Source of the DNA: an uncultured Leptospiraceae bacterium
GTDB taxonomy: Bacteria; Spirochaetota; UBA4802; UB4802
Direction of reading: 5' to 3'
Length of the DNA stretch: 64,000 bases
Assembly: GCA_964629365.1 (NCBI GenBank)
Contig: CAZVRB010000001.1
Coordinates: forward strand, 38,693 to 102,692
This document shows positions 1 to 64,000 of the stretch, one piece after another. The first letter of the stretch is position 1. Each line of letters starts with the position of its first letter. The notes under the pieces were generated by a model. It was not told the origin of the DNA and did not search any database. It was given only the letters and a program-made list of their open reading frames with translations. The position numbers were made by a program, and so were the translations under genes.

Positions 1-339
1 TCGTTTTGTATTATTCAAACCGATCGAGCCAATAAAAGAATCGCTGGCCATTTTAAACATTGTGGCACCACCCACAATCTTCGCCTTGAGCTGTTTCTTA
101 TCTGCTCCTTCAGATAACATATCATCTATCATCATTGGAATAGCCGTTTCAGCATATTTCTTTAGATTTACAGCCTCAGCTGTTTGATTCGGAAGCATAA
201 TATGCGCCAGGCCACCAACTCCCTTTTTCGGATCAAATACACATATGCCGATACACGAACCAAGAATAGTTCTCAGTATATCAGGTTTCTTTGCAACCTT
301 GTAATCAGCAATAGCAACCGTAATCAGCTTAAAATCCAT
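1..339 (-). CDS. cheD: Chemoreceptor glutamine deamidase CheD, N-terminal part (C-terminus lies beyond window start)
   Basis: Minus-strand translation from ATG at 337-339 reads MDFKLITVAIADYKV...VGGLAHIMLP, which matches the CheD family N-terminus. It directly follows the cheR stop (2-nt spacer). Confidence 0.7.
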   Translation of the reverse strand, partial: MDFKLITVAIADYKVAKKPDILRTILGSCIGICVFDPKKGVGGLAHIMLPNQTAEAVNLKKYAETAIPMMIDDMLSEGADKKQLKAKIVGGATMFKMASDSFIGSIGLNNTKR

Positions 340-340
340 A

Positions 341-1189
341 CTACTTCTCCTTTGGAATGTAGACCGGCGAATCAAGAATTTTCATGTAGCTGAAATCCTC
401 AGAAAGTGAATGTAATGTTTCAGAATGCCCTATGAAAAGGTACCCACCAGGATTTAATACTTTATAAAAATTTCCAACCAGTTCCTTCTGATGCTGTCTG
501 TCAAAATATATCATCACATTTCGGCAAAAGATTATATCAAGATCATCTGGAAATTTACTTTTAAACAGGTTTATATAAGAAAATGAAACGAGATTTTTCA
601 GATTTTCATTAACCGTATACACTTCAGGGTTATCCCTGTTCTGGGTAAAATATTTTTTTAATAGTGGCGCTGATACCTTTTCTATCCTTCTACCTGAATA
701 ATGGCCGTCCCTGGCGAATTCAAGAACCGATGGTGCAATATCAGTTGCCACTATCTGTATATCCCAGTCCGGGAAAAGGTGCATATTCTCACGTACACAT
801 ATAGCTATGGTATAGGGTTCTTCACCCGTTGAACACCCGGCACTCCATATCCGCAATCTTTTTTTTTGCTTTTTCTTTACGATATCAGGAAAACAATATT
901 TTGATAGTGCTTCAAACTGCCTCTCATTTCTAAAAAAATATGTTTCATTTGTAGAAACAACATCCAACAATGCCTCAAGTTCTTTTGTTTTATCTTTTAG
1001 CGAGGTTATATAATCATAATACTGGGCAAATTCATCAAGATTCAACGCCTTAAGCCTTTTCCGCAGCCTGTTTGACAACAGTGTTATCTTAGCATCCTTA
1101 AGAAATATCCCGCTTTCTTCATATATAAGCCTGGCAAAATTTCTAAATTCATCTTCTGTTAATCTTTTGATACTGTTAAAATCGATCAT
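341..1189 (-). CDS. cheR: Chemotaxis protein methyltransferase CheR
   Basis: 282-aa ORF with CheR N-terminal helical domain and SAM-dependent methyltransferase core (IWSAGCSTGEEPYTIA motif). Confidence 0.85.
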   Translation of the reverse strand: MIDFNSIKRLTEDEFRNFARLIYEESGIFLKDAKITLLSNRLRKRLKALNLDEFAQYYDYITSLKDKTKELEALLDVVSTNETYFFRNERQFEALSKYCFPDIVKKKQKKRLRIWSAGCSTGEEPYTIAICVRENMHLFPDWDIQIVATDIAPSVLEFARDGHYSGRRIEKVSAPLLKKYFTQNRDNPEVYTVNENLKNLVSFSYINLFKSKFPDDLDIIFCRNVMIYFDRQHQKELVGNFYKVLNPGGYLFIGHSETLHSLSEDFSYMKILDSPVYIPKEK

Positions 1190-1241
1190 TTACTCTTACT
1201 CCAGGTTTTAACGGGCCAAGTGAATTAAGCAACTGCATCCA

Positions 1242-2117
1242 TCACAGTGAAGATGAAAGGTTTAAGATCAACTTCAATTCACCGAGTGGAATTCCAGATG
1301 ATCTTGCGAGGACATCGAGTGGGTACCCCTGTTTATACAGGTCAGCCACCAGTCCGTATTTGTCGTCTGCACCACTGAACATTTCTTCCAGGTTATCACC
1401 CTGCACCGGTGCCACATCTTCTTTTTCTGTTTCCAGTTCTTCTTTTACTTTTGTATCAATATCAGTAGAAAGATTTAAGGAAGAGAAATCCTTCTCAATA
1501 GTTATATCAAACGAGTTTCCTTTTTGCAGTGCCTCAATTTCATCGACACTGCCTTTTTCTCGTAATGATTTTCTGCTTTCGACATTTTTGGGAAATTTAT
1601 CTTTAAAGTCCACCAGAAAATTTTTTACCACAGACCACTTTTCATAGAATACATCATTAAAAGATTTCCCTTTTTTCACCATAATTGTTTTATCAACAGC
1701 AGATTGTCTATGATCATGTATTTTAGTATCAGGTTCATCAGACGTGCCTTCATTGCCAGCTGAAAAATCTTGATTTTCTATTCGGTCACTTTTTTCATCA
1801 CCGAGAGTAATATCAATTGAAGACAATTGTCCACTTTCTCTCAGCAGTTTTTTCATTATATTAATCTTATTCTCTAGAAGAGATATGTTTCTTTCAGCTG
1901 TATTATTAAATTCCCTGATAACTTCGTCCATTTCCCTGCGAAATTTCTTTTCCCTGTATTCTGATGCGCTCTTTTCCAGCTTCAAACTGATTACAAGGTA
2001 AAAAACAGTCCCCAGTGCAATATTTATTACTATCAGGATGAACAATTGCATAGTATTCCAAGTTCCTCCACTTTTTATACCTTTTGATTCATAAACCAAT
2101 AGGTCCGACAAAATCAA
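1242..2117 (-). CDS. Hypothetical membrane-anchored coiled-coil protein with C-terminal HTH-like segment
   Basis: N-terminal hydrophobic helix (LFILIVINIALGTVFYLVISL), charged coiled-coil middle, C-terminal YGLVADLYKQGYPLDVLARSSGIPLGELKLIL resembling a helix-turn-helix. No family recognised. Confidence 0.4.
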   Translation of the reverse strand: MILSDLLVYESKGIKSGGTWNTMQLFILIVINIALGTVFYLVISLKLEKSASEYREKKFRREMDEVIREFNNTAERNISLLENKINIMKKLLRESGQLSSIDITLGDEKSDRIENQDFSAGNEGTSDEPDTKIHDHRQSAVDKTIMVKKGKSFNDVFYEKWSVVKNFLVDFKDKFPKNVESRKSLREKGSVDEIEALQKGNSFDITIEKDFSSLNLSTDIDTKVKEELETEKEDVAPVQGDNLEEMFSGADDKYGLVADLYKQGYPLDVLARSSGIPLGELKLILNLSSSL

Positions 2118-2134
2118 TAATTATGGTGGTACAA

Positions 2135-2461
2135 TTATTTGCGGATGTCTATAATCCTGCCAATGGTATCATCTTCATGTGCTTTTTGAGTATCACTGTC
2201 ACGGCTGTCTGTTTCACTTTTTTTTCGTTTTTGCCAGCCCTTCTGTCCTCTTCCTGATTCTTTTTCATTATCTCTTATAGGTTCGTTTTCAGATCTCTTG
2301 TTCTCCTCAACACGTTCCTTTTGTAGATTTGTTTTATCTTTTGCTTCTTTTTCAAGAACATGCTGTTGCTCCAGCAACGCAGAGTGACGTGCTTGCTCTC
2401 CACGGGCAACTTCAGTTATTTGCGCTATATGTACTTGCAGGTCAATGGGTTTTACAGACAT
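2135..2461 (-). CDS. Hypothetical small highly charged protein
   Basis: 108-aa ORF rich in K/E/R/D, in operon position between FapA-like gene and the membrane protein. No recognisable family (does not resemble the FlgM C-terminus). Confidence 0.35.
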   Translation of the reverse strand: MSVKPIDLQVHIAQITEVARGEQARHSALLEQQHVLEKEAKDKTNLQKERVEENKRSENEPIRDNEKESGRGQKGWQKRKKSETDSRDSDTQKAHEDDTIGRIIDIRK

Positions 2462-2482
2462 AGCATCACCATGTCACTTTAT

Positions 2483-4462
2483 TTAACGTCTTCGTCTTAC
2501 CGTTCTTATGTGTTGCTGCATATCTTCCATGTCAGGAGCTTCGTACTCTGATAATCGAATTTCACCTGCTTCCAGCATAAACTTGATATTATTATAAGGA
2601 TCCTTAACATTAAATCTTTTATCTTTTATATAAATCTCAACTCCTGGAAATGCTGTTTTCTCCGCATTGACTTTACCCTTGTGTTCCAGCATTCCCAGAT
2701 AGGCTTTTAGTTCTTCCAGTTCAAGATTCAGTTCATTGAGGCGCATCTCCATTTTCTGTTTCTGTCCAAGAAGCTTATTGAGCATTTCTTCCCTGTCCTT
2801 GGGCAGCTTGCCACCTGCGGTTGTTTTTTGATGAGTAAGAGTTGTAACATCCTTTTTAACTTTTTCATATTCTTTGCTTACAGTTGTTTTATTCTCTTCA
2901 AGGTCTGAAAGCTGCTGTAAAACCTTTGGATTCATGCCAACCCGTATCTCCGTTCTGGTGAAAGAATCAGAACCTATATACCTGGCATTAACCTCTTCAC
3001 CAGCCCGTAGCACGCCACCAACAATTCGTGCCCGTCTGCCATGACAAAGAATTCTTTCACCAGCGTCAGCGTGTGAATGCATAATACCTTCTGCCACGAT
3101 TATATCTTTTTCGGCGATAACGTTTGACGTCTGTATAAACTTGGCATATATGGATCCGCCGGTTGATTCGATTCTTGCTTCTTCACGACCCATTATTCCC
3201 TGGCGAATGATAACATCCCCTTCGGCCTCGAGAAAAGCTTTCTGAACTGACCCCTTCACCTCGATATTACCGGCAGCCTTTACCGTAAAATTATCCATCA
3301 CGCTGCCGGAAACAACAACTGACCCAAGAAATACAATATTTCCTGTTTCAAGCGACACATCACCTTTTACATAATATACCGGTTCTACACTAATTTTCCC
3401 ACTCTGATAAACGACCTGTCCATTTATCTCGGCGGTAAGTTCGGTACCATCTTCTGAAAGAATAGTACCCTTACCATGTTTAATCTGTGTATCCTTACCT
3501 GATCGTGCCGGAATGATACGGTTTGTTACCGTTCTTCCGGGAACACCCTCTTCGGCAGGAACCTTGACTGCCAGCACCTGTCCTACAACCACGTTCTCAA
3601 GAAGATCAAGATCCCTGAAATTCACCTGCCCCTTCTCGTCTTCCTCGAAGGTAACATCAGACTTGTCAATACGTACCTTGTAATCAATATACGCGTCTCG
3701 TCCATGCCGTGGACGAACTCCTTCTGCCGCGATCAATGGCTGGCTGTAATCCATGTTCTCCAGGTACTCGGCAATCTTTTCTTCCTTGATCCCCGTTACT
3801 ACGCCATTTGATTTCAGCGAATCCAGTATATCATCCATGTCCATGTGACGCCCCGAGAAGCGGGGTGGGCTGAAATGAACGACCGCTTTCATCTCATCTT
3901 CGGTAATTTCTACCGACATGGTGCTGTCGAATTCAGGATTGGGAACCCATTCACCAATCTTAACAGGTTTACCCGATGCTTTCTTAACCTCCTTTTCCAC
4001 TTTTGCCATGTCCGCACTGTTTAGTCGCATGGAATAAAGTGTGGTGGTCACATCATTGACATCCACCTTTTTACCATCACCTTTTGGCGGGGTAACTTTT
4101 AGCCAGACACCTGTCTTTGTAACACGTATGGAGGATTTGCCATGTTTGTCCTTATCAGCATTTCGAAGTTCCAGGTCAACATCAGAAATTTTCCCAAGTT
4201 TTTGCTCAATTGCACTGATGTCATCTTCATCATACTGAATTCTGGCGGGTTTAATTAAGACCTTGTAAGGCTGCCTGCCCATTCCAAGCAGCCCCTTTGT
4301 TCCTTTTTCAATTATTTCATAGTCCAGTTCGGATATATCAAGGTGTAGTTCATCGGCAGCAAGTTCCAGTGCCTGTCGGACTGAATCAGCATATACCTCA
4401 ACTTCATCTTCAGTGGATTCTTCATCTTCAAAAGTTGTAAGCAGGTCTTTTAAATTCTTCAT
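2483..4462 (-). CDS. FapA-like flagellar assembly protein (DUF342) with Jag-N-like N-terminal domain
   Basis: 659 aa. N-terminus (VEVYADSVRQALELAADELHL...KGLLGMGRQPYKV) resembles a Jag_N domain. Long central beta-rich region with repeated G-x-V/I motifs and C-terminal coiled coil are typical of DUF342/FapA. Located immediately downstream of fliA. Confidence 0.6.
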   Translation of the reverse strand: MKNLKDLLTTFEDEESTEDEVEVYADSVRQALELAADELHLDISELDYEIIEKGTKGLLGMGRQPYKVLIKPARIQYDEDDISAIEQKLGKISDVDLELRNADKDKHGKSSIRVTKTGVWLKVTPPKGDGKKVDVNDVTTTLYSMRLNSADMAKVEKEVKKASGKPVKIGEWVPNPEFDSTMSVEITEDEMKAVVHFSPPRFSGRHMDMDDILDSLKSNGVVTGIKEEKIAEYLENMDYSQPLIAAEGVRPRHGRDAYIDYKVRIDKSDVTFEEDEKGQVNFRDLDLLENVVVGQVLAVKVPAEEGVPGRTVTNRIIPARSGKDTQIKHGKGTILSEDGTELTAEINGQVVYQSGKISVEPVYYVKGDVSLETGNIVFLGSVVVSGSVMDNFTVKAAGNIEVKGSVQKAFLEAEGDVIIRQGIMGREEARIESTGGSIYAKFIQTSNVIAEKDIIVAEGIMHSHADAGERILCHGRRARIVGGVLRAGEEVNARYIGSDSFTRTEIRVGMNPKVLQQLSDLEENKTTVSKEYEKVKKDVTTLTHQKTTAGGKLPKDREEMLNKLLGQKQKMEMRLNELNLELEELKAYLGMLEHKGKVNAEKTAFPGVEIYIKDKRFNVKDPYNNIKFMLEAGEIRLSEYEAPDMEDMQQHIRTVRRRR

Positions 4463-4465
4463 TTG

Positions 4466-5266
4466 CTAACCGACAATATTTGATTTGATCCTTCCAAGAC
4501 GTCCTCTAAGTCTCATGATTGCCTTCGTATGCAGCTGTGAAACCCTGCTTTCGGTCACTTCAAGTACTTCCCCTATCTCTTTTAGTGTCAGATCTTCATA
4601 ATAATAGAGAACTATTACCTTTTTTTCCTTATCAGGCAGTTTCTTAATAGCTTCTACAATATAATCTCTTATCTCTTCTTTTTCTATCAAAACGTCCGGA
4701 TTCATGCTGTCAGGAGCTTCAAGTGTTTCCATTATGGAAAGCTCGTCTTTGTCATCCCCCATGTACCATATATCATTGAGTGACAATATCGCTGTGCCGC
4801 TTAACTTATTCAACAGTGACTGAAATTCATCATTTGAAACTCCCAGTTCACGGGCAATTTCTTCGTCTTCAACGGTTCTGCCAAGTTTATTCTCCAACTC
4901 GGATATAACCTGTTCTATCTGCTTGGCCTTTTGGCGTATTGACCGGGGAATCCAGTCAATTGACCGTAATTCATCAAAAATGGCACCCCTGATACGGGTC
5001 ATGGCATATGTTTTGAACTTGATACCCCTGTCGGGATCAAATTTAGTTATCGCATCAATAAGACCAAACACACCATATGAAACCAGGTCGTCAAATTCGA
5101 TATTCTGGGGCATACCCATCGAGACTTTACCCGCAACATACTTCACCAGGGGAGCATATTTAATAACAAAATAGTCCCGGATATCCTGTTCCTGGGTTTT
5201 GACGAATTTTTTCCAGAGTTCTTCTTCGTCGATCTTATCGAATGCCTCGAACTTTTTGTTGTTCAT
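4466..5266 (-). CDS. fliA: Flagellar RNA polymerase sigma factor FliA/WhiG (sigma-28)
   Basis: 266 aa with sigma-70 region 2 ([23 protein letters not shown]), region 3 and region 4 HTH ([29 protein letters not shown]). Confidence 0.85.
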
Positions 5267-5283
5267 ATAAAACCTTTTTTATA

Positions 5284-5871
5284 TTATTCCTTATCTCTGC
5301 CCATAATAGTTCGTATTGCCTCGGCCATTACCTTTGGTTCATACTTCACTTTCTTATCATCAAGTATAATATGTTTCCCCATCTGGCCGGAACTGGTATC
5401 CTGGCCACTTCCAGCCCTGGGATAATCATCTTTATCAAGGGGAGTAAAGGCTTCTTCATGGACATCGCTATCCGGTTGTGCCATTCCCTGCCCTGTAGAT
5501 TGCTCCCCTTCTGTAAAAGAACTCTCTTCTGCACCTGTTGCGTATTTCTCAGAGGCACTGTCACTGTCTTTCTGCTCAGGAATTTCCGAATCAAGCACGG
5601 CATCCTCAGGCTCGTCCGGAACCGTGTCTGTTTTAATACCTCCCGCAAAAATATTGTACACCTCTGGAACAAATTGCTTTAATATGATCATGGCCGCCAG
5701 GCCAATGACCGCAAATATGAATGTCATAGTGAATGTACGGCCTACTATCAATACGGGGCTGTTCCCTGCAAGAAGGCTAACGATAAATGTCACCAGCAAC
5801 GCCGTCAGCCCCATAATAAGTGCCGAACGAACTTCAACTGGAATTCTTTTAAAATCTATCATCATGACCAC
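5284..5871 (-). CDS. Hypothetical membrane protein (two N-terminal TM helices, acidic C-terminal tail)
   Basis: 195-aa ORF between flhG and fliA. Two hydrophobic helices followed by a D/E/S-rich region. No recognised family. Confidence 0.4.
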   Translation of the reverse strand: MVMMIDFKRIPVEVRSALIMGLTALLVTFIVSLLAGNSPVLIVGRTFTMTFIFAVIGLAAMIILKQFVPEVYNIFAGGIKTDTVPDEPEDAVLDSEIPEQKDSDSASEKYATGAEESSFTEGEQSTGQGMAQPDSDVHEEAFTPLDKDDYPRAGSGQDTSSGQMGKHIILDDKKVKYEPKVMAEAIRTIMGRDKE

Positions 5872-6007
5872 GTTGTCTTCCAGGACTGTTTATTAGTAAG
5901 AATACTACATCGTTATCATAAATCAAGTAGTATTTACCTCATACAGGCTAATTTCATCATTTATAATGAAATATAGCTCGTTTTCCTGTTATTATACCAA
6001 TAAATAC

Positions 6008-6925
6008 TTATAATCCTTCCTCCTCTTCGGGTCTGAAAAGTCGCTTGAAAAAATTCATCATTCCGCTTCCTTTCATATCCTCTGTCTCGGAATGGGTCAA
6101 CCTGTCAGCGATAATATCCACGCAGCTGGATGCCCTGCACTTGGGATAACTTGCGATAAATGGCTTTTGATTACGTATTGACTTGGACACATACATGTCC
6201 TCAAATATAAAGCCAAGATTCTCTACTTTAATATTCAGAAATTGCCCGGCAATGTTGATAACACGCTGAGCAACACGTTTCCCCTCAGACACACTTTGCA
6301 CCCGGTTGACAACGAGTTTTACAGTTTTATCCGGCGCATTGGCCGCGATGGCTTTTATTGTACCATACGCGTCTGTAATAGCGGTGGGTTCCGGGGTTGT
6401 AATAACGATCACCTCGTCTGATGCTACGAGGAAGCTCAGCACGTTCTGAGAAATGCCAGCACCGGTATCCACCACCATAAAATCATCTGACCCCAGCTCA
6501 GATAGTGCCTTAATGAACTCTTCTCTCTGTTTAATATCAAGATTTGCCAGCTGGTGAAAGCCTGAAGCTCCTGCGATGATCTTTATGCCTTCCGGTACAT
6601 CAATAATAATATCTTTCAGCTTTTTCTTGCCTTTTATAACATGATACAGGTTATACTTGGGTATTATCCCAAGAACAACGTTGATATTTGCAAGGCCAAG
6701 GTCTGCATCAAGAAGGGTTACCGATTTTCCGCGCTGTGAAAGCGCAATCGAAAAACTTACCGCAAAACTCGTTTTGCCAACACCACCCTTCCCGCTGGTA
6801 ATGGCAATCGTTTTCGTTTTACTGCCCGTATTGCTGTTCTCTATGACCAGTTTGCGGAGATTAGCTGCCTGATCCAAATTCCACCTCCCCTCATGAAGCA
6901 GTTTTTCCAATAACCATATCAACAA
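6008..6925 (-). CDS. flhG: Flagellar number regulator FlhG/FleN (MinD-type ATPase)
   Basis: Deviant Walker A (ITSGKGGVGKTSF), MinD/ParA fold. N-terminal DQAANLR motif typical of the FlhF-activating helix of FlhG. True start probably downstream of the listed one. Confidence 0.85.
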   Translation of the reverse strand: MLIWLLEKLLHEGRWNLDQAANLRKLVIENSNTGSKTKTIAITSGKGGVGKTSFAVSFSIALSQRGKSVTLLDADLGLANINVVLGIIPKYNLYHVIKGKKKLKDIIIDVPEGIKIIAGASGFHQLANLDIKQREEFIKALSELGSDDFMVVDTGAGISQNVLSFLVASDEVIVITTPEPTAITDAYGTIKAIAANAPDKTVKLVVNRVQSVSEGKRVAQRVINIAGQFLNIKVENLGFIFEDMYVSKSIRNQKPFIASYPKCRASSCVDIIADRLTHSETEDMKGSGMMNFFKRLFRPEEEEGL

Positions 6926-8216
6926 TGGAATCGCTGTTGGCTACAGATATATCATTGGGAACTTCCTGCCCATTTGTATAATATGCTATCGGCTTATTAT
7001 ACTTATCGGCAACATCTATTACATTCCCAATGAAAGTTGTTTCATCAACTTTTGTGATTATAACACTGTCAATATTAATTTTTTCGTAAGAACGAAATAC
7101 ATCCATCAGGTCAACCTTCTTGGTATTGGCGCTCACACAAAGCACTTTCTGAATTTCGTGTCCTGACGCATCGGCGAACGCCTTGATCTCTGAAATCTTC
7201 AATTCACTTCTGTGACTTCTTCCGGAAGTATCTACCATTATAATATCTGCTGATTCGTTTTCCAGCACTTCTTTAAAAGAATTATGATCAATCACCACGT
7301 GAATTGGGATTTTCATTATTTCCGCATACTTTTTCAACTGCTCAGTTGCTGCTATTCGGTAATTATCTATGGTTATAAAAGAAACCTTTACCCCTTCACG
7401 CAACGCGTATATGGCTCCCAGCTTGGCCATGGTTGTGGTCTTACCTACTCCTGTAGGCCCTATGAACATCAGCACTTTTTTCTTCTTACCTTTTTCGATG
7501 GGACCGCTCACCACGATCTTGCTTTTAAGGAGATCACGCAGACTTTTTTCTATTTTATACTTGTCCTTCATGTCTTCGCTGCTTACTGAACGTTTAACCT
7601 TTCCAAGCATCTCATGGCATTCATCATCATTAAAATCGTTGTTCTTGAGCATCTCCCGAAAATGCTGCATAACCTCATCATTTTCGTCGTCCTGCTTTTC
7701 CGGTGAATGACTTTTCGTCTCTTTTTGATCGAGCAGCATGTTCAGCATACTTTTAAGCTCATGAAATTCTTTTTCAAGTTTTTCAAATGACTGCCTGTCT
7801 TTCTCACCATCAAGCCCTTGTGCCACCGGGGAAGATTTTTCTTTTTCAGCCTCGTTTGTCTCCTGGGCAGCTTTTTTGGCAATACCGGGATTCAAAATTT
7901 CAGTACTGCTGCTTTGCACAGCTGCCTGGGTGCCAGCAAACTGCTTCTGGGATTCAGTTTGCCGTCCTGCAGCAGCATTATCTCCAACGGTAATATCAAA
8001 TCCCGTTTTCTGTGCCGGTTTTATTCTTGGCACATTTTTCCGTTCGGGTATAGCGGCAGTCAATTCTACAATATCCCGGGCGAAAAAACTGGTGTTGAAC
8101 AGGCCCCCGTCTTTCACGTTCTTATGACTGATGGGTATGGCATCGTCCCCATGCTCCATCTTCAGGTTCATCATTGCCTCGTTATAAGTTTTCGCTCTTA
8201 TTTTTACGTATCTCAT
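6891..8216 (-). CDS. flhF: Flagellar biosynthesis GTPase FlhF (SRP-type)
   Basis: 441 aa. C-terminal SRP54-type NG domain (FIGPTGVGKTTTMAKLGA, DTSGRS motifs), low-complexity N-terminal B domain. Confidence 0.85.
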   Translation of the reverse strand: MRYVKIRAKTYNEAMMNLKMEHGDDAIPISHKNVKDGGLFNTSFFARDIVELTAAIPERKNVPRIKPAQKTGFDITVGDNAAAGRQTESQKQFAGTQAAVQSSSTEILNPGIAKKAAQETNEAEKEKSSPVAQGLDGEKDRQSFEKLEKEFHELKSMLNMLLDQKETKSHSPEKQDDENDEVMQHFREMLKNNDFNDDECHEMLGKVKRSVSSEDMKDKYKIEKSLRDLLKSKIVVSGPIEKGKKKKVLMFIGPTGVGKTTTMAKLGAIYALREGVKVSFITIDNYRIAATEQLKKYAEIMKIPIHVVIDHNSFKEVLENESADIIMVDTSGRSHRSELKISEIKAFADASGHEIQKVLCVSANTKKVDLMDVFRSYEKINIDSVIITKVDETTFIGNVIDVADKYNKPIAYYTNGQEVPNDISVANSDSIVDMVIGKTAS

Positions 8217-8249
8217 AACACCATTCTCCTCGTTTTGTTAAATATTTCA

Positions 8250-10355
8250 TCACGCACTTTGCTTAGACAGCAATGCTGTTGCCACTATATTCACCTGTAT
8301 GTCAGGTACAATTTCATTATATGAGAACACTACCGGCTCAGGAACTTCCCTTTCCAGCAATGTAAAGGTGACACTGCGTATCTGTGGAGACACCAGGTAC
8401 ACCGGTAGGAATCCCGTGTTTCGCGCTTCGGTGTATGCTTCAAGCAAAGACTTCAAGACCCTCGAATGAGTATCCGGATCAAGACCTACTACCCGTCCCT
8501 CGATTGGATCATCATGTATAGAGTTTCTAATCACGTTCTCAATCTCTGGATCAACAGTAATGACCGACAGAACCTTGTCAGAATCCACGTATTCACGGCA
8601 TATCTGCCTGGCCAGCGAAACTCGTACATATTCAGTCAATAATCCAATATCCTTCGTATATTCCGCGTAACTTGCCAATGTCTCCATAATGGTTACCATG
8701 TTGCGAATCGATACCCGTTCACGAAGCAGTGACTGCAGCACCTTTTGCACCTCGCCAAGTGTCATCTTTTTCTCACCGATCAATTCGTTCACTACTGCCG
8801 GATAATCATTCTTTATATTATCAATAAGCTGCTGTACTTCCTGTCTACCCAGTATTTCATCGGCATGTCTCTTTATAAGTTCAGTCAGGTGTGTTGCGAT
8901 AATAGTAGGACAATCAACAACTGTATATCCTTTTCTCTCTGCCATGTCACGGGTTTCAGTATCAATCCATATGGCCTTCAGGTTGAAAACAGGCTCAATG
9001 AATTCCTGGCCTTCTATCTTTTCTTCAACAGTACCCGGATCCATTGCCATAAGGTTGCCCACCTGCAGGGTTCCCCGTCCCACCTCTACGCCTTTTATCA
9101 ACAGTGAATATTCCTGCGGCCCCAGTTCCATGTTATCACGTATACGAATTGGGGGGACAATGAGGCCCATCTCAAGGGCACTTCTTCTCCTGATATTGGT
9201 TATCCTCTCAAGGAGTGTTCCCCCCTGATCAGGATCAGCAAGGGGGATCAGGCTGTACCCGATTTCAAGCTCCAGTGGATCCACCTGTATCAATGGCAGC
9301 ACAGATTCAGGCTTATGCTCACGCAGTGACGCTTCTTTCTCTTCCATGCGTGATTTTTCTTCTTCCTCTTCTTTCGTCTGCATCAGCACGTATCCCAGCG
9401 CGGCCAGTGAAATGGATATAAGCAGAACTGAAATCTTGGGAAATCCCGGGATAAGTACCGAGGCTCCCAGTGCTCCCGCGGTGAGAAAAAGCGCCCTGGG
9501 TTGTGAACCAAGCTGATTGGACAGGTCGGTACCGAGATTATCATCTGAAACTGCCCGTGTAACTATAATACCTGTTGCCGTTGTTATCAAAAGCGAGGGG
9601 ATCTGGGCCACAAGGCCATCACCAATACTTAAGAGGGTATAGGTTTCAAGTGCACCCTGGAAACTTTCTCCCCGCATTACCATTCCTACAATAAAACCAC
9701 CGATAATATTTATAATGGTGATAACGATGCCAACTTTTACATCACCCTGAACAAACTTTGACGCACCATCCATGGCCCCGTAAAAATCCGATTCCTTTCG
9801 AACTTCCTTTCTCTGTTTTAATCCTTCTTCTTCTGTAAGAATACCGTTTGAAAGATCAGAGTCTATACTCATCAGCTTCGCGGGCATTGCATCCAGGGTA
9901 AACCGGGCTGCGACTTCAGCGGTTCTTGTTGCACCCTTGGTGATAACGATAAACTGAACTGCAACAAGTATAATAAATATTATAAAACCAACAACGCAAT
10001 TCCCCCCTACTACAAACTCCCCGAAAGTACGAACAATCTTTCCATCAAAAGCAGACCCTTCCAGCAGAATCAGCCTTGTCGAGGATACGTTCAGGGCAAG
10101 CCTGAATACGGTGGTAACAAGCAATAACGACGGAAATACGGAAAAATCAAATGACCTGGCAACAAACATTACCACCAGGAGTGTAAGAATACCAATCATT
10201 ACACTGAGGGCCATGAGGAAGTCCAGGAGAAACGTAGGCAATGGTATTATCAGCATGGTAACCACTGCGATAACACCAAGCCCCATCAATACATCGGACT
10301 TCTGCATCCATTGCAGATCTTGTGAAAGATTGGATCTCATTTTCCCTTCTGCCAT
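8250..10355 (-). CDS. flhA: Flagellar export apparatus protein FlhA
   Basis: 701 aa. N-terminal polytopic membrane domain and large cytoplasmic domain with the characteristic FlhA sequence throughout. Confidence 0.9.
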   Translation of the reverse strand: MAEGKMRSNLSQDLQWMQKSDVLMGLGVIAVVTMLIIPLPTFLLDFLMALSVMIGILTLLVVMFVARSFDFSVFPSLLLVTTVFRLALNVSSTRLILLEGSAFDGKIVRTFGEFVVGGNCVVGFIIFIILVAVQFIVITKGATRTAEVAARFTLDAMPAKLMSIDSDLSNGILTEEEGLKQRKEVRKESDFYGAMDGASKFVQGDVKVGIVITIINIIGGFIVGMVMRGESFQGALETYTLLSIGDGLVAQIPSLLITTATGIIVTRAVSDDNLGTDLSNQLGSQPRALFLTAGALGASVLIPGFPKISVLLISISLAALGYVLMQTKEEEEEKSRMEEKEASLREHKPESVLPLIQVDPLELEIGYSLIPLADPDQGGTLLERITNIRRRSALEMGLIVPPIRIRDNMELGPQEYSLLIKGVEVGRGTLQVGNLMAMDPGTVEEKIEGQEFIEPVFNLKAIWIDTETRDMAERKGYTVVDCPTIIATHLTELIKRHADEILGRQEVQQLIDNIKNDYPAVVNELIGEKKMTLGEVQKVLQSLLRERVSIRNMVTIMETLASYAEYTKDIGLLTEYVRVSLARQICREYVDSDKVLSVITVDPEIENVIRNSIHDDPIEGRVVGLDPDTHSRVLKSLLEAYTEARNTGFLPVYLVSPQIRSVTFTLLEREVPEPVVFSYNEIVPDIQVNIVATALLSKQSA

Positions 10356-10378
10356 AACCTATAACCCCTGTCTCAACC

Positions 10379-11596
10379 TCATATGGCTTCCTTGAAACCC
10401 TGTTTTTTATACAGCTCAGCGTACACAAGGGAAACAGCGTAAAAAAGGTCTTCTGGTATCATGTCACCGATATCCAGCCTGTTATACATCTCCCTTGCAA
10501 GGTACCTGTTTTCAATCAGCATAATTTCATTCTCTTTGGCAATTTCCCGGATTCGAAGGGCAATGCTGTCGGCTCCCTTGGCGATAATTACCGGTGCATC
10601 CATGGCGGTCCTGTCATACTTGAGAGCTACCGCGTAATGAGTAGGGTTTGTAACGACTACGTCTGCCTTTGGCACTTCCTGGATCATGTTTTTCATTACC
10701 AGCTCACGCTGCATTTCCTGGAGCCTGGCTTTTACCTGCGGATCACCAAGGGTTTCTTTCATCTCCTCTTTTGTTTCCTGCTTTGTCATTTTTAATGACT
10801 CAATAAATTCCTGTTTCTGAAAATAATAATCAGGTATGGACAGCACCAGCAGAAGAACAGCCGACCATATTATTATTTTTAATCCGGTAATGGATACCGC
10901 CTTCAAGGCCATGCTGATGCCGATGTCCGGTGAATTGATAATTACTTCATAATCACTTGAAATAACGAGATAACATACAATCCCTATGGCCAGCACCTTG
11001 AACAATGACTTGAACAGGTTCATGGCAACCTGTTTTGAGAAAAGTACCTTTTTCATGATTGTGGCCGGATCAAACTTTATCTTTGAAAAGTCAAGTTTCA
11101 GCGGGTGGGATGAAAACTGGAAACCGACCTGAATCACGTTCCCTACGAATGCCGCCACGAAAGCGGTTACAAAAATCGGCAATAATATTTTACCCGATTC
11201 ACTTGCAACCGCTATAAATTCATTGAATATACTCTGCTTTGTAAGCGTAAAATTCGAGAAAGATGAAAGGTAGAAAATTGTCATTTTTATTATAGTCTCA
11301 AGTATCCAGCCTCCCAGGAAAAAAATTACCATGAACCCGAATATAACCGTAATTGCCTGCGTGAGTTCATCGGTCTTGGCTGTTTGTCCTTTCTCACGGG
11401 CTTCCCTGAGCTTTTTCTCTGTTGGTTCCTCAGTTCGGCCTTCCTCTTCTGCGGAAAAGAGCTGCAGGTCAAAGTTCAGGCCTTTTGGAAGCCGGGATTC
11501 GGGATACTCCAGCATTATGTCGTATTCAAAGATATTCAAATCCCCTTCTCCAGGTGAAGACACACATCCCTTATTCACAGTATTTATACAGGCCAT
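10379..11596 (-). CDS. flhB: Flagellar export apparatus protein FlhB (start probably internal to listed ORF)
   Basis: Contains NPTH autocleavage motif (VVVTNPTHYAVAL) and typical FlhB N-terminus (EEPTEKKLREAREKGQ). The first ~25 listed residues are probably upstream of the real start. Confidence 0.85.
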   Translation of the reverse strand: MACINTVNKGCVSSPGEGDLNIFEYDIMLEYPESRLPKGLNFDLQLFSAEEEGRTEEPTEKKLREAREKGQTAKTDELTQAITVIFGFMVIFFLGGWILETIIKMTIFYLSSFSNFTLTKQSIFNEFIAVASESGKILLPIFVTAFVAAFVGNVIQVGFQFSSHPLKLDFSKIKFDPATIMKKVLFSKQVAMNLFKSLFKVLAIGIVCYLVISSDYEVIINSPDIGISMALKAVSITGLKIIIWSAVLLLVLSIPDYYFQKQEFIESLKMTKQETKEEMKETLGDPQVKARLQEMQRELVMKNMIQEVPKADVVVTNPTHYAVALKYDRTAMDAPVIIAKGADSIALRIREIAKENEIMLIENRYLAREMYNRLDIGDMIPEDLFYAVSLVYAELYKKQGFKEAI

Positions 11597-12378
11597 TGAT
11601 GCACCACTGTACTTATAAATTTAAATGTTCTCTCAATTGACACGTTCATAATTCTTACCACCAGGGGTGTAACCATGATCAGCATCCCAAAGGCTACTGC
11701 GATCTTAAAAGGAAACCCCAGCATCATAATGTTCATCTGCGGAGCTGCTTTTGCCAGGATACCAAGACTGATGGTAATCAGAAAGATAATGGCTACCACT
11801 GGTAGTGCAATTTTTAACGCTATTACAAACATACCGCTAAAGGCATACATCAGGAATTTCAAAAATCCTTCAGACGAAGTCCCTTTAAGAGAGAAAGCGG
11901 GAGCAAGCTCATAGGAGCGATAGATTGCCTGGATCAGTACATGATGTCCGTTCATTGCCAGAAAAAGCAAAAGAGCGATCAGGTTTTTAAACTGTCCTAT
12001 CAATGGTATGGAAACCTGTGCCAGCGGATCAATAACCTCGTTAATACCAAAACCTATCTGCACCGAAAAAAACTGTCCTGCCAGCTGAAATGCCGAAAAT
12101 ATAACCGCTACAAGGAATCCAATAAATAAACCAATAATAATCTCCTGTGTAACCATAACGGCAAATAAACCCATATTAGTTGTGGGTTCATACCCCATCG
12201 ATGACACGATAGGAAACATAACAAGTGTCAAAAGAAACGCCACAATACCCTTCATTCTCAAAGGGATAACCCCGCTTGAAAAAAACGGGGCCACTATGAA
12301 CATGGCTGCCATGCGCACCATGATAAGAAAAAATATCTGGAACTGTAGAACAAAATACTGCATGTTATCCGGCACCAA
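11584..12378 (-). CDS. fliR: Flagellar export apparatus protein FliR
   Basis: 264-aa polytopic membrane protein in the conserved fliP-fliQ-fliR-flhB position. Confidence 0.8.
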   Translation of the reverse strand: MVPDNMQYFVLQFQIFFLIMVRMAAMFIVAPFFSSGVIPLRMKGIVAFLLTLVMFPIVSSMGYEPTTNMGLFAVMVTQEIIIGLFIGFLVAVIFSAFQLAGQFFSVQIGFGINEVIDPLAQVSIPLIGQFKNLIALLLFLAMNGHHVLIQAIYRSYELAPAFSLKGTSSEGFLKFLMYAFSGMFVIALKIALPVVAIIFLITISLGILAKAAPQMNIMMLGFPFKIAVAFGMLIMVTPLVVRIMNVSIERTFKFISTVVHQWPV

Positions 12379-12637
12379 TCTTTGAGATCATCATGAACAC
12401 ACCCTTCGTGTAATTGATTAACGTATGCATCATCCATGAGGCAAAGAAGATCAACGCCGCGAAGATAGCCAGTATCTTCGGCACAAATGTCAGTGTCTGT
12501 TCCTGTATAGAGGTGGTGGTCTGAAAAATTGATACGATCAGTCCCACCAGCATACCAATGCCCAGTATGGGGGCAGACACCACCATGGCCACCATCAACG
12601 CTTCACGCATTATTTTAATAACAGTAATATCTGTCAT
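12365..12637 (-). CDS. fliQ: Flagellar export apparatus protein FliQ
   Basis: 90-aa, two-TM protein with a FliQ-like sequence. Confidence 0.85.
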   Translation of the reverse strand: MTDITVIKIMREALMVAMVVSAPILGIGMLVGLIVSIFQTTTSIQEQTLTFVPKILAIFAALIFFASWMMHTLINYTKGVFMMISKIGAG

Positions 12638-12667
12638 AATATCATCCCTGATTCCAAATTATACGAA

Positions 12668-13453
12668 CTACTGCACAAATGAACGTACCAGCTCATACGT
12701 GAGCAGATTCCAGCCATCCACCAGTATAAACAATATTATTTTAAACGGCAGCGAAATCATAACCGGTGGAAGCATGATCATCCCCATTGCCATCAATGCA
12801 CTGGCTACAATCATATCTATAACAATAAAGGGTATAAACAGGTATACACCAATCTCGAAAGCCTTTTTCAACTCACTGATCATAAACGCGGGAATAAGGC
12901 AGTACGAGGGTACGTCTTCCTGTGTTTCTGGTTTCTCCAGCTTGGCGAGTTCGATAAAAAGTGCAATATCCTTCTTTCGCGTCTGCTTGAACATGAATGA
13001 ACGCATGGGTTTCATGCCCCGCTCAAAAAACTGCTCATTGCTGATTTTGCCGTTAAGGTATGGCTGCAGGGCCGTATCATTCACCTCGGAAAATGTGGGA
13101 GCCATAATGAATATTGTAAGGAAGATGGCAAGCCCCACAATTACCTGTGTCGGCGGCATCTGCTGCAGGGACAATGCCCTTTTCACAAAGTCGAGAACAA
13201 TGACCACCCTGGTAAAGGCTGTCATCATCATAATTATGGAAGGTGCAAGGGTCAATATGGTTAGTAAAAATAATATTTGCAGGCTGAGGGCAACATCTTT
13301 CGGTGATGATGCTTCTTCTATATCAAATGCTATTTTTGGTATAGGCATGCGAACGCCACCCGCGTCCTGGGCAAATAATTGACCAGCGGCCAGCAGAACC
13401 GTAATAAGAATAATCGCCGCAGCGCTATATTTAATTATCCGTTTCATCGCCAT
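12668..13453 (-). CDS. fliP: Flagellar export apparatus protein FliP
   Basis: 261 aa with signal peptide and the conserved FliP core. Confidence 0.9.
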
Positions 13454-14165
13454 TTAACTTCCTGAGACGTGATCTGTGACTGTTGAGATACTGCATCGAA
13501 TCTTTTTCATAATCATGATCTCTTCCGAATTGCGCATCACTCCCCGTGCCCTTAACACGATCAAAAACCCTGCCGATCTGGTTTGTCACAAATTCCTGAA
13601 AGCCTCCCGGGGCAGGTGGGGCAGACCTGGAACTCAGCAGGCGAATCCTGTCGATCTCGTCCTTATCGTGTATCTCTGTAATAAGATTAATATTATTGTC
13701 TGATACTCCCAGCACCAGGATCTTACCCGCCATATCTACGACCTGGAGAAATTTATTCTGTCCCACAGGTACTACAGATAGTACCTGCATAACATTTTGC
13801 CCTACAGTCTGTATTCCCGCCTTTTTGGTTACATAATGGAAAAAGAAGTAAAATCCGGCAACCAGGGTGCCAAGAATCAGAATAGTCTTAAATATCAGCC
13901 ATCCATACGATTGCTCTTCAGTTGAGGGCTCCTCGTAATCGTAAAGCCCCTTCTCTTCTGCTTCTCCGGTTTTTTTCTCACCGGTAATGTCTGTTTTATC
14001 CAATGTTTTCTTTTCGGTTTTTTTACCGCTTTCAGGTTGAGCTGTTTTTTCAGCAGCATATGCACCGTCAAAAACACTTTGAAACTGATCACATGTTTTA
14101 ATGGGACATAACGCAAATGTCCCGCAAAACAAAATGACTATTATAATTGAATATACCTTTCTCAT
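13431..14165 (-). CDS. Flagellar biosynthesis protein FliZ/FliO-like
   Basis: 244 aa with signal peptide, one central TM helix, and a C-terminal region ([35 protein letters not shown]) like FliO/FliZ. Position immediately upstream of fliP. Confidence 0.65.
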
Positions 14166-14176
14166 CTACGGTATCG

Positions 14177-15247
14177 TTACACCTGTATTTTATTTAATCG
14201 TTCAGCCGGACTCACGATGTCTGTTACACGCACACCGAAGTTTTCATCAATGACAACAACCTCGCCCTTGGCAATAAGCTTTCCATTTACAAGCAGGTCA
14301 ACCGGTTCACCGGCAAGCTTGTCCAGCTCGATAATGGAGCCCTCTCCAAGTCCGAGAATATCTTTTACAAGCTGTCTTGTACGTCCCAGCTCAACGGTTA
14401 GAGTCATCGGGACATCAAGAAGTAAATTTATATTGCCCGATGCTGCAGCTGGCATCCCTTCACCCAGGGGTGGAAATTTCACAGGGCTTATGCCTACCTG
14501 CGGGCCTCTCTGCTGGGAAGGTTCCTGCATCTGCTGCATCTGTTCTCCGCCGCCACCTCCGCCGGCTCCACCTGAAGATCCTGCCAGTTCACGGGCCAGG
14601 CCGAGATCCATGATATGATACAGGCGGGAGTTTACCAGCCCCTCAATATTCAGATTATAGGTAATCCTTACAAGCTCGTTACCCTGCGGCAATGACAGCT
14701 CCTGTCCGTTTCCGGCAACAGAAAGTTCAGGTACCGTTGTATTGATTGAGCGTCCCATGTGTTCACTGATATGTGTTGCGGTGGATGAAAGCATCTGGCT
14801 GACAAACTCCTGCAGAGTACTCTGATGGGCATCGGTCAGTTCGGATGGAGGAGCACCCGAATCGTCCCCCATCATGAGAGACGAAATGACACCGGCATCG
14901 TTCATCGAAAACACGATCAGGTTAGCACCGGTAACACCACCGGTGAAATTCATGGCAATTTGTACGTACTGCTTGTTATGCTCTGATCTCAGAGCATCTG
15001 CTGTCTTCACCTCCACCATGGCATTGGATATGGTAATGTTTTTACCCAGGTATCCGGACAATGCGGGTGAAACCGAAGCCATTGCCCCGCTAAAGAGATC
15101 CGCGATACTATCGCGAGCTACCGGTGAAAGGGGTCCGCTTGAAGGTGTGGCTTCCGCGGATGGAGCCGCACCAGACCCCGACAGCATGTCATCAGCTCCC
15201 TGTAATAGAGCATCTATTTCGTCCTGGGACAGTGATCCGTCACCCAT
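14177..15247 (-). CDS. fliY: Flagellar motor switch protein FliY (CheC-like middle domain plus FliN C-terminal domain)
   Basis: N-terminal CheY-binding peptide (LSQDEIDALLQG), CheC-like middle region, poly-Gly linker, and a C-terminal ~80 aa strongly FliN-like. Confidence 0.75.
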   Translation of the reverse strand: MGDGSLSQDEIDALLQGADDMLSGSGAAPSAEATPSSGPLSPVARDSIADLFSGAMASVSPALSGYLGKNITISNAMVEVKTADALRSEHNKQYVQIAMNFTGGVTGANLIVFSMNDAGVISSLMMGDDSGAPPSELTDAHQSTLQEFVSQMLSSTATHISEHMGRSINTTVPELSVAGNGQELSLPQGNELVRITYNLNIEGLVNSRLYHIMDLGLARELAGSSGGAGGGGGGEQMQQMQEPSQQRGPQVGISPVKFPPLGEGMPAAASGNINLLLDVPMTLTVELGRTRQLVKDILGLGEGSIIELDKLAGEPVDLLVNGKLIAKGEVVVIDENFGVRVTDIVSPAERLNKIQV

Positions 15248-15319
15248 GTAATTCCTCCGAACAATCAGTCTTCAAGGCGTACTCTTCTACCTTATACTGA
15301 CAAGATAATAAAAATAATT

Positions 15320-15856
15320 CTAGTTAACTACAAATTCCCGGAAATAAACCTCCTTAACCTTCCCGGAAATCAATATTGTATTGATATGCGCTTTTATTTC
15401 CTCTGACAGGTTCACCGTGTCTTCGACGGAATCCATATCCTCATATTTCTTTCCACGCAGCACAATATTAATTATATGCTGAATCTGGGGCGTTCTTTGC
15501 ACCAGTTCAGCGTTTAACGCAACATTCTCTTCGTATCCAAGTGAAACCGTAAGCTTGGCAAAATGCGGCTCGGCATCCTTGGTTGTAACCGAAAACGATG
15601 GCAGATCAAAGTGAGAAAGCGGTGCCGGCGGCGGCGCAAGAACAATATCCTGCTCCCGCTCATATCGTTGTTCCTGTACGTATTTTGTTACCAGGTACGA
15701 AATGCCTATCACAATGAATACCAGCAGTATGGCCCCGGCAATATACAGGAGCAGCTTTATAACCCTGGAAGCATCTGACGACGACGGCGCTTTCGCTAAC
15801 CCCTCAGACTCTTCCTCTTCGATATCATCAACATTGACTCGTTCTTCGTCACCCAT
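15320..15856 (-). CDS. fliL: Flagellar basal body-associated protein FliL
   Basis: 178 aa, single N-terminal TM helix, periplasmic FliL-like domain. Position between motB and the switch genes. Confidence 0.75.
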   Translation of the reverse strand: MGDEERVNVDDIEEEESEGLAKAPSSSDASRVIKLLLYIAGAILLVFIVIGISYLVTKYVQEQRYEREQDIVLAPPPAPLSHFDLPSFSVTTKDAEPHFAKLTVSLGYEENVALNAELVQRTPQIQHIINIVLRGKKYEDMDSVEDTVNLSEEIKAHINTILISGKVKEVYFREFVVN

Positions 15857-15994
15857 ACGTTCACCTTTAAATAATAATTACAGCTATTCATCCCTGCTGA
15901 AAATTTATTTTCAAAACCGGCCCACACAGCACACGTGACATCCTGCATCACAAAAAAGCGACAATCGCCCAGGCTATCTCAAGGTAACCTTCAA

Positions 15995-16055
15995 GTCAAT
16001 TAATTTAAGCAATTAATTGACATCATAATATAATAAAATCAAATGTCAATTAATT
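15995..16055. promoter_or_regulatory. Palindromic operator-like element: GTCAATTAATT-taagc-AATTAATTGAC plus a third GTCAATTAATT copy 24 nt away, in the 237-bp motB-fliL spacer
   Basis: Read directly: perfect inverted repeat with 11-bp arms at 15995-16021 and a third direct copy at 16045-16055, followed by AT-rich TATAAT-like sequence. Lies upstream (on the minus strand) of fliL. Confidence 0.45.
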
Positions 16056-16093
16056 TATGATTATGTCACTAAACCGCATTCCTGAAAAAATTC

Positions 16094-16873
16094 CTATCTC
16101 CATTCTTCATCGGGCAGCGGTCTTGAAATTTTTGGCGACGTCTGCCTGGGCATTCCCCTGTCACGAAGTATTACAATATCCACCCTCCGGTTATATGCCC
16201 TCCCCTCGGGTGTATTATTATCATCTATGGGCCTGTGTTCACCAAAAGCCACCGATGAGAGCTGTTTCGGCTTTACATTTTCCTCTTCAACCAGGTACTC
16301 CACAACGTTCACAGAGCGGGCCGACGAGAGTTCCCAGTTATTATCATACCCTTCTTGCAAACCCCTTGGTGCCACCGGCCTGTTGTCTGTATGTCCTTCA
16401 ATTCTGGTATAGTTATCTATGCTTTTTATGATTGCCCCAACCTTGTCCAGTACCGGCTTTACCTCATCTTTCAACTCCGCACTTCCCGGGTCGAAATACG
16501 CGTCCCCGGACAGGGTAATTACCAGTCCCCTTTCATCATCCTGCACCCGCACTTTTTTTGCCTTGATCTCAGGTTTAAATGCTTCAAGTGCCCGCTTCAG
16601 GCTTCTTGCAAGGGCACGTCCCTGCTCACTTGAAGGCAGGTTCTGCATATTCTGGCCCAGTTCTTCCAGGCGACCGGCTGAAAGTGAATATCCACCTTCA
16701 AACATTCCCAATGACCCCCGAAAGGACGAAAGCACCAGGTAAAAGTCTTTTCCACTTATATCGGCAATATTAAACATCAATATGAAAAAAGTCAGAAGGA
16801 GGGTTGTCATATCACCGTACGTGGTCATCCACGCCGGTGAACCCGCCCTTTGTTTCTTTTCCTTTTTCTTCAT
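16094..16873 (-). CDS. motB: Flagellar motor stator protein MotB (OmpA-like C-terminal domain)
   Basis: 259 aa. N-terminal TM helix with a conserved Asp-containing plug region, and a C-terminal OmpA/peptidoglycan-binding domain (TDNRP...NRRVDIVIL). Confidence 0.85.
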   Translation of the reverse strand: MKKKEKKQRAGSPAWMTTYGDMTTLLLTFFILMFNIADISGKDFYLVLSSFRGSLGMFEGGYSLSAGRLEELGQNMQNLPSSEQGRALARSLKRALEAFKPEIKAKKVRVQDDERGLVITLSGDAYFDPGSAELKDEVKPVLDKVGAIIKSIDNYTRIEGHTDNRPVAPRGLQEGYDNNWELSSARSVNVVEYLVEEENVKPKQLSSVAFGEHRPIDDNNTPEGRAYNRRVDIVILRDRGMPRQTSPKISRPLPDEEWR

Positions 16874-17652
16874 TAATCTCCCACCTCGCTGGTGATTGCC
16901 TCCCGTTCTGCAGGCTCAAGGAAAGATATAAGCTTATCTTTAACAATTCTCGGGTTATCACCTGACTGTATGGATAATGTACCCTCGATCATAATAAGTT
17001 TCAAGAGCACCTCTTCATTGCCTCTCAGCTCAAGCTTATTTGCAACCGGCTGCATTACGAGGTTTGCCAGGATGGCACCATAAAGAGTAGTGATAAGAGC
17101 AGCAGACATACCAGGCCCGATAGCCGACTTGTCTTCAATATTTACAAGCATCAGGATAAGCCCTATCAGGGTTCCGATCATACCAAAGGCGGGGGCGAAT
17201 AATGCCCAGTCCTCGAAAAGTTTACGTTGCGCGTCATGACGGGATATTATGTTCTCAAGTTCGGTTTCCATGATTCGCCGTACCAGTTCCGGGTCTGTAC
17301 CATCCACAACCAGCTGTATTCCTTTACGAAGAAAATCATCATCAAGCTCGTCAAGGTCATCTTCAAGTGCGAGAAGACCTTCACGTCTTGCCTTTTCAGA
17401 AAAGGATACAAGGGTGATTATCATTTCATTGGGATTAATGCGGGGTGCAAAAAAAGCAAACCGGGCAACTTTCCACGCTCCCATCACTTTTGCCAGTGGA
17501 TTCGAGATAAGGATGGCCGCAAACGAGCCACCAAGACTAATCATAACAGACGCGGGATCCCAGAACATGAGCGGATTGCCCTTGGCAAACAGAATCCCAA
17601 GAATTATAAATGTAAAACCGGCAATTAACCCACCAATGGTTGCTATATCCAT
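16873..17652 (-). CDS. motA: Flagellar motor stator protein MotA
   Basis: 259 aa, four-TM proton-channel protein with a MotA/TolQ/ExbB-type sequence. Stop overlaps the motB start. Confidence 0.85.
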   Translation of the reverse strand: MDIATIGGLIAGFTFIILGILFAKGNPLMFWDPASVMISLGGSFAAILISNPLAKVMGAWKVARFAFFAPRINPNEMIITLVSFSEKARREGLLALEDDLDELDDDFLRKGIQLVVDGTDPELVRRIMETELENIISRHDAQRKLFEDWALFAPAFGMIGTLIGLILMLVNIEDKSAIGPGMSAALITTLYGAILANLVMQPVANKLELRGNEEVLLKLIMIEGTLSIQSGDNPRIVKDKLISFLEPAEREAITSEVGD

Positions 17653-17757
17653 ATATATGACTCCAAGCGGTTGAATATTCTCATATACAGTATCCTATAG
17701 TAGTATTTCGGTAATTTTCATAAAATAATTCAGTAATAAATGCCCCCGTGAAACAGC

Positions 17758-17943
17758 TTACGGGGTAAGTAACAATCGGTGATAATTTCTTACCTTTTCA
17801 AGTACTTCATCAATGGTTTCTTTCACGATATATTTACGATCATTTGTCAGTGTAATAGTTGTATCGGGCTTTTTTTCGATCACCTCGATATGATTTGAAT
17901 TCATTACAAATTCGTCACCATTTATCTTGTGCAATACTATCAT
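17758..17943 (-). CDS. flbD: Flagellar protein FlbD (start taken at internal Met, MIVLHKINGDEF)
   Basis: Small protein with the typical FlbD N-terminus (MIxLxxLNGxEF...IEVIE). With this start it lies 4 nt after the stop of the upstream Maf-like gene. Confidence 0.75.
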   Translation of the reverse strand: MIVLHKINGDEFVMNSNHIEVIEKKPDTTITLTNDRKYIVKETIDEVLEKVRNYHRLLLTP

Positions 17944-17947
17944 ATCT

Positions 17948-18859
17948 TTATGTTCTCCTTTTTTTTCTTGAAGGCAATAATTCATTTATAACTTCCTTCA
18001 TTGTTCTTTTATTAACAGATCTCTCACTGCATCCAGGCAAACTGCAATCATATACCGGCACGTTGACTTTATAAAACAATTCATCCAGCCATTGCCTGGC
18101 AGCCAGAAACTGATGATCAGTATACCATTGCCTGCTGCGCCTGTTAATCATATAATGACGTTTTCGAAGAATGCGCATATATTCATCTGTTTCAGCAGGG
18201 ATCGTGCGACACTGCCGCAAAGCTGTTTGCTCCGTTGCCATGTTTCCGGCCGTATAGTATCTTTTATCAAATGCCAGATCATTACCCGCCAGAATCAATG
18301 ACTGTATATTACATCCAAGCACCAGGGATACTGCCTGGGTGGTAACGATACTTGCGGTAGCCACGTATCCAAGCTCTTCTCCTGCCTGCTTCCACAATTC
18401 ATTGAAGGGCTCACTGTGCAGCAGCCAGTTATAAAAACTCATACTTCCTTTCCACTGGCGGACGTTAATATTTGACATACCGCTGAATGCCAGAAGATGT
18501 ATCTTTTCGGTGGGAACACCATAGAAGAAAGGTACCGGCGTAGATTCACAGGATATCACAAAGGATGGGGTTATTCCCGCTTTCAATAATGGTTTCAAGG
18601 CCATATCCACGGCAAGTATTACCAGTTCTTTACGCTGATAATACTTTTTCAACTCACTCATGCTGTCTTCAAGGGAAGGACCCGCGCCGCATACAATAAC
18701 ATGTTTACCGGAAAAGCGTTGCACCACCGGCCCAAGTCCACCACACTTGTGAATATAGGGACTATTACGGGTAATATTTCTCTGTATGGCACCCAGCCGC
18801 TCATCGATAAGGGCGCTGTTTATATTATCGTATAATGTTTCAGCATTAACCAACACCAT
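17948..18859 (-). CDS. Motility-associated factor (Maf)-like protein, DUF115/MptE-like domain
   Basis: 303 aa with a GKHVIVCGAGPSL motif, characteristic of the DUF115 (6-hydroxymethylpterin diphosphokinase MptE-like) core found in Maf flagellin-glycosylation proteins. Sits directly upstream of flbD-motAB. Confidence 0.55.
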   Translation of the reverse strand: MVLVNAETLYDNINSALIDERLGAIQRNITRNSPYIHKCGGLGPVVQRFSGKHVIVCGAGPSLEDSMSELKKYYQRKELVILAVDMALKPLLKAGITPSFVISCESTPVPFFYGVPTEKIHLLAFSGMSNINVRQWKGSMSFYNWLLHSEPFNELWKQAGEELGYVATASIVTTQAVSLVLGCNIQSLILAGNDLAFDKRYYTAGNMATEQTALRQCRTIPAETDEYMRILRKRHYMINRRSRQWYTDHQFLAARQWLDELFYKVNVPVYDCSLPGCSERSVNKRTMKEVINELLPSRKKRRT

Positions 18860-18978
18860 CTCCAGCTTTTCAATATTCAGCTGTTACACTATACCGAAGC
18901 AGGATACAGTTGCAAGAAAAAATGACCGTACTGCTGCTATTTCAACATAATAAAGGAAGGATGGTAACCGTTCCCTTT

Positions 18979-20799
18979 TTACTTTCGTTTACGCAGGTTA
19001 TACTGCTTACTTCTTGAATCTTTCTGCATCATCTGGTAAGACTCCGAAGCCGCGTTCAGATCCTGTTCCTCTGAGGCCCTTTCCAGCCGTGACTGGTATT
19101 CAACTATATTAAGCACCTGTCGTTTCATCTCCCGTGATTTGTACTGTGAAAGTCCATCACGAACCACCTCGAGGTTTTCCTGGATTTTCGCCTTCGCGTC
19201 ATCAACCCTGCCCTTATCAACCAGGTCCATTGTTTCTTCCATCATGGAAGATGATACGAACATCTTGACGTCCTTCATAACCAGTGGATTCATATTGCGG
19301 GACACCAGTTTACTGTCAGCCGTTGATACAACATTCACCTTTTTACTTGAGCTTATCCTGCCTTCACCCTTTACCGTTTCATCATAGGTATATACCACCG
19401 TTGCAAGCACACCGGTGCTGATAGACTGCCTGGAAGGTATAAGTGCAAGCAGGGCCAGTTTTTTTTCTTCTGAGACCACGTCACCCATTTTAATGACTAC
19501 TCCATCATCTGTATCACTTGCCGTGTATCCGTATACCTTTTCAACCCGTGTACCATGTTCGGGTCGTATCTCAATACTGCAATTCTGTGCCACCACTGCC
19601 AGAAGCCCCTCCAGTTCATTGGAGAAAATTTCGGGAATCTTATCCGCCCTGTCAATGTAGTAATAAAAGGCGCTGCCGTACTCGGCAATACCGGTCATCA
19701 ACTTCTCGTTGAAATACTGCCCAACGCCGAATGTTGATATGGTAATGCCTTCTCCGGATCTCTGCCTGGCAAGCTGCTGTATCTGGCGGGGGTCGGTTAC
19801 CCCCACGTTGGCCAGCCCGTCAGATATCAGCAATACCCTGTTGACCTGGTTGCTTTTTAGTTTTTTCTTTACCTGGTTGCAGCCCTCCAGCATGCCACCG
19901 CTCAGGTTTGTTCCCCCTCCCGGTTCTATGGCATCAATAATTTTGTATATTTTATTCTTATCTGACACAACTTCCGGCTCAAGTGCCACGTCAACAACGT
20001 CATCATAGGTTACGATGGACAAGATGTCAGCTGACTCAAGGTTGCGCACAAGAAATTTCATGGCATCCCTGGCATAGTCCAGTTTTCCTCTGTCAGACAT
20101 GGAGCCGCTTCGATCGAGCACCACAGATATATTCAGCGGCAGTCTCTTCTCTGGACGTTCAGCTTTCCCCGCGAGAAACCCTGTTCTTACGTAAAAACTT
20201 CCGCTGTTGCTTTTGCTGATATACCTGTTCTGCGTCTGCAGCTCCAGCGTTACCAGCCCGGTATTCACTACGGGCCTGTCAGGTTCCACGTCACCGGAAA
20301 AATCTACGTAACTGCCGGTCAACGATTTCACCATCCTTCCGGATATGATATCCACCGCGTCAATGACACCGTCAACATCAGGGCTTCGCTGTTTATCGGC
20401 TGCCATGATCTTTCCGGAATTTACATCGATGAGGCGCACATCAATCCGCAGGTTCTCCCCCGTCCTGGCCACCGAACCGGTAAGCAGCTGCTTCGCTGCC
20501 AGCAGTTTGCCTATTTCGTTGGCATCACCCTCGGTCACCCCCGCGGCGGTGAGTCCTTTCTCTTCCAGTATTTTTTTCACCCGCTCACGCTCAAGCACCA
20601 CCATTTTGCCGCTCTGGGCCAGGTTGGTGGCTATCAGCTCGGGTACCGCAACGCTCAGGTAGGAGAGCGCGGAATCGCCGGTAACGTCCTTAAAGTCAAG
20701 TACCGCGATGGTATATTTTGACTGGGTGTGCCCATTATGGGTATGCACAAAGCTGACAACGGCAAGAAACATCACAGCAAATAATAATGCCCGTTTCAT
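18979..20799 (-). CDS. Secreted protein with CsgG-like N-terminal domain and von Willebrand factor A (VWA) domain
   Basis: 606 aa. Signal peptide. N-terminal YTIAVLDFKDVTGD...VVLERERVKKILEEKGL pattern is like the CsgG/LpoB-type fold. Central VWA domain with MIDAS (DRSGSM...TNLSGG...ISDG). C-terminal coiled coil. Confidence 0.6.
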   Translation of the reverse strand: MKRALLFAVMFLAVVSFVHTHNGHTQSKYTIAVLDFKDVTGDSALSYLSVAVPELIATNLAQSGKMVVLERERVKKILEEKGLTAAGVTEGDANEIGKLLAAKQLLTGSVARTGENLRIDVRLIDVNSGKIMAADKQRSPDVDGVIDAVDIISGRMVKSLTGSYVDFSGDVEPDRPVVNTGLVTLELQTQNRYISKSNSGSFYVRTGFLAGKAERPEKRLPLNISVVLDRSGSMSDRGKLDYARDAMKFLVRNLESADILSIVTYDDVVDVALEPEVVSDKNKIYKIIDAIEPGGGTNLSGGMLEGCNQVKKKLKSNQVNRVLLISDGLANVGVTDPRQIQQLARQRSGEGITISTFGVGQYFNEKLMTGIAEYGSAFYYYIDRADKIPEIFSNELEGLLAVVAQNCSIEIRPEHGTRVEKVYGYTASDTDDGVVIKMGDVVSEEKKLALLALIPSRQSISTGVLATVVYTYDETVKGEGRISSSKKVNVVSTADSKLVSRNMNPLVMKDVKMFVSSSMMEETMDLVDKGRVDDAKAKIQENLEVVRDGLSQYKSREMKRQVLNIVEYQSRLERASEEQDLNAASESYQMMQKDSRSKQYNLRKRK

Positions 20800-21031
20800 A
20801 TCCGCCCCCGGTTCGTGTATGAAGATTTTTGAATGTATTAAATATAGTCCTGTTTATTGGACAGGACAAACACTATTTTGTTCCGGAAATTTTTTAATTC
20901 TTTCTCTTTTAAGTGGTTAAAAGATTACCGCAAAGGGGGAATATTATTTATTTCTTCACGAATCTCTGCGCCCTTTGCGCCTTTGCGGTGAAAGCTAACA
21001 CCCCCACAAGTCCAGCCCCTGATTCACATAC

Positions 21032-23947
21032 TTAACGCATCAAACCCCGCGACTGCCTGCCTTCGGCCGCCCCCTCATACATGCCGGCAACACCGAAGTA
21101 GACCTGCGTTTCCCCGTACCGGTCAAAGCCGTGGGCAACACCCGCGAAACCGCTTATGTCATAGCCAAAGCCCAGGGTGATGCGTGTATGCAGTTCACCT
21201 CCCACGGAGGTTCTGAAATCAGCAAGGCCGCTGCTGCCTTTCCACACGTTGCCGTATTCCACGAATGGGACCGCCCAGACATCACGCAGCATCACCGGCA
21301 GTGTGCCGTATCCCAGGTCAAGCTGCAGCAGGGGCAGGCGGTATTCCAGGGCACCAACCACAAGCCTGTCCCCGTAGAACATGTCCGCCGCGTATCCCCG
21401 CATACCGAAGCGGTCCTCGCCGGTTTCCGCGGCGCCGGTCTTCCCCTTCTCGAACCGTCCCAGGTTGTAGGGGTCAAGGTAGCCAGGATTGTTGAACGAA
21501 GCCCCTCCCCGTCCCCGCAGCATGATGACGTTGTTGCGCCATATACCCGGAAGGTACCATGCAAGTTCACCCCGCACCTTCCCGTAATTCACGTCCGACC
21601 CCACACTGTCTGTATACCAGTCACCGATAACCATGAGCGTAACCCCGTCCTCCTGGCTTACCGAGTAGGAATACGAGGTAGCGCTGCTGAAGGAGTATCC
21701 CCCGTGAAAACCTGCCAGCACGTCCCGGTATTCGAAAACCCCCGCACCGCTGTAGTAGATGTCAGTCCAGGTCACCTCCCGGCTGTATGACAGGCTTAGC
21801 AGGTGCTGGTTGTAGAACTGCACGTACGGGATTGATATCCCTGCTTCAATGTTTCGTTCAAGTTCTCGTTTCAGGTTCTCTGAATGTTCTTCCTCCCACG
21901 GAAAGGTGTCCTCCCCGTAGAAAAGGGAGTTGTCACTGTAGAGTACCGTTATATCAGGATAGAGCCCGGCATAGGTATACTGCAGGGACACGTCCGCCCG
22001 CTTCTGCGCTACCGACGCTGCCCCGTACACCGTGTAGAAATGCCGGTAGAGGGTGTCCGCCCCCATGGTATAGAACCCGTACCAGCTGTCATAGCCGTCG
22101 GGGTATATTTCCTCCGAGTAAAGCACCGGCAGCCAGGCGGGGTTCACCAGCGAGTACAGGGGATTGTATCCGCCGGACCTGCCGCCGAACCTGTCCTGGT
22201 CATCGTATAACGCGGCTGTTCTGAAATACCCGTCGGCCGGTTCTGATGGTATTGTTCCCACCACTTCACCGTCGGCCGGTTGGGGAATTATGCCCACGTT
22301 GAACCCGTCCTTACCGTATGAAGCAACGGCGATACGTGACCCGTCCGGGGACACGTCCGGCCAGAACACCCCGCCAATTACGCTGGTGAGCTTTTTCACC
22401 TGCCCGGAGTTCAGATCAATATTGTAAAGATTGTACACCCCGTCACGGTCAGACACAAAAACCACCTTCCAGGCATCCGGGTACCAGTCAGCATGCATGC
22501 AGCTGTACGTCCCCCCTGTCAGCTGGCGTATGGTGTTATTCTGCATAGTATAAAGGAAGATATGACTGTATCCATTTGCGTCCCTGGCCGAGAACACTAT
22601 ACTCTTCCCGCCGGGAGATACCCTCACCCCCGAGATCTGCAGGGGCGTTTTCTCAATGAGCACCCGCGAAACCGAGTAGTCCTTTTCAAGCACCAGCAGG
22701 CTGTAGCGGTCGTCCTCAATCCGCACGCATGCCATTGTGCCGTCTGGGAAAGGGTCTACAGACTGGACCCGCAGGCCGCAGGTTTTGCGGTCATAGCCGT
22801 GGTCATAGGTGAACACGTCGTTATACATGAAGTAGGTTTTATAGTATTCCAGGTCGGCCAGCAGCACCCTGTCTTCACCCGTCACGCTGAGCCATGAGGG
22901 CATGTGTATGCTGGCAAGCTTCTCTTTTTCACCCGTATTCAGCGAAACGCGCATCAGTGCGGGAATATTGTAATTGGTCATCCTGGTGTAGTAGAGACTT
23001 TGTCCATCACTGCTGAAGCGGGGCATGGTGGTGAAATACCCGCTATGGGTCAGCACCCTGGGCTCCGTCACCCCCTTCTCCCTGATCTGGTCTGCCTGCC
23101 TGGTGTAACGCCGCACCGCCTCCTGCTGCCACTGCTCCCACAGGGCATAAAACGACCTGCCGTACACGTCACGGGCGTTTTTCTGCACCAGCCAGGGAAG
23201 CACGTTGTCGGCGTTCTCCCTGAACACCTCTTCGAACCGTCCATCCTTCTGGGTCTCCTGCAGGTAGTCCACGAAAAGTCCCCCGTACAGGTAGGGCACC
23301 ATCCCCGAAGGCCATTCCCTGGGGAAATACGAGGCCAGGTTTATTGATTTCAGGGAGTTCTCTTCAATTTCAGTCCGCATCACCATGTCAGTATAATTGC
23401 TGTTCACCCTCCCGTATGGATACTCAAGGGATTCACGGTATACCGGGTACCCTTCAAGATTCCACATGGGAAGGAACATGTTGGGGAAACACACCCGGCC
23501 CAGGGTATATCTTGTGGCTTCGGGAATACCGTCAATAATATCAAGGTTGAACACGTGGCTGTACTCGTGAATGAACACCAGCTCCATCCAGTCATCATAA
23601 TTACCAATAGAACTGTCAGCTTCGGGGCGGACGATAAAAAGCTGCACCCGGTTATAAGGCACCGGTATGGTAAACCCGTTGGGCTGATCGGTGTTGTCAA
23701 CCAGCACCACGTCGGTTCGCCAGTACGGCTCCCACCCTGTGGCCTGCACCAGCTGCCGGTGCACCTTCTCTGCGATGGGTACAAGCCGCCGTGCATGGTC
23801 TTCAAGCCCCTGGTGATAGTGTATCCAGAAATGCTCTGTCCTGATAGACTTCCAGTCAAGTTCAGGATGGAACATGAATGCCGCATCACCAATGCAGGGT
23901 ATAATTAATATTATAAGGAAGAATATAGAATGCAGAATCTTTTTCAT
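21032..23947 (-). CDS. Large secreted protein: HEXXH motif region, TolB-like PD40 beta-propeller repeats, and C-terminal Omp85/BamA-like beta-barrel-like domain
   Basis: 971 aa. Signal peptide. IHEYSH (HEXXH) near residue 130. PD40-like repeats (FSSDGQSLYY, VSPGGKSIVFS, VSPDGSRIAVASY). C-terminal ~350 aa is Y/G/S-rich with alternating amphipathic pattern and an RGY...G...ALEYRLPL segment resembling the Omp85 barrel signature. High GC. Confidence 0.5.
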   Translation of the reverse strand: MKKILHSIFFLIILIIPCIGDAAFMFHPELDWKSIRTEHFWIHYHQGLEDHARRLVPIAEKVHRQLVQATGWEPYWRTDVVLVDNTDQPNGFTIPVPYNRVQLFIVRPEADSSIGNYDDWMELVFIHEYSHVFNLDIIDGIPEATRYTLGRVCFPNMFLPMWNLEGYPVYRESLEYPYGRVNSNYTDMVMRTEIEENSLKSINLASYFPREWPSGMVPYLYGGLFVDYLQETQKDGRFEEVFRENADNVLPWLVQKNARDVYGRSFYALWEQWQQEAVRRYTRQADQIREKGVTEPRVLTHSGYFTTMPRFSSDGQSLYYTRMTNYNIPALMRVSLNTGEKEKLASIHMPSWLSVTGEDRVLLADLEYYKTYFMYNDVFTYDHGYDRKTCGLRVQSVDPFPDGTMACVRIEDDRYSLLVLEKDYSVSRVLIEKTPLQISGVRVSPGGKSIVFSARDANGYSHIFLYTMQNNTIRQLTGGTYSCMHADWYPDAWKVVFVSDRDGVYNLYNIDLNSGQVKKLTSVIGGVFWPDVSPDGSRIAVASYGKDGFNVGIIPQPADGEVVGTIPSEPADGYFRTAALYDDQDRFGGRSGGYNPLYSLVNPAWLPVLYSEEIYPDGYDSWYGFYTMGADTLYRHFYTVYGAASVAQKRADVSLQYTYAGLYPDITVLYSDNSLFYGEDTFPWEEEHSENLKRELERNIEAGISIPYVQFYNQHLLSLSYSREVTWTDIYYSGAGVFEYRDVLAGFHGGYSFSSATSYSYSVSQEDGVTLMVIGDWYTDSVGSDVNYGKVRGELAWYLPGIWRNNVIMLRGRGGASFNNPGYLDPYNLGRFEKGKTGAAETGEDRFGMRGYAADMFYGDRLVVGALEYRLPLLQLDLGYGTLPVMLRDVWAVPFVEYGNVWKGSSGLADFRTSVGGELHTRITLGFGYDISGFAGVAHGFDRYGETQVYFGVAGMYEGAAEGRQSRGLMR

Positions 23948-24029
23948 AACTTCACCACAAATTTTTTGGTATACTTATAAATTCGCATCATAGTAACATG
24001 CTGCTCAACGGGCCCCCTACATCCCCCCG

Positions 24030-26135
24030 TCACTTCACCCCCAGCCTGTCAGTAAGGATCAGCCGTCCCCACTGCGCCGCCAGGTGACCATTCCCCTTCC
24101 GTAGAATCACAATAATCCCCTTCTCATCCTTTCCACCCAGAAACATGCCGTATCCGAGGGGGAGGTTGGTACCGTCGATTACGGTTGAAGTTTTCCCCCA
24201 CAGGCCTGCATCAACAGGCTGCTGCTGCATGTCCCTGGTCAACCCAACGGGGTCCTTCCAGTTACACTCCGGCCCTGCAGGATGTATCGGCAGCGCCGCG
24301 GTACCTTCGGTGAAGGTGGCGGCAAGTGCCCTCCGTATCCTCACAAGACCTTCCCCGTCAATCTCTTCACGAAGCCGGTTCACCCCGTCATTACTGGTAG
24401 ACACCCCGCTCACCAGCATGGCAATTTTCACCAGGTCACCCACCCGCATGCTCACCTGGAAATCAAGCCCGGCGCATCGTTTTGACCACTCAGCCCTGCC
24501 ATTTACCGCCGAGAATGCATGCAGAAGCCCAAGCCTCTGGCACAACGTCGCGTAAAAACTGTTAAAATCATTAAACGAAATCTCACCCGCAAGTGAAGCA
24601 AAATACATGTTGCACGAATGTGACAGTGCAGGGAACAGGCTCATCCTCCCATGCCCTTCCGGTTTCCAGCAGCCGTCGCTTAGAATGGATTGGGCATCTC
24701 CCCGTGACCCGCAGGTAAAATGATATCCATCCACAAGGTCGGGCCGATGGCTCACAAGGTACAGCCCCATGATGATCTTCCACAATGATCCCGGCGGCAC
24801 CACCCGCTCTGCCATGGCCGGATGGCTCTGCCCCGTTACCTGCCCGCTGCGCATATCAAATGTCATATAGGACAGGTTGGGCGACCCCGCCATTTCCCCT
24901 TCTACCGCTTTCAGGGAAAGTTCCCTGTAATAATGTGTGAGTATCTCGTAACGCGAATAACCCATCGCAGCCAACGCAAGCGCCCCGTGCTGGCACAGGC
25001 CTACGTTATGCCCAAGCCCCCTGCCGCTAAAACGCAAAGCGGGGCCGTCATCCCTGTTCACCATCTCAAGGCGGTAATTATTGCTCTTAAGAAAATTCCA
25101 GCCCATTACCCGGTTAATCTTCAGCCTGAAAGTTTCCGGCGCCAGGGTCAACGAGCCCGAATCCCCTTTCATCATAACAACCGGCACCCCCGAATCATAT
25201 TCAACAGCAGGGGGGGGACGTGAAAGCTTCTCATCATCCAGGATGTCCCGCACCTGTACCGGTGAAAGCATTCGTGTCCACCCGTTATCACCTGCATGAC
25301 AGAGCACCATTCCTGTTCTGTAAAGAATATCCTTCACCGGCGGGAAACCTCTCTCCTCCGCTCCAAACACACCCATGTCCATGGTATGCCCCCCGCAACG
25401 AGAATGAAAGAGCAGGTGGCCGGCCAGGTTCTGGTGATCTATATACCATCTATCATCGTGCAGGAGGGATGGCTTCCCCGTCCTCCCCCTGTAGACCTGG
25501 CAATGGGTAAGGTCGCAGAACCGGTAAGGATGTCCGGGGTGATTATCCTGTATGTACCGGCACCGGGCCAGGATCACGTGGGCAAGGGCTGCCAACGCTT
25601 CACGGTGTATGGCAGGCCTGTTGCCGTATTCGGCACGGGCACTGTCAGATGCATATCGCGTTGGGTCTTCATAAACCACGGTAACAGGATCTTCATTCTT
25701 ATCAAGGGACAGGTATAGCGGAAGGGGATAGGTTCGCTTTACACCTGCCAGGTTCAGGGCAAAGGACTGCCCACCGGGCGGGGCTTCGATTTCGCATTCA
25801 ACCGGCAGGCCAACCGGCACATCATCCATGGTCACATGCCAGCCACGGTGAAAGCTCAGCTGCAGCCGCTGCACAGGAATGTTACTGCCTGCCCCCTCCC
25901 CGTACAGCCTGGTTCCAGCTGGGAAGGTGCACACGATCTGCCCCCTGCCCTCTTCGCGCATTTGGCGAAAGTGCTTCGAGAGCACCTGTATACCCACCCT
26001 TTCTTCGCCGGCAAAAAGCATTGCCGGCGAAAGAACACACAGCAGAAGAAGTATCCGGGTAATGCTGCTGGTATTATTCCTTCCTGTCAATTTCGATGGA
26101 ACCCGGCGGCGCCCATCCCTGTATGGTTGGTTCAT
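24030..26135 (-). CDS. Fusion protein: SpoIID/LytB domain plus penicillin-binding transpeptidase-like domain
   Basis: 701 aa. Signal peptide. CDLTHCQVYRG and GRGLGHNVGLCQHGALALA motifs are SpoIID/LytB hallmarks. C-terminal half has SXXK (PPGSLWK), SXN (SHSCN) and KTG-like (GKTST) motifs. The listed ATG start overlaps the A2M stop by 62 nt (an in-frame TTG would give a 17-nt overlap). Confidence 0.6.
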   Translation of the reverse strand: MNQPYRDGRRRVPSKLTGRNNTSSITRILLLLCVLSPAMLFAGEERVGIQVLSKHFRQMREEGRGQIVCTFPAGTRLYGEGAGSNIPVQRLQLSFHRGWHVTMDDVPVGLPVECEIEAPPGGQSFALNLAGVKRTYPLPLYLSLDKNEDPVTVVYEDPTRYASDSARAEYGNRPAIHREALAALAHVILARCRYIQDNHPGHPYRFCDLTHCQVYRGRTGKPSLLHDDRWYIDHQNLAGHLLFHSRCGGHTMDMGVFGAEERGFPPVKDILYRTGMVLCHAGDNGWTRMLSPVQVRDILDDEKLSRPPPAVEYDSGVPVVMMKGDSGSLTLAPETFRLKINRVMGWNFLKSNNYRLEMVNRDDGPALRFSGRGLGHNVGLCQHGALALAAMGYSRYEILTHYYRELSLKAVEGEMAGSPNLSYMTFDMRSGQVTGQSHPAMAERVVPPGSLWKIIMGLYLVSHRPDLVDGYHFTCGSRGDAQSILSDGCWKPEGHGRMSLFPALSHSCNMYFASLAGEISFNDFNSFYATLCQRLGLLHAFSAVNGRAEWSKRCAGLDFQVSMRVGDLVKIAMLVSGVSTSNDGVNRLREEIDGEGLVRIRRALAATFTEGTAALPIHPAGPECNWKDPVGLTRDMQQQPVDAGLWGKTSTVIDGTNLPLGYGMFLGGKDEKGIIVILRKGNGHLAAQWGRLILTDRLGVK

Positions 26136-29100
26136 ACATGCACTCCATCCTGGATGGTTTCACACTGAAAGTGCCCGGCAGCTCTGCCCGGATTATATAG
26201 GCAATCTCGTAGTATTTCCCCTTCTGAAGGCTGTTGAAGAAAAACACCATCCTGTTATCCCAGCGTTCGGCATTCACGTACGGCTGATAGCCGTCGTAGG
26301 CGTTTTTATCCACCACCTCGAAACCAGCCGGAAGGTAATCTTCAAGCACCAGGTATTCGAAATCATCACTTGCCACGAACCTCACCTTTACCAGCAGTTC
26401 ATCTCCTATCTTCAATTCTCTCTTATCATCAATATTCTGCGGTACAAGGTACTCGTTATGATGAATGTCCTTCACCCTGGTTACGTATGAGAATGAACGG
26501 GCAATCTGTATTCCATTGGACAGGGCATTCACGCTTCGTTTTTCGGATTTAAAGAGTGACAGCACACCGGCATCTTTGAATTTCAGGGTACCGTTGATCA
26601 CCACCTCGTAACTGAGATCCCTGCCGGCATCCCCCGCGGCTTCCACCGTAAATTCGGGAACCGTTCTTCCCCCTTCAAGGGGCAGTGTCCTGGTAAAGTT
26701 CTTCATGTCAATCTCACCGCTCAGATCATAGGTAAACTCGGTCAGATGCTTTCCGTCAAGGGTGAAGGCTACCTTTCCGCTGGTTTTCGGTGCGGCACCG
26801 ATACTGTCAATATAGTCACCCAGGGCAAATATTACCGTGGCGGTTTCCTTGGTAGAGTTCCATGCGCCACCCTTCCCTCTTTTGGTCAACGAACGCACCG
26901 CCCTTGACACCAGTGAAGTAGTGTCACCCGTTTCAACGAGAGCTGAAAGCACGTGTGCAGTAATCTCAGCACGTCCTCCCGGCCATCCCCATTGCTGGGT
27001 TCCCACGCTGGGCCAGTATATCCCCCGTCCGTCAAGTTCCTGTTTCTCTTTTAACGCGGCCAGGAACTCCTTTAAATCCTTTTTGAGATCCTGTTTTCTT
27101 TCATTTTTCAGTTTTTTTATGCCATCAGCCTTTACCAGGGCACGCACAATATATGCCAACTGGTAGGGGTTCATTGCAAGCTTGTCTGTGCAATACTCGT
27201 AGGCCTTTTGGTCCCATTTTCCATGAAGGGCGTACACGTACAGCAGGTAGGCCATCGCGTCATGTGACACCTGCCGGTATTTCAGCATCCTGGCAACGGC
27301 AGATACACCCTTATCGATAGCATTTTTACTTATGGCATACCCGTTCTTCTGCGCCAGCATAAAACCACTCAGAACGTAACCGGTTACAAAACCATTACCC
27401 CGGTCGCCATACCACCATCCCCACGAACCGTCACTGTTCTGCAGCTGCTGCAGCCGTGATATCCCCGAATCAACCTTGGCATGCAGTTCCTTTGTGGATT
27501 TCTCTGAAAGCAATGCCCCGTACCCCTGCCCCTGGGCAAGCCTGTACACCGCCATTGCCGGCAGAAACCTGTTTATGGTCTGCTCAATACAGCCATAGGG
27601 ATATTGCATAAGAAATTCTGTGGCCCGAAGCATCTGTATTACCGGTGAAGGGTTCACCTGTATGGTAACCGACTCGGGTACGAAATCAAAATCAGTGCTG
27701 TCTTTCAACGGCTGTATAACAATTTTGCTGTTATTTGCCATGTCTCCCGTTCCGTACAGCTTGTAGCGCACCCCCCGCCGCTCTACGGGCACATGCAGGC
27801 GCAGTGCGTCGCTGGCTGAGGCGTCCGCAATTGCGGTATATTCCATGGTGAGCTTTTGTGTATCATCCGGAATAATGGTTGTATAATATTCCCTGGAAGA
27901 CCCGAATCCAGGCAGGCTGATCTTCACCGGGTTATCGGCCACAGCCTTCTTCCCGTTGATCTTCATGGTGGTGGTAACCTCTTTCAAACCCCGTTTAGTA
28001 TTGCTGTTGACAATACCGATGATACCCATGGTATCACCTTCAACGGCAAACCGCGGTCGTCCGATTCGGGCGATCAGGTCTTGTGTTACCTGGAATTCTG
28101 ATTTATCTTCTCCAACCCGTCCCTCACGATCATGCCCCCTGGCGGTAAGCCTCCAGACGGTAAGGTTGTCGGGTAACGTGAAGGTGACCGAAGCCTTTCC
28201 GGCGGCATCGGTTCGTATCTTTCCCTTCCAGAAGGCAGTATCTTCAAACTTCTCCCTGATCTTTACCTTCCCCTCTTTTGCGGCACCGGCAAGAATGTGT
28301 ATGGGATAGGAGTAGCTTGTCAACACCCAGTTTGATATCTTTGTATAGAAGAAATTTTGCATTTTCGGCGTGTGATCGGGCCGGATCTGGTATATAGCCT
28401 CGTCAACAGCGGCAAGGGACAGGTCGGCTTCAAGGGGGTTCCCTTTCTTATCTGTTACCTTGATATGTACCGTTGCCTTTTCTCCAGGTTTGTATACCTT
28501 TTTATCATTTTTCATCTCGATGGAAAGACCGGTTTCTGCAACCGGAAGTTCAATATCAACCCTGCTGGTATACAGGGCCCGTTTTCTCTGCATGGTTGCG
28601 GTAAGGTAAAAGTTTGGTGCGTATGCAGGTTTCACATCAAATGTTACCGGTGTGATATTCCCTTTCATTTGTACCACCTTTGAGTGATACACGTCACGCC
28701 CCTCAAGTGTCAGGCACACGTAGGAGTCGGTGAACCTGCTTTTCACCAGGCAGGTGATCTTACCGGGTTCCTTCAAGCTTGTCTTGTCTACCGTAAGTTC
28801 AAGGTTCTTCAACTTTGACTTTATCTCTCCACCCTGCCTGCTGTATATCCAGATGATCCTGTTGGCGTTGATCTTGTTGTTATAACGGTCGGTACTTTCG
28901 GCAACCAGGTCAAACTCGCCGTAGTATGAAAACTTTTTGGGCAGTTCTACTGTCGCCCGGCCTTTTTTGTCAGTAGTGATCTTCTTTGAAAACAGCGGAC
29001 GCTTTTCATGCACATATACACGCTGCAGGGGTTTCCACACGTAGCGGTAAAGATCCAGGTTTACCCCGGCACGCATGGGATCACCCGTATGGGACAGGGT

Positions 29101-31434
29101 TTGAATCTCAATTTTCTTTTTCTCATTATCCGCGTAAAAATTCTGATCAGGGTTTATCTTGATATAATATTCCCCCCGGCCAACCTTTACCGAGTTGCTC
29201 GAAGTGATGCTGATATTAGACTTGTCCATCACGGTTGCCTCGAGGGTGATCTTACGATCATAGGGGTAGTTACCACTGTCAAAGCGCAATACGGCCACCC
29301 CTTCATCGTTTAGATATTTCTCACCTTCAAGGCGTATACGGTTGTATGATTCACGTGAAGGATAATCCTCTTCCCACCAGTAGGTGGTATCGGTATCACG
29401 CATCCTGGTTTCATAAAAGCGATACCGCACCAGCCCGTTTTTCAGCGGGGCACCAAAAAAGTATTTCGTCTCAACCTTAAATTCAACGGTATCACCGTTG
29501 GTGAAGTAGGGTTTTGAAGGGGTGATGTCTATTTTAAATTCCGGTTTTCGGTATTGTTCCATGTAGTAACGCCCGGCGGCATACAGGTTTTCCTTCGTGG
29601 GACCAACCCGTATATCATATTCACCAAGCCGTGCATCTGCTGCCATGACGATCTTACCATGCCAGGTTCCCCACTGGTCAAGGGTGATCTGGCCCTCTTC
29701 CACCGTACTGTTAAAATCCCTGTTGATTATCCTGTAATGCAGCTTCTGCCCGTTGAGCGGCATAAATCTACGCTTTCTTTCCTTGCCAACCACCTTGTAA
29801 AACACCGTGTCACCCGCCCTGTATACCGGCCTGTCAGTATAGATGAAGTACTTGTTCTTCTCACGGTCGAAGGCTGATGGCGATCCGGTGCTGCACAGGG
29901 CGTAGCTGCCGTCTTCTCCTATAACCAGCACAGTATAATGTTTCCTGGATTTCATCCTGTAGGTAAATACACCGTTGCTGTCAGTCTGCCCTTTTTTTAA
30001 TATCTTTACAGGCAGGTCTTCTATCCGTTTGGGGGGCTTGTAGGGATGTGTAGAATACCTGTACTGTTTCTTCTCGGGTGTTGAGTCAAATACCACCACC
30101 GATGCACCCTTGATGGGTTTGTTTTCTGCAAGATGGGTCACATAGGTAAACATGGAATATTGCGATCGCTTTGCCACCACCCCCACCGATGTAACAGAGA
30201 AGAACTTACGGCTGATCATTTTACCTGCACCCTCAACTTCAATGCAATAGCCCCCGGTTGGAAGCTGGTCTTTCAATTCCAGTGACTGGTAGCGCCATTC
30301 GTAGGGTTTGAAATTGTGAATAGGTTCACTCCATTCTGTGAACACCTTGAATTTCTCTTTTGCCGGATTGATGGTATCCGGATCAACGTGCCCCTGCAAA
30401 AATGTATTCAGCGGCACCTGGTATACCCGCACTTTTACCGATTCAAGGCGAAAGGTGCGCAGGTTGAATGAAAGTTTATTACCCGGCACAAAGGTATACC
30501 TGTATGAGTAGACGCTTAATGCAGGATCTTTCGGGGTCACATCGTAATCAAAATCTTTCTTTCTCTCACCTTCTGTTATCTTGAAGGAAGAGGTTTCCAT
30601 TGTATCAAATCCCCGGTGATGAATTCGCAGCTTGTAATTACCTGGTTTCAGGTCTTCAAGTACATAAGTTCCATCATGGAAAGTACTGGCCGAGTAGGTT
30701 ACCCTGCCAACCGCCTGAACGTCCACGTTTATGGCAGGGGCGTTTAGTCCCTTGATGCTGATTGTACCGGATATGGAAGCCGGTTCATATACTACCATGG
30801 GAAGGGTGAAGGTTTCACCATTCTTAATATACTTGATGCGGGCAGTTTCGGTAATATATCCCGGTTTACTGAAGGTTGCCATGTATCTGCCCGCGGGAAG
30901 CTTGTTAAAGCTGTAACTGCCATCATCACCTGTTGACTGTATGAAAGGCTTGTTACCCTGTCCATAACCGGAAGACGTCTGCTGCAGTTTTACCTGCACC
31001 CCTTGTACCGGTTTACCGTCACCTCCCCGCACTACACCCGTGAGAATGCCTTCTCTCTGTAAGTATATAGTTCTCTTTCCGGCTTCCACTTTTTCGGTAG
31101 TCTTATATGTGACGTATCCGTCTGCTACAACTTCAATTATATATCGTACCTGCGGTATAAAGTTTTCAATTTTGAAATACCCACCGTTATCTGTTTTTTC
31201 AAGGTAGTAGCCCACTCCCATCTGTGCGTTCTTCAGCTCCACCGTGGCCCCTGCAACTGCATCTTTGTTCTGTGCATCCAGAACCCGTCCTTTCACCACA
31301 TATTCTTTTTGCAGTTTTTTATCGTCAGGACCGGTATACACAACTGTTCCGTCCTCCATGTGCTTTTTCCCGGTGGTAGTACACCCCGTAATCACCAGCA
31401 GCATGAGAGCTATACACACAATAACCTTCTTCAT
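26074..31434 (-). CDS. Bacterial alpha-2-macroglobulin family lipoprotein with intact thioester motif
   Basis: 1786 aa. Lipoprotein signal (LLVITGC). Multiple MG/CarbopepD_reg-like domains. Thioester GCIEQ (QYPYGCIEQTINRF). Helical TED-like region and C-terminal receptor-binding-like domain. Confidence 0.85.
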   Translation of the reverse strand: MKKVIVCIALMLLVITGCTTTGKKHMEDGTVVYTGPDDKKLQKEYVVKGRVLDAQNKDAVAGATVELKNAQMGVGYYLEKTDNGGYFKIENFIPQVRYIIEVVADGYVTYKTTEKVEAGKRTIYLQREGILTGVVRGGDGKPVQGVQVKLQQTSSGYGQGNKPFIQSTGDDGSYSFNKLPAGRYMATFSKPGYITETARIKYIKNGETFTLPMVVYEPASISGTISIKGLNAPAINVDVQAVGRVTYSASTFHDGTYVLEDLKPGNYKLRIHHRGFDTMETSSFKITEGERKKDFDYDVTPKDPALSVYSYRYTFVPGNKLSFNLRTFRLESVKVRVYQVPLNTFLQGHVDPDTINPAKEKFKVFTEWSEPIHNFKPYEWRYQSLELKDQLPTGGYCIEVEGAGKMISRKFFSVTSVGVVAKRSQYSMFTYVTHLAENKPIKGASVVVFDSTPEKKQYRYSTHPYKPPKRIEDLPVKILKKGQTDSNGVFTYRMKSRKHYTVLVIGEDGSYALCSTGSPSAFDREKNKYFIYTDRPVYRAGDTVFYKVVGKERKRRFMPLNGQKLHYRIINRDFNSTVEEGQITLDQWGTWHGKIVMAADARLGEYDIRVGPTKENLYAAGRYYMEQYRKPEFKIDITPSKPYFTNGDTVEFKVETKYFFGAPLKNGLVRYRFYETRMRDTDTTYWWEEDYPSRESYNRIRLEGEKYLNDEGVAVLRFDSGNYPYDRKITLEATVMDKSNISITSSNSVKVGRGEYYIKINPDQNFYADNEKKKIEIQTLSHTGDPMRAGVNLDLYRYVWKPLQRVYVHEKRPLFSKKITTDKKGRATVELPKKFSYYGEFDLVAESTDRYNNKINANRIIWIYSRQGGEIKSKLKNLELTVDKTSLKEPGKITCLVKSRFTDSYVCLTLEGRDVYHSKVVQMKGNITPVTFDVKPAYAPNFYLTATMQRKRALYTSRVDIELPVAETGLSIEMKNDKKVYKPGEKATVHIKVTDKKGNPLEADLSLAAVDEAIYQIRPDHTPKMQNFFYTKISNWVLTSYSYPIHILAGAAKEGKVKIREKFEDTAFWKGKIRTDAAGKASVTFTLPDNLTVWRLTARGHDREGRVGEDKSEFQVTQDLIARIGRPRFAVEGDTMGIIGIVNSNTKRGLKEVTTTMKINGKKAVADNPVKISLPGFGSSREYYTTIIPDDTQKLTMEYTAIADASASDALRLHVPVERRGVRYKLYGTGDMANNSKIVIQPLKDSTDFDFVPESVTIQVNPSPVIQMLRATEFLMQYPYGCIEQTINRFLPAMAVYRLAQGQGYGALLSEKSTKELHAKVDSGISRLQQLQNSDGSWGWWYGDRGNGFVTGYVLSGFMLAQKNGYAISKNAIDKGVSAVARMLKYRQVSHDAMAYLLYVYALHGKWDQKAYEYCTDKLAMNPYQLAYIVRALVKADGIKKLKNERKQDLKKDLKEFLAALKEKQELDGRGIYWPSVGTQQWGWPGGRAEITAHVLSALVETGDTTSLVSRAVRSLTKRGKGGAWNSTKETATVIFALGDYIDSIGAAPKTSGKVAFTLDGKHLTEFTYDLSGEIDMKNFTRTLPLEGGRTVPEFTVEAAGDAGRDLSYEVVINGTLKFKDAGVLSLFKSEKRSVNALSNGIQIARSFSYVTRVKDIHHNEYLVPQNIDDKRELKIGDELLVKVRFVASDDFEYLVLEDYLPAGFEVVDKNAYDGYQPYVNAERWDNRMVFFFNSLQKGKYYEIAYIIRAELPGTFSVKPSRMECMYEPTIQGWAPPGSIEIDRKE

Positions 31435-31465
31435 TTGTTTACTCCTTCATATGTTTGGTGGCGCG

Positions 31466-32095
31466 TTACGGTTCTGCCCTGAGGGTAACACACCTGAACG
31501 CGAACAGCTGCACAACATCGTATGGCGAAAGTATCTTTTTCAAATACTCTATGCTTTTAATTTCGGAGGGGACAATGACAAGAATGCTGCCATCCCCGCA
31601 ATGAGCCTTTATACCAAAACGGCTTATATCAAGAGTTTCAAGTGAAGCAACCGGGTACAGACCTGATGCCACTGTCAGTATAATACTGCTTTTCTCAAAC
31701 TCATGGGCCTCCAGCGGCCTGTGCCGATTGTCCCGTGTCAATGCCCCTTTTAAATAATCACCCAGAACACTTTCAGCGTTACCAGTTGCATGATGAAAGG
31801 CGCCGTAACAGCCCCTAACCCTGCCATTATATACCAGTGTAATAAAAAGCCCGAACCTGCCATAAAAATCAGGAAGTGTGCACAAAAAATGTACATTACC
31901 ATCTTGACCCTGCAGGTGTCCGGCACCCTTTTGCCTGAGCCAGTGAAACAAACATTTCTCTTCTGTTGACCCCCTGATTATACTCCAGCTTTCCAGGTCG
32001 TCACCTGGCTGCGACATCACCGGGAGGCATACAATAACAATTGTCACCACCATTAGGGTAACAACAATCAATACCTGTGCTACGGTTCGTATCAT
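31466..32095 (-). CDS. Membrane-anchored AMMECR1-like domain protein (tentative)
   Basis: 209 aa. N-terminal TM helix. GLFITLVYNGRVRGCYGAF resembles the AMMECR1 LRGCIG core motif. Confidence 0.35.
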   Translation of the reverse strand: MIRTVAQVLIVVTLMVVTIVIVCLPVMSQPGDDLESWSIIRGSTEEKCLFHWLRQKGAGHLQGQDGNVHFLCTLPDFYGRFGLFITLVYNGRVRGCYGAFHHATGNAESVLGDYLKGALTRDNRHRPLEAHEFEKSSIILTVASGLYPVASLETLDISRFGIKAHCGDGSILVIVPSEIKSIEYLKKILSPYDVVQLFAFRCVTLRAEP

Positions 32096-32814
32096 CGCAA
32101 TCGAACCGGCGGATAGTAATCCTTGTACATGAGAAAGGACTCAATAACTTTACCGTTTTTCATCTTGTTTCTATACACATATACCGACATGCCGGGGCGT
32201 ATCCCGTCATCTGAATCAAGAGGAAGGGGCACATCCTCTTCTTCTGTCACCAGCTCGTATGTATGTTTCAGGGGTTGGGCAGCCCGTATAGTAATTGCAA
32301 GGCTGCTGTTATTCATCACTGCGCTGATATATAGTGGCTGGTCATGGGGATTCCTGATGCGCAGATCCTTCTTCCCGTACTTGATTGTGGCATCCAGGCC
32401 CAGGGGTACATAGGTGACCGGCTGATAATGCCTGTGACGCTCCACGATGGCACACCCTGCCATAAGCATGGCATTAAAAAGTGTTGATGAGACCTGGCAT
32501 AATCCTCCACCCGGCTCAAGGACAACCTCGTCCCTGTATAATACGTTCCCATTGGCGAACCCGTTGGCCGCAGAGCCTTCGCCAACAATTCCATTAAACG
32601 AGAGCACCGATCCCGCTTGCAGCACAAAGCCCTCAAGCCTGTCACAGGCTATTGCAATATTTTTTTTCACTTCCGGGGTCTGGTCTTTCACTGACGTGGA
32701 GAAGTTTGCCACTACCTGCAATCCAGGCATGGTATACCCTGGCAGGCAAAGACATCCGGCCAGGATAATTGATGGAATTATTCTTCTTTTCTTCATTATA
32801 TATACCATGCGCAA
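32092..32814 (-). CDS. VanW-like protein
   Basis: 240 aa with signal peptide and a VanW-family core (LEPGGGLCQVSSTLFNA). Stop overlaps the downstream gene by 4 nt. Confidence 0.65.
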   Translation of the reverse strand: MRMVYIMKKRRIIPSIILAGCLCLPGYTMPGLQVVANFSTSVKDQTPEVKKNIAIACDRLEGFVLQAGSVLSFNGIVGEGSAANGFANGNVLYRDEVVLEPGGGLCQVSSTLFNAMLMAGCAIVERHRHYQPVTYVPLGLDATIKYGKKDLRIRNPHDQPLYISAVMNNSSLAITIRAAQPLKHTYELVTEEEDVPLPLDSDDGIRPGMSVYVYRNKMKNGKVIESFLMYKDYYPPVRLR

Positions 32815-32927
32815 GATATCATTAGTATAACACCGGCTTTATAATGGGCAATACTGTACGCATACGCCGGAAGTTGGTCAAATACTATTTACCGTTAATT
32901 TGTTGACCCCTCTATATTCAAGGTGTA

Positions 32928-33554
32928 TTGTCGCCTGATCACAAGAATCTATCGGGGCTTACAATGAAAAAATGGGACATACAGGAACGCAAAGAACTCT
33001 TTAACAGGCGGATTTTCTCCATCGACGACCTGCGTTGCTATCATCCTGAAAAAGATGTAACACATGATTTCTATGTTCTGAACAATCCTGACTGGATCAA
33101 TATCGTAGTTCTTACCCACGATGAAAGGCTGGTTCTAGTAAAACAGCATCGGCTGGGTACCGATGAGATAACTATAGAAACCGTAGCGGGGCTGATGGAT
33201 GATGGAGAACTGCCTGAAATATCCGCGCAAAGGGAATTACTTGAAGAAACAGGTTACCATGCAGGCGAAATGATCCTTATGAAAAAGCTTTCTGCCAACC
33301 CCGCCATTATGTCTAACCACATATACTTCTACCTCGCACTGAATTCAAAGAAAATCGCTGATCAGTCCCTTGACATTGCCGAGGATATCGATGTTATTAC
33401 CGTTTCTCAACATGAAGCACTTGAAATGGTATCAGAGGGCACCATCAACCATACTATCATCGTTACGGCATTAAGTCTTTTCTTTCTGTCTCCGTATTCA
33501 CATATACAATCAGATAAACTACGGGAGCTATTTTCATGCTCACACAGCGGTTAA
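32928..33554 (+). CDS. NUDIX hydrolase (ADP-ribose pyrophosphatase-like)
   Basis: Nudix box GLMDDGELPEISAQRELLEETGY. Real start may be the ATG at 32964 (MKKWDIQ). Confidence 0.8.
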   Translation: MSPDHKNLSGLTMKKWDIQERKELFNRRIFSIDDLRCYHPEKDVTHDFYVLNNPDWINIVVLTHDERLVLVKQHRLGTDEITIETVAGLMDDGELPEISAQRELLEETGYHAGEMILMKKLSANPAIMSNHIYFYLALNSKKIADQSLDIAEDIDVITVSQHEALEMVSEGTINHTIIVTALSLFFLSPYSHIQSDKLRELFSCSHSG

Positions 33555-33982
33555 CCAGGTACCTTTTCTGCATCATCATTCTTCTGCTTACAGATATCCT
33601 CTCTGCTGCCGACTACAGGTGCATTATTTCTTATCATCCCCTGCCATTTTATTACAGCCAGTGGTCAATCGAGGTATACAGGGAAAATGAGAACTATTAT
33701 ATCGCTTCCAGCAATATTCCTGATCTTAAGCGAAAGGCATCCCTCTCCCGTGAAGCATACATTGATTTCATTATGAATATGAATAAAAAAGGAATATGGC
33801 GCCTCAACGACTATTATCAACCCGGTTCAAAGAACCCGTATTACCTTGTTTCAGTCACTGATAAAGAATTCTCCAATACCTTCAAAATCGAGGATAATGC
33901 TTCATATCCCGGGTCGAAATATCATTACAAAGAAATAGTGCGTATATTTAAAAATTATGCTGACATCTATCTGGAAAAATAA
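33536..33982 (+). CDS. Hypothetical secreted protein
   Basis: 148 aa with N-terminal hydrophobic signal-like segment. Tyr/Asn-rich. No recognised family. Confidence 0.4.
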   Translation: MLTQRLTRYLFCIIILLLTDILSAADYRCIISYHPLPFYYSQWSIEVYRENENYYIASSNIPDLKRKASLSREAYIDFIMNMNKKGIWRLNDYYQPGSKNPYYLVSVTDKEFSNTFKIEDNASYPGSKYHYKEIVRIFKNYADIYLEK

Positions 33983-34121
33983 TCTCTATTGTGTAGAAGT
34001 ACAGAAAAATCGAATTGACAAAACGCTGCCTTGTTTAGTAATATAAGCGAAATACCAATGTGTGCATTTCTGTTCCCACACAGAATCCGCAATAAAATTA
34101 AATAAACCCCGGAGGTTATAT

Positions 34122-35189
34122 ATGTTAAAGAGAATTTTTATTCTTTCTCTTTGTTGTTTCATTGCATTGGCTTTTTCCACCGTATCATTTTCACAGGAAG
34201 AGCCCGCAGAAACAGAAGAAACGATGGAGGACGCAGCCGTAACTCCTGATACAGAAAGTCCAGAATCAGAAGAGCTCACAAAAGAAGAAGTTATTGCAAC
34301 CGATGCTGAAAAAGCAGCCTCGCATTTTGATGGACTAAATCATTATGTTAATTCCAAGGTCATGTTTGAACTTTCTGTAAAGGACAATCTTCTTGCTGAC
34401 AAGGTTATGTATAAGATTAATGGTGATGAAGAGATGGTCTATGAATCTCCCTTCCGACTTACAGAAGAAGGTAAGCATAACATCAGCTATTATGGTGTCG
34501 ACCGGGTTGGTAACAAGGAAGACATGAAATACTTCAAGGTTGTGGTTGATAACACCGCACCGGAAGTATCAGTCACCGCATCACAGCCTGTTGTGAAATC
34601 AGGCGAAAAGTATTACGCATCACAGGCGTTTTCTTTTTCCGTTGACGCCAAGGATAATGCTGCAGGTGTAAAGCAGGTTGAATATTCATTTGATGGAAAC
34701 ACCTACAACGAGTATGTGGCTCCATTCGCATTTGACTCAACCGGCGATTCATCATTAAAGTTAAAAGCTAAGGATAACGTACTCAATACTACAGAAAAAT
34801 ATTCACTTAAAGTATTGGATGAAAACGGTAACCTGCAGGAACTGGAAGGCGATTCGGTAGCCATTTATGTTGACAATACCGCACCAGTTGTTGAAATCAA
34901 GGCTGATAAAGAATTCATCGACAAAGACGGCAAGAAAGTTGCTTCCGTAGATTACACATATGAAGTAACTGCAAATGACACCGAATCAGGTGTTGCCGAT
35001 CTTTTAGTCAGGCTTGATGGAAAGGGTAACTTTGTAAAATACACAGCTCCGATACAGTTTTCCAAAAACGGTGAACACCTGATCGAAGCCAAGTCTGTTG
35101 ACAAGGTTGGAAACACATCAGCTGTTAAACTTCTTTCAGTGTATGTTGATGTTATTCCTCCTGAAACTATGATCAGGACAGTTGATTAA
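34122..35189 (+). CDS. Secreted protein with tandem Ig-like (VDNTAP-type) repeat domains
   Basis: Start set at ATG 34122, preceded by a GGAGG RBS. Signal peptide. Acidic linker. Two repeats beginning VVVDNTAPEVSV and YVDNTAPVVEI, typical of bacterial Ig-like surface domains. Confidence 0.6.
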   Translation: MLKRIFILSLCCFIALAFSTVSFSQEEPAETEETMEDAAVTPDTESPESEELTKEEVIATDAEKAASHFDGLNHYVNSKVMFELSVKDNLLADKVMYKINGDEEMVYESPFRLTEEGKHNISYYGVDRVGNKEDMKYFKVVVDNTAPEVSVTASQPVVKSGEKYYASQAFSFSVDAKDNAAGVKQVEYSFDGNTYNEYVAPFAFDSTGDSSLKLKAKDNVLNTTEKYSLKVLDENGNLQELEGDSVAIYVDNTAPVVEIKADKEFIDKDGKKVASVDYTYEVTANDTESGVADLLVRLDGKGNFVKYTAPIQFSKNGEHLIEAKSVDKVGNTSAVKLLSVYVDVIPPETMIRTVD

Positions 35190-35215
35190 ACCGGTTTTTA
35201 AAAAATAAATATTTC

Positions 35216-35252
35216 ATATGGTGAGCGTATTTACGCTCACCATATTTATTAT
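35216..35252 (+). terminator. Rho-independent terminator (14-bp perfect stem ATATGGTGAGCGTA/TACGCTCACCATAT, 3-nt loop, T-rich tail)
   Basis: Read directly, 27 nt downstream of the Ig-like repeat gene stop. Confidence 0.7.
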
Positions 35253-35275
35253 CACAGGTACCACAGGAGCAGTTC

Positions 35276-35593
35276 ATGAATATACAACTGAGGGAAAAGA
35301 AAAAAAGTCTAATCTTTGACATTAATGAAGATATTAACAGGGAAAACGCTGAAGAACTCGAAGCATTCATCAATAACAATATCTCAACAGAAAAGGATGT
35401 AGTAATCAACCTGGAAAAAGTTACCTACATAAACAGCTTTACCCTTGGCACATTTATTAAGATACAAAATGATCTTAAAGAAAAAGAAACCTCTCTTTAT
35501 TTTCTTCATGTTAATCCATCAATAAAAGCTCTTTTCAAAGTTTCAGGAGTTCTGCAGTATTTTTCACTTATCAATGATGAAAAAGATATATAG
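35276..35593 (+). CDS. STAS domain protein (anti-sigma factor antagonist, SpoIIAA-like)
   Basis: 105 aa with a STAS fold pattern (INLEKVTYINSFTLGTFIKI...). It lacks an obvious partner kinase here. Confidence 0.7.
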   Translation: MNIQLREKKKSLIFDINEDINRENAEELEAFINNNISTEKDVVINLEKVTYINSFTLGTFIKIQNDLKEKETSLYFLHVNPSIKALFKVSGVLQYFSLINDEKDI

Positions 35594-35596
35594 TAG

Positions 35597-36145
35597 TTAA
35601 AAAAGGATGTTCGAATCTTTCTTCTCACGCTCATATAAATATTTTTCATAATAGATGCGTGCCTTGATACTTCTACCTGTTTCATCATATGCCACACCAA
35701 TATTATACAAAGCCTCAACCATTGAAGGGTCCAATGTTATCGCATTCTTGAAAGCCTTAACTGCAGCATTGTATCTTTTATCGAAAAGGTATGCCATGCC
35801 GAGATAAAAAAAGGAAGGAGCGAAACGCCTGTCAAAATCTGCTGCTTTTTGCAGATGGTTAACAGCTTCATTGATATGGCCCGCGTAGAGATAGGCTTTA
35901 CCAAGCCCGTAATGTGCCAGCGAGTAATGGGAATTTCTTTTCAACGATTTTTTAAAAAGCCTGATTGCCTCTTCCAGGTTCCCTTCCACCGCCTCACTGG
36001 CGCCCTTATTGTAATACCAGGACGCATTCTTATTTTCACCCCCACCGGAAGTAACGATAGCAAACAGAATGCAAAAAACACAAAGCAGGGGAAATATTTT
36101 ACGCATCTGGAAGCATTTTTTTAAGGTTTTCGAAAAGAAACTCAT
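35597..36145 (-). CDS. Tetratricopeptide (TPR) repeat protein with signal peptide
   Basis: 182 aa. TPR consensus residues (AxxYxxLGxAYxxxGxxxEA) repeated about 4 times. Confidence 0.7.
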   Translation of the reverse strand: MSFFSKTLKKCFQMRKIFPLLCVFCILFAIVTSGGGENKNASWYYNKGASEAVEGNLEEAIRLFKKSLKRNSHYSLAHYGLGKAYLYAGHINEAVNHLQKAADFDRRFAPSFFYLGMAYLFDKRYNAAVKAFKNAITLDPSMVEALYNIGVAYDETGRSIKARIYYEKYLYEREKKDSNILF

Positions 36146-36539
36146 CTATACCCTTCTGGTAAAATACATACACGACGAATACTATCCATAAGACCAGGGT
36201 CAGGATACACATAAATTTCAAAAGCTTTTCAGCACCAAGATCACTTGACTTGTAAAAAATAACAATAAGCACAAGGGGCCAGAGAAAAAACAGGTTCATG
36301 AAGATGAGAGTTATTAATTCCTTCAAAAATCTCATCGTTACATCAAAATACGCCCCGGTAAATAACTCATAACCGGTCATTATTTCCTTGTAAAAAAACC
36401 ATACATAAAATGCATATATAACCGTAGCGATAATTTTCCAAAATATCTCTATTCGGGGCCTGAACCACAAGAACAGTATAGTGAACCCCCAGATAGAGAT
36501 AAATAAAAAAATTGATGTTTCCAGAAGTGTTTTCTCCAT
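36099..36539 (-). CDS. Hypothetical integral membrane protein
   Basis: 146 aa with four hydrophobic helices. No family recognised. Confidence 0.45.
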   Translation of the reverse strand: MEKTLLETSIFLFISIWGFTILFLWFRPRIEIFWKIIATVIYAFYVWFFYKEIMTGYELFTGAYFDVTMRFLKELITLIFMNLFFLWPLVLIVIFYKSSDLGAEKLLKFMCILTLVLWIVFVVYVFYQKGIDEFLFENLKKMLPDA

Positions 36540-36804
36540 AATTCAACTCAACATAACTAAAATATTCACACCATTTATTCTATTACAATTTATTACTGTG
36601 ATAAGCATAAAAAATCAATCCATTTTCTTTATAATTACTGGCCCTGACTTTCCTACATTTACATATCGTCATTATTTAGTTACCAAATGACTCCTATTTT
36701 CTGTTGACATTGGTATTAAATCTATTCAAATATAATCAGCATTCTTTTTTGCATTTATATCTTACTTGTTATTGTTTGAACATAATTAACATAAAACGGA
36801 AAAA

Positions 36805-37233
36805 ATGAAAATACAGATACTTGGAATCATGATCCTGATTTGCAGCCTGGCTGCATGCTCAACAGCTGGAAAAAAAGTCTACAACCAACCTACATCCGGG
36901 ATACTTTTCGTTGTTCCCCATGGCCTCGAACAATACAGGGAAACAATAATTAAAAAATGTCAAATGCCCCTGAAAGAAAAAGCAGTGAAAGCCCATCAAG
37001 AAATCAAAATTGTAATTTATTCATATTCTTCCGGTATTGAAAGATTCAGCATCAACAAGGAATCATCACATGGCGGTATTCAACAAACAAGGGAGAAGGG
37101 ATATCTTTCAGTTCTTGTAATAATAAAACCGGCGAACGAGGCAAAATACATTCATTTCATAAACATCCAGGGGGATAACATGAATGATCTTGCCCTAAAG
37201 TTATCAAAACGTCTATGTACACTAATAGAGTAA
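36805..37233 (+). CDS. Hypothetical lipoprotein
   Basis: 142 aa with a lipobox-like LAACS signal. Confidence 0.45.
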   Translation: MKIQILGIMILICSLAACSTAGKKVYNQPTSGILFVVPHGLEQYRETIIKKCQMPLKEKAVKAHQEIKIVIYSYSSGIERFSINKESSHGGIQQTREKGYLSVLVIIKPANEAKYIHFINIQGDNMNDLALKLSKRLCTLIE

Positions 37234-37260
37234 AAGAATTTAATTAGACAAGTAAAATGT

Positions 37261-38274
37261 TCACTTACCCCTAAGTAAATATGCAAGGTGTATCGCTTCA
37301 ACCATGCTTGAGTATCCCGCCACGTTTTTCCCTGCTATATCAAATGCTGTTCCATGATCAACCGAAGTTCTTACAATTGAAAGTCCAAGTGTTACATTTA
37401 CCCCATTCTCGAAGGCCAGAACCTTGAATGGAATCAATCCCTGGTCATGATACATTGCCACTACACAATCATACTGCTCCCATTTCCCCGGCATAAACAG
37501 TGTATCTGCCGCGTAAGGGCCTGATATATTCATATCCATTTGTTTCATTTTTTCAACCAGGGGTGTTGTTACTGTAGTATCAAATTCACCGATCGCACCC
37601 CCATCACCGCAATGGGGATCAAGACCGCATATAGCCATATTTGCTGATCTTCCTTCGATTTTTGAAATGGCCTGGTAGCCGGTTTCTACTGCACGCTGAA
37701 TTTTATCACTTGTAACTTCATCTTTCACACGTGAAACTGGTATGTGTGTGGTCACAAGCAGTACCCTGTACTTCGGCGAAAACATGAGCATGGAGGGGTT
37801 ATCTTCACCTATATAGTCTGCTATATATTCCGTATGCCCCGTGAATGAGACACCACTCCTTTCAATCAGCGACTTGTTTACAGGCCCTGTTACCATGCAG
37901 TCGATTATTCCAGTTTTCCATAATTCGAGGGCAATATTAACATATCGTAGTGATTCACGGCCGGTATCCACATTTCCCCTGCCTGGAACAGGCAGCTCCC
38001 CCGAGTAAGGCACATTGCAGATAATGTGAGAATCTGCATGATTAAGTTGGGTATGAAGGTTTTCCGGGTCAGTTATGATATATGTGCCAAATATATCAGC
38101 CTTATACAGCTTCAATACTTCGTATGAACCAATCAACACAGGTATAAAAGGCAAGCTTGATTCTTTAAGATTTGCAAGGGTTTTTAATGCTATTTCAGGA
38201 CCCACACCAGCCGGATCCCCCATGGTGATACCAATGACTTGTTTATGCTTCCGCAAGGAACTCCTCTGGCACAA
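37261..38274 (-). CDS. pdxA: 4-hydroxythreonine-4-phosphate dehydrogenase PdxA family
   Basis: 337 aa. PdxA/PdxA2 fold motifs (GDPAGVGPEI, HTEY, metal-binding His). Confidence 0.8.
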   Translation of the reverse strand: MCQRSSLRKHKQVIGITMGDPAGVGPEIALKTLANLKESSLPFIPVLIGSYEVLKLYKADIFGTYIITDPENLHTQLNHADSHIICNVPYSGELPVPGRGNVDTGRESLRYVNIALELWKTGIIDCMVTGPVNKSLIERSGVSFTGHTEYIADYIGEDNPSMLMFSPKYRVLLVTTHIPVSRVKDEVTSDKIQRAVETGYQAISKIEGRSANMAICGLDPHCGDGGAIGEFDTTVTTPLVEKMKQMDMNISGPYAADTLFMPGKWEQYDCVVAMYHDQGLIPFKVLAFENGVNVTLGLSIVRTSVDHGTAFDIAGKNVAGYSSMVEAIHLAYLLRGK

Positions 38275-38668
38275 GCTTGTTCTTCTCGTATTCGGCGTCG
38301 ATAAGATCTTTTGCAGAAGATTTCAGATCATTGGCAATGGTACATCGACCTTCCAGTATAACGCCATTTTGTATTATGAGCTCAGGAGTTTTAATATCAC
38401 CCAGTATTTTCGCGGTGGGCATGAGCAGAACCCTGTTTGACGCATTTATATTTCCTATCACCATGCCCTCAATGATGACTGAAACAGCATTAATATTTGT
38501 TCTTATTTTCCCATTCGGGCCGATATATAGTTGATCTGCCTGCAGGTACTTTCCCTCAAATCTACCATCAATTCTCAAAGAACCGTTTATGAGGAACCTT
38601 CCGGTAAAATATGAACTTTCTCCAATTACGTTGTTTGCTACATCTCCACCGGTTTTCGCTAATGCCAT
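38243..38668 (-). CDS. Bactofilin (polymer-forming cytoskeletal protein)
   Basis: 141 aa. Repetitive beta-helical bactofilin pattern (INGSLRIDGRFEGK..IGPNGKI...IEGMVIGNI). Overlaps pdxA start by 32 nt. Confidence 0.75.
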   Translation of the reverse strand: MALAKTGGDVANNVIGESSYFTGRFLINGSLRIDGRFEGKYLQADQLYIGPNGKIRTNINAVSVIIEGMVIGNINASNRVLLMPTAKILGDIKTPELIIQNGVILEGRCTIANDLKSSAKDLIDAEYEKNKLVPEEFLAEA

Positions 38669-38766
38669 TTTTACACCTTATCGCTTATTAAATTCATCAT
38701 TCTAACAACACTATATAGTATTGAATCTGAAGCTTGTCAAATCAATTCTATGATTCTTCCAGTATA

Positions 38767-39543
38767 TTATTTATAATTTTTTATATCAGGGACAACTATA
38801 ACCTGTTTTGCTTCATCAACAAAACCTTTCATGTATTTCAACGCGTCAAGCACGTTCCATCCATCAAAGGTTCTGTATTTCTCATAATCAGAATACACAA
38901 TAATTTCATCAGAATTCAGAACCATTGTACCCCCAAATTCACTGTCAGCAATAACATCGGTAATAAAATCTTTTACGGCACTGAAAAAAGCATGGATCTC
39001 GATAAGAAATATTCTTCCCTGCTTTACCCGCATAAGATTCAACTGGCTAACGTATTCACCTGATTTTGTTCTTTCCAGGTCATCAAGAGTCTGATAAAAT
39101 ATTTTAAAGGCCCTGTTACATTCATCAAGTTTCCGATACAGCACGTCCCTTTCGGCAGAATTTGAAAAATCAAGTTTGGAATGCTGATCTGAAATAACAC
39201 CCCATATCCTGTCTTCAAAATATTTCATTAAACTTGCGGCTATATTTATTTCTTCGTCATCCCTGTAGGGTGATATTTTTTCTACCGGCACAACCTTGAT
39301 ATACTTATAACCACTCAGCATCTCTTCCCTTGAAGGCTCTGCCAACAGGTCATCTGTAGCAATTGCTTCTTCAAGATCTTTCACCGATACATCCGGATAC
39401 ATTTCTTTTAACATGTTACGCAATGATTCCATGTCTTTTTTTACCCGTGCACGCTGCGAGGGGTCCCCTGATGTTTTCATAACACCTTCAAGGGCCTTTA
39501 TCGATTTAACAATCTGCCTTGCTTTTTTCTTTTTCTCATCCAT
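38767..39543 (-). CDS. Hypothetical protein
   Basis: 258-aa soluble charged protein. No family recognised. Confidence 0.4.
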   Translation of the reverse strand: MDEKKKKARQIVKSIKALEGVMKTSGDPSQRARVKKDMESLRNMLKEMYPDVSVKDLEEAIATDDLLAEPSREEMLSGYKYIKVVPVEKISPYRDDEEINIAASLMKYFEDRIWGVISDQHSKLDFSNSAERDVLYRKLDECNRAFKIFYQTLDDLERTKSGEYVSQLNLMRVKQGRIFLIEIHAFFSAVKDFITDVIADSEFGGTMVLNSDEIIVYSDYEKYRTFDGWNVLDALKYMKGFVDEAKQVIVVPDIKNYK

Positions 39544-39743
39544 TATTAATTATGTAACCCCAGCATTATTACTGAATTATTCCGCTTACGCATAAGGCTA
39601 TGATAATTTAAAAATAATGCAAGCCAAAAATAGGATACCTACTTATAAAAACTTGAGTGGATTATGTCACAAAAAAATCATAATCATTCATTAATATACC
39701 AGTTTTTCCGATATAATATATAACTCTATTACTTTCACATAAT

Positions 39744-40679
39744 ATGCAAAATATGATGGCTAAACATTTTTTTACATTACATATATTCGCGATTACTGTT
39801 GCCTTGTTCATTGGAGCATGGACACCCGGCTGGTCTGAAAATATAATACCCTCAATATCTTCACTTAAACGTAGCAATCCAGAATTGAAAAGCATTCGGG
39901 AGGATGTTCGTACTGCACTATTTGTAATAAAGAGTGGACGCAGTGCTGAACAGGTACCACAGTTACGGTTCTTTAAATACAGGGTAAAACAGGAAGATAC
40001 ATTCTGGACTATCCTTGCAAAAACCTCTTTGGATATGGATACACTTATAACTGCCAACAATCTTGCAACTCCACGTGATATCGCCAACGGAATGACCATA
40101 TATATACCCAATATGCGTGGCATAATTTATAAAAAGAAAAGCAATGAATCTTTGGATGACATCTCCCGCAAATTTAAAGGTACCCCAGAAGTTCTTAAGA
40201 TTGTTAACAAAATGGACAACAAAGCCAAACCGGTTATCTTTATCCCATGTGGTAAACTTTCCAGTCTTGAGCGCTCATTGTTTCTTGGTACCGCATTCGC
40301 TTCACCTGTCAACAGTGGAAGAAAAACATCGGGATTTGGTGTAAGAAAAGATCCTATTCAACATGATAAAAGATTTCATAGTGGAATAGATATTGCCTGC
40401 CCGATAGGAACACGTGTGAACTCAGCAAGGAATGGTAGAGTCATTTTTTCTGGTTACAGTGGTGGTTACGGAAAACTGGTTATCGTCAAGCATAGCCGTA
40501 ATTATTGTACCTATTATGGACACCTGAATAAAATTTTGGTGAAAAAGGGCGACACAGTTTCAACTGGTCAAAAAATCGCTATTTCAGGAAACACTGGAAG
40601 AACTACCGGGCCACATCTTCACTTTGAGGTTAGAAAATACGAAAAGCCAATTGATCCAGGATTATTACTTAACAGGTAA
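39744..40679 (+). CDS. LysM domain-containing M23 family metallopeptidase (LytM-like)
   Basis: Signal peptide. Two LysM-like segments (YRVKQEDTFWTILAK..., IYKKKSNESLDDISRKF...). C-terminal M23 motifs (HSGIDIA...GHLHFEVR). Confidence 0.8.
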   Translation: MQNMMAKHFFTLHIFAITVALFIGAWTPGWSENIIPSISSLKRSNPELKSIREDVRTALFVIKSGRSAEQVPQLRFFKYRVKQEDTFWTILAKTSLDMDTLITANNLATPRDIANGMTIYIPNMRGIIYKKKSNESLDDISRKFKGTPEVLKIVNKMDNKAKPVIFIPCGKLSSLERSLFLGTAFASPVNSGRKTSGFGVRKDPIQHDKRFHSGIDIACPIGTRVNSARNGRVIFSGYSGGYGKLVIVKHSRNYCTYYGHLNKILVKKGDTVSTGQKIAISGNTGRTTGPHLHFEVRKYEKPIDPGLLLNR

Positions 40680-40690
40680 TCAACACACAA

Positions 40691-42580
40691 TTAGTCAATC
40701 GCATCAAGAAGTGAATACAGATTATCACCATCTTCTGGAAATTCAGCCATAAGAAAAGTAATCAGTAATTGTAATTCCCTGGTACTGAAATTCTGCACCA
40801 TCTCGTTTCTTATTGTATTAGCCAGTGGAACAGCATACTTTTTATTTTTACCTGGTAAAACCAGTAAAAATTTATTTCTATCTATACGAACTGTAAAGTC
40901 CGTGTCAGACAGCCTTTGCATGATTGTTGATTCAAGATATTTTAGAAGTTCATCTGTTTTTTTATTTCCGAACGTATTCATGTACCTTTTGAAATTTTTT
41001 ATCGAAAAGAGAACTACCGTCACAGGTATATTCAACCTTGAAGCATTAATTACTTCGCTCTCAATACGTTTATACACCGGAAGAACAACATCAACATATT
41101 GATCAAAACGATGCTCCTGAGATTCCATTCCCATATAGTTCAGCATAAGAAGATTTGATGTTGCACTGATGCGATTGAAAAGCCGTTCCTTTTCAGAATA
41201 ATCATTCAATTTGAATACTAACATGAAACCAACGAGATTCTCTCCAATTTTCATTGGGAACAACCAGAAAAGTGTCATCTTTTTGATTCTGTTGTCTCCG
41301 AAGGCATCTTTAATTGATTTCATCCTGTCAAACTCATCAATGATAGTGCTTTCGGAAATATCAGCCACAAGAGATGATAATGAACTATTCTTATTTATAA
41401 AAAAATCATCTTCATCAAGAGATAATAAATCTTCTTCTTCAACTGTTACTAACTTATATCTATCATATACATAATCTTCAATAAACACAGCATAACTCAT
41501 TACACCAAGTCCTGAGAGTTCATTCTGCACAGTTTCACGATAATGAGACAGCGACGCATATCTTCTTAACTCGTCCTGCAATTCTCTTACGTGGGAGAAA
41601 TAGCTCATTTCATTTCTGTAATTATCAATATCATTTTCCATCATGGAAATAGTATGAACCTTTTCAAACGCAATGGCAGCAATTTCTGATACTGCCCTTA
41701 TAAAATCTTTTTCTTCATCTGTATAATCACCAATAGTTATTTTATCTCCAAGCACTATTGCTCCATATACCTGGCCATCATAACGCAGGGGACAGACAAG
41801 GCGAGCATCAATTGAAATAAACTGATAATATTCATCCTGGTATTCCTGGTTATTACTGAATCCTTCTATATCAATTATTTCCCGTGAAGATGTAATTTTA
41901 TTCATTATTCCGGTATCACTGCTAAAACTTATTTTTTTGTTTTTTATTGTAATACCACGTGATTCAGCAATTTTAAATACAGTTGTATCATTTGAATCAA
42001 TAATCAGTATAGAGGAAGATGATGCACCAATTTGGCCCATTATAGAAAACAAAATAACATCATATAACTCATTCAATGTTCTTGCTTTTACGATCTCCTT
42101 CCCAATTTCATACAGAATAAGAAAATCCTGAAACTTCTTATCTGGTTTTCCGGTATAGGTTGATTCTTCATCACCATCAATATTTGTTTCAATATTTTCA
42201 TTTAGTTCTTCAATTTTCGTTTCATCCTGGTCCTGTACTGTATTTCCTGCTTTTTTAATATATTCGGGCTCCGGTTCGTCTTCACTTCCCAGGGGGCCTT
42301 CTTCCATTAATACTTTTCCACCGGCAGGTTCTTTCTCAGGCTCCTTCTTCTCTTTTTTATCCTGTAGTTTTTCCTCGTCATGGCTTTGCCGTTGCACTTT
42401 TAATGTATCCGAAGGTGATCCATTTTCTTCTGGAAGTGAAAAAATATCATCATTTTCTTGTTCGGGTATTGATTTCTCGAATTCAGTGTCAGCAGGTCCC
42501 TCTATTCGGTCAATCAAAGTTTCCTTACCCTTCTTATTGATTTCCTGTTTAAATTGAAGTGCTTTTTCAAGTAATCCCAT
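40691..42580 (-). CDS. GAF domain protein with degenerate GGDEF-like C-terminal domain and acidic N-terminal region
   Basis: 629 aa. Acidic disordered N-terminus. GAF-like middle. The C-terminus aligns to GGDEF folds (VVLFSIKNFKRYMNTFGNKKTDELL...RIDRNKFLLVLPG), but the GG[DE]EF signature is replaced by DRNKF. Confidence 0.5.
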   Translation of the reverse strand: MGLLEKALQFKQEINKKGKETLIDRIEGPADTEFEKSIPEQENDDIFSLPEENGSPSDTLKVQRQSHDEEKLQDKKEKKEPEKEPAGGKVLMEEGPLGSEDEPEPEYIKKAGNTVQDQDETKIEELNENIETNIDGDEESTYTGKPDKKFQDFLILYEIGKEIVKARTLNELYDVILFSIMGQIGASSSSILIIDSNDTTVFKIAESRGITIKNKKISFSSDTGIMNKITSSREIIDIEGFSNNQEYQDEYYQFISIDARLVCPLRYDGQVYGAIVLGDKITIGDYTDEEKDFIRAVSEIAAIAFEKVHTISMMENDIDNYRNEMSYFSHVRELQDELRRYASLSHYRETVQNELSGLGVMSYAVFIEDYVYDRYKLVTVEEEDLLSLDEDDFFINKNSSLSSLVADISESTIIDEFDRMKSIKDAFGDNRIKKMTLFWLFPMKIGENLVGFMLVFKLNDYSEKERLFNRISATSNLLMLNYMGMESQEHRFDQYVDVVLPVYKRIESEVINASRLNIPVTVVLFSIKNFKRYMNTFGNKKTDELLKYLESTIMQRLSDTDFTVRIDRNKFLLVLPGKNKKYAVPLANTIRNEMVQNFSTRELQLLITFLMAEFPEDGDNLYSLLDAID

Positions 42581-42583
42581 TTC

Positions 42584-44794
42584 TTATATTCCCAGATCAT
42601 TTAGTACTTTTACGTACAGATCAAAATATTCAGAATTCGCAAAATTCTTAATAACATCTTCTGGCAGTTCCTCAAATAGATTATCCAGGTATGCCATCAG
42701 TTTTCTTATATTTTCCTGCTTCTCCACTGGCATTGTATCAACAAAACGATTAAGATCGTCTTTGTTATCCAGAATAACAACTTTATCGCTTATATCTAAG
42801 GCTTCGTCTTTTGCCGAAACATGCTTTTCTGTCTTTTCAGAAATTACATCATCCCCTGAGACTGCCTTTTTTTCTTCTGCTTTTTCAGCTATAGTGTAAT
42901 CATCTTTTGAATAATTTGGATCCATCGTTTTCAATCGTGATACTATATCGTCAACATTCTCTTCAAAAACAACGGCCCCTTCAGATTCTACATCTTCCTC
43001 AATACTCTTTTTTTCTCTCTCAGTCAGGCTTTGAGGATCCGCTATAAAATAACTAATATCTTTAACTATATCAAAATCTTCTCCTGCCTGATCCATTCCA
43101 ACTTGATCAACACCAAATTGATCAGCAACATTAATACTTTCATACTCTTTTTCAAAAACTGAACCCTCGAAAAAATTAAGTTCATCTCGAGTTAATCCAA
43201 GTAATTCAACTGCGGGTGTAATTCCTTTCTTTTTCTTCTGTTCATAATATTCATCAATCTCATGCAGGTATTTATCGTAGTCATCGGCCATAAATGCATT
43301 ATCAATAAATATAACATCATCATCTTTAAACTTGAACTCCTCTTCGAAGTCAATCAGTAGATCTTCAAAAGTTGGAAGAGTTCCTTTCATTATATACGCT
43401 ATTTTTTCTTCATCCCTTGTGGGATCTGCTTCTTTTAGTATCTTTGCTTCCCCTTCAATCACCTCAATAATACCTGACGATATCCGATCAAGAGAATCTT
43501 CTTCAAAAACAGAAACCGTTTCATCATATTCCCGATCCACCATTTCATCATCAACAATCCTAAATTGATCTGCTGAGCCACCTGTCATTTCCAGTCCATG
43601 GGGGATTTTTTCTACTACCCCAGGAGGCTCGATAGGGACATTATTCCCGGGGACATAAGCAGAACCTTTATCATACTCCATATCCTCATCTGTTATACCC
43701 GCATCTGAAATTTCATCTGGTAGTTCTGCTTCAACAGGAGATGTATCTTCATCATTTAATCCTGTTATCTCTTCATGTTCCTCAGCTTTTTCAGCTCTGT
43801 CAGCGTCTTCTGCTTCATGTACCGGTTCATGCGGCTCTGTTGAAGACAATACTTCCCTGTCCTCTTCCTGTACATTTGCAATATTTTCATTCGTAACAGG
43901 TTCTTCTATCACTTCTTCTTGAATAAAATCCATTTCATCATGAACTTCTTCTTCTCTTTCCCTTTCTTCACTGTTTTCATCTATTTCCGATGATTCCTTT
44001 GTAAAAGACTCCCTGATTGTTCCTGCTGGTGATTCATTCTTCTCAAGCGGAGTTAGTTCAAAGTCTTCAAGCTCTTCCACAAGGTCATCTTCATTTAGAA
44101 AGAGAATGTCCTCATTTGCTATTTCTTCAGCCTCGTTAAGATCGATGGAATCAAAATTATCTATTTCCATATTTTCATATAGCTTGTTTCTAAATTCTTC
44201 AGGAATATCTATTGTTAACTTGTCTTTATCAACTTTTTCTTCTACTTTGTGTTCTTCCTGCGAGCTCTTTATTTTTGATGACCTGCTTTCATCACTATAC
44301 TCAACATCTTCCAGACTTGAATCTGGTAAGTCTTCAATAATAAATTCATTCCTCTCGTCATCAAAATACATACCTTCAGAATCGTGATCTTCAATATGAA
44401 TACCAGTTGTATCATCTTTGTGTTGCTCTGCTGATTCGGTTTTTTTTACATCTTCGTCTGTGAACTGTTGAGTTACAGTTTTCTTTTCCTGGTTATCATC
44501 AATATCATTTAATTGATCAATTTGAGAAGTGAGGTTTAAAATATCAACTTCATCTTCAGTGGAGGTTCCTTCAATAAAACCATCTGCAATCTCGATATTA
44601 TTACTTGCCTTCTCTTCAAGATCAGTAATCTCTTCAAAAGTTGCATCGGGCATATCTTCTAGAATGTCTTCTGTTTCAAGAGGATCCGTCTCCTCTGAAA
44701 TCGAAACCTTTTCAGGGAATTCTGACACTTCCTCCAGTTCTATACCGTATGTATTTTCCTGTTTTTTATCGCCCATAACTTTCATCTCAACCAA
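42584..44794 (-). CDS. Hyper-acidic low-complexity protein (D/E-rich, 736 aa)
   Basis: Very high Asp/Glu content throughout, with no TM helix or signal peptide. Contiguous with the GAF protein gene downstream (3-nt spacer). Confidence 0.5.
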   Translation of the reverse strand: MVEMKVMGDKKQENTYGIELEEVSEFPEKVSISEETDPLETEDILEDMPDATFEEITDLEEKASNNIEIADGFIEGTSTEDEVDILNLTSQIDQLNDIDDNQEKKTVTQQFTDEDVKKTESAEQHKDDTTGIHIEDHDSEGMYFDDERNEFIIEDLPDSSLEDVEYSDESRSSKIKSSQEEHKVEEKVDKDKLTIDIPEEFRNKLYENMEIDNFDSIDLNEAEEIANEDILFLNEDDLVEELEDFELTPLEKNESPAGTIRESFTKESSEIDENSEEREREEEVHDEMDFIQEEVIEEPVTNENIANVQEEDREVLSSTEPHEPVHEAEDADRAEKAEEHEEITGLNDEDTSPVEAELPDEISDAGITDEDMEYDKGSAYVPGNNVPIEPPGVVEKIPHGLEMTGGSADQFRIVDDEMVDREYDETVSVFEEDSLDRISSGIIEVIEGEAKILKEADPTRDEEKIAYIMKGTLPTFEDLLIDFEEEFKFKDDDVIFIDNAFMADDYDKYLHEIDEYYEQKKKKGITPAVELLGLTRDELNFFEGSVFEKEYESINVADQFGVDQVGMDQAGEDFDIVKDISYFIADPQSLTEREKKSIEEDVESEGAVVFEENVDDIVSRLKTMDPNYSKDDYTIAEKAEEKKAVSGDDVISEKTEKHVSAKDEALDISDKVVILDNKDDLNRFVDTMPVEKQENIRKLMAYLDNLFEELPEDVIKNFANSEYFDLYVKVLNDLGI

Positions 44795-44988
44795 ATGGTA
44801 TGAATTGTATCATTATTAATCAATTATAAAATTCTTCCTCGATACTAAACTTTTCTAATTAACAATATATCTATATTATTTCAATTCATCTACCATAATA
44901 CTGATCATTTGTATAGATTATCACAGTATAAATACTATTTCACTTTATATATCGGTAACTATTAACCCTGTAATGAATCTTTAATATC

Positions 44989-45024
44989 AAAAAAAAAGGA
45001 TGTCCAATGACATCCTTTTTTGTT
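44989..45024. terminator. Bidirectional rho-independent terminator (A-run, AGGATGTC-caat-GACATCCT hairpin, T-run)
   Basis: Read directly. Lies 18 nt downstream of the atpC stop on the minus strand. Confidence 0.7.
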
Positions 45025-45041
45025 ACTTATCAGTTTATTCT

Positions 45042-45440
45042 TTATTTAGAAGCTACCTTCAATCGAGCTTTCAATTTTTTTAATTCAAGATCAATTTTGA
45101 TCCTCTCTTCCCATGTCTCTGGCTTCTCTGCAGAAGTTAACTGCGTGATCTGTGATTCTAACTGCGCTACTTGCAGTTCATCTCTTTTCTGCGCAGTTTC
45201 AGCAAGAATTATCAAATCATTATTCTTTACCTCGACAAATCCACCATCCACAAAGAAATAATCAGCCTTATCTCCAGTACGAAGGCGAATCTCACCAGTT
45301 CCAAGTTCAGAAATTAGTGGTGCATGGTTAAATAGAAAACCCATTTCTCCATCGAATGCTTCTACAACAGCAAAATCAACTTGTCCTTCATAAATTAATC
45401 TATCTGGAGTCAAAACACTGCAATTCAATTTCATAGCCAT
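45042..45440 (-). CDS. atpC: F1Fo ATP synthase epsilon subunit
   Basis: 132 aa with beta-sandwich and C-terminal helical hairpin, in the conserved position after atpD. Confidence 0.85.
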   Translation of the reverse strand: MAMKLNCSVLTPDRLIYEGQVDFAVVEAFDGEMGFLFNHAPLISELGTGEIRLRTGDKADYFFVDGGFVEVKNNDLIILAETAQKRDELQVAQLESQITQLTSAEKPETWEERIKIDLELKKLKARLKVASK

Positions 45441-45451
45441 AATGAAAACCC

Positions 45452-46894
<1,443 letters not shown>

Positions 46895-46918
46895 TCATAT
46901 AGTTCATTGTTGCACTTA

Positions 46919-47803
46919 CTATTCTAATGCTGCAGCGCCACCAACAATTTCTGTGATCTCCGTAGTGATCTTTGCCTGACGAACCCTGTTGTAGCTTACT
47001 GTCAGATCACGAATCATTTCGGTAGCAGCATCTGTTGCGTTCTTCATAGCTACCCTGCGGGCAAACTGTTCAGAAAAAGCCGATTCCAGTATACTGAGAT
47101 AAATCTTCATTTTTACGTATAATGGTAACAACGAAGAGAATATTTTGTATGGATTCGGTTCAAAAATATATTCCACATTAAATTCTTCTGCCGTCTCTTC
47201 AATATTCCCGGTTTCGGGTTTTAAAGGAAGAAGCCGTTCAGTTGTGGCTGCCTGCGTAGCTTTACTAATAATGTGAGTATATGAAATATATACTTCATCA
47301 ACTTCACCGGTAACAAAGAGATTAATAAGTTCGTTACCAAGATCTGCCGCGTCGCTGAAGGTAAAATCATCTTCCATATTGTCAGAATACTTGTACATTG
47401 TCTCACCAACAAATTTCAAATAGCTATTTGCCTTTTTCCCGATGACGTACAGTAATACTTCTTTACCTTCTTCAATTGTAAGCTGATTTTTTATCTCCAG
47501 CGCTTTGTCGATGACGTTTGTATTGTAACCTCCACACAAACCCCTGTTCCCAGCAACTAGAAGAACAAGAATTCTGCTTGGATTCGGTCGTTCCTGCAGT
47601 AGCGGATCGAACACATCTTCGACACCAGTTTGCCGCAGATTTTCGATAATCTTATTCAACTTGTTATTATATGGCATGGACCGTGAAAGCCTGTTCTGCA
47701 TCTTCTTCATCTTGGAAGTAGATACCATCTCCATAGTCCTGGTAATCTTCTGGGTACTCTTTACCGACTGTATCCTTTTTTTAATATCACGTTGTGTAGC
47801 CAC
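46919..47803 (-). CDS. atpG: F1Fo ATP synthase gamma subunit
   Basis: 294 aa, typical gamma N- and C-terminal helices. Confidence 0.9.
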   Translation of the reverse strand: MATQRDIKKRIQSVKSTQKITRTMEMVSTSKMKKMQNRLSRSMPYNNKLNKIIENLRQTGVEDVFDPLLQERPNPSRILVLLVAGNRGLCGGYNTNVIDKALEIKNQLTIEEGKEVLLYVIGKKANSYLKFVGETMYKYSDNMEDDFTFSDAADLGNELINLFVTGEVDEVYISYTHIISKATQAATTERLLPLKPETGNIEETAEEFNVEYIFEPNPYKIFSSLLPLYVKMKIYLSILESAFSEQFARRVAMKNATDAATEMIRDLTVSYNRVRQAKITTEITEIVGGAAALE

Positions 47804-47851
47804 TGTTACAACCCTCGTTTAGTATTGGATAACTACGTAACCCTCGCACCA

Positions 47852-49396
47852 TCAGGCACTTGCGCCGGCCGTACTCTTTCTTGCTATGAAATCCTGCACA
47901 TAATCAGCTGTAACCTTGCTGAACTTTTCTTCATTTTCCATAACACCGGATGAGGATATTTCTTCAAGTAAATCGCTGTGTGAATCTCTCATATACTTAA
48001 TAAACTCAGCTTCGAATTCTTTAATATCTTCAACAGCAACCTTATCAAGAAACCCCTGGGTACCAGCATATATTATGGCAACCTGTTCTTCTACCAGCAT
48101 AGGTTCATATTGTTTCTGCTTGAGGATCTCGTAAAGCCTTTCACCCCTGTCAAGCTGCTTCTGGGTTGACGCATCAAGTTCAGTACCAAGCTGTGCGAAC
48201 GCTTCAAGCTCCCTGTACTGGGCCAGGTCAAGTCGAAGAGATCCGGCAAATTTTTTCATAGCTTTTATCTGTGCGTTTCCACCTACTCGTGAAACTGATA
48301 TACCAACATCAACCGCGGGACGTAAGCCTGAAGCAAAAAGGTTTGGCTGCAGATATATCTGACCATCAGTAATAGAAATAACGTTAGTTGGGATATACGC
48401 AGAAACTTCACCTTCCTGTGTTTCAATGATTGGCAGTGCGGTCAAAGAACCCGCGCCAAGGTCATCTGACATTTTACATGCACGCTCAAGCAGTCTTGAA
48501 TGGCAATAAAAAATATCACCTGGATATGCTTCACGTCCTGGAGGACGCCTCATAAGCAGGGAAAGCTCTCTGTATGAGTTTGCCTGTTTTGAAAGGTCAT
48601 CATATACGCAGAGTGCGTGCCCATGTTTCTCAAACATGAAGTATTCACCCATGGCACAACCCGCGTAAGGTGCAATATACTGAAGGGGCGCCGGATCTGA
48701 AGCATTGGCCGCCACAACGATAGTATAATCCATTGCTCCATGTTGCTCAAGTTTCTCAACAACACCGGCAACGGTTGATGCTTTCTGCCCTATGGCAACG
48801 TAAATACATATTACATCAGTATTTTTCTGATTTATTATGGCATCAACAGCGATCGCAGTTTTACCGGTTTTCCTGTCACCAATAATAAGCTCTCTCTGGC
48901 CTCTTCCAATTGGGGTCATCGCGTCTATAGACTTAAGACCAGTCTGAAGAGGTTCTTTAACAGGCTGCCTGTCGGCAATGCCCGGTGCAATGATCTCAAC
49001 TGGACGCATTTTATCACTATTTATCGGCCCCTTCCCGTCAACCGGTACGCCAAGAGGATTAACTACACGGCCAAGAAGCTCTTCACCAACAGGAACTGCG
49101 AGAACCCTGTTAAGTCTTTTAACTGTATGACCTTCTTCAATTGTCAGGAAATCACCAAGAATAACCGCACCGATAGTATTTTCTTCAAGGTTGAATACCA
49201 GGCCATGAGCACCATTTTCAAACTCGAGCATTTCACCAGCCATGGCATTTTCAAGCCCATAGAGGCGTGCTATACCATCACCTACCTCGATAACAGTACC
49301 GGTTTCGCTGACATCCAGCTCCGATTTATATCCTTCAATCTCCTGCCTTATGATTGACTTGATTTCTTCTGTTTTAATCTTCATAAGCCACTTCAC
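47852..49396 (-). CDS. atpA: F1Fo ATP synthase alpha subunit
   Basis: 514 aa. Walker A GDRKTGKT. Confidence 0.95.
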
Positions 49397-49943
49397 TCCT
49401 GACTTTACTATTTATAAGTTTTTCCCTCATGTTTTTCAAATCCTTTACAAGGGATCCATCTATAACAAGATCATCAATCTTTATTACAATACCACCAAGA
49501 ATTGACTCATCCACGATCTCATCAATAATTATACTTTTGTTAAGCTTCTCTTCCATTGCCTTGACAATTTTTTTCTTTAAGTTATCATCAAGTTTACTAC
49601 TTGTGGTAATACTTACGCGCTGCCTGTTATTGATATCATCAATAAGATCCACCATTGAATCATATATTGAAGGGATCTCGTCCTGCCGATCGTTATCAAT
49701 TAAAATTTTTAGAAAATTTACAATAATTTCAGATAGCTCACCGGAAAATACTTTGTCAATAAATGCCTTCTTGGATTCACCGGATATCCCAGGGGAATTA
49801 AGGTACAACATCAGATCTTTATCACTTTTGGCAAGCTCAGCCACAAATGATATTTCCTCTTCTACCTTGGAAACAATGCCCTTTTCCTGGGCAAGATCCA
49901 GTAATGCACCCGCATAGACATTACTTACTTCACTTGATGCCAC
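49374..49943 (-). CDS. atpH: F1Fo ATP synthase delta subunit (OSCP)
   Basis: 189 aa, OSCP family, between atpF and atpA. Confidence 0.85.
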
Positions 49944-49989
49944 TTTACTATCCCTTTTCGATAAAGTGTTTATTAAGGACAGTTCAGGG

Positions 49990-50499
49990 TTACTGAACTG
50001 TCCTTAATTTTTCCAATGCTTCTTCAACAAGGGCTTTTTGATCATCAGGATTAAGATTTTTTGAAATCACCTTTGAAGCAATCTCAGTTGTTAATGTAAC
50101 AACCTCAGCCTGAATCTCAGTTAACGCCTTATCTTTAGCCAGTGTGATCTCTTTCCTGGCTCGCTCAACCATATCTTTAGCTTCCTGATTCGCTTTCTCA
50201 ACTATGGAATTCTTCAGCTTCTCCGCGTCGTTCTTTCCATCCGCAATTACCTGCTGCGCGTCATCTTTCGCCTTGTCCATCATCTGCCGATGCTCTTCAA
50301 AAAGCTTTTCAGCTTCAAGACGAGATTTTTCAGCAGCTTCGATGTCTCCGCGAATTTTTTCTGATCGCGCATCAAGAGCTTCTACTATCGGCTTCCACGC
50401 GGCTTTCCACAGAATCAGCAAGAGTACAATAAAGGTTATTATGGTCCACAAAAGTAAACCAGGATCAACCTTAAGTAAGCCTTCTTTCAAAACTTCCAT
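49990..50499 (-). CDS. atpF: F1Fo ATP synthase subunit b
   Basis: 169 aa. N-terminal TM helix and long charged helix. Confidence 0.85.
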   Translation of the reverse strand: MEVLKEGLLKVDPGLLLWTIITFIVLLLILWKAAWKPIVEALDARSEKIRGDIEAAEKSRLEAEKLFEEHRQMMDKAKDDAQQVIADGKNDAEKLKNSIVEKANQEAKDMVERARKEITLAKDKALTEIQAEVVTLTTEIASKVISKNLNPDDQKALVEEALEKLRTVQ

Positions 50500-50525
50500 A
50501 GTGAACTACCTGTCCATTAAAATTA

Positions 50526-50810
50526 TTATTCTGCCTGCTCAGCTGTCGGCTGCTCAACTTTCTGAGTTGGCATTTCAATTGGAGCTTTAGTCGCCAGCAT
50601 AAACGTAACAACGAGAGCGAAGAAAGTAAAACCCTCGATCAGAGCAGCAGCAATAATCATCGCTGTTCTCAGGTCACCACTAAGTTCAGGCTGTCGTGCC
50701 ATACCCTCAAGTGCGCCAGTTGCAAGCTTACCGATACCGAGAGCTGCACCAAAAACTATTAAGCCAGCTCCGAAACCTGCTGCTAGGTAAGAAAGGCCTA
50801 AGTATTCCAT
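50526..50810 (-). CDS. atpE: F1Fo ATP synthase subunit c
   Basis: Hairpin of two TM helices with the conserved carboxylate (AAALIEGFTFFALVV). Confidence 0.9.
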   Translation of the reverse strand: MEYLGLSYLAAGFGAGLIVFGAALGIGKLATGALEGMARQPELSGDLRTAMIIAAALIEGFTFFALVVTFMLATKAPIEMPTQKVEQPTAEQAE

Positions 50811-50899
50811 TGACTCCTCCTACGTATTTGTAATAAATAATTTAGTTACGTAATCGTGTACATTTGTACAACAGTACTTCTCTATTGAAAAGACTCAGC

Positions 50900-51820
50900 C
50901 TAATGCGAATGCATTGAGTCTCCAATAAACATAGCTGATAGAACGGCAAATATGTACGCCTGGATAAAGGCCACAAGAAGCTCGAGAAGGTATATCATAA
51001 GAGAACCCGCCACCGAGCCAATCCCTACCCAGTAATTCTGAAACATCATAACAAGATATATAAATATTATGATTACAACATGTCCTGCCGTCATATTGGC
51101 AAAAAGACGAACAGTCAACGCAAATGGCTTTATCAACAAACCAATCAACTCTATGGGAAACATGAGCGGTATAACAAAACCGGGAACACCCTTGGGGACA
51201 AGCCCTGTCCAGTATCCAATGGGCCCCTGCTTAATCATGCCTATAAACAACATCCCAAGCAAGGTGAGAATAGACAGGCCTGCTGTTACCGCAAGGTTGC
51301 CAGTTGCTGTTGACATCCCCGGCACCTGACCCAGAAGATTTGCAAAGAGGACAAAGAAAAAGATACTTAAAAAATACGGCATGGCTTTCTTGACATAATG
51401 GTGATCAAAATTTGGCTCAACGATCTCATCATGTACAAACCCGATAAGAACCTCCCAGAGATTCACCCACCGTGATTTCGAACCATATGCATTTTTCCTG
51501 ATTTTTCTTGCGATTGGAACAAAAATTATAATACAAAGAACAGAAACAACCCACATCATGAGAACCATTTTTGTTATTCTCATGTCAAAAAATCCAAAAA
51601 GCTTCTCGCTGAGATATAACTCGTTTATCCGACCAATAAAACCATCATGCAGCACGTGATCCATAAGGTGATGTAAAACGATATCATACATCGACTCTTT
51701 CTCACCATGACCGCCGCCTGAACTAATAAATGTCTGGAATCCCTGTAGAAGATGAATCATAGCCCGGTTCACCTCGTCATTATTATATAAAGAAGCAATG
51801 CCAGTAAAACCTACATCCAC
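50900..51820 (-). CDS. atpB: F1Fo ATP synthase subunit a
   Basis: Polytopic membrane protein with a conserved Arg-containing helix (FALTVRLFANMTAGH). Confidence 0.9.
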   Translation of the reverse strand: MDVGFTGIASLYNNDEVNRAMIHLLQGFQTFISSGGGHGEKESMYDIVLHHLMDHVLHDGFIGRINELYLSEKLFGFFDMRITKMVLMMWVVSVLCIIIFVPIARKIRKNAYGSKSRWVNLWEVLIGFVHDEIVEPNFDHHYVKKAMPYFLSIFFFVLFANLLGQVPGMSTATGNLAVTAGLSILTLLGMLFIGMIKQGPIGYWTGLVPKGVPGFVIPLMFPIELIGLLIKPFALTVRLFANMTAGHVVIIIFIYLVMMFQNYWVGIGSVAGSLMIYLLELLVAFIQAYIFAVLSAMFIGDSMHSH

Positions 51821-52089
51821 TTCCTTCTATCATTGTTTCCAGCCTGGTCGCCCTGATCATCCTCTGAACTTTTCTTAATCATCCTGTCCAGCTCAGAAAG
51901 ACTTTTCATAAGGTTATAAAACCCGACGCCCATTCCTATCACAGTACCCAGTAAAACAAACCAGGGACTCGACCCGTATCGTTCATCCAGCCAGTGCCCT
52001 CCGAACAGAAAAAGCAAAAGGATTGCGGCAAGCTGTATGCCGATAGTTGAATACGCGAGTATAAGTCTCGAATAATTTTTCTTTGCCAA
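51811..52089 (-). CDS. AtpZ/AtpI-like small membrane protein preceding ATP synthase genes
   Basis: 92 aa, two TM helices, immediately upstream of atpB with a 10-nt overlap. Confidence 0.6.
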   Translation of the reverse strand: MAKKNYSRLILAYSTIGIQLAAILLLFLFGGHWLDERYGSSPWFVLLGTVIGMGVGFYNLMKSLSELDRMIKKSSEDDQGDQAGNNDRRKWM

Positions 52090-52445
52090 GAGACTGTATC
52101 ACATCCTCAGATTCGATTTCCATACAAACACGATAAGGTTTTTTGTCAACAAAATAAGTACGCAAATTTTTAAAAAAATTTTTGGCACCGCCGAAAACAT
52201 GCTATATTTATTTGGTTTGTGTATATATTAATTTATATTTCACTATTGTCGGATGCATGCATTTATTTATTATCATTTTATACTTTCGAATATATATTAT
52301 AATTATTTCATTCTAATTTACTCAACCAGCAAAAACTTCTCTGCGCGTTGTTTCGTCTAACTCTCAATAATTAATCCTCCTGGTTATTAAGTGGATCAGT
52401 CAAGTTGTCGATATTAATTGTGCAGATGAGAGTCTACTCAAAAAT

Positions 52446-52718
52446 ATGTTTCCAGGGTATATAATGAAACTATCAGTGAAACTAGTGGCGCAAGACAATG
52501 AATTTATCGCGAACTGTCCCGAGCTCGATATCAGCTGTTACGGGGCTGACAGGGGTGAAGCTATACGGCGGATACACAATGTACTTTTCTTCTATATACA
52601 GTCTGCAAAAGAACTTGGCCTTGAAATAGAATCATTTGACTCCATCTCAATTGAAGGCGAGCAAAAATCAATAGTTGATGAAGATGGATTTCTGCCCGCC
52701 ATCCCCAATGTTCATTAG
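52446..52718 (+). CDS. HicB-like / UPF0150 family antitoxin-like protein (orphan)
   Basis: KLSVKLVAQDNEFIANCPELDISCYGADRGEAIRRIHNVL matches the HicB N-terminal RNase-H-like fold pattern. Real start probably MKLSV at 52464. No HicA partner seen. Confidence 0.45.
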   Translation: MFPGYIMKLSVKLVAQDNEFIANCPELDISCYGADRGEAIRRIHNVLFFYIQSAKELGLEIESFDSISIEGEQKSIVDEDGFLPAIPNVH

Positions 52719-52743
52719 TATATATATTATCCGAACCGGAGAG

Positions 52744-54147
52744 TTACTCCCCTTCCAGTTCGGATTCATCTATCTTCAACTTGTATTCCTCAAGTATTTG
52801 CTCTCTCCACTCCCTGATATTTTCTGCCTGCTTTTTCCTCTTTATCAGGGCTTCTATCCTGCCCTTTACCTTTGAGTAGGGTTCAACCTTCTTGGTTCTT
52901 TTTCCATTGCTTTTCACTATTGTGTAATAGCGCTCATTTTTATTGTTGCTGTACTCGGCCATCATTTCCTTCGGTGTAACAGTAACACCCTTTGACCCGA
53001 CATGGTTCATGTACTCTCTTGCCAGCAGCAAATCCTGTCGATTTTTTACGTTTTCAATATAATCCGGATCATCCACAATACCCTTATTCACTGCCTCCCG
53101 CTTCAGCAACTCAAACTTGAAGGTATTATCTGCTATGGCAACTTTCTTCTCATCAGTAGCATCAATTCTGTCTTTACCAGCACGCTGCAACCTTTGTTTA
53201 AAACGCTTATTGTACATTTCTATTCGTTTTTCCAGATCTGCAACAGTATATACTTTCTCTCCTACTTTGAAAACAACAGCATCGGTGTTCCTACTGGTTA
53301 CGTTTTTTTCATTAAATACGACATCATCTTTATTTGTCAGATTATCAAGATACTTCTGCGCTGTTTTACGATACAAACGACTTTTCAGCCGTTTCACCTG
53401 TACCTTGTCCTCAATTATATCATCAATGTTTTCTGGTGTAATTACATCCTTTTCGTCTACCTTGATAATATATAGTCCCTTGGCGGTTACCACTGGTTCT
53501 TTAGTAAATTCTTCCTCCTGAAGTTTAAACGCGGCATCTGCATATTCCGGCAATAACATGTCACGGACAACGTATCCGATATCTCCGCCTTTCTTCTTTG
53601 AAAAATCATCAGAATACTTTTCAGCAAATTTTCCAAAGTCGCCGCCCTTCCCGAGCTCTTCAATTATCATTGCAGCTTTTTGTTTTGCCCTGGAAAATGC
53701 CTGTGTAAGCTCTTTCCCAGCCAGGGGTACTCGTTTCCCGTTTTTTATTTTAAAATCACGCACCTTAAGAAATATGTGCCGTATCTTTATTGCAGGTTCT
53801 TTGAAATTCGCTTTATCTTTTATCTCTTTTGTATACAGCAGTTTCATTAACTGGGATTCTGTAGCCATTTCCGCCACAGCCTGAAAATCAGGTGATGTAT
53901 CGAAGCCTTCGTTCTTCGCCTTTTGAATGGCAATTTTTTCAATTGCCATCATGGTCAGCTTGTCCTTCTGCTGTTTTTTATTCTTAAGTATTGATTCCCT
54001 GGCCCATTGTTTTGCATCTATCCAGTTATGAAATTCCCCTCTTGTAATAGTGCCATCTTTATAAGAAGCCAGGATATCAGAATCGCTTTTACATCCCAAA
54101 ATCGACAGGGCAAAAAGAGCCACCACCAGTACTGTCCATCGTTTCAT
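52744..54147 (-). CDS. SurA/PrsA-like peptidyl-prolyl cis-trans isomerase (parvulin domain), lipoprotein-like signal
   Basis: 467 aa. Signal with LSILGC. SurA-like N-terminal chaperone region. PpiC-type parvulin domain (KIRHIFLKV...GGDIGYV...GLYIIKV). Confidence 0.75.
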   Translation of the reverse strand: MKRWTVLVVALFALSILGCKSDSDILASYKDGTITRGEFHNWIDAKQWARESILKNKKQQKDKLTMMAIEKIAIQKAKNEGFDTSPDFQAVAEMATESQLMKLLYTKEIKDKANFKEPAIKIRHIFLKVRDFKIKNGKRVPLAGKELTQAFSRAKQKAAMIIEELGKGGDFGKFAEKYSDDFSKKKGGDIGYVVRDMLLPEYADAAFKLQEEEFTKEPVVTAKGLYIIKVDEKDVITPENIDDIIEDKVQVKRLKSRLYRKTAQKYLDNLTNKDDVVFNEKNVTSRNTDAVVFKVGEKVYTVADLEKRIEMYNKRFKQRLQRAGKDRIDATDEKKVAIADNTFKFELLKREAVNKGIVDDPDYIENVKNRQDLLLAREYMNHVGSKGVTVTPKEMMAEYSNNKNERYYTIVKSNGKRTKKVEPYSKVKGRIEALIKRKKQAENIREWREQILEEYKLKIDESELEGE

Positions 54148-54450
54148 GTTACTACTCCTTGGATTTAAAATTTTTGATCAATTGAAAGGTTCACTTATTA
54201 ATACGTAAATACAGAGGTATTAATAAAAATTTTTTTATGTTTTCATCATTATCATTTAAAATAATTGTTTTTCTGCTACAATTGATATTGAGATAAAAAA
54301 TAAATGTCAATATGATTTTTTCATGGGCATCAAAGCGGCAGTTCAGGGTTTTTTTATCAAATACTATTGACAATTTATATCTACTTTGCAATACTCCATG
54401 TATACTGTTAGATGTAATAATGCCATAGCATCAGGTGTGGTGCGTAACAC

Positions 54451-54996
54451 ATGAAAGACAATCTGTATTATCAGAACAAGCTTAAATGTATTCTAAGCAA
54501 TGAGTTCACCGGGCAACCGGATGTGGACAATGAAACCCTTATAGAATTTGGCTACGATGCGGTTGAACAGGGGGAATACAGAAGAGCCTTTCAGCTTTTC
54601 AGCATCGGATTTAGAATTCAGGGTAACGACCCCGATCTTCTCAACGGAATGGGTATCACCCTCTGCGAGATGGGGAAACTGAAATTCTCCAAGAACATAC
54701 TGCTGGCAGCCGAGAAAAAATATCCGAATCACGCAATCACACTTGCTAATCTTGCCGGTGTATACTGGGAAGAGTGTGATCATGACAGGGCCCTTTATTT
54801 TTATACCCGGGCATTAAAATGCGATCCATCACTCATAGAGGTACATTTTAACCTCATTAATCTTTATTATGAAAAAGGGGACCTTTTCATGGCTTATATC
54901 GCCTGCCTTAACCTGATTACCATAGATCCTGATAATGAACAGGCCATTGAACTTCGTGACGACATCATATTAAACCTGGGAATTTCGCTATTCTGA
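54451..54996 (+). CDS. TPR repeat protein
   Basis: 181 aa with TPR consensus repeats. Confidence 0.65.
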   Translation: MKDNLYYQNKLKCILSNEFTGQPDVDNETLIEFGYDAVEQGEYRRAFQLFSIGFRIQGNDPDLLNGMGITLCEMGKLKFSKNILLAAEKKYPNHAITLANLAGVYWEECDHDRALYFYTRALKCDPSLIEVHFNLINLYYEKGDLFMAYIACLNLITIDPDNEQAIELRDDIILNLGISLF

Positions 54997-55503
54997 AAGG
55001 ATGGGTTGCAACTCACCGGTAAGGTCAACCTTCCATTCTCCTGATTGATTAACCAGTTCATATGAAACAGTAAATCCTCTGGCATTCTCGTTTGGATGGT
55101 CTACACACTGTAAGGTAATTTGTGAATTGCCGGGATGTGTCTTTTCATCGGTGATGATAAATTCAGCATCCGGTGAGTGATGGGCTGTAATGAGAGCCAG
55201 GGGACTTACCACCCCTGTTTTTTTCTGAATTTCTATAAGCATCTTTTGAGAACCCGGGGTGAGGTATTCCTTCAGTTTTTCGGGTGCATCTTCATGAAGA
55301 TACCGCATTATAACCTTTTCCGGATTATCCCCTTTTGTAGAACAAGAGGGGGACATATACACCAGGATAGAACATACAATCATGAAGAGCAGCATGTTCT
55401 TTCGTGGTTTTGCTTTGTTGATTCTCATATTAGCATTACTCCCAGGATTTCCTGTAAGAGAGACGCTCCTTGAGAGTATAGAAATCACTTCCCTTGGGTA
55501 CAT
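54988..55503 (-). CDS. Hypothetical lipoprotein (start probably at MRINK..., about 55431)
   Basis: Signal peptide with Cys (MIVCSILVYMSPSC), then a small beta-rich domain. Confidence 0.4.
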   Translation of the reverse strand: MYPREVISILSRSVSLTGNPGSNANMRINKAKPRKNMLLFMIVCSILVYMSPSCSTKGDNPEKVIMRYLHEDAPEKLKEYLTPGSQKMLIEIQKKTGVVSPLALITAHHSPDAEFIITDEKTHPGNSQITLQCVDHPNENARGFTVSYELVNQSGEWKVDLTGELQPILSE

Positions 55504-56635
55504 CTCGAAGCTTTGTTTTCAACGTGTCTGAATCAATCAGTTCACTGAATGGCACCGCTTTAAGATCAAAATTATCTGTTACCGACACCATTATCCCGAA
55601 AGTATCCTCAGAATAAAACTTGTAGGCTCCATAACCAAGCATGCTTCCAAGAACCACATCAAAACTTATGGGGGGAGATGACCTGGTCTCGTAACCTATC
55701 TGTTTCGGGGTAACTTTCACTTCAAGCCCGGTTTTCTCCATGTACAGGGCTTTTACCCTTTCTGCCAGGATTCTCGATATTTGCGCTTCACGATACAGGA
55801 TATTGCCATGCTTATCTGTTTCAGTGGGTTTCATTTCGTCGGGAAGTTTATCCACGATTCCCTCTGACACGGCAATAACCCCGTAGGGCCTTCTATTGTT
55901 CTCCCTGGCGATAATTGTATTAGTAATATCTTCTACCAGTTGCTCAATATCAAGTGTATCTCCGGGTATATCCTCGGCAGCAACCATCATTATAGCCTCA
56001 GCGGCAATACCCGCGGCATAGGTTATCCATCCCGCTTTTCTTCCCATCAGCTCAACTATAAAAAAGCTGTCGGTGGCCTGGGCGTCTGCTTTCAGGTTCA
56101 GTATATTTTTCTGTGCAGCATCAACCGCTGTCCAGTAACCGAAGGTCCAGGGGATTCCGAAATAATCATTATCTATTGTTTTGGGGATATGTATAATCGG
56201 AAACCCGAGTATATGCAGAAAATTAGCTGTTTTCAAAGTATCATCACCACCGATTGAAACAAGGGCACCTATGTTCAGGTATTCACATGCATCAACAATA
56301 TTTTTTAACCGGCTGTTTTTCCCTGCATCTTTTAACTCATCAATGGTATTAATCCCTTTTCCAGGGTTAGCCCGTGATGTCCTTAAAAATATTCCCCGCT
56401 CGTTTCTCACCTGGGTTATTTCATAATTTATTTCTGTATAATGAGTTCCTTTTTTAAGCTTTGGATAGTTAATATTAAAATCCTGCATAAATTCATAACC
56501 GCGGTAGAAACCGATTACCGGCACCCCGTGATCGAGAAAATTCAGGGCAGTGGATGATATTACCGTGTTGGCACTTGGTGCGGGTCCGCCTGAAAATAGA
56601 ATTCCCACTTTCTTATGCTTTAGCTTCGTTGTCAT
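55436..56635 (-). CDS. pfp: 6-phosphofructokinase, probably pyrophosphate-dependent (Pfp type)
   Basis: 399 aa. PFK family motifs (GILFSGGPAPSAN, SIGGDDT, MGR) with Asp in GGDDT, characteristic of PPi-dependent enzymes. Confidence 0.7.
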   Translation of the reverse strand: MTTKLKHKKVGILFSGGPAPSANTVISSTALNFLDHGVPVIGFYRGYEFMQDFNINYPKLKKGTHYTEINYEITQVRNERGIFLRTSRANPGKGINTIDELKDAGKNSRLKNIVDACEYLNIGALVSIGGDDTLKTANFLHILGFPIIHIPKTIDNDYFGIPWTFGYWTAVDAAQKNILNLKADAQATDSFFIVELMGRKAGWITYAAGIAAEAIMMVAAEDIPGDTLDIEQLVEDITNTIIARENNRRPYGVIAVSEGIVDKLPDEMKPTETDKHGNILYREAQISRILAERVKALYMEKTGLEVKVTPKQIGYETRSSPPISFDVVLGSMLGYGAYKFYSEDTFGIMVSVTDNFDLKAVPFSELIDSDTLKTKLRDVPKGSDFYTLKERLSYRKSWE

Positions 56636-56787
56636 TTCGATTTACTCCATCTCACACAATAAGTTTATCTGGTAGTATCAATTAGTTCCGGTACTGCACT
56701 ATATTACCTTTGTTACTACATTTGAAGAATTTTTTTCGAAAAAAGGACAAATTAGCGCAGGATACGCATAGCGATCAATACCTTAAT

Positions 56788-56825
56788 CTATCACACACAA
56801 ATGGCTGGTTATAAAAACCAGCCAT
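56788..56825 (-). terminator. Rho-independent terminator-like hairpin (10-bp perfect stem ATGGCTGGTT/AACCAGCCAT)
   Basis: Read directly, 70 nt downstream of the acetyl-CoA synthetase beta subunit gene on the minus strand, followed by a TTGTGTGTG tract. Confidence 0.5.
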
Positions 56826-56894
56826 AGTTACATAATTGATACTTATTTGAATGTAAATTATACCATTCGTCAAATCAAAAAAAGATTTATCACT

Positions 56895-57626
56895 TCATTT
56901 TTTCAGAATAACAAGTGCATCTACTGCAACAGGATTACCCTTTTCTATAACAAGCGGATTTATATCAATTTCCGCTATCTCTTCATATTCACTTGAAAGG
57001 TTTCCAATTCCTACTATCGCTTCTGCCAGCTTTTTTTTATCAACAGGTGAACTTCCCCTGAATTCACCCAGCAGCTTCTGTGTTCTTATTTCATCAATCA
57101 TCTCCATGGCATCCACTTCTGTTAATGGTGCCACTCGAAATGATACGTCCTTCAGTGCTTCTGTGAATATACCACCAAGACCGAACATTACGCAGGGGCC
57201 GAACTGGGGATCTCTTGTCATACCAATTACAAATTCACGATTATCACCCTCCACCCATTCCTGTACAATCACCCCGTCGAGATCAACCCCCTTTGATGTT
57301 ATCTCGTCATACGCTTCAGCAACCTCATCAGGGGTTTTCAATTTAAGCTTCACCATACCCATCTCGGTTTTATGCGTTAAGGAAGGCGAGCAGCCTTTCA
57401 GTGCCACCGGGTATCCTGACGTGGCAGCCATTTGTACCGCTTCATCCCTGCTGGTTGCCAGCCTGTTGCCGGAAACAACAACACCTGCAGTCTCAACAAC
57501 TCTCTTCGACTCATATTCGGAAAGCGCCGCTTGCTTTCTCTCTACTGCTGTCATAATTATTTCACGCATTTTTAGTTTCTCCTTTTGGCCAGATACCGTG
57601 AATAGTGATACATCTTCTGAAGACAC
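56895..57626 (-). CDS. Acetyl-CoA synthetase (ADP-forming) beta subunit, ATP-grasp domain
   Basis: ATP-grasp_5 type sequence (GYPVALKGCSPSLTHKTEMGMVKL...GGIFTE). Follows the alpha-subunit gene. Confidence 0.7.
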   Translation of the reverse strand: MSSEDVSLFTVSGQKEKLKMREIIMTAVERKQAALSEYESKRVVETAGVVVSGNRLATSRDEAVQMAATSGYPVALKGCSPSLTHKTEMGMVKLKLKTPDEVAEAYDEITSKGVDLDGVIVQEWVEGDNREFVIGMTRDPQFGPCVMFGLGGIFTEALKDVSFRVAPLTEVDAMEMIDEIRTQKLLGEFRGSSPVDKKKLAEAIVGIGNLSSEYEEIAEIDINPLVIEKGNPVAVDALVILKK

Positions 57627-59116
57627 AGCACCGCCTCTTCAGGCGACCCGTATATAACAAGCTTGTACTTACTTCCTTTTAACTGGTGAACCATCTCATC
57701 ATAGTCAGTTTTAGCAAGGGACACGGGAAGAATGGGTTTCCCGTATTTTTCAGTGATCAGGATAATCTTATCAAGAAAATCCATCTGGTATTGATCAAGA
57801 TTATCCTTGAACTTCTGATACTCTTCTTTGCTGAGATTACCAAGGTTCATGGCTGCTTCTGCCGCTCTCAATGCGAATTGTTTTGAACCCACCATACCAA
57901 GTGTTATTATGGCATCAAAGGAATCTGACGCGGCCATATACTCTATTGACTCTTCGAATAAAACGATATCGGGCTGACCAACAAGGTCAACCGGATTTGC
58001 CTTGCTCCAGAAAGGAGGCAGTCGCTTGTCCAGTTTTTCCATTACATCGGCAGGAAGCTGGGGAATGCTAAGGTCCCGTTCCTCACACTCATCGGCTGTC
58101 ACCACTCCCCATCCTCCACCAAGGGTAATTATACCAACCCTGTTATCAGCCGGTACCGGAAAACTGTCAAAAGCCGCCGAAAGAGTGAGTAGTTCAGACG
58201 GGGTACGGGCGATTACAATACCTGTCTGCTTCATAACACTTTCAAAGATTACATGCGACCCTGACATGGCGCCGGTGTGAGACTGGGCGGCCTGGCTTCC
58301 GCTTTGCGTTCTACCCGCCTTAAGGGCAATCACCGGTTTTCTGGCAGTCACCCGGGAGGCCACATCCATAAAGCGTTTGCCGTCGTCAATACCTTCTATA
58401 TACATCAACACCACGCTGGTGTCCTCGTCATCCATGAAATATTCGAGGTAGTCCTCAACCTTTAATACACCCTCGTTACCCGAGCCCACGAATTTGGCAA
58501 TACCAATCTTTTCCTGCTCGGCCCATTCCATTATCTGGTTTCCCAGGTTTCCACTCTGGGCAACGATGGAGATGCCTCCGGGTACAGGTCGTACAATTGA
58601 ACCGGTGGCATATAAGCTGCAATGGGTATTGACGATCCCCATGGTATTTGGGCCAACGATGTGCATACCGTTTTCAATGGCGAAGCGTTCCACCTCTTTC
58701 TCCATCCGGGCCCCGTCCTCCCCCGTTTCGCTGAACCCTGATGTTACCATTACCACGTTGGTCACCCCGGAATCCCTGCAATCTTCCAGAACTGCCATTA
58801 CCGTCTGGGCCGGAGTGGTGATAAACACGAGGTCTACCTTATCCTCTATATCTCTTACGGACTTATATGTTTCCCTGCCAAAGACGATGGATTTTGAAAC
58901 AGATACCGGGTACACTTTACCGGTAAATCCCCCGTCAAGAATGTTGCTCATGATATACGCCCCCCACTTAAAGAGGGTATCACTGGCACCCACTATGGCT
59001 ATTGATCGGGGACAAAAAAGTGAATGAAGATTCATACGGGCCGACCTCTGATTTTTTTGTTTTATTGTATTACATGAATGACTCAGGTTAGTGTATGTGC
59101 TGCATGAATCAAGCAA
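57572..59116 (-). CDS. Acetyl-CoA synthetase (ADP-forming) alpha subunit (CoA-binding plus succinyl-CoA-synthetase-like domains)
   Basis: 514 aa. N-terminal CoA-binding Rossmann (IAIVGASD...GKVYPV), catalytic His-loop region (GHTGAMSG-like). Confidence 0.75.
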   Translation of the reverse strand: MLDSCSTYTNLSHSCNTIKQKNQRSARMNLHSLFCPRSIAIVGASDTLFKWGAYIMSNILDGGFTGKVYPVSVSKSIVFGRETYKSVRDIEDKVDLVFITTPAQTVMAVLEDCRDSGVTNVVMVTSGFSETGEDGARMEKEVERFAIENGMHIVGPNTMGIVNTHCSLYATGSIVRPVPGGISIVAQSGNLGNQIMEWAEQEKIGIAKFVGSGNEGVLKVEDYLEYFMDDEDTSVVLMYIEGIDDGKRFMDVASRVTARKPVIALKAGRTQSGSQAAQSHTGAMSGSHVIFESVMKQTGIVIARTPSELLTLSAAFDSFPVPADNRVGIITLGGGWGVVTADECEERDLSIPQLPADVMEKLDKRLPPFWSKANPVDLVGQPDIVLFEESIEYMAASDSFDAIITLGMVGSKQFALRAAEAAMNLGNLSKEEYQKFKDNLDQYQMDFLDKIILITEKYGKPILPVSLAKTDYDEMVHQLKGSKYKLVIYGSPEEAVLCLQKMYHYSRYLAKRRN

Positions 59117-59137
59117 AAAAAAGGGAGATTTGATTTA

Positions 59138-60124
59138 TCAGTATCCCCTTCTTCGCTGCTGGGATTCCCAGTTCCATGCTGACCGGACTATCTCATCAAT
59201 TTCAGGGTACTGTGGATCCCACCCCAGTTCTTCACGTGCCCTGCTGGCCGACGCTACCAGGATGGCGGGATCACCCGGACGTCGTTCTCCTTCTTTCACT
59301 GAAAGGTCTTTGCCTGTTACCCTTTTTACAGAATCAATAACTTCTTTTACAGAGAAACCCAGCCCGTTGCCGAGATTATATACCCGTGTTTGTGGTGTTT
59401 TCATCAGGTTTTCAAGTGCCAGTATGTGTGCCATTGCCAGGTCATTCACGTGTATATAATCGCGAACGCATGTTCCGTCTTCAGTTTCATAATCAGTGCC
59501 GAATATGGTTATGGTATACTCGGGGTCCAGTATCGCCCGGATTACCAGGGGGATGAGATGGGTTTCGGGGACATGTCCTTCTCCCATCTGTCCTGAAGGA
59601 TCGGCCCCCGCGGCGTTGAAATACCGCAAGCTTACTGACTTGAACTGGTCAGATACATCCAGGTCGCGCAGCACTTCTTCTATAAAATACTTTGTTTTAC
59701 CATAAGGACTTTCGGGATGCAGCCTGCTGTCTTCACTGATCGGCACTTCTTCGGGTGTACCGTACACTGCGGCAGATGATGAAAAAATGAATCTCTTCAC
59801 ATCAGCATCAAGCATTGCCCGGAACATGGTAAATGTTTTCGCTACATTATTGTCATAATACATCAGGGGTTTGTTTACTGATTCACCTACCGCGATATAA
59901 GAAGCGAAGTTCATCACGCATGCTATATCATGGCTTTTCAGCACCTCGCTAACGTGCTGGTAGTCTCCAATGTCACCCTCGATAACATCAAACTCTTCAA
60001 CAAAATCACGAAACCCGGTGGAGAAATTGTCATATACAATTGGTATAAAGTTTCTCCTGGCCAGCAGATGAACAACATGGGAACCGATATACCCGGCGCC
60101 CCCGGTAACCAGAATTTTTGTCAT
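59138..60124 (-). CDS. galE: UDP-glucose 4-epimerase
   Basis: 328 aa. TGGAGYIGSH NAD-binding motif, SDR catalytic YxxxK (YGKTK). Confidence 0.85.
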   Translation of the reverse strand: MTKILVTGGAGYIGSHVVHLLARRNFIPIVYDNFSTGFRDFVEEFDVIEGDIGDYQHVSEVLKSHDIACVMNFASYIAVGESVNKPLMYYDNNVAKTFTMFRAMLDADVKRFIFSSSAAVYGTPEEVPISEDSRLHPESPYGKTKYFIEEVLRDLDVSDQFKSVSLRYFNAAGADPSGQMGEGHVPETHLIPLVIRAILDPEYTITIFGTDYETEDGTCVRDYIHVNDLAMAHILALENLMKTPQTRVYNLGNGLGFSVKEVIDSVKRVTGKDLSVKEGERRPGDPAILVASASRAREELGWDPQYPEIDEIVRSAWNWESQQRRRGY

Positions 60125-60140
60125 AGATTGTCTCCTTCGA

Positions 60141-61169
60141 TTAATATCCGATCAGCATCAACACTATACCAACCAGCAGGCCAACTATCAAATTTATAGT
60201 TTTTACCAGGAAAAAGTCCTTACGTGAATGTGCAAGAAGCGGAATCATACCATGCCCGTCCTGCACTATAGAGCTTGTAAGCAATATCGATATGGGGATA
60301 ATACCTTTTGAATACATGGTGACAAATGCCAGGTGAGGACCGGATTCAGGTATAAAACCAATCAACCCGGATAAAAAGAGAACAAAATACGAGTTGTCCT
60401 GAATAAGGGGCTCAATATCCATTTGCTCAATCAGTATATGTATGATCAGCAGGGCGCCGAATGTCCACAGAAAAATGCGGGGGACGTGACGCTTAACCAC
60501 GTGTTCCCACAGGTGCTCCTCGAGAAAATGATCCGGCACTGTTGACACGATAAACAGGGCAATACCGATGGCAACCATAAGCGTGTAGCGTACCCAGTTC
60601 CATTCTTCCGGCCCGATGGTTCCATTAACAATCATGATTGCAAGAACTATCATAACAAGCACAAGTGATGCCCGTGATAATGACAGGTTTTTCCAATGCT
60701 GCAATATTTTTCCCCTGGGAAAACAGTCGCAATGATGGGGTGGGTGGATCTGCAGGCCATCACATTCTAAAACACATGCTGACTTTCGGGAGGCAAATAT
60801 TTTATCAACAATGAAACCGGCTAGCAATCCGATGGGAATCATTATCCCCATTATGATGAAGGCGGTTTCCGGTATCATGGCAAACATCACAAATGCTTCA
60901 TCACCGCTTGTGACGATCATGGCAGCTACAAGTGCTCCCAGTGACACAACCCGATGGCTGTACATGGCAACCACCATAAAGGCCCCCAGGCACCCCGGTG
61001 TGGCGCCCAGCAGCACAGCCAGCAGGTATTGCCCCCATGGCTTTTCGGCCATTCGCTGCTGCCATGTACCGCTTGTTATAACGTTAATATACTCGATCAT
61101 GAGCATCATCACAAACACGAATGATGTAATCATGAGAGCGTGTCTGAATGTGTGTACCAGTTCGTGCAT
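60141..61169 (-). CDS. Polytopic membrane protein of unknown function with Cys/His-rich loop (possible metal transporter)
   Basis: 342 aa, about 10 hydrophobic helices. Central loop ACVLECDGLQIHPPHHCDCFP. Confidence 0.45.
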   Translation of the reverse strand: MHELVHTFRHALMITSFVFVMMLMIEYINVITSGTWQQRMAEKPWGQYLLAVLLGATPGCLGAFMVVAMYSHRVVSLGALVAAMIVTSGDEAFVMFAMIPETAFIIMGIMIPIGLLAGFIVDKIFASRKSACVLECDGLQIHPPHHCDCFPRGKILQHWKNLSLSRASLVLVMIVLAIMIVNGTIGPEEWNWVRYTLMVAIGIALFIVSTVPDHFLEEHLWEHVVKRHVPRIFLWTFGALLIIHILIEQMDIEPLIQDNSYFVLFLSGLIGFIPESGPHLAFVTMYSKGIIPISILLTSSIVQDGHGMIPLLAHSRKDFFLVKTINLIVGLLVGIVLMLIGY

Positions 61170-61351
61170 TATAATTCACCCGATTTTTTTTATTGAAACC
61201 GCAATTTGAATTTATACTATATACCAGCTTTTATTTTTTGAACAAGAACAAATTTTGAATTGTTTTTAACTACTCAACAAGTTGTTAATTTCTTGACACT
61301 TCCGGATATGGGAGCATATATTTCTATACAATCAGTAATTGTTACTTAACG

Positions 61352-61783
61352 GTGATTTTATTCAGGCGGAAGCAAATGAACATATACCGATTTTTTACTA
61401 AATCTATATTAATTCTATTAATAATTTTTCTTATTCCCCAATGCAATGCCGAGGGAACGAAAATAACTTTATGGGTTATCACCTCATACCAAGGTTTTAC
61501 AGGTTATTATATCAAAAACGGAGAGAAAAAAGTAAATTTTCAGGTTACGACAGTTGATGCATATCAGCAGGCAACCATGGAAGCTGAGATAAGCGATGTT
61601 GACTATCTTAATATTTCTGTTGAAACAGATCAGGATGCTAGAACTGTTCAAATAATGATCTATAAAGACAACAAAAAGGTTAAAAGTGCTTACGAGGAAA
61701 TTGTCTTTAACGGAACAATATATCCTTCAACTATACTGCAACTGGATTATGAATACGGTGAAGGTGAAGAAGATGAAGAATGA
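61352..61783 (+). CDS. Hypothetical secreted protein
   Basis: 143 aa, signal peptide, acidic C-terminus (GEGEEDEE). Confidence 0.4.
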   Translation: MILFRRKQMNIYRFFTKSILILLIIFLIPQCNAEGTKITLWVITSYQGFTGYYIKNGEKKVNFQVTTVDAYQQATMEAEISDVDYLNISVETDQDARTVQIMIYKDNKKVKSAYEEIVFNGTIYPSTILQLDYEYGEGEEDEE

Positions 61784-61816
61784 AAAACACACAAAATATT
61801 CTCATGGAGAAAATCA

Positions 61817-62266
61817 ATGCTGAACTTTGAAATTCAGGATGCCACCCGGGAACTTGCCATTGCCCGGGCGCTGAAAACATATGAACCACCATTTCAAATT
61901 ATTGACAATTACCGGCTTATCGATAATGGGATTGACCCAGAGGCAACTGTACAGATAGAGGCTAACGGACGGGAGATTCATGAAGCATCAACCGGCAATG
62001 GCCCTGTAGACGCGCTTGCCAAGGTGCTGAAAAAAGGCCTTATTCCTCTTTTCCCGGAAATCGAGAGTGTGGCGCTGGTAGATTATCGTGCCAACATAAT
62101 GGACGCAAAAAGGGGCACCAGCACCGAGGTTGAAGTAACCATTCTATTCACCAACGGCAATGATGTATGGAAGGTTTACGCGGTTTCTGAAAACATTAAC
62201 GCTGCTTCTTTCCATGTACTTGTTGACGGGTTTGAGTATGCCGTGTTGAAATACCATTCAGCATAG
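61817..62266 (+). CDS. Standalone LeuA allosteric (dimerisation/regulatory) domain protein
   Basis: 149 aa resembling the C-terminal regulatory domain of 2-isopropylmalate/citramalate synthases (GNGPVDA...TSTEVEVTILF), without the TIM-barrel catalytic domain. Confidence 0.5.
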   Translation: MLNFEIQDATRELAIARALKTYEPPFQIIDNYRLIDNGIDPEATVQIEANGREIHEASTGNGPVDALAKVLKKGLIPLFPEIESVALVDYRANIMDAKRGTSTEVEVTILFTNGNDVWKVYAVSENINAASFHVLVDGFEYAVLKYHSA

Positions 62267-62279
62267 CTGATAGCTGTAC

Positions 62280-64000
62280 TCATGTTATTTCAACCCCGAT
62301 AATTGCCATATCATCCTCAAAAGTTGGTATACCCTGGAACTCTTCAACCTTTTTTAGAATTGATTCAATAGAATCAGAAAGGGTTTCGCCGGCCGTTTTG
62401 CGTATTATTTCTGACAGTCCCTCAAGACCAAGCATCTCCTTTTTTCTATCATATACCTCAATTATTCCATCGGTGAAAAGGTATACCCTGTCCCCCTTTT
62501 CAAGTTCTACAGATTTTTCATGTATAACCAGATCATTAAACATTCCAAGAATTGTGCCTTTTGATTTAAGCATTGCGATAGAATTGTCATTCTTTTTCAA
62601 CAGCACCGGATATGGATGACCGCCACGGGCAAAGGATATTTTTGTCTCACCTGAAATGGTATCACGACTGAAGATGGCATACAAGGCGGTGATAAAATAA
62701 CCCGACATTATACCAAGCAGTTCATTGTTAATATGCAGTATATAATCTGCGGGGGATGTATAGAGTCCTTCGTCCATTTTCTGTGTTGTAAATTTCAAAA
62801 GTGCGGTAAAAAGCGCTGCTGAAACACCATGTCCTGTGACATCACCAATAAATACACTGAAAGAATCCGGACCGATATCATGAAAAGTAAAAAAATCACC
62901 TCCAACCGCGTCCAGGGGAATATAACGATACTGCACCAGGAAACCGTCCTTTTGGGGGACTGTTTTTGGGAGCAGTGCTTTTTGAATTGTCTGGGCATTT
63001 TTCAAATCATTTTCAATAATATCATTTCTTACACGAAGACGATTTTCACTTTCAATAAGTGCGTCTTCAGCCTGTTTTCTTTCGGTTATATCCTCTTTTA
63101 CTGCCACGTAATGTGTTATCACCCCATTTTCATCTTTTACAGGAGAAATTGAAGAAAACTCCCAAAAGGCTCCCCCGTCTTTTTTCAGATTGTGAAATTC
63201 ACCCCTCCATTCGCGACCGTCTGTTATAGTCTCCCAGAGTCCTTTGTAAAATTCATTTGGTTGTGATCCTGATTTCATTATCCTTGGATTCTTACCTATA
63301 ACTTCATGAAATTCATAACCAGTCAGCTGGGTAAACTTGGGATTCACATACTCGATATTCCCTTTTGTATCAGTTATAACTACGGTGGCGGGACTCTGTT
63401 CAACAGCCTGAATGAGTTTTCTTAATTCTCCTTCCGCCAGGCTCTGCTCTGTTACATCCTCGGCTGTGCCAATAAGACCACGCAACCTGTTATGTTGAAT
63501 CAGGGGTACAAGCCTGTACTTGATTGTTTTCTCAGCAGCATCCTTTCTTACCAGGGTTGTTTTCTGCTCAACTGATCCTGACCTGTCCTTCTGTGAAGAA
63601 AAATATTCATTAACATCATCAAACACGGTATCCGGTATAAGTCGTGAAGAGCTCGTTCCGATCAGTTCTCCCACTGTATAGCCTGTCAGCTCTTCAGCCC
63701 TGCTGTTTGCCATTATAATATCACCCCGTAAATCCAGCACGAACATGGTATCTATGGCAGAATTCATGATAATCTCAAGAAACTCGTATGAACTCTGAAG
63801 TGCCTCAAGTGATTTTTTTCTTTCCGTAATATCCTCGGCCACTTTCATATAATGCAGCACCTTGCCGTTTTCATTTTTAATAGCACTGAATGCCGCAGAC
63901 TCCCAGTATATTTTCCCGTTCTTTTTCCTGTTACAGAGTTCACCATGCCAGGATTCTCCCTGCCTTAACGAAGACCACAACTCGTCGTAGACATCCCTGC
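62280..64000 (-). CDS. PAS/PAC sensor protein with C-terminal PP2C (SpoIIE/RsbU-like) phosphatase domain, N-terminus beyond window end
   Basis: At least three PAS/PAC-like segments and a C-terminal PP2C domain (IGDVTGHGVSAALF...LFTDGIIE). The frame remains open to position 64000. Confidence 0.7.
   Translation of the reverse strand, partial: RDVYDELWSSLRQGESWHGELCNRKKNGKIYWESAAFSAIKNENGKVLHYMKVAEDITERKKSLEALQSSYEFLEIIMNSAIDTMFVLDLRGDIIMANSRAEELTGYTVGELIGTSSSRLIPDTVFDDVNEYFSSQKDRSGSVEQKTTLVRKDAAEKTIKYRLVPLIQHNRLRGLIGTAEDVTEQSLAEGELRKLIQAVEQSPATVVITDTKGNIEYVNPKFTQLTGYEFHEVIGKNPRIMKSGSQPNEFYKGLWETITDGREWRGEFHNLKKDGGAFWEFSSISPVKDENGVITHYVAVKEDITERKQAEDALIESENRLRVRNDIIENDLKNAQTIQKALLPKTVPQKDGFLVQYRYIPLDAVGGDFFTFHDIGPDSFSVFIGDVTGHGVSAALFTALLKFTTQKMDEGLYTSPADYILHINNELLGIMSGYFITALYAIFSRDTISGETKISFARGGHPYPVLLKKNDNSIAMLKSKGTILGMFNDLVIHEKSVELEKGDRVYLFTDGIIEVYDRKKEMLGLEGLSEIIRKTAGETLSDSIESILKKVEEFQGIPTFEDDMAIIGVEIT

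Follow-up and report, generated by a model that had tools for sequence, protein, structure and literature searches.

Genes of the block and their products

The window (the whole stretch of DNA that was analysed, 64 kb in length, from an uncultured Leptospirales-like spirochaete) contains a block of genes, all on the minus strand, that runs from a VWA gene to a VanW-like gene and includes the GC-rich stretch considered here. The features of the block are listed below, with the basis of each assignment in brackets.

18979..20799, minus strand: gene for a CsgG/TolB_N-like and VWA lipoprotein of 606 aa (Pfam)
19671..26190, no strand: core GC-rich segment, GC 0.544 (likelihood segmentation)
20800..21031, minus strand: spacer 3′ of the TolB/Omp85 gene, holding a repeat and a hairpin
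21032..23947, minus strand: gene for an outer-membrane protein of 971 aa with HExxH domain, TolB propeller and Omp85 barrel, here TolB/Omp85 (Pfam, NCBIfam, AF2, Foldseek)
23948..24029, minus strand: spacer between the TolB/Omp85 and SpoIID-TP genes, holding the downstream breakpoint of L004
24030..26135, minus strand: gene for a membrane-anchored fusion of SpoIID-like and class-B-PBP-like transpeptidase parts, 701 aa, here SpoIID-TP (NCBIfam partial matches, PDB sequence matches)
26074..31434, minus strand: gene for a type I alpha-2-macroglobulin (A2M) lipoprotein with N-terminal CarboxypepD_reg domains (Pfam, thioester motif, lipobox)
31466-32095, minus strand: AMMECR1-like gene (Pfam)
32092-32814, minus strand: VanW-like gene (Pfam)

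The Pfam Omp85 match of the 971-aa protein is weak (23.6 bits, just below the cut-off of 24.0), and a PDB sequence search returned nothing for its N- and C-terminal domains. Since, in addition, a Pfam scan of the SpoIID-TP protein gave no match, structure prediction was required for both proteins. The 971-aa protein is predicted to comprise a signal peptide, a helical HExxH domain, a TolB-like beta-propeller (~aa 300-565) and an Omp85-type barrel (~aa 600-957), and the residues H127, E128 and H131 of the HExxH motif are invariant in the family. Its AF2 model (pLDDT 83.6) matched TolB and the barrels of BamA and TamA in Foldseek, the barrel with a probability of 1.00. The modelled C-terminal barrel, which corresponds to the 16-stranded barrel that characterizes the Omp85 superfamily, superposes on members such as the TamA barrel 8us4 (TMt 0.57). 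In contrast to BamA and TamA, the protein is without POTRA domains, and its periplasmic part is formed by the TolB-like propeller and the HExxH helical domain. Proteins of this HExxH/TolB-propeller/Omp85-barrel type make up a wide family.

The SpoIID-TP protein has PDB sequence matches to SpoIID and to PBPs, and its AF2 model (pLDDT 85.3) gave Foldseek matches to SpoIID (5i1t, TMt 0.62) and to PBP transpeptidase domains (TMt 0.55-0.65). Three motifs are invariant in its family, namely SxxK (S450/K453), SxN (S507-N509) and KT(S) (K648-T649). Its gene begins ahead of the A2M stop, so that the two reading frames share 62 nt. The A2M protein itself carries the thioester CIEQ at residue 1282, the N-terminus MKKVIVCIALMLLVITGC (a lipoprotein signal) and the Pfam domains MG2, BRD, A2M, TED and bMG10, and its amino-acid identity to close relatives is 95-97.5%.

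The AMMECR1-like and VanW-like genes are the conserved 5′ part of a VanW-AMMECR1-A2M-SpoIID/TP cassette, which is also present in L006, L007, L011 and L014-L019. In each of the ten more distant loci where the contig reaches past A2M and a homologue was detected, SpoIID-TP directly follows A2M, and it is the conserved partner of thioester A2M across the order. A precedent is the type I A2M and PBP1c, a periplasmic defence-and-repair pair known as YfhM-PbpC in E. coli and Sa-A2M in Salmonella (PMC5764988). In both cases, the gene immediately after a lipoprotein A2M with a CxEQ thioester encodes a peptidoglycan enzyme that has a transpeptidase domain of the penicillin-binding type, and the adjacency is widely kept. 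However, the partner here is not PBP1c; instead, a SpoIID-like domain of the lytic-transglycosylase type is fused to the transpeptidase domain, and Pfam, NCBIfam, PDB sequence search and Foldseek found no match to a glycosyltransferase domain in the A2M-adjacent protein. The cassette here also differs in including the VanW-like and AMMECR1-like genes. In the literature searched, “macroglobulin” and “SpoIID” occurred together only in one unrelated paper. In Leptospirales-like Spirochaetota, thioester A2M is paired with a SpoIID and transpeptidase fusion in place of PBP1c, which broadens the “defence and repair” idea of an A2M with a peptidoglycan enzyme. The catalytic motifs of A2M and SpoIID-TP are conserved, and protease trapping and peptidoglycan repair are their putative functions.

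Extent and character of the GC-rich stretch

A sequence-only reading of the window had singled out positions 20940-26140 as GC-rich, and their GC is indeed 0.554 as against 0.4325 for the whole window; the 5.2-kb interval with the highest GC starts at 21001 (GC 0.555; all 5.2-kb intervals, mean 0.435, sd 0.049). The values then given for comparison were about right (flagellar block 0.441, A2M 0.483, 36-45 kb 0.363), and that of 57-62% for single 60-nt lines was on the high side, the mean being 0.555 (sd 0.08) with about one third of the lines within 57-62%. Likelihood segmentation found GC to step at 19670/19671 and at 26190/26191. As a single compositional island, the best interval is 19041-32760 (GC 0.511 vs. 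0.411 outside, LLR 217), which is the entire VWA-to-VanW gene block, and the hump therefore has shoulders. In the GC profile, it extends into the 5′ third of the VWA gene (GC 0.56-0.57), the lower shoulder, and has a sharp edge at the A2M stop codon, beyond which the A2M gene (GC ~0.484) forms the upper shoulder. As for the dense overlapping ORFs that had been remarked upon, the island contains three of the ten shadow ORFs in the window that reach 150 aa.

Codon usage changes together with GC. Compared with 40 genes outside the block (mean GC3 0.413, sd 0.065, maximum 0.519), GC3 is 0.694 in the TolB/Omp85 gene (z = 4.4; GC ~0.555), 0.618 in the SpoIID-TP gene (z = 3.2; GC ~0.560) and 0.552 in the A2M gene (z = 2.2). 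By gene class, it is 0.37 for atp, 0.45 for flagellar, 0.38 for other and 0.54 for VWA/VanW/AMMECR1 genes. The first two genes use more G/C-ending codons for nearly every amino acid, and their RSCU correlates with that of the atp genes at −0.04 and 0.20 and with that of the flagellar genes at 0.40 and 0.59. Thus, the GC steps are present and codon usage is distinct from that of the flanks, as the sequence-only reading supposed.

The shift in composition reaches codon positions 1 and 2 as well, and the two proteins are somewhat enriched in GARP residues (0.26 and 0.31 vs. 0.20-0.24). Amino-acid composition accounts for part of the GC excess; it was rejected as a sufficient cause, given that with the codon choice of the flanks the two genes would have GC of 0.453 and 0.490, as against actual values of ~0.556 and ~0.562. 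A foreign oligonucleotide signature was likewise rejected. Tetranucleotide usage, which had been proposed as a check on foreign origin, is ordinary for the window: the GC-normalized TETRA correlation of the island is 0.699 vs. 0.714 ± 0.043, rank 18 of 46 5.2-kb segments. A native TETRA signature is what a close donor or a very old transfer would leave, and it agrees equally with the absence of any transfer.

Position and descent of the two genes

The unusual composition had been taken as a sign of horizontal acquisition of at least the TolB/Omp85 and SpoIID-TP genes, possibly with A2M. In its strongest form, this reading would make the stretch a classical genomic island, in which a mobile element recently brought in the two genes, alone or together with A2M, from a GC-rich and distant donor. 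Such an island would account for the step in GC and codon usage, and comparison with a low-GC sister group, which lacks the VWA gene at this site, does show the A2M cassette and that gene to be lineage-specific additions here. The remaining evidence points the other way, and we regard this explanation as very improbable. No tRNA or tmRNA was found in the 64-kb window, the only repeats flanking the block are of chance level (16-29 nt), and Pfam and NCBIfam searches with 37 of the 46 main ORFs of the window revealed no integrase, transposase, conjugation or phage genes. Both genes occupy the same site in L001, L004, L005 and L008, and are partly seen there in L101 and L102; no presence/absence polymorphism of the two genes occurs among the close relatives found. 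The GC hump, too, is shared by L001, L004, L005 and L008, with the same genes in the same order. The GC-rich state is in place in at least three species-level lineages and is therefore old. The absence of a deviant TETRA signature and a restricted distribution, with homologues of both proteins almost all in Spirochaetota, also stand against an island.

The sister group provides further evidence. In seven of its species, a TolB/Omp85 orthologue sits between NUDIX and the MptE-MotAB genes, and in an NJ tree the TolB/Omp85 proteins of the window clade are sister to this syntenic group, with a bootstrap of 90/100 (98/100 with Dayhoff-6 recoding). The phylogeny of this protein, one of the checks on foreign origin that had been suggested, argues against it. 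We also considered the gene as a xenologue from high-GC Spirochaetota, to which its raw identity is slightly higher (47.0% vs. 45.7% to the low-GC group), and rejected this, at that scale, because of where the tree places the window clade. By synteny and phylogeny, the TolB/Omp85 gene is a positional orthologue, resident at the locus. In the seven syntenic species, it exceeds its own flanks by 0.01-0.08 only. GC content changes very readily within the order, and the GC3 of this gene spans 0.28-0.95 across species.

The GC-rich stretch consists, in short, of two long-resident cell-envelope genes and is no foreign island. Of the earlier reading, the odd composition and codon usage stand, as does exchange of alleles at exactly these genes; a foreign or mobile island does not. 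The supposed fit to the HGT history of bacterial A2Ms falls away, as the metazoan-HGT story is irrelevant here and, of the three genes, A2M deviates least.

Allele replacement and the origin of the GC excess

Evidence for exchange came from a comparison with five to seven related sequences, all metagenomic. The window and L004 share ~95% nucleotide identity in the flanks, but only 57-74% over 24.05-26.10 kb, with breakpoints at the A2M stop, where identity drops within 50 nt, and in the spacer 23948..24029. Similarly, L001 is 90-93% identical in the flanks and 61-63% at 22.0-22.9 kb. Synonymous divergence is saturated in these tracts, with a dS of 1.27 for SpoIID-TP between the window and L004 and of 1.54 for TolB/Omp85 between the window and L001, as against 0.08-0.48 in the flanks. 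In this sense part of the horizontal reading was borne out, since relatives ~95% identical in the flanks bear alleles with dS of 1.3-1.5 at these genes. Between the window and L005, dS in the two genes is 0.15-0.22, equal to that of the flanks, and local hypermutation of the two genes was therefore rejected. Their dN/dS is 0.12-0.24 (0.12-0.15 for TolB/Omp85), so both are functional.

The region is mosaic among the relatives. In quartets, all three topologies dominate, in different 500-nt bins, and single lineages show bursts of singletons (105-156 per 500 nt) only inside the island. The rank order of relatives by identity differs between TolB/Omp85 and SpoIID-TP, and even L008, which is near-identical to the window, has clustered substitutions in the island, and in the VWA gene. 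A hot spot of homologous allele replacement lies where the GC hump does.

For one of the alleles, a donor-like lineage was found. L102 has an A2M tail with a GC3 of 0.779 and an A2M dS to the window group of 1.6-1.7, yet its SpoIID-TP is near the L004 allele (dS 0.33), and the A2M of L004 is window-like; in L102, too, the next gene is TolB/Omp85. The L004 SpoIID-TP allele therefore has a donor-like lineage of high GC in L102. No donor of the window-type alleles was found, the nearest homologues outside the clade being 37-49% identical.

The mosaic pbp genes of Streptococcus and Neisseria are products of inter-species homologous recombination. The alleles here resemble them in their blocks of high divergence with defined breakpoints on near-identical chromosomes and in having related donors with the same gene order; one of the affected genes, moreover, encodes a transpeptidase of the penicillin-binding type. 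They differ in that antibiotic selection is not implied, that whole-gene replacement stops exactly at gene boundaries and that no donor was found for the window's own alleles. In addition, donor and recipient here differ strongly in GC, which is why the exchange is visible as a compositional island.

We therefore consider it somewhat better than an even chance that the hump is a scar left in base composition by exchange within the clade, namely by old introgression from GC-richer sister lineages, and is now slowly losing GC. A putative periplasmic-defence cassette (VanW, AMMECR1, thioester A2M and SpoIID with transpeptidase) and the VWA gene would have come to lie on either side of a resident gene for an outer-membrane protein (HExxH, TolB propeller, Omp85 barrel), which has NUDIX on one side and the flagellar genes MptE-MotAB on the other. 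Whole- or part-gene alleles of SpoIID-TP and TolB/Omp85 are swapped by homologous recombination with related lineages of the same gene order, at least one of them much GC-richer (GC3 0.72-0.78). We infer that the window's own alleles arrived by the same import route; they are most likely older imports, or else survivors of a GC-richer ancestor, common to at least three species-level lineages, and would slowly be losing GC toward the lower equilibrium of the host. The TolB/Omp85 tree, however, fits strictly vertical inheritance just as well.

Polarized third-position changes in the island comprise 103 from GC to AT and 52 from AT to GC, and the implied GC3* of 0.55 (CI 0.47-0.62) is below the present GC3 of 0.71. 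GC3* is 0.40 (CI 0.34-0.46) in the flanks and 0.49 in A2M, and current GC3 exceeds GC3* in every gene class. Plain amelioration to the host value predicts a ratio of GC-to-AT to AT-to-GC changes of ~3.5:1; the observed ratio is 2:1. Some force in favour of GC, or else error in the parsimony reconstruction, also contributes. An island GC3* that is still above that of the flanks counts against simple introgression.

A rival explanation is GC-biased gene conversion in situ, whereby recombination, far more frequent in the two genes than in their neighbours, would with a repair bias toward G/C have raised GC3 without GC-rich donors. Lassalle et al. (2015; PMC4450053) describe this process in bacteria and report that recombining genes are generally richer in GC3, and here, too, the GC3-rich genes show the most evidence of recombination. 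GC3 tracks third-position divergence between genomes (Spearman rho 0.53, 100-codon windows), recombination tracts are concentrated in the island, and GC3* falls from the island through A2M to the flanks. We nevertheless think this explanation unlikely, while giving it some weight. The effect of gene conversion in bacteria is a few points of GC3, and the excess of +0.2 to +0.28 observed here is far above that. The island genes are, moreover, currently net losers of GC, with a present GC3 outside the CI of GC3*, codon positions 1 and 2 are shifted too, and a GC-rich donor-like lineage exists for one allele.

Alternatively, the two genes, which would be weakly expressed, may have retained ancestral GC by lagging behind a drift toward AT, or may stay high in GC3 through a codon preference of their own, with AT-ending codons favoured chiefly in well-expressed genes. 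The gradient of GC3 across gene classes, from atp up to the island genes, the lability of GC in the order, the excess of current GC3 over GC3* in all gene classes and the native TETRA signature are what either version would predict. Both seem to us rather improbable, because neutral drift should cut synonymous GC equally fast in adjacent genes, and because discrete alleles with saturated dS are left unexplained. In nine other lineages, moreover, the GC3 of SpoIID-TP does not exceed that of A2M, the reverse of the window group, and TolB/Omp85 of the sister group is scarcely above its flanks.

A speculative and on balance doubtful extension is that SpoIID-TP, the HExxH/TolB/Omp85 protein and thioester A2M may form a previously undescribed envelope-defence locus, the two most exposed members of which are kept diverse by recurrent capture of alleles from sister lineages. 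Phage, predators or secreted enzymes would then exert diversifying or balancing selection on them, and the GC hump would be the visible footprint of allele exchange across a GC gradient. Current understanding is not overturned by the hump, the cassette or the protein families. For island hunting, the locus illustrates that a strong step in GC and codon usage can mean allele replacement between relatives of different GC at a resident locus and not insertion of foreign genes, and that the two can be separated by synteny, dS profiles and tetranucleotide signature.

Finally, the two spacers have features of their own. A small tandem duplication had been noted at about 20955-20985; it exists, although its exact form is CCTTTGCG twice (8 nt × 2) at 20972-20987. 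This repeat makes up an imperfect inverted repeat together with 20927-20941, each forming one arm, and the region is kept in relatives, with indels. The inverted repeat folds no better than shuffled sequences (z-score 0.01), and as an att-like or structured element it was rejected as unremarkable. The same spacer, 20800..21031, holds a terminator-like hairpin (20847-20867) followed by T-rich sequence, and differs from L004 and L005 by an indel of 26 nt. The spacer 23948..24029 keeps one arm (GGGGGGATGTAGGGGGCCC) of a palindromic element, which is ~180 nt longer in L004 and L005.

Composition and genes of the GC-rich stretch

The sequence-only reading had described positions 20940-26140 as GC-rich, with 60-nt lines at 57-62% GC, and had suggested horizontal acquisition. 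The GC-rich stretch is real (55.4%, versus a window mean of 43.3%), and no other 5.2-kb window has a GC as high as the one beginning at 21001 (0.555). The per-line figure was slightly high, as the line mean is 0.555 and about one-third of lines fall within 57-62%. The comparison values were right (flagellar block, 0.441; A2M, 0.483; 36-45 kb, 0.363), and the gene labels (A2M, SpoIID-TP, and Omp85-like) are correct by domain content, since the domain assignments agree. All genes here lie on the minus strand, and the surroundings are core chromosome, with flhA/flhB/fliPQR/fliMN/motAB on one side of the block and NUDIX, Ig-domain protein, pdxA, and ATP synthase genes on the other.

Genes of the region
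26074-31434, minus: A2M (alpha-2-macroglobulin), 1786 aa, lipoprotein with CIEQ thioester
24030-26135, minus: SpoIID-TP, 701 aa, fusion of a SpoIID-like domain and a penicillin-binding transpeptidase domain
21032-23947, minus: TolB/Omp85, 971 aa, signal peptide, helical HExxH domain, TolB-like propeller, Omp85-type barrel
18979-20799, minus: VWA gene, adjoining TolB/Omp85, CsgG/TolB_N-like plus VWA lipoprotein

As a lipoprotein with a CIEQ thioester, the A2M is type I; three CarboxypepD_reg-like domains (residues about 45-210), kept in relatives, precede its macroglobulin domains. The SxxK, SxN, and KT(S) motifs of SpoIID-TP are invariant in 25 homologues, and both SpoIID and the transpeptidase domains of class B PBPs can be superposed on its AF2 model (pLDDT 85.3). 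In TolB/Omp85, the HExxH motif (residues 127-131) and downstream glutamates (165-172 region) are invariant in 21 homologues, and some distant homologues give Peptidase_MA_2 matches, which together suggest from sequence an outer-membrane-anchored metalloprotease encoded beside a protease inhibitor. Proteins with this architecture and 26-32% identity are also encoded by MAGs carrying the labels Nitrospirota, Myxococcota/Deltaproteobacteria, Planctomycetota, and others (L062, L066-L068, L071-L100); this outer-membrane protein family is widespread and apparently uncharacterised.

Third-codon-position GC (GC3) is 0.694 in TolB/Omp85 and 0.618 in SpoIID-TP, versus 0.413 ± 0.065 (maximum 0.519) in the 40 genes outside the block. 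Both genes prefer G/C-ending codons for nearly every amino acid, and no more than a third of the GC excess can be put down to protein composition. Their codon usage differs from that of the atp genes (RSCU correlations -0.04 and 0.20) and flagellar genes (0.40 and 0.59). Given these shifts in GC, GC3, and codon usage, the proposed compositional step and departure from the flanks both hold. The GC-normalised tetranucleotide signature is ordinary: it matches the rest of the window on par with any other 5.2-kb piece (r = 0.699; pieces, 0.714 ± 0.043).

Likelihood segmentation placed GC steps at 19670/19671 and 26190/26191 (core, 0.544), and its best single island, 19041-32760 (GC 0.511 vs. 0.411, LLR 217), is exactly the VWA-gene-to-VanW-gene block. 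On its upper side the hump therefore ends abruptly, at the A2M stop codon; on its lower side it tails off as a shoulder within the 5′ third of the VWA gene. The tandem duplication reported at the lower boundary exists as CCTTTGCG x2 at 20972-20987, rather than as described at ~20955-20985; it sits in an imperfect hairpin of the 3′ spacer, of no unusual stability, and is retained with indels in relatives.

An AT-rich segment, 32761-45480 (GC 0.369), deviates downward as strongly as the hump does upward. It holds a GAF-GGDEF protein gene (40691-42580, GC3 0.28) and a 736-aa ORF (42584-44794) with no Pfam match and extreme codon-position skew (GC1 0.58, GC2 0.25, GC3 0.26).

Gene order and distribution in relatives

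Nearly all homologues of the two GC-rich genes are from Spirochaetota MAGs; the labels of the species representatives read Spirochaetes, Leptospiraceae, or Leptospirales bacterium. Close relatives (L005, GCA_018399855.1; L004, JGI Ga0272443_10000034; L008, Ga0102938_10003599; L001, GCA_964486725.1) share the window's order (VanW, AMMECR1, A2M, SpoIID-TP, TolB/Omp85, VWA, MptE, MotAB) and the hump, with GC3 of 0.59-0.72 for both genes. Distant relatives (A2M 50-56% identical) keep VanW-AMMECR1-A2M-(LapA)-SpoIID/TP together in different chromosomal contexts, and there SpoIID-TP GC never exceeds A2M GC. Seven low-GC species carry Ig-protein, NUDIX, TolB/Omp85, MptE, MotA, MotB, FliL, and FliM, with both the A2M cassette and VWA absent at this site; identity to the window is 44-46% for TolB/Omp85 and 76-79% for MotA, and TolB/Omp85 GC3 is merely 0.01-0.08 over the flanks. 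In an NJ tree the window clade is sister to this syntenic group (bootstrap 90/100; 98/100 with Dayhoff-6 recoding). Synteny and tree thus make TolB/Omp85 a resident positional orthologue and SpoIID-TP the gene with which A2M is conservedly paired; what has been added at this site, in a lineage-specific way, is the A2M cassette and VWA.

Several smaller differences were seen. The 62-nt A2M stop/SpoIID-TP start overlap recurs in L001, L004, and L005; a small LapA-domain gene replaces it in more distant relatives. The spacer between the GC-rich genes (23948-24029; L004 12104-12367; L005 12002-12268; L101 3630-4145) is an insertion hot spot: it is ~180 nt longer in L004/L005, bounded by inverted arms CCCCCTAAATCCCCCCGAGGGGGACTT ... 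GGGGGGATTTAGGGGG of MITE- or REP-like look, one arm of which is left in the window, and it holds a DUF559-like ORF in L101. L001 has a CNNM/CorC gene between TolB/Omp85 and VWA (15361-16686) and, past VWA (from 19079 on), an unrelated 1875-aa ORF in place of the MptE-flagellar genes.

Allele replacement among relatives

Protein identities between the window and its relatives are discordant across genes. In L004 they are 93-99.7% for the flanks (o182, 82%), 97.5% for A2M, 65% for SpoIID-TP, and 90.5% for TolB/Omp85; in L001, 83-92%, 95%, 84%, and 74%, respectively. Between ~26.10 kb, at the A2M stop codon, and ~24.05 kb, in the spacer past SpoIID-TP, nucleotide identity to L004 drops from ~95% to 57-74%, with the upstream recombination breakpoint in the A2M/SpoIID-TP overlap (26074-26135); identity to L001 falls to 61-63% at 22.0-22.9 kb. 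Synonymous divergence (dS) is 1.27 and 1.54 in these tracts and 0.08-0.48 in the flanks. Since window-L005 dS is flank-like in both genes (0.15 and 0.22), the tracts are discrete replacements, and a high local mutation rate is excluded as their cause. A dN/dS of 0.12-0.24 indicates purifying selection.

Quartet topology switches occur along the entire 19-36 kb; lineage-specific bursts (105-156 substitutions per 500 nt) occur inside the island only. GC3 correlates with inter-genome third-position divergence (rho = 0.53, 100-codon windows). The L008 locus is ~99.9% identical overall, with clustered differences at 20.5-21.0 kb (25), 21.5-22.0 kb (15), and 22.5-23.0 kb (7) that look like small recent recombination tracts; its VWA N-terminus is merely 85% identical to the window's.

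A GC-richer, donor-like lineage is represented by L102, a 4.7-kb microbial-mat contig with the A2M tail, SpoIID-TP, and the TolB/Omp85 start. Its A2M tail has GC3 0.779 (0.575 in the window group) and saturated dS against that group (1.6-1.7), whilst its SpoIID-TP differs little from the L004 allele (dS 0.33, 88% nucleotide identity, GC3 0.72 in both). As the A2M of L004 is window-like, the L004 SpoIID-TP allele came from an L102-like, GC-richer relative sharing the gene order. The window-type SpoIID-TP allele, common to the window, L008, L005, L101, and partly L001, has dS (0.15-0.44) matching that of A2M (0.18-0.47), and has therefore been in place since these species-level lineages split.

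Direction of GC change and origin of the hump

Third-position changes were polarised on the window and L005 branches.

Polarised changes, ancestral GC3, and implied equilibrium GC3 (95% CI)
Island: GC-to-AT 103, AT-to-GC 52; ancestral 0.71; equilibrium 0.55 (0.47-0.62)
A2M: GC-to-AT 104, AT-to-GC 77; ancestral 0.56; equilibrium 0.49 (0.42-0.56)
Flanks: GC-to-AT 121, AT-to-GC 91; ancestral 0.47; equilibrium 0.40 (0.34-0.46)

The island is now losing GC, as expected of imported or once GC-richer sequence. Retained ancestral GC or codon preference is a viable rival explanation. Loss runs at 2:1, versus ~3.5:1 predicted for pure relaxation to the flank equilibrium. This shallower slope leaves room for parsimony error or for a recombination-linked GC-favouring bias, as described for bacteria in PMC4450053, and in-situ GC-biased gene conversion is likewise viable as the source of the raised GC.

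The most likely cause is homologous allele exchange between lineages, across a GC gradient, at two resident envelope genes, combined with lineage-specific arrival of the cassette and VWA. Related lineages with matching gene order, at least one of them GC-richer, would donate alleles at SpoIID-TP and TolB/Omp85, and the A2M cassette and VWA would arrive at this site in the window's lineage. For the window's own alleles we infer import before the group diversified, followed by GC decay toward the host level. In a back-of-envelope calculation, a GC3 that starts at an L102-like 0.72-0.78 and relaxes toward 0.40 would reach 0.65-0.69 after ~0.2 substitutions per site. The observed values, 0.62-0.69, are close to this, which is compatible with such timing but no proof of it.

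Of the horizontal acquisition first suggested, exchange among relatives is thus supported, as for the L004 SpoIID-TP, and insertion of both genes as a foreign island is not. The latter is contradicted by the native tetranucleotide signature, by resident orthology, and by the absence of tRNA or tmRNA within the 64-kb window, of mobility genes among 37 of its 46 main ORFs, and of meaningful repeats flanking the block. The locus is a clear example of why caution is needed, and its cassette is a new variant; current views stand. A search for literature naming "macroglobulin" together with "SpoIID" found a single paper, on an unrelated matter; in the pairing here, a variant on the A2M/PBP1c pair already known (PMC5764988), SpoIID-TP takes the place of PBP1c.

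Follow-up and report, generated by a model that had tools for sequence, protein, structure and literature searches.

The window, as we call the whole 64-kb stretch of DNA that was analysed, contains a conserved unit of four minus-strand genes, spanning 24030-32796, that encodes a VanW-domain protein, an exported AMMECR1-like protein, a thioester alpha-2-macroglobulin (A2M; gene 1) and a SpoIID-fold domain fused to a penicillin-binding protein (PBP)-type transpeptidase (TP) domain (gene 2). The first-pass annotation had recognized three ORFs here, genes 1 to 3, and taken them as one unit. All three lie on the minus strand exactly where they had been placed (gene 1, 26074-31434, 1786 aa; gene 2, 24030-26135, 701 aa; gene 3, 21032-23947, 971 aa), and the 62-nt overlap and 82-nt gap at their junctions were confirmed too. 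The extent of the unit did not hold, since locus comparison adds two upstream genes and leaves gene 3 mostly outside. The features of the locus are as follows.

32797..32927, minus strand: intergenic region between the VanW gene and a divergent NUDIX gene, likely the cassette promoter region (consensus matches only)
32092..32796, minus strand: VanW-domain protein, 234 aa from the ATG at 32796, exported, possible lipoprotein (LAGC), predicted LD-transpeptidase
31466..32095, minus strand: AMMECR1-like protein, 209 aa, exported, hydrophobic anchor at the N-terminus
26074..31434, minus strand: gene 1, 1786 aa, lipoprotein alpha-2-macroglobulin of the thioester type, with three CarboxypepD_reg domains at the N-terminus
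27580..27594, minus strand: thioester motif GCIEQ, residues 1281-1285, in the context YPYGCIEQ
24030..26135, minus strand: gene 2, 701 aa, with signal anchor, beta-sandwich, SpoIID-fold domain and PBP-type TP domain
24900..25658, minus strand: SpoIID/LytB-fold domain of gene 2, about aa 160-412 (invariant columns, profile, Foldseek)
24033..24884, minus strand: PBP transpeptidase-fold domain of gene 2, aa 418-701 (invariant columns, profile)
21032..23947, minus strand: gene 3, 971 aa, combining an HExxH (Peptidase_MA_2-like) domain, a TolB-like propeller and an Omp85-like barrel; adjacent to the unit, membership doubtful
20847..20867, minus strand: terminator-like hairpin downstream of gene 3 (pattern match only)

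The four cassette genes overlap or are closely packed, the AMMECR1-like gene overlapping the VanW stop by 4 nt, and all four products are predicted to be exported, each carrying a signal or anchor sequence. A NUDIX gene starts divergently at 32928 (+), opposite the VanW gene, and sigma-70-like sites, consensus matches only, lie on the minus strand at 32881-32853 and 32851-32824. Matches in the promoter and terminator scans occurred at background frequency and are weak hints only. No RNA families were found in 18000-36000 (Rfam).

Gene 1 proved to be the lipoprotein A2M with a GCIEQ thioester that it had been taken for; the lipobox, the motif and the Pfam A2M domains were all found. Its N-terminus, MKKVIVCIALMLLVITGC, has the lipobox Cys, as read directly from the sequence, and its Pfam matches, all above cut-off, comprise three CarboxypepD_reg domains, MG2, A2M_BRD, A2M, TED_complement (51.8 bits) and bMG10. 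The closest solved structures are E. coli YfhM (PDB match, 5e-26) and the Salmonella A2M. That bacterial A2Ms act as protease traps in vivo is a hypothesis in its own right.

The earlier reading of gene 2 as a SpoIID-transpeptidase fusion that lacks a GT51 glycosyltransferase is upheld on both counts: NCBIfam, the family profile against PDB and an AF2 model back the fusion, and Pfam gave no Transgly/GT51 match. Single-sequence scores lie below the curated Pfam and NCBIfam cut-offs for both domains. The Pfam matches are weak (SpoIID 17-19 bits against a cut-off of 23; Transpeptidase 15.3 against 22.1), NCBIfam returned SpoIID_LytB at 1e-15 and the pbp2 transpeptidase region at 2.5e-8, and TIGR02669 scored 58.4 against a cut-off of 83.3 bits, with only the C-terminal motif region scoring. 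The family profile matched SpoIID in the PDB at 5e-11 (5i1t, positions 170-402) and C. difficile PBP3 (7rd0) at 6.7e-15, the latter with the same Cys/His pattern. The AF2 model (pLDDT 87) matches SpoIID and class B PBP TP domains; in Foldseek it found 5i1t and 4rwr with probability 1.0 and TM(target) about 0.61, and its TP fold found SpoVD, PBP2, PBP3 and OXA-427, also with probability 1.0. Many gene 2 homologues have a precomputed PF00905 match, and the family forms about 47 full-length clusters at 50% identity among 1.84 billion representatives. Among 32 homologues only 33-40% identical, the predicted catalytic motifs of both domains are invariant.

In the SpoIID domain, the invariant residues are E169, E179, C207, C212 and G248-G249, and the motifs HSRCGG and GLGHxVGLCQHGA are strongly though not completely conserved. 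E169 and E179, the candidates for the catalytic glutamate, lie just before and within the EAxxA helix, and the alignment to solved SpoIID leaves the catalytic residue outside its span. Gene 2 resembles B. subtilis and C. difficile SpoIID in fold and in the C-terminal GHGxGxxQxGA motif, and keeps the EAxxA helix and the Cys/His cluster. In contrast to SpoIID/LytB proteins, it is non-sporulation, PBP-fused and A2M-linked, and no SpoIIP or SpoIIM partners were observed with it. In the TP domain, S450-L-W-K453, S507-C-N509 and K648-T-[S/A/G] are invariant in 32 gene 2 homologues, the window protein having K648-T-S650, and C475/C489/H495/C508 form a candidate Zn site. An active-site Zn motif of PBPs has been described (PMC9334274). 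The top sequence and fold matches of the TP domain are clostridial class B PBPs, namely C. difficile PBP3 and SpoVD; these bind an active-site Zn, and the arrangement of Cys, Cys, His and SxN-Cys is common to them and gene 2. The gene 2 TP domain differs from these proteins in being only about 285 aa, lying C-terminal to SpoIID and having neither the class B pedestal nor the N-terminal domain.

The first gene of the cassette matches VanW (PF04294) at 143 bits against a cut-off of 27, and the motifs GGG[LVI]CQ, ER..H and G.DAT are conserved in all 10 cassette homologues. GGGLCQ, ERHRH and GLDAT are instances of these motifs; the presumed equivalence to Ldt4 C286 and Ldt5 C298 does not come from an alignment. 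VanW domains are demonstrated LD-transpeptidases with a Cys-His-Asp triad, and VanW proteins are reported to be scarce in diderms (PMC11348318). Like C. difficile Ldt4 and Ldt5, the cassette protein has a strong Pfam match and conserved candidate Cys, His and Asp residues; unlike them, it lacks PG4 and G5 domains, comes from a diderm and is linked to an A2M. The second gene matches AMMECR1 (PF01871) at 43.4 bits against a cut-off of 25, and its product carries the motif VRGCYG and, at the N-terminus, a TM/signal segment. An exported location is atypical for an AMMECR1 domain.

The extent of the unit was defined by synteny. Of 12 Spirochaetota loci, 10 have an A2M gene immediately before a gene 2 homologue, and these A2Ms share 45-56% identity with gene 1. 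Six of these loci have the full order VanW, AMMECR1, A2M, gene 2 (L001, L002, L005, L006, L009, L010), two have AMMECR1, A2M, gene 2 (L008, L012), and two, on truncated contigs, have A2M, gene 2 (L007, L011). The VanW gene is syntenic in those same six loci and in L081-L084, and the AMMECR1-like gene in 8 Spirochaetota loci; the latter is also present in L013, L023 and L085. Nothing else in the window is syntenic with the Spirochaetota cassette loci. That the A2M and gene 2 are neighbours by chance and form no functional module is strongly disfavoured and hardly credible: it could appeal to L003 and L004, the two Spirochaetota loci where no A2M lies within 10 kb of the gene 2 homologue, but it would have to account for an order and for overlapping or near-abutting junctions that are kept while the proteins are only 34-55% identical and the flanks are otherwise unrelated, and for an A2M-TP/SpoIID association that recurs as split genes in at least 7 other lineages.

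Gene 3 is what it was thought to be in architecture, and the motif, Pfam and AF2 fold matches bear out the HEXXH, PD40 propeller and Omp85-like barrel. HEYSH at 127-131 is invariant across the family, PD40 and TolB-propeller matches were found, and the Omp85 score is 23.6 bits against a Pfam cut-off of 24, which relatives exceed. The AF2 model (pLDDT 86.6) matches TolB and BamA/TamA barrels, the fold matches to TamA and BamA being those of a 16-strand Omp85 barrel. The C-terminal barrel is thus like that of BamA/TamA by fold, whereas the periplasmic part is a HExxH domain and TolB-like propeller; residues 25-570 are made up of these two, and no POTRA domains were found in gene 3. Its place in the system is another matter. 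It had been proposed as a third, outer-membrane component, such that A2M, SpoIID::TP fusion and HExxH-propeller-Omp85 protein would form one envelope-spanning system. On such a model gene 3 could be, for example, a protease that processes the A2M or works on the wall or outer membrane. Gene 3 does follow directly on gene 2 in the window and in L081-L084, at gaps of 82-264 nt; the pattern scan found no terminator-like site between the two genes and one after gene 3, and genes 2 and 3 have in common an elevated GC3 that is absent in their neighbours. In addition, a HExxH domain repeatedly partners TP-SpoIID in other phyla, fused or adjacent, and shows distant homology to the N-domain of gene 3 (hhalign 95.7%, E 8e-9). 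However, L081-L084 are close relatives of the window and the only loci where gene 3 adjoins gene 2; in the remaining Spirochaetota loci no homologue lies within 10 kb downstream of gene 2, and in L088 and L089 a gene 3 homologue sits amid unrelated genes, beside HDOD and glyQ, with no A2M. The HExxH likeness, moreover, is one shared across the broad Peptidase_MA_2 superfamily, and a profile HMM search with the small HExxH protein misses gene 3. We consider the envelope-spanning system rather unlikely. Because gene 3 follows gene 2 only within the close clade and is unlinked in L088 and L089, we rejected its conserved membership as the main reading; it is most likely an independent outer-membrane protein that, in this lineage alone, stands beside the cassette.

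Outside Spirochaetota, the same parts occur as separate genes, thioester A2Ms lying near an overlapping pair of TP and then SpoIID genes. One arrangement contains A2M, VanW, a 349-aa protein, TP, SpoIID and AMMECR1 (L085, L013, L023), and another YfaT/MagC, A2M, a YfaP-like protein, TP, SpoIID and a small HExxH protein (L015, L016, L025, L045, L051, L087, L080). The split TP genes score up to 141 bits with PF00905. A Rosetta-stone search gave TP>SpoIID fusions in at least 9 clusters and TP>SpoIID>HExxH fusions in at least 9, and CxEQ is kept in every A2M found near a TP+SpoIID pair. Comparison of A2M neighbourhoods, which the first-pass annotation had recommended, found SpoIID-TP partners at the 10 Spirochaetota loci and, as split genes, outside that phylum. 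The premise of near-universal pairing between thioester A2Ms and PBP1c fails at the loci fetched, where nine non-spirochaete thioester A2Ms lie near TP+SpoIID (L013, L015, L016, L025, L045, L051, L080, L085, L087).

Two operon types currently account for bacterial A2Ms, and the evidence for pairing PBP1c with A2M is largely gene adjacency. The window shares with type I, E. coli yfhM (ECAM) and pbpC (PBP1c), a periplasmic lipoprotein A2M with CxEQ, followed by a penicillin-binding-fold wall enzyme, although the genes overlap here and abut in E. coli. Gene 1 has the type I features of CxEQ in the TED, a lipobox and MG, bait-region and bMG10 domains. An adjacent pbpC is missing, and tblastn with E. 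coli PbpC found no PBP1c anywhere in the 64-kb window. The partner is instead a SpoIID fold N-terminal to a minimal TP domain, with no GT51 and no PbpC-like sequence; two extra exported proteins, VanW and AMMECR1-like, are encoded, and the window A2M has three additional N-terminal CarboxypepD_reg domains. The published rationale for yfhM-pbpC is an A2M trap with wall repair, a logic that is proposed for both systems (PMC5764988).

Type II operons (P. aeruginosa magABCDEF; E. coli yfaA-yfaT-yfaS-yfaQ-yfaP) are, like the cassette, multi-gene A2M operons. The A2Ms differ, since the window protein has a thioester and a lipobox, published MagD has neither (PMC3735191) and E. coli YfaS lacks CxEQ. 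The partner genes differ too: tblastn with the E. coli proteins found no homologues of YfaT/MagC (DUF1175), YfaP (DUF2135) or YfaA (DUF2138) in the window. Among the related split clusters, L016, L025, L045, L051 and L087 have YfaT/MagC beside a thioester A2M and TP+SpoIID, two of them (L025, L087) with YfaP homologues as well. Homology links the TP domain of gene 2 to the YfaQ N-terminus (hhalign 92-95.6% against the YfaQ family) and takes in both the serine and the lysine of SxxK; of the four candidate Zn ligands, three are common to both proteins, with the His replaced in YfaQ. The domain order of gene 2, SpoIID and then TP, is reversed in YfaQ, where a TP-like region precedes a SpoIID-like one, and gene 2 keeps SxN and KT(S) where YfaQ has SCG and KTW; Pfam found no match in gene 2 to DUF2300, the YfaQ/MagE family. 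The suggestion that the locus is a variant, undescribed system stands in part. The literature searched held no paper on such a system, and nothing relevant on A2M with SpoIID, DUF2300 or VanW, but the TP part has a homologue in the YfaQ N-terminal region.

The Mag/Yfa accessory proteins are without assigned biochemistry. By analogy with the Mag partners of MagD, gene 2 could be an A2M accessory factor in folding, processing or localisation, with its SpoIID and TP folds serving as binding modules. In YfaQ/MagE, homologues of the TP region, the Asn of SxN is lost and KTW replaces KTG, and magE deletion changes the MagD forms seen on blots (PMC5764988). We nevertheless judge this role improbable for gene 2, given the invariance of every catalytic motif at such low identity, the co-encoded VanW, a member of a bona fide LD-transpeptidase family, and the high PF00905 scores of the split TP genes elsewhere.

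From the domain identities, intact catalytic motifs, synteny and recurrence of parts observed here, the best reading of the locus, and one that we regard as somewhat probable, is a periplasmic protease trap joined to a peptidoglycan remodelling or repair module. We infer the enzymatic activities, the order of events and co-transcription. The A2M lipoprotein would trap, in the periplasm, endopeptidases that cross the outer membrane; cleavage of its bait region would expose the GCIEQ thioester, leading to a covalent link to the protease, while the co-expressed enzymes would rework peptidoglycan at the damaged site. As a lytic transglycosylase, the SpoIID domain would cut or trim glycan strands; the serine TP domain would act as a DD-transpeptidase or DD-carboxypeptidase, and VanW would form 3-3 cross-links from the resulting tetrapeptides. 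Weighing against this reading are L003 and L004, whose gene 2 homologues have no A2M within 10 kb, the gene 2 scores below the curated cut-offs, and published work that found P. aeruginosa MagE in cytoplasmic fractions and tied it to MagD processing, not wall repair (PMC3735191, PMC5764988). The cassette would be the spirochaete version of a widespread class in which a thioester A2M works with a TP+SpoIID module, sometimes with HExxH, as against PBP1c; the recurrence of the same parts across many phyla suggests a third, hitherto undescribed class of operon for bacterial macroglobulins. The cassette and its split relatives would lend independent comparative support to the idea that A2Ms operate with peptidoglycan enzymes, and it offers partners with recognisable, testable active sites, namely the serine TP, the SpoIID Glu and the VanW Cys. 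It would also place a VanW-type LD-transpeptidase in the context of envelope stress in a diderm.

The TP+SpoIID module appears to have a diverged, fused relative in YfaQ of E. coli and MagE of P. aeruginosa, which gives a concrete hypothesis for the origin of these two proteins. It is conceivable, though doubtful, that thioester A2Ms across bacterial phyla have the TP+SpoIID(+HExxH) module, and not PBP1c, as their widespread and possibly ancestral partner, with YfaQ/MagE as the degenerate fused descendant of that module. If so, the function of bacterial A2Ms would be mechanistically bound to peptidoglycan turnover through a three-enzyme repair machine for LD-/DD-transpeptidation and glycan trimming, which in this spirochaete clade may have recruited an outer-membrane HExxH-propeller-barrel protein. 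YfaQ has a Pfam SpoIID match above cut-off. Its SpoIID assignment comes from Pfam only, because the profile comparison with the SpoIID region of gene 2 was not significant; at an hhalign probability of 0.1%, direct homology between the two regions was not supported. The C-terminal HEYLH of YfaQ aligned in a well-placed manner with the small HExxH protein at only 17.6% probability, and the gene 3 N-domain aligned with YfaQ at 3% (hhalign); neither relationship is claimed. MagE belongs to COG5445, the same family as YfaQ, and is a 61.7-kDa protein with a signal peptide.

We compared the window with loci carrying relatives of gene 2, which encodes a SpoIID domain fused to a PBP-type transpeptidase (TP) domain, taking one genome per species. 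In this small sample, seeded with gene 2 rather than with A2Ms and drawn entirely from MAGs or metagenomes, full-length gene 2 homologues (34-40% identity) occur in 12 Spirochaetota/Leptospirales MAG loci, and in 10 of the 12 a thioester alpha-2-macroglobulin (A2M; 45-56% identical) is encoded directly upstream, two of these ten contigs (L007 and L011) ending inside the A2M; no A2M was found near the homologue in L003 and L004. An AMMECR1-like gene stands ahead of the A2M in eight of the ten A2M-bearing loci, and in six of those eight it is itself preceded by a VanW gene. No synteny with the 12 loci was seen in the window beyond these four genes, and therefore the conserved cassette is VanW, AMMECR1-like, A2M and gene 2. 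The first-pass annotation had begun its unit at the A2M, yet the two genes upstream are syntenic as well. Its three open reading frames, with their 62-nt overlap and 82-nt gap, lie exactly where it had placed them, and the domains it had assigned to genes 1-3 were recovered by HMM searches and, for genes 2 and 3, AF2 models.

32092-32796, minus strand: VanW gene, cassette member
31466-32095, minus strand: AMMECR1-like gene, cassette member
26074-31434, minus strand: gene 1, A2M, 1786 aa
24030-26135, minus strand: gene 2, SpoIID-TP fusion, 701 aa
21032-23947, minus strand: gene 3, HExxH/propeller/Omp85-like barrel protein, 971 aa

The cassette junctions are, in order, a 4-nt overlap, a 31-nt gap and a 62-nt overlap; upstream lies a divergent NUDIX gene at 32928. 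All four products carry N-terminal signal or anchor sequences. That of the AMMECR1-domain protein (31466-32095) predicts export, and exported AMMECR1-like genes are also found in A2M clusters of three phyla (L013, L023 and L085).

The A2M begins with MKKVIVCIALMLLVITGC, within which lies a lipobox, and carries the thioester motif GCIEQ (in YPYGCIEQ) at residues 1281-1285. Its Pfam matches, all above cut-off, run three CarboxypepD_reg, MG2, A2M_BRD, A2M, TED_complement and bMG10, and among solved structures E. coli YfhM and Salmonella A2M are its best relatives. Pfam covers gene 2 poorly, with 17 bits for SpoIID and 15 bits for Transpeptidase. NCBIfam scores were 1e-15 for SpoIID_LytB and 2.5e-8 for the pbp2 TP region, phmmer matched SpoIID and PBP2 in the PDB, and a profile of 32 homologues matched C. 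difficile PBP3 (6.7e-15) and SpoIID (5e-11). In Foldseek, the AF2 model (pLDDT 87, pTM 0.87) matched SpoIID structures as well as the TP domains of class B PBPs. Across the 32-homologue alignment, E169, E179, C207, C212 and G248-G249 are invariant in the SpoIID part, where the motifs around them, HSRCGG and GLGHxVGLCQHGA, are strongly but not fully conserved; in the TP part the invariant columns are S450xxK453, S507-C-N509 and K648-T-x-T651. Also invariant are C475, C489, H495 and C508 (window 24609-24719, residues 473-509), which match the motif that binds Zn in the active sites of C. difficile PBP3 and SpoVD, in which a Cys is the X of SxN (PMC9334274).

The TP and SpoIID domains are also found as separate, overlapping genes in A2M clusters of other phyla. 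In the type V cluster of L085 (phylum UBA10199) the order is A2M, VanW, a 349-aa protein, TP (295 aa, PF00905), two small ORFs, SpoIID (the SpoIID-only relative P0081) and AMMECR1; L013 (a Pseudomonadota MAG) and L023 share this gene content. The conserved 349-aa protein between VanW and TP (L085 7337-8386, L013 3382-4341, L023 41-1087) has no Pfam match. Type M clusters (L015, L016, L025, L045, L051, L087 and L080) read YfaT/MagC, A2M, YfaP-like, variable genes, TP, SpoIID and a HExxH protein of roughly 200 aa. In L087 a gene for a Ser/Thr protein kinase (7435-9009) comes before the TP-SpoIID pair, and at the same position L025 has an unannotated ORF of ~524 aa (8261-9832); in several Acidobacteriota loci lacking an A2M (L018, L019, L028 and L064, upstream of TP) unannotated ORFs of about 570-640 aa take this place.

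The gene 2 profile was run against 1.84 billion representatives and domains were then called locally. About 47 of the representatives recovered are full-length clusters at 50% identity, and among the earlier homologues and the new representatives taken together, 104 sequences have the order SpoIID>TP. The same scan gave at least nine TP>SpoIID fusions and at least nine TP>SpoIID>HExxH triple fusions. Because such fusions exist, we argue that the three domains probably act together. The loci below, from Acidobacteriota and Elusimicrobia, have the small HExxH domain C-terminal to the SpoIID region in one stop-free frame.

L016 9902-11389: HExxH in frame with SpoIID
L041 8996-11299: HExxH in frame with SpoIID
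L045 9005-11386: HExxH in frame with SpoIID
L080 4598-6541: HExxH in frame with SpoIID

A further likeness is to E. coli YfaQ ('tandem DUF2300'), encoded in the type II operon yfaA-yfaT-yfaS-yfaQ-yfaP. YfaQ residues 35-162 align to the TP region of gene 2 (hhalign, 92% with a single sequence, 94.5-95.6% profile against profile), with PLGSLWKL as SxxK, SCG at the SxN position, and Cys at three of the four candidate Zn-ligand positions, the His being replaced. Pfam SpoIID matches YfaQ at 27 bits against a cut-off of 23, and most of 120 listed family members, including Pseudomonas proteins of roughly 547 aa, have a precomputed SpoIID match; direct comparison of the gene 2 SpoIID region with YfaQ was not significant. 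The YfaQ C-terminal HEYLH aligned with the small HExxH protein at 17.6% probability, also not significant. Both correspondences, SpoIID and HExxH, are suggestions. The C-terminal THEYLHLAF...DE motif of the YfaQ family (L090, the yfaQ locus, 3149-4798, residues 515-545) is invariant and falls within DUF2300; it resembles a HExxH...E zincin site and occupies the place that the HExxH domain has in TP>SpoIID>HExxH fusions. P. aeruginosa MagE belongs to COG5445, is 61.7 kDa and has a signal peptide (PMC3735191; PMC5764988); from its size, COG and the naming of Pseudomonas homologues, we infer that it is the YfaQ equivalent.

Published bacterial A2Ms fall into only two classes, type I with a thioester and PBP1c and type II without a thioester, in the Mag operon (PMC5764988). 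The cassette and its split relatives fit neither, though they are clearly of the same general kind as these published systems: the cassette's thioester A2M has a TP/SpoIID partner in place of PBP1c, and, unlike type II, cassette and split-relative A2Ms have the thioester, CxEQ being present in all type V and type M A2Ms and absent from E. coli YfaS. Our literature search found no paper tying A2M to SpoIID, DUF2300 or VanW. A Myxococcota MAG (L020 11-10711) has the classical type I arrangement of a YfhM-like A2M with PbpC; a SpoIID-family gene lies about 4.5 kb away on the opposite strand, possibly by coincidence.

Work from 2024 showed that VanW domains are LD-transpeptidases that have a Cys-His-Asp triad (PMC11348318), and the cassette VanW proteins keep GGG[LVI]CQ, ER..H and G.DAT. 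The cassette is thus predicted to combine a protease trap with three peptidoglycan enzymes: a putative LD-transpeptidase (VanW), a putative serine DD-peptidase or transpeptidase whose active site is complete (TP), and a candidate enzyme of the SpoIID type acting on glycan strands. The simplest interpretation would extend the published yfhM-pbpC idea. Upon breach of the outer membrane, incoming proteases would be captured by the A2M, while the enzymes would trim damaged glycan, make tetrapeptide donors and re-cross-link; these steps and their order are our proposal, which covers the A2M and the three predicted enzymes.

Gene 3 is a doubtful member. The first-pass annotation had joined it to the A2M and gene 2 in one three-part envelope system; the A2M-gene 2 pairing held in 10 of 12 loci, but only in the close relatives L081-L084 (gene 2 65-84% identical) is gene 3 found after gene 2. 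Its invariant residues are H127-E-x-x-H131 and E165; it matches PD40 and the TolB propeller, with Omp85 slightly below cut-off, and its AF2 model (pLDDT 86.6) matches TolB and BamA/TamA barrels. The family is well kept within the window's lineage, as is the adjacency to gene 2 within the clade, and a terminator-like site follows gene 3 with none before it. Genes 2 and 3 (21032-26135) also share a compositional anomaly (GC 0.56, GC3 0.62-0.69; the window has 0.43, and GC3 in neighbouring genes, A2M and VanW among them, is about 0.44-0.55), which recurs in L081 and L083 but not in the distant cassettes L001 and L006; this clade may have gained or replaced the two genes jointly. The gene 3 N-domain shows remote homology to the HExxH protein of the clusters (hhalign 95.7%), a similarity shared across the broad Peptidase_MA_2 superfamily. 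An HMM of this domain found gene 3 in no other cassette locus, and the homologues in L088 and L089 are flanked by unrelated genes, with no A2M. This absence of linkage outside the clade outweighs the supporting points, and we consider it unlikely that gene 3 forms one system with the A2M and gene 2.

Downstream of gene 3, a 606-aa protein (18979-20799, minus strand) has a CsgG/TolB_N/FlgO-like N-domain and a VWA domain. Its position is kept in L081-L084, with a CNNM/CorC gene inserted between the two in L081 and L082.

Follow-up and report, generated by a model that had tools for sequence, protein, structure and literature searches.

The gene analysed here, which lies within a 64,000-nucleotide stretch of DNA (the window), encodes, according to structure prediction, a protein in which a BamA/Omp85-type outer-membrane barrel is joined to a TolB-like propeller and a zinc protease, which take the place of POTRA domains. 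This architecture is already known as that of the 'WD40-like' Omp85 subfamily, which was described in 2014 (PMC4104836) and is widespread. We propose that the protein, a member of the POTRA-less WD40-like Omp85 subfamily, acts as a periplasmic metallopeptidase that is anchored in the outer membrane and to which its propeller restricts access, a reading to which we give a probability of roughly 0.6. The identities of the domains, the conservation of the catalytic and Omp85 motifs, the absence of POTRA domains, the breadth of the family and the lack of a conserved linkage to the neighbouring alpha-2-macroglobulin (A2M) genes are established at the level of prediction and homology.

Architecture of the encoded protein

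The 971-residue reading frame that had been called at 21032-23947 proved to be a single ORF lying exactly there on the minus strand; a plus-strand reading of this interval was rejected because it contains stops throughout, whereas the minus strand yields 971 codons and a stop. From the N- to the C-terminus, the product consists of a signal peptide, a gluzincin domain, a TolB-like propeller, a 16-stranded Omp85 barrel and a 17-residue tail (Table 1). The full-length AlphaFold2 model (pLDDT 88.7, pTM 0.87), with 24 strands in the propeller and 16 in the C-terminal region, bears out the zincin, propeller and barrel proposed in the sequence-only reading: the C-terminal region was not modelled as a soluble sandwich, nor did the HEXXH motif fall in a non-peptidase fold. 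A Pfam scan matched PD40 (E 7e-12) and DPPIV_N (E 1e-8) in the propeller and, at residues 767-926, PF01103 (E 4.4e-5) with 23.6 bits, just under its gathering score of 24.0.

Hydrophobic N-termini with A-x-A-like ends were present in all 43 relatives aligned. A lipoprotein reading of the 'IIPC' segment was rejected, as the only relative to share Cys18 is the 74%-identical one, and SPase-I-type sites occur in the rest.

Table 1. Positions of the gene and of the predicted features of its product in the window.
Feature	Residues	Position	Strand	Basis
Whole CDS, WD40-like Omp85 family protein	1-971 + stop	21032..23947	-	ORF list; translation
Signal peptide, SPase-I type, MKKILHSIFFLIILIIPCIGDAA	1-23	23879..23947	-	Model helix at residues 2-15; low pLDDT at 14-23
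Gluzincin (clan MA, M1-like) catalytic domain	24-295	23063..23878	-	Domain model (pLDDT 85); Foldseek; weak HMM match
HEYSH, putative zinc-binding/catalytic motif	127-131	23555..23569	-	Translation; conservation
Stretch bounded by E165 (in WNLEG; predicted third zinc ligand) and Y219 (in VPYLYG; predicted catalytic Tyr)	165-219	23291..23455	-	Translation; 3cia alignment
Six-bladed TolB/PD40-type beta-propeller, 24 strands	297-565	22253..23059	-	DSSP of model; PD40, DPPIV_N, TIGR02800 and TolB matches
Linker without POTRA fold	566-605	22133..22252	-	Short elements only (H572-575, E591-593, H597-600); lower pLDDT
16-stranded Omp85-type beta-barrel	606-954	21086..22132	-	DSSP; Foldseek; C-domain profile; PF01103 in relatives
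Loop L6, 42 residues, joining strands 11 and 12; R850-G851-Y852 at 21392-21400	819-860	21368..21493	-	Loop lengths; translation
Disordered C-terminal tail after strand 16 (TQVYFGVA)	955-971	21035..21085	-	pLDDT <50 at 957-971

An M1-like gluzincin domain with an invariant catalytic set

The HEXXH region that had been likened to a metallopeptidase is real. A motif of this kind has a chance expectation of about 0.024 in a protein of the same composition, and H127, E128 and H131 were invariant in all three of our alignments (43, 24 and 68 sequences). When the model of the N-terminal domain was searched with Foldseek, almost all of the top 50 matches had the gluzincin/M1 fold (M1 aminopeptidases/LTA4H, M61 and M9 collagenase), next to which stood a further metallopeptidase (AM0627) and a single TFIID chain; the matches, 4fgm, 1z1w (F3), 3cia and IRAP among them, were of moderate strength (E 2e-4 to 8e-3, TMq ~0.5). 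Sequence models gave fainter signals: the HMM match to the M1 aminopeptidase 3cia was weak (E 0.13) with the HEXXH helix outside the alignment, PF13485 (Peptidase_MA_2) matched weakly in four of 43 relatives, and no Pfam or NCBIfam model captures the peptidase domain of the query itself. The 3cia alignment placed WNLE165G on the M1 'WLNEG' and VPY219LYG on 'VPYVKG', so that the third ligand needed to classify the zincin is predicted to be the invariant downstream residue E165, matched to the Glu of 'WLNEG'. The HEXXH motif, the downstream Glu and the thermolysin-like fold of the model identify the domain as a gluzincin of clan MA(E), with zinc binding predicted.

Membership of peptidase family M1, which has the spacing HEXXH-X18-E, was rejected. 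The GXMEN exopeptidase motif was absent from all 43 aligned relatives, PF01433 had no Pfam match in the query, and 33 residues separate HEXXH from the Glu in the query. Because GXMEN, the X18 spacing and PF01433 are all absent, we regard the domain as a clan MA relative with an M1-like fold and not as an M1 member.

Eight residues (N90, H127, E128, H131, E165, G166, Y219 and G222) were conserved without exception in the 68 full-length relatives, which came from genomes of Spirochaetota, Nitrospirota, Myxococcota, Acidobacteriota, Planctomycetota and other phyla. Judged from these alignments, the invariant core of the family across phyla is formed by the catalytic set of the zincin and not by the propeller alone; that conservation is strictest in this set suggests that proteolysis is what selection maintains.

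A propeller of the TolB type

The suspected TolB-like propeller was recovered with six blades in the AlphaFold2 model as analysed with DSSP. PDB TolB chains were matched at E 4e-13 with the single sequence and at 1e-41 with the family profile, and Foldseek returned the TolB structures 2ivz and 4jml (E 5e-10). The match to TIGR02800 (TolB; E 2.5e-23) aligned the propeller part alone and reached 82.7 bits against a cut-off of 343.15; identity as a TolB equivalog was rejected on account of this score and of the unmatched TolB N-terminal domain. Besides DPPIV_N, the propeller also matches the S9 family and tricorn.

The Omp85 barrel and its flanks

The C-terminal region, proposed earlier as a putative Omp85 barrel, was modelled with pLDDT mostly >85 over residues 606-954, and its closest structures in Foldseek were TamA (8us3) and BamA (7bnq and 4c4v), at E 4e-10 to 7e-10. 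A profile of the family's C-terminal domain matched 9ccg_A (2e-8) and BamA 8xnb (0.017) in the PDB, and PF01103 was present in 21 of 43 relatives (E<=0.01). The segment that had suggested the assignment is likewise real, with MRGY at 849-852 and EYRLPL at 868-873. M-R850-G851-Y852 has LRGY (9ccg) and LRGL (BamA 8xnb) as its counterparts in the alignment, with R in 64, G in 66 and Y or F in 65 of 68 relatives. L6 lies between strands 11 and 12 and carries RG(Y/F) as in Omp85 proteins; EYRxP also aligns to solved Omp85 proteins and is conserved in the family. The strand motif F-x-D-x-G is the partner of L6 in BamA structures. Its counterpart here is F895-V-E897-Y-G899, which stands opposite FADAG/FADYG in the alignment with solved Omp85 proteins and has Glu where those have Asp (in the family, F in 63/68, E or D in 65/68, G in 67/68). 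Dyad hydrophobicity, calculated for transmembrane strands, did not discriminate the barrel (1.98) from the propeller (2.09).

The reported absence of POTRA domains held up: POTRA Pfam families had no match in the query or in 43 relatives, and the beta-alpha-alpha-beta-beta unit was absent from the modelled linker. Lacking a POTRA domain, the protein is not filed here as BamA/TamA, yet some NCBI records use that name.

The protein ends in ...GLMR, and the absence of a terminal aromatic residue, which had been taken to make the barrel uncertain, is thus genuine. The doubt is probably answered by a clade-specific tail that extends past strand 16. More of the 68 aligned members had tails of 16-19 residues than of any other length class, and 17 of the 68 end at most three residues past strand 16, mostly in F or L but also in Y or W. 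The alignments mark the 17-residue tail as specific to the Spirochaetota clade (16-19 residues), and the C-terminal beta-signal is probably internal in the clade of the query.

Membership in a large, previously described subfamily

The architecture had been considered unusual, which it is not. Heinz & Lithgow (2014, Front Microbiol 5:370; PMC4104836) defined the 'WD40-like' Omp85 subfamily, with PF01103 and PF07676 repeats in its domain table and template hits to BamA/TamA, TolB and an aminopeptidase. Their Table S3 lists 4k3b and 4c00 as barrel templates, TolB (2ivz, 2w8b) as the best WD40 hit and 1z5h (F3), 4kxd and 4fgm under 'best aminopeptidase hit', for the exemplars H1XQ58, D0MEQ5, D5CSQ4, J1SNQ0 and B3QRX6. 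With a propeller and a barrel, no POTRA domain and an N-terminal domain modelled in the M1 fold, the window protein belongs to this subfamily, an assignment made by architecture and structural templates; neither a look-up of clusters nor a search with a diverse profile brought up the accessions of the exemplars.

The family of the N-terminal domain comprises ~7,400 clusters at 50% identity. Loci of relatives were gathered with the N-domain alignment, and in ~70 complete loci the full-length relatives measured 950-1040 aa. Public records name them TolB, PD40, DPP-IV-N or BamA/TamA, and our literature searches found no functional study of WD40/aminopeptidase Omp85 proteins. The window gene is a typical representative of a large Omp85 subfamily whose architecture is known.

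The adjacent A2M genes

Directly upstream of the gene, on the same strand, lie a gene for a 701-residue partner (24030-26135) and an A2M gene (26074-31434). That the three form one operon for an envelope protease and anti-protease system could be argued from their common strand and from the 82-bp gap to the partner, which is without a promoter-like or terminator-like site, and two relatives, one 74% and the other (L007) 94% identical, preserve the arrangement. However, every gene from ~341 to 32814 is on one strand (>30 kb co-directional), so co-orientation with the A2M pair carries no weight, and tblastn detected the pair beside the gene in only four of 86 loci, representing three genomes that are all close relatives. 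At loci with 27-48% identity, HDOD/glyQ or unrelated genes stand in place of A2M. Because the adjacency is confined to these three genomes, no functional link to A2M is supported; the neighbourhood survey largely refutes the operon, which we consider highly improbable, and the adjacency is a local accident, so that the suspected link can be dropped. The earlier statement that the protein is encoded with the A2M pair is correct for this locus but extends only to its closest relatives.

In unbiased clustering of neighbours, an HDOD gene was commonest, lying downstream in 32 of 79 loci, and the next-commonest neighbours matched the glyQ and DHH-family genes of one relative's locus (L004) in size and position. 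The HDOD gene was absent from the window. The conserved neighbours (HDOD gene, glyQ and DHH-family gene) gave no functional hint.

Proposed function and alternatives

In the mechanism that we propose, Sec export and cleavage of the signal peptide would be followed by insertion of the C-terminal barrel in the outer membrane. Since both ends of Omp85 barrels face the periplasm, the 540 N-terminal residues would be suspended there, immediately beneath the barrel, with the M1-like gluzincin domain packed against the six-bladed propeller. HEYSH and E165 would provide the zinc ligands, E128 the general base and Y219 the transition-state tyrosine. The motifs make an active, zinc-dependent endo- or oligopeptidase the most likely kind of enzyme, preferred over an aminopeptidase because GXMEN is missing. 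Access to the active site is probably limited or filtered by the propeller, as it is in prolyl oligopeptidases, DPP-IV and tricorn protease. The barrel would serve at least as a membrane anchor and might dock unfolded beta-strand clients, in which case the protein could act as a quality-control or processing protease for the envelope or for outer-membrane proteins, analogous to the pairing of BepA with BAM. The periplasmic location, the catalytic activity, the gating by the propeller and the class of substrate are what we infer in this scheme.

The conserved Omp85 functional motifs (L6 RGY and FxE/DxG) and the short strand 16, as in BamA-type seams, would also suit a working Omp85 insertase, a paralogue of the BAM assembly machinery with a secondary or chaperone-like zincin and a propeller serving as a fused BamB/TolB scaffold that recruits partners, the role suggested by Heinz & Lithgow (PMC4104836). 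We think this unlikely, given that conservation across phyla is strictest in the zincin catalytic set, that the substrate-receiving POTRA domains are absent and that the propeller is of the six-bladed TolB/PD40 type, as opposed to the eight blades of BamB (PMC11358297). PlpD, whose Omp85 barrel is proposed to export its own N-terminal enzyme domain (PMC4104836), offers a precedent for type-V-like self-export, in which the barrel would move the zincin and propeller to the cell surface to act as a surface protease in nutrition or interaction, and the lower pLDDT of a flexible linker at 566-605 would fit such movement. Patatin-like members, however, commonly keep POTRA domains (domain-architecture table of PMC4104836), which this family lacks; a barrel with a conserved L6 plug motif would need to let through ~540 residues, a closed six-bladed propeller among them; and the pTM of 0.87 may point to fixed packing of the soluble module on the periplasmic face, all of which makes self-export rather improbable.

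The likeness of the propeller to TolB, greater than to any other structure, raises a further alternative, namely a tether between outer membrane and cell wall resembling Tol-Pal, in which the propeller would bind Pal or peptidoglycan-associated partners and the zincin would trim cell-wall or lipoprotein peptides. The TolB propeller is the Pal-binding domain, and the TolB/Pal complexes 2hqs and 4r40 were among the matches, but PD40 propellers are also standard gating domains of peptidases, as the matches to DPPIV_N, the S9 family and tricorn recall, and tol/pal genes were absent among the conserved neighbours; we therefore judge the tether to be quite improbable. The metallopeptidase proposed here could also be extended to a single-polypeptide equivalent of BamA, BamB and BepA, in which the barrel would seize stalled or beta-signal-bearing clients through strand pairing at the seam of strands 1 and 16 and feed them to the propeller-gated zincin in many non-model diderm phyla. 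This extension is unlikely, and weaker still is the addition that such a station was recruited into a thioester A2M operon for envelope protease control in the Spirochaetota lineage. Were the barrel shown to deliver substrates to its fused protease, this would add a new form of quality control to what is known of the cell envelope in spirochaetes, Nitrospirota, Myxococcota and other phyla.

Comparison with known systems

Among described proteins, the WD40-like Omp85 subfamily shares all three parts and the lack of POTRA domains, and the templates agree: TamA/BamA, TolB, 4fgm and factor F3 (1z1w here, 1z5h in PMC4104836). The window protein differs in belonging to a Spirochaetota clade with 16-19 residues after strand 16, and whereas that paper stressed the propeller as a BamB-like scaffold, here the catalytic residues of the zincin emerge as the invariant core. 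BamA and TamA share the 16 strands, the RG(Y/F) of L6 between strands 11 and 12 and the FxD/ExG motif (Foldseek E ~4e-10), but the window protein carries an enzyme and a propeller instead of POTRA domains, and the N-terminal half of its barrel is too divergent for PF01103. With TolB of the Tol-Pal system it has in common the six-bladed PD40 propeller (family profile E 1e-41); it lacks the TolB N-terminal domain, scores under the TIGR02800 cut-off and has its propeller fused into a membrane protein.

The thermolysin-like fold of the catalytic domain is shared with M1-family gluzincins (3cia, LTA4H, aminopeptidase N and tricorn-interacting factor F3) and with M61 and M9, as is HEXXH, and the 3cia alignment extends the likeness to M1 to the Glu in W-x-x-E-G and the Tyr in V-P-Y-x-x-G. 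Unlike M1 enzymes, the window protein has neither GXMEN nor the M1 N-terminal and C-terminal domains, and its spacing is 33 instead of 18. An N-terminal enzyme replacing the full POTRA array also occurs in 'Metallo' Omp85 proteins and in PlpD, a patatin-like Omp85 protein of type Vd (PMC4104836), but the enzyme of PlpD is a lipase and a POTRA domain is retained by many patatin-like members, while the 'Metallo' subfamily carries PF00149, a domain family other than the HEXXH zincin found here. BepA at BAM in E. coli is a periplasmic zinc protease at an Omp85 machine that serves outer-membrane-protein quality control (PMC13478230, PMC8423444, PMC13655028), and the likeness of a zinc metalloprotease at an Omp85 barrel is offered as functional speculation by analogy. 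BepA is an M48 enzyme with TPR repeats and a separate soluble protein, whereas the protease of the window would be M1-like, accompanied by a propeller and covalently fused to a barrel of its own.

Gene model and domain architecture

The gene for the WD40-like Omp85 protein is a minus-strand open reading frame of 971 uninterrupted codons, with its ATG at 23947, its stop at 21032-21034 and a GGTGA-type ribosome-binding site a few bases upstream of the ATG. The coordinates of the sequence-only reading (21032-23947) proved exact, and translation assigned them to the minus strand; a plus-strand reading of the interval was ruled out because stops break the translation. An AlphaFold2 model of the full-length protein, built on a 43-sequence alignment, was confident (mean pLDDT 88.7, pTM 0.87) and showed the succession of domains given in the table.

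Translation and profile searches recovered the motifs that the sequence-only reading had pointed out. The HEXXH motif is HEYSH at aa 127-131, a pattern that chance would produce only ~0.024 times given the composition of the protein, and the RGY...EYRLPL segment comprises MRGY (aa 849-852) and EYRLPL (aa 868-873). The PD40/TolB-like repeats matched Pfam PD40 (E 7e-12), DPPIV_N (1e-8) and TIGR02800 (2.5e-23), and Pfam gave zero POTRA family matches in the protein or any of 43 relatives, as had been claimed. The family profile matched TolB chains at E 1e-41, as well as the propellers of S9 peptidases, tricorn protease and DPP-IV; at 82.7 bits versus 343, the protein missed the TolB equivalog cut-off.

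Features of the protein and of its surroundings in the window
Feature	Position	Strand	Basis or remark
Signal peptide	aa 1-23	minus	AlphaFold2 model
Alpha/beta domain (peptidase)	aa 24-295; 23063-23878	minus	AlphaFold2 model
Propeller, 24 beta-strands = six four-stranded blades	aa 297-565	minus	AlphaFold2 model
Linker, 40 residues, short secondary-structure elements only	aa 566-605	minus	AlphaFold2 model
Barrel, 16 long beta-strands	aa 606-954	minus	AlphaFold2 model
Disordered tail, 17 residues	aa 955-971	minus	AlphaFold2 model
Partner of the alpha-2-macroglobulin (A2M) gene, 701 aa	24030-26135	minus	Directly upstream of the WD40-like Omp85 gene
A2M gene	26074-31434	minus	Lipobox LVITGC, thioester CIEQ, three N-terminal CarboxypepD_reg domains
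VanW-like and AMMECR1-like genes	31466-32814	minus	Directly upstream of the A2M gene
606-aa protein, CsgG/TolB_N/FlgO-like N-terminal domain and VWA	18979-20799	minus	Pfam
MptE-like (Maf-type) gene	17948-18859	minus
Flagellar motor/export block: MotA, MotB, FliL, FliM/N-like, FliO, FliR, FlhB, FlhA	~8250-17652	minus	Downstream of the WD40-like Omp85 gene
258-aa ORF	38767-39543	minus	No Pfam match at E<=1e-4
736-aa ORF	42584-44794	minus	No Pfam match at E<=1e-4

The N-terminal domain is a predicted gluzincin outside the M1 family

The N-terminal domain, modelled separately at pLDDT 85, matched almost exclusively gluzincin or M1-fold proteins among the 50 Foldseek matches listed (E from 2e-4, TMq ~0.5). 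These included the M1 aminopeptidases 3cia, 4fgm, IRAP, ERAP1, LTA4H, APN and tricorn-interacting factor F3, the M61 enzyme 7xyo and the M9 collagenases 4ar1 and 8jt1; the exceptions among those listed were the AM0627 metallopeptidase (7sci) and a TFIID chain (7edx_B). A weak match of the domain profile to 3cia (E 0.13) paired W-N-L-E165-G with W-L-N-E-G and V-P-Y219-L-Y-G with V-P-Y-V-K-G, so that by M1 enzymology E165 is presumably the third zinc ligand and Y219 the catalytic tyrosine. Both are invariant, as are N90, H127, E128, H131, G166 and G222, in three alignments of 43, 24 and 68 sequences.

M1 enzymes owe their aminopeptidase activity to a GXMEN motif, which was found in none of the 43 relatives, and the distance from HEXXH to the glutamate is 33 residues here versus 18 in the M1 family. 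Membership in M1 was therefore rejected, and we assign the domain to the gluzincins of clan MA, with a fold like that of M1; it is probably an endo- or oligopeptidase. No Pfam-A or NCBIfam model covered this part of the protein, which accounts for the names TolB, PD40, DPP-IV-N and BamA/TamA in public records.

The C-terminal domain is a predicted Omp85 barrel with a variable tail

The barrel assignment, which the sequence-only reading had held to be uncertain, was supported alike by the modelled strands, Foldseek and motif conservation. Strands 11 and 12 are separated by the longest inter-strand loop of the model (42 residues), which bears the RGY and falls where BamA, TamA and FhaC have loop L6. 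TamA (8us3, 8us2, 4c00) and BamA (7bnq, 4c4v, 5or1) were the top PDB matches of the full model in Foldseek, at E 4e-10 to 1e-9 and interleaved with TolB. PF01103 scored 23.6 bits against the protein alone, slightly below its 24-bit cut-off, and matched 21 of the 43 relatives. A profile of the C-terminal domain matched the solved structures 9ccg_A, an Omp85 protein, at E 2e-8 and 8xnb, a BamA, at 0.017, in alignments spanning LRGY, (L/I)E(Y/N)R, FAD(A/Y)G-x-W and the terminal YF-x-x-G-x-x-F. Across 68 full-length relatives from genome assemblies, the L6 motif (R850 in 64, G851 in 66, Y/F852 in 65) and the strand motif (F895 in 63, E/D897 in 65, G899 in 67) were almost always retained.

The protein does lack a C-terminal aromatic residue, as had been observed, because its tail extends past strand 16. 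Seventeen of the 68 relatives end no more than three residues beyond this strand, mostly in F, L, Y or W, and most of the others, largely of Spirochaetota type, have an internal ...QVYF... strand followed by a tail of ~16-19 residues. This tail is conserved in most Spirochaetota members (protein relatives P0003-P0053), roughly as EGA-x-KN-x-YKW-L-DY-[LF]; the protein and its 74%-identical relative have a divergent tail, EGAAEGRQSRGLMR, aligned at aa 955-971. In sum, the structural part of the sequence-only reading is correct and its doubt over the barrel is resolved.

Distribution and gene neighbourhood

The first protein search returned ~70 relatives of full length, most of them encoded by Spirochaetota MAGs, and scanning genomes with the N-terminal domain gave matches in 188 species-level genomes. 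Among the best 80 of these 188 were Spirochaetota/Leptospirales MAGs, Turneriella, Acidobacteriota, Myxococcota, Gemmatimonadota, Nitrospirota, Planctomycetota and Margulisiibacteriota. Almost every complete copy has a length of 950-1040 aa and can be aligned end to end. An exhaustive search of 1.84 billion cluster representatives with the N-terminal profile gave 7,449 clusters at E<=1e-3, of which 1,977 reached E<=1e-30, most with the domain N-terminal in proteins of ~940-1030 aa. The zincin domain thus represents an annotation gap, occurring in 7,449 clusters at 50% identity yet unrecognised in this protein by Pfam-A and NCBIfam.

Adjacency to the A2M pair, also part of the sequence-only reading, holds in the window but is kept only in close relatives. 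By tblastn, the A2M gene and its partner were found at 4 of 86 loci, belonging to three genomes, all close relatives, and relatives at 27-48% identity have different neighbours. A2M adjacency is thus not conserved, and the shared orientation is uninformative since all non-nested ORFs that reach 150 aa or more between 341 and 32814 lie on the minus strand. The 82-bp gap between the gene and the A2M partner showed neither a promoter-like nor a terminator-like site. A contig of 'Spirochaetes bacterium isolate M55B154' is collinear with the window at ~94% nucleotide identity, and the order of the VanW-like, AMMECR1-like and A2M genes is retained in the contig of the 74% relative. The A2M protein is a predicted lipoprotein (LVITGC) with an intact CIEQ thioester motif at aa 1282, and its ORF as called overlaps that of the partner by 62 nt. 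The usual partner of bacterial A2M is PBP1c (PbpC); the 701-aa partner, which matched SpoIID/LytB and PBP2-type transpeptidase only weakly and in fragments, appears unlike PBP1c and may reflect a variant pairing.

The only frequent neighbour was a co-oriented HDOD gene directly downstream, present at 32 of 79 non-redundant loci, ~122 bp past the family gene (related loci L001, L004, L009, L014 and others) and followed by genes resembling in size and position the glyQ and DHH/DHHA1 (DHH-family) genes of L004. This gene, absent from the window, could be an operon partner or mere clade synteny. In eight related Spirochaetota loci an MptE-like gene lies directly downstream of the family gene; the 606-aa CsgG/VWA gene that separates the two in the window therefore looks like a lineage-specific insertion. 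The same region of the 74% relative holds an extra CNNM/CorC gene and a 1875-aa ORF. Elsewhere in the window, the 736-aa and 258-aa ORFs lie between a GAF-GGDEF protein gene and the F-type ATP synthase operon.

A candidate quality-control role

Prediction and homology give the protein a Sec signal, a gluzincin with the complete invariant catalytic set, a TolB-like propeller and an Omp85 barrel whose L6 and strand motifs are intact. Since both termini of Omp85 barrels are periplasmic, the zincin-propeller module would be periplasmic and held beneath the barrel. The predicted zincin would be catalytically active; by analogy with tricorn, DPP-IV and prolyl oligopeptidases, the propeller might restrict access to unfolded or short peptides, and the barrel would serve as the anchor of the enzyme and perhaps as a dock for beta-strand clients. 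This could amount to a quality-control function comparable to that of BepA at BAM (PMC13478230, PMC8423444, PMC13655028). We put the probability that the protein is a one-polypeptide BamA/BamB/BepA-like quality-control device at only about 15%; if true, it would be of high interest.

Other roles can be imagined for the same domains. The propeller and barrel could form a BamB-like scaffold or insertase, but a role in scaffolding alone fits poorly with catalytic residues that are so strictly conserved. Export of the enzyme through its own barrel, as in PlpD, is disfavoured both by the lack of POTRA domains and by the large folded module that would have to pass, and a module linked to A2M by the neighbourhood survey. 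A Tol-Pal-like tether is a further alternative to the quality-control role.

Relation to the published WD40-like subfamily

A literature search turned up no study of function or structure for the WD40-like subfamily, one of ten Omp85/TpsB subfamilies defined by Heinz and Lithgow in 2014 and a POTRA-less one (PMC4104836). In the published domain table PF01103 is combined with PF07676 repeats, and for each exemplar Table S3 gives templates of BamA/TamA type for the barrel, a best WD40 match to TolB and a 'best aminopeptidase hit' (1z5h, 4kxd, 4fgm) (PMC4104836). A 2024 paper sums this up as Omp85 subfamilies that have 'divergent WD40 and peptidase domains' (PMC11358297). The protein described here, whose architecture matches the domains and templates of the published tables (PMC4104836), is by that architecture a real but ordinary addition to this very widespread Omp85 subfamily.

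Follow-up and report, generated by a model that had tools for sequence, protein, structure and literature searches.

A SpoIID-transpeptidase fusion protein encoded beside a thioester A2M gene in Spirochaetota, a putative two-enzyme wall-remodelling partner

That a bacterial A2M works together with an enzyme of cell wall repair has been proposed for twenty years, with adjacency to pbpC as the sole evidence. The proposed logic for type I A2M and PBP1c is that the one traps proteases and the other mends the wall (PMC5764988). The roles of the partners encoded in type II A2M operons are still obscure. The locus described here lies in a window of 64,000 nt, the whole stretch of DNA that was analysed, and the original prediction saw in it a secreted polypeptide joining a SpoIID/LytB domain to a transpeptidase (TPase) domain, and proposed that it is translationally coupled to A2M and repairs peptidoglycan by concerted cutting and cross-linking. 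Our best explanation, which taken as a whole we hold to be probable, is that the fusion is a two-enzyme peptidoglycan-remodelling protein of a Spirochaetota A2M operon. Its enzymatic activities, its role in stress repair and its physical coupling to A2M are predictions only.

The fusion ORF (Table 1) is open over 701 codons and closes with a stop. The suggested inspection for a frameshift or internal stop found none, and a dN/dS of 0.2 indicates purifying selection, so that a pseudogene or frameshifted gene is excluded. The motifs quoted in the original prediction are all present: CDLTHCQVYRG at residues 207-217, GLCQHGALALA within 373-385, SLWK at 450-453, SCN at 507-509 and KTST at 648-651. 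The AF2 model of the protein has a pLDDT of 88.8 and a pTM of 0.90. Residues 23-43 form the only strongly hydrophobic 19-mer of the protein, with a helix at residues 23-40 in the model, and as part of the same explanation the protein is predicted to be exported, either signal-anchored or periplasmic.

Table 1. Features of the fusion gene and its neighbours (positions are those of the window)
Feature	Position	Strand	Details
Whole fusion ORF (SpoIID-like, then PBP-transpeptidase)	24030..26135	(-)	701 aa + stop
Basic N-terminus and hydrophobic helix (export signal or membrane anchor)	26007..26135	(-)	residues 1-43
N-terminal beta-rich domain	25665..26006	(-)	residues 44-157; AF2 strands 47-156
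SpoIID/LytB-like lytic-transglycosylase domain	24900..25664	(-)	residues 158-412
SpoIID domain site E169	25629-25631	(-)
SpoIID domain site HPGHPYRFCDLTHCQVYRG	25485-25541	(-)
SpoIID domain site GLGHNVGLCQHGA	24981-25019	(-)
Class-B-type PBP transpeptidase domain without pedestal	24033..24875	(-)	residues 421-701
TPase motif S450xxK453	24777-24788	(-)
TPase motif S507-C-N509	24609-24617	(-)
TPase motif K648-T-S650-T	24183-24194	(-)
Zn-PBP motif residues of TPase domain			C475, C489, H495, C508
Two-frame coding region (A2M 3' end and fusion 5' end)	26074..26135	(-)	read from sequence
Type I (thioester) A2M lipoprotein	26074..31434	(-)	1786 aa; Pfam MG2, A2M_BRD, A2M, TED, bMG10
A2M thioester CIEQ	27580-27591	(-)	residues 1282-1285
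AMMECR1-like protein	31466..32095	(-)	209 aa; N-terminal hydrophobic signal/anchor; Pfam AMMECR1 43 bits
VanW-domain lipoprotein	32092..32796	(-)	Pfam VanW 143 bits; lipobox ILAGC, GGGLCQ
TolB-like propeller protein with Omp85-like C-terminus	21032..23947	(-)	971 aa; Pfam, NCBIfam

About 76 full-length homologues of the fusion were found. The family is small, with ~50 clusters at 50% identity. All members come from uncultured MAGs, and the order SpoIID then TPase was seen in Spirochaetota MAGs only. The conservation counts given below refer to 73 homologues of 33-93% identity.

The homology of the first half to SpoIID is well supported despite HMM scores that lie below threshold. The NCBIfam model SpoIID_LytB (TIGR02669) matches the protein at E 1e-15, with 58.4 bits against a cut-off of 83.3, and Pfam SpoIID (PF08486) reaches 17.1 bits, below its cut-off of 23. 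The support comes from a profile of the 73-sequence family, which matched the SpoIID structures 5i1t and 4rwr in the PDB at E 9e-11, from Foldseek with the AF2 model, which ranked SpoIID 5i1t first at probability 1.0, and from hhalign to relatives with canonical motifs (probability 100). E169, C207 and C212 are invariant in the family and H211 is kept in at least 90% of its members. E169 aligns with the Glu of the AEM/AEL motif of canonical SpoIIDs, about 8-10 residues ahead of the EAL motif as in the C. difficile protein, and is the counterpart of the catalytic Glu of C. difficile SpoIID (E101) and B. subtilis SpoIID (E88). C207, H211 and C212 correspond to C140, H145 and C146 of the C. difficile protein, with an identical C-x4-H-C spacing, and the upstream His of the Zn cluster (C. 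difficile H134) has moved one position in the fusion clade, to H202. The canonical LKAQ reads LAAL. Within the favoured explanation this half is probably a lytic transglycosylase, with E169 as the catalytic Glu and a Cys/His Zn cluster. Characterised SpoIIDs require an amidase to denude the glycan first; the fusion operon contains no amidase gene. The beta-rich domain that precedes this half aligns with the N-terminal region of the split and reverse-fused SpoIIDs described below, and is also found in the ~390-aa SpoIIDs that stand alone in the split pairs.

The C-terminal half resembles PBPs, as predicted, and not esterases or beta-lactamases, by profile comparison, Foldseek and PDB search. 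Among NCBIfam models it matches pbp2_mrdA (E 2.5e-8) and also spoVD; at E<=0.01 the fusion protein has no PF00905 match, and for most of its homologues such a match is precomputed. The family profile matched class B PBPs in the PDB at E 4e-14, and Foldseek placed class B PBPs, at probability 1.0, after SpoIID 5i1t. Together with the SpoIID matches, these comparisons establish a genuine fusion of both domains. The PDB matches of this half are 7rd0, 7rcz, 8yjx and MrdA only, and since class B PBPs alone match, an esterase, class D beta-lactamase or BlaR-like fold was ruled out. OXA enzymes and BlaR sensor domains do have the PF00905 fold, and the domain resembles them in its length of ~280 aa and its lack of a pedestal. 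A beta-lactam-directed module, whether a beta-lactamase resembling class D or a penicillin sensor or decoy of the BlaR kind, is nevertheless very improbable: the matches comprise PBP2, PBP3, SpoVD and MrdA with no class D or BlaR structure, the second motif is SCN with the Cys of Zn-PBPs and not SxV, and the domain is fused to a predicted glycan-binding enzyme and encoded beside a putative LD-transpeptidase.

The catalytic residues of this half are conserved throughout the family, with G449, S450 and K453 of SXXK, S507, C508 and N509 of SXN (here SCN), and K648, T649 and T651 of the third motif all invariant. The nucleophile Ser and the SpoIID Glu, whose conservation had been singled out for checking, thus pass through all 73 sequences unchanged. 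Where KTG has Gly, the window fusion has Ser, and the family as a whole has Ser, Ala or Gly; replacement of this Gly by Ser or Ala, found in most members, is atypical for active PBPs, and the split relatives carry KTGT. C489, H495 and C508 are invariant and C475 is kept in at least 90% of the sequences; the four align with the YxCxG...CW..GHG...SCN motif of 7rd0. The ligands of Zn2+-binding serine PBPs are two Asp/Cys, an invariant His and a Cys at the X of SXN (PMC9334274), and the TPase half appears from its residues to match this four-ligand definition. Neither the Pfam results nor the AF2 model showed a pedestal (PBP dimerisation) domain by the TPase half, which starts ~10 residues after the SpoIID domain.

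The motifs SxxK, SCN and KTST cannot separate transfer from hydrolysis, and a DD-carboxypeptidase or endopeptidase is just as conceivable. We regard as possible, though doubtful, that the PBP-fold domain is such a hydrolase and that the fusion is purely lytic or trimming, preparing tetrapeptides and opened meshes for VanW. The pedestal and membrane anchor through which SEDS partners activate class B PBPs are absent from the domain, no glycosyltransferase is encoded in the operon, KTG has Ser or Ala in place of its Gly, the fusion partner would itself be lytic, and LD-transpeptidases need tetrapeptide donors made by carboxypeptidases (PMC13344953). Sequence and fold, however, group the domain with the class B transpeptidases (PBP2, SpoVD) and not with the low-molecular-weight carboxypeptidases.

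The fusion gene directly follows a co-oriented thioester A2M gene at 18 of 20 distinct loci, a count that bears out its proposed partnership with A2M; at the other two (L003 and L004) A2M is absent nearby. The usual gene order in Spirochaetota is VanW, exported AMMECR1-like, A2M and fusion, the fusion being the last gene of this conserved operon. The VanW gene, which opens the set and overlaps the AMMECR1-like gene by 4 nt, is present at most loci whose sequence extends sufficiently upstream; VanW domains are LD-transpeptidases (PMC11348318). The AMMECR1-like gene is kept directly upstream of A2M in relatives and recurs at L013 and L023, two loci of other phyla; against PDB sequences its product has a weak AMMECR1-type match (1zq7, E 0.005). 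The A2M has a lipobox, LVITGC, and three N-terminal CarboxypepD_reg domains, and its orthologues upstream of the fusion in relatives are 45-56% identical. Downstream, the gene for the 971-aa TolB/Omp85-like protein follows the fusion after an 82-nt gap in which no terminator was found, and may be co-transcribed with it, the promoter and terminator scan for the operon limits giving counts that were not above those of shuffled controls. This gene was dropped as a part of the module because its occurrence is limited to the closest relatives (L081, L084 and L085), and a VWA gene was dropped because it too is confined to the closest relatives. Rfam and tRNA scans of the window gave no matches.

The fusion ORF does begin within the end of the A2M gene, with an overlap of 62 nt if ATG 26135 is the start and of 17 nt if it is TTG 26090. 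The ATG has GGAG 7 nt upstream and its equivalent was chosen by gene callers in three close relatives. Past the A2M stop there is no standard start codon before the hydrophobic core of the fusion, so that some overlap is needed for the signal peptide. The inferences drawn from the overlap fared less well. The spacing in relatives is -62, -17, +2, +28, +101 or +137 nt, and in others the two are separated by some 280-300 nt or by a small LapA-domain gene. The overlap is thus lineage-specific, and translational coupling was dropped as a feature of the fusion family. Stoichiometric co-production is likewise unsupported since the overlap, real here, is not conserved, and overlap alone is uninformative on stoichiometry.

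The overlap region is 97% nt-identical to that of L081, and divergence leaps directly beyond it. L081 carries a deeply divergent fusion allele in an otherwise 95%-identical genome in which A2M is unchanged. Synonymous sites in the fusion are saturated (dS 1.29, versus 0.18 in A2M), which rules out fast positive selection and indicates allelic replacement. A swap of the fusion allele with no change in A2M speaks against tight co-adaptation of the two.

Outside Spirochaetota the same two domains are encoded by 16 adjacent gene pairs in the order TPase then SpoIID. A thioester A2M gene lies within 10 kb of 7 of these 16 pairs compared with 1 of the 52 loci where SpoIID occurs without a TPase neighbour (Fisher p 8e-5). 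One pseudomonadotal locus (L013) reads A2M-VanW-x-TPase-SpoIID-AMMECR1 with 4-nt overlaps. Reverse-order fusions, TPase then SpoIID, also exist (670-860 aa), and hhalign of the two fusion types against each other gives a probability of 100 and E 6e-48. The relation between fusion and split pairs is of the Rosetta-stone kind. The architecture had been called unusual; this stands for the SpoIID-then-TPase order, which is rare and restricted to Spirochaetota, but not for the pair as such, which is widespread as adjacent genes and in reverse-order fusions. As the split genes run the opposite way, an origin of the fusion by read-through of two neighbouring genes is excluded. We find it scarcely credible that the fusion is a housekeeping enzyme of growth lying beside A2M by chance, or that the ORF is a pseudogene or results from an error of assembly or annotation. 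A2M is missing from two family loci and the data are from MAGs throughout, yet many MAGs, obtained in independent studies, show the four genes in this order amid unrelated flanks, the association with A2M recurs in other phyla, and the intact ORF is under purifying selection, which together have already largely refuted such a reading. Under the explanation that we favour as a whole, TPase and SpoIID probably form a module that accompanies A2M genes from phylum to phylum. The Spirochaetota fusion would be its local form, other forms being the split genes, the reverse-order fusions and, in the type II A2M operon of E. coli, the degenerate YfaQ/DUF2300 protein.

How the operon might work can be outlined as follows. 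On a breach of the envelope, A2M would trap proteases that enter, and the wall enzymes would meanwhile remodel the sacculus. The SpoIID domain would bind and then cut glycan strands, and the PBP domain would form an acyl-enzyme with pentapeptide stems, from which either 4-3 cross-links would be made or stems trimmed to tetrapeptides. The tetrapeptides could then serve as donors for LD-transpeptidases such as VanW, giving 3-3 cross-links. As the fusion protein has no glycosyltransferase domain, it is reasonable to suppose that it serves repair and not synthesis of the PBP1c kind. A bolder version would make the TPase-fold and SpoIID-fold pair an ancient, near-universal partner of both A2M types which, with A2M, VanW and the AMMECR1-like protein, forms a physically coupled periplasmic breach-response machine linking protease capture to local cutting and re-cross-linking of peptidoglycan, with the Spirochaetota fusion, its catalytic residues all intact, as the active archetype of YfaQ; this we think unlikely.

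A search of the literature on SpoIID, VanW/AMMECR1 or TPase/lytic transglycosylase near macroglobulin found no description of the operon. It represents a third arrangement, in which a thioester A2M is accompanied by a motif-intact SpoIID-transpeptidase fusion, a VanW-family LD-transpeptidase and an exported AMMECR1-like protein. One known counterpart is PBP1c (pbpC), the classical partner of type I A2M (ECAM/YfhM), which is likewise a peptidoglycan enzyme with a PBP transpeptidase domain encoded next to a thioester A2M lipoprotein gene, and the proposed logic of trapping and mending would suit both. PBP1c combines a strand-synthesising GT51 glycosyltransferase with a class A TPase, whereas the fusion combines a SpoIID-type, putatively strand-cleaving domain with a class-B-like TPase carrying the predicted Zn site, and no GT51 transglycosylase family was among its Pfam or NCBIfam matches.

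Each half of the fusion has known relatives. It has in common with the SpoIIDs of Bacillus and Clostridioides, the lytic transglycosylases of sporulation (4rwr, 5i1t), their fold, their catalytic Glu, the Cys/His cluster for Zn and the C-terminal GHGxGxxQxGA motif; it differs in the extra beta domain, the fused PBP domain, LAAL for LKAQ and CQ for SQ, its host is not a spore former, and no SpoIIP-type amidase partner lies nearby. The Zn2+-binding class B PBPs (C. difficile PBP3 and SpoVD, A. baumannii PBP2) include its closest sequence matches, 7rd0 and 7rcz. Unlike them, the fusion has KTS for KTG, a fused lytic enzyme and no N-terminal pedestal or anchor domain, so that no interface for a SEDS partner is apparent. 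The locus places Zn-binding PBPs in a new domain context, and SpoIID in one outside sporulation.

The split pairs (TPase ~300 aa, SpoIID ~390 aa) and TPase-SpoIID fusions come from Acidobacteriota, WOR-3, Elusimicrobiota, Pseudomonadota and other MAGs. All their domains are homologous to those of the window fusion, with CDLTHCQ, GHGVGLCQ, CW..GHG and SCN in common, and they often lie by thioester A2M genes and sometimes by VanW and AMMECR1-like genes. They differ in placing the TPase first and in their fully canonical motifs, KTGT included. Some of their operons contain Mag-type DUF1175 and DUF2135 genes as well.

The nearest relative that has been studied is E. coli YfaQ, already described from structure prediction as transpeptidase-like and SpoIID-like. 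Cells that lack yfaQ are wider and are linked by phenotype to mutants of mepS, mepK and nlpI (bioRxiv 10.1101/2025.02.11.637708); that paper does not mention A2M or yfaS. Like the window fusion, YfaQ is exported, has TPase-like and SpoIID-like halves and is encoded directly after an A2M gene (yfaS). In profile comparison with the fusion, the GSLWK...SCx region aligns at probability 92.5 and the Glu motif at 96.8. It scores 27 bits with Pfam SpoIID and 303 bits with DUF2300 (PF10062), which it carries in tandem; the window fusion has no Pfam match to DUF2300. Unlike the fusion, YfaQ has the order TPase then SpoIID and degenerate motifs (SCG and KTW, without CDLTHCQ or GHGVGLCQ), and its operon encodes DUF1175, DUF2138, DUF2135 and a type II A2M in place of VanW, AMMECR1-like and a CIEQ A2M. 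On these alignments YfaQ is best described as a degenerate remote homologue of the fusion, and its motifs make a non-catalytic role possible in parts of the superfamily. It is quite improbable that the window fusion is itself mainly a non-catalytic scaffold or peptidoglycan-binding adaptor for an A2M complex, like the accessory Mag proteins that stabilise MagD, its enzyme-like folds serving for binding alone. Type II A2M does complex with proteins of its own operon (PMC5764988), and the KTG and LKAQ motifs deviate in the fusion. Against this, the nucleophile Ser, general-base Lys, SxN, KT and SpoIID Glu do not vary in any of the 73 sequences, even at 33% identity, which together with the dN/dS is hard to explain without catalysis, and the split and reverse-fused relatives are fully canonical.

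The MagE protein of P. aeruginosa occupies the same place after magD as YfaQ does after yfaS, an equivalence that we infer from synteny. The comparison across phyla links the locus both to the split gene pairs and to YfaQ, and allows a unifying and testable statement, that a module of PBP-fold and SpoIID-fold belongs to A2M operons of both types. The recurrence of this domain pair, fused, split or degenerate, beside A2M in several phyla points to a conserved putative module of envelope defence and wall remodelling, for which the locus offers active-looking representatives for biochemistry and a reason to revisit YfaQ and MagE.

The 701 codons of the SpoIID-like and PBP-transpeptidase (TPase) fusion are read without interruption, and the motifs named in the original prediction all lie where it had placed them: CDLTHCQVYRG at residues 207-217, the C-terminal SpoIID motif GLGHNVGLCQHGA at 373-385, GSLWK at 449-453, SHSCN at 505-509 and GKTST at 647-651. 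Scanned as a single sequence, the protein scores 17 bits against Pfam SpoIID, below the cut-off of 23, and a PF00905 match was not found; the NCBIfam models SpoIID_LytB (E 1e-15) and pbp2_mrdA (E 2.5e-8) both match. An AlphaFold2 model from a 73-sequence alignment (mean pLDDT 88.8, pTM 0.90) has four parts, an N-terminal helix (23-40), a beta-rich domain (47-156), a SpoIID-like domain and an alpha/beta transpeptidase domain. Foldseek comparison of the model with the PDB ranked Clostridioides difficile SpoIID first, followed by SpoVD, PBP3, PBP2 and other class B PBPs. A better match of the C-terminal half to a non-PBP fold, which would have weakened the prediction, was not found; the C-terminal 289 residues on their own matched PBP2-type proteins only. 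As a sequence observation the prediction is correct, and robustly so.

The family is small. About 76 full-length homologues (33-93% identity) were retrieved from 5.8 billion proteins searched, with single-domain SpoIID proteins as lower-ranked matches. Spirochaetota MAGs are the origin of nearly all homologues with a named source, and a precomputed PF00905 assignment exists for many. When 1.84 billion cluster representatives were scanned exhaustively with HMMER, 59 proteins passed E<=1e-30, of which about 48 were full-length (600-720 aa) with the SpoIID-then-TPase architecture.

Alignments of 33 and 73 family members were used to judge residue invariance. Both the catalytic serine of SXXK (S450) and the SpoIID glutamate (E169), the residues on which the prediction was to be checked, are invariant. 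So are C207, D208, L209, C212, Y215, G217, G375 and H376 in the SpoIID half, and G449, K453, C489, H495, S507, C508, N509, G647, K648, T649 and T651 in the TPase half; C475 and H211 reach at least 90% conservation. Across the family K648-T649 is followed by Ser, Ala or Gly (KTS in the fusion), and LAAL replaces the canonical SpoIID LKAQ. The 73-sequence profile matches the SpoIID structures 5i1t and 4rwr (E about 1e-10); it scores best against Zn-binding C. difficile class B PBPs (7rd0, E 4e-14; 7rcz, SpoVD), with PBP2/MrdA proteins next. When the 5i1t alignment is mapped onto the published numbering, E169 corresponds to the catalytic E101 of C. difficile SpoIID, and C207, H211 and C212 correspond, with identical spacing, to its Zn ligands C140, H145 and C146. 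The AEM/AEL glutamate of canonical SpoIIDs aligns with E169 in three independent alignments. The Zn-PBP motif comprises two Asp/Cys residues, an invariant His and a Cys at the X of SXN (PMC9334274), and its counterparts in the fusion are C475, C489, H495 and C508.

Genes of the window and of compared loci discussed in the text (L025 and L051, loci from other phyla; L082, a compared locus; L086, E. coli K-12)
Gene or product	Sequence	Coordinates	Strand	Features
606-aa protein	window	18979-20799	-	CsgG/FlgO/TolB_N-like N-terminal domain, then VWA domain
971-aa protein	window	21032-23947	-	TolB-like beta-propeller (PD40, DPPIV_N) and Omp85-like C-terminal region
Fusion	window	24030-26135	-	SpoIID-like, then TPase
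A2M	window	26074-31434	-	1786 aa; three CarboxypepD_reg, then MG2, A2M_BRD, A2M, TED, bMG10 (Pfam)
AMMECR1-like protein	window	31466-32095	-	N-terminal hydrophobic signal/anchor; directly upstream of A2M in Spirochaetota loci
VanW-domain lipoprotein	window	32092-32796	-	first gene of conserved set; lipobox ILAGC, GGGLCQ Cys motif
DUF1175 (NlpC/P60-like)/DUF2135 genes	L025	1138-2190, 6781-7506		flanking thioester (type I-like) A2M
DUF1175 (NlpC/P60-like)/DUF2135 genes	L051	4570-5286		flanking thioester (type I-like) A2M
LapA-domain protein	L082	9729-9944		71-aa small membrane protein
YfaQ	L086	3149-4798	-	'tandem DUF2300'

The alpha-2-macroglobulin (A2M) gene of the window encodes the thioester CIEQ and a lipobox, LVITGC. 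The search for the fusion and its A2M neighbours showed a thioester A2M, 45-56% identical to that of the window, on the same strand directly upstream in 10 of the 12 GTDB fusion loci, and a thioester A2M likewise directly upstream in all eight further independent contigs. Two loci (L003 and L004, around 10000-12100) hold family members with no A2M, VanW or AMMECR1-like gene within 10 kb; these may be relocated copies or paralogues. The conserved unit in Spirochaetota consists of VanW, AMMECR1-like, A2M and fusion genes, and the genes beyond it are unrelated. VanW domains, recently shown to have LD-transpeptidase activity (PMC11348318), are reported to be scarce outside Gram-positives. The AMMECR1-like member puts an exported AMMECR1 domain in a peptidoglycan/A2M context.

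The next tier below the family holds proteins of 670-860 aa in which the order is inverted, PF00905 preceding PF08486; in profile-profile comparison the N-terminal domain and SpoIID of both fusion types align (probability 100, E 6e-48). Of 80 loci taken from GTDB species representatives, 12 hold the Spirochaetota-type fusion, and 16 from other phyla, including Acidobacteriota, WOR-3, Elusimicrobiota, Pseudomonadota, 'Deltaproteobacteria' and Cloacimonadota, have an adjacent gene pair, a TPase of about 300 aa then a SpoIID of about 390 aa. The split genes carry canonical SxxK, SCN, KTGT, CW..GHG, CDLTHCQ and GHGVGLCQ motifs. That the pair occurs split and fused in both orders, a Rosetta-stone pattern, argues for a joint function. 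A thioester A2M lies within the fetched 10 kb for 7 of the 16 split pairs versus 1 of 52 SpoIID-alone loci (Fisher p 8e-5), several of the negatives ending at contig ends. The AMMECR1-like gene also adjoins split pairs in L013 (Pseudomonadota) and L023, and in L013 the order A2M-VanW-orf-TPase-SpoIID-AMMECR1 is joined by 4-nt overlaps. Only two A2M operon types are recognized in the literature searched: type I, which includes pbpC, and type II, the mag operon. L025 and L051 add DUF1175/DUF2135 genes, the families of yfaT and yfaP of the E. coli type II operon; as these flank type I-like A2Ms, the two operons mix features of both types. No paper linking SpoIID, VanW or AMMECR1 to A2M was found in the literature searched. 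This pattern of TPase/SpoIID with A2M across phyla, not found described in that literature, is the most valuable result of the analysis.

If the fusion starts at ATG 26135, which is preceded by GGAG at a distance of 7 nt, it overlaps A2M by 62 nt; gene callers picked the same start in the closest relatives of the window (L081, L084 and L085). A start at TTG 26090 would give a 17-nt overlap, and its position matches the ATG of P0072, a family member in L083 (the same contig as L012). There is no standard start codon between the A2M stop and the hydrophobic core of the fusion, so an overlap is required in the window's lineage. Translational coupling to A2M, as originally proposed, is plausible locally but is not a conserved property, the spacing in the family being -62, -17, +2, +28, +101 or +137 nt and about 280-300 nt elsewhere; the proposed stoichiometric co-production gains no support from these data. 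A LapA-domain gene lies between A2M and fusion in L082, and it may also occupy the gaps of about 280-300 nt in L001, L002, L005 and L011.

Over about 22 kb, the nucleotide sequences of the window and contig L081 agree at 92-97% of positions, except in the fusion gene, where ungapped identity is 56-75% (window 24030-26073, L081 10063-12103). The 5' breakpoint lies directly after the A2M stop. Fast evolution of the L081 gene is rejected, as dS is 1.29 in the fusion versus 0.18 in A2M and dN/dS of the fusion is 0.20 (dN 0.26, versus 0.012 in A2M). The comparison shows replacement by a deeply divergent yet apparently functional allele, and such a replacement, confined to the fusion gene, demonstrates that this gene can be exchanged independently of A2M. 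Identity to the window's fusion allele is 94% in L084 and 85% in L085, and the A2M genes of both are 92-95% identical.

The 971-aa gene is found in the closest relatives only. Its GC content is 55.5% (GC3 69%), compared with 35-45% in much of the window, and the L085 copy is unusually divergent (73% nucleotide identity versus about 90% in other relatives). A GC-rich stretch (20000-28000, 50-57%) within the 35-47% surroundings spans the fusion, the 971-aa gene and part of A2M. The 606-aa gene separates the A2M cluster from flagellar motor genes (MptE-like, MotA).

The fusion is predicted to be exported, with an intact SpoIID glutamate and Zn cluster and, in the PBP domain, the active-site motifs SxxK, SxN and KT-x-T together with a putative Zn site. 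Its partners in the conserved set are two lipoproteins, one with a VanW domain and the other the thioester A2M, and the exported AMMECR1-like protein; on envelope damage the four may act jointly on the sacculus. The PBP domain would either cross-link stems or trim pentapeptides to the tetrapeptides required by LD-transpeptidases. The absence of a glycosyltransferase argues for remodelling of existing peptidoglycan over PBP1c-style synthesis. E. coli sets a precedent for a set of repair enzymes of this kind, in that it survives outer-membrane assembly defects via an LD-transpeptidase, a DD-carboxypeptidase and a synthase. The substrate of characterized SpoIIDs is amidase-denuded strands, and the fusion operon contains no amidase gene. 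Of the original prediction of cut-and-crosslink wall repair, the sequence observation stands and the interpretation does so in part only.

A relative of the fusion is found in E. coli K-12, where yfaQ directly follows the type II A2M gene yfaS. The fusion-family profile matches YfaQ residues 36-157 (probability 92.5, E 5e-7), covering GSLWK, YxCxG and SCG; Pfam SpoIID scores 27 bits on residues 312-374, above the cut-off, and the SpoIID Glu region aligns with the reverse-fusion profile (probability 96.8). These three results mark YfaQ as remotely homologous to both the PBP-fold and the SpoIID-fold halves. The YfaQ motifs are degenerate: GSLWK is kept, SCG stands for SCN and KTW for KTG, and there is no CDLTHCQ. 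A 2025 study (bioRxiv 10.1101/2025.02.11.637708) described its N-terminal half as transpeptidase-like and its C-terminal half as SpoIID-like, and reported that it has a Sec signal and that its deletion gives an envelope-type phenotype; A2M is not mentioned there. YfaQ is the only studied member of the A2M-associated PBP-fold/SpoIID-fold proteins. The fusion is best filed as a variant of these, with reversed domain order, intact catalytic residues and a type I A2M partner, and the fusion-A2M pair finds its functional parallel in A2M and PBP1c.
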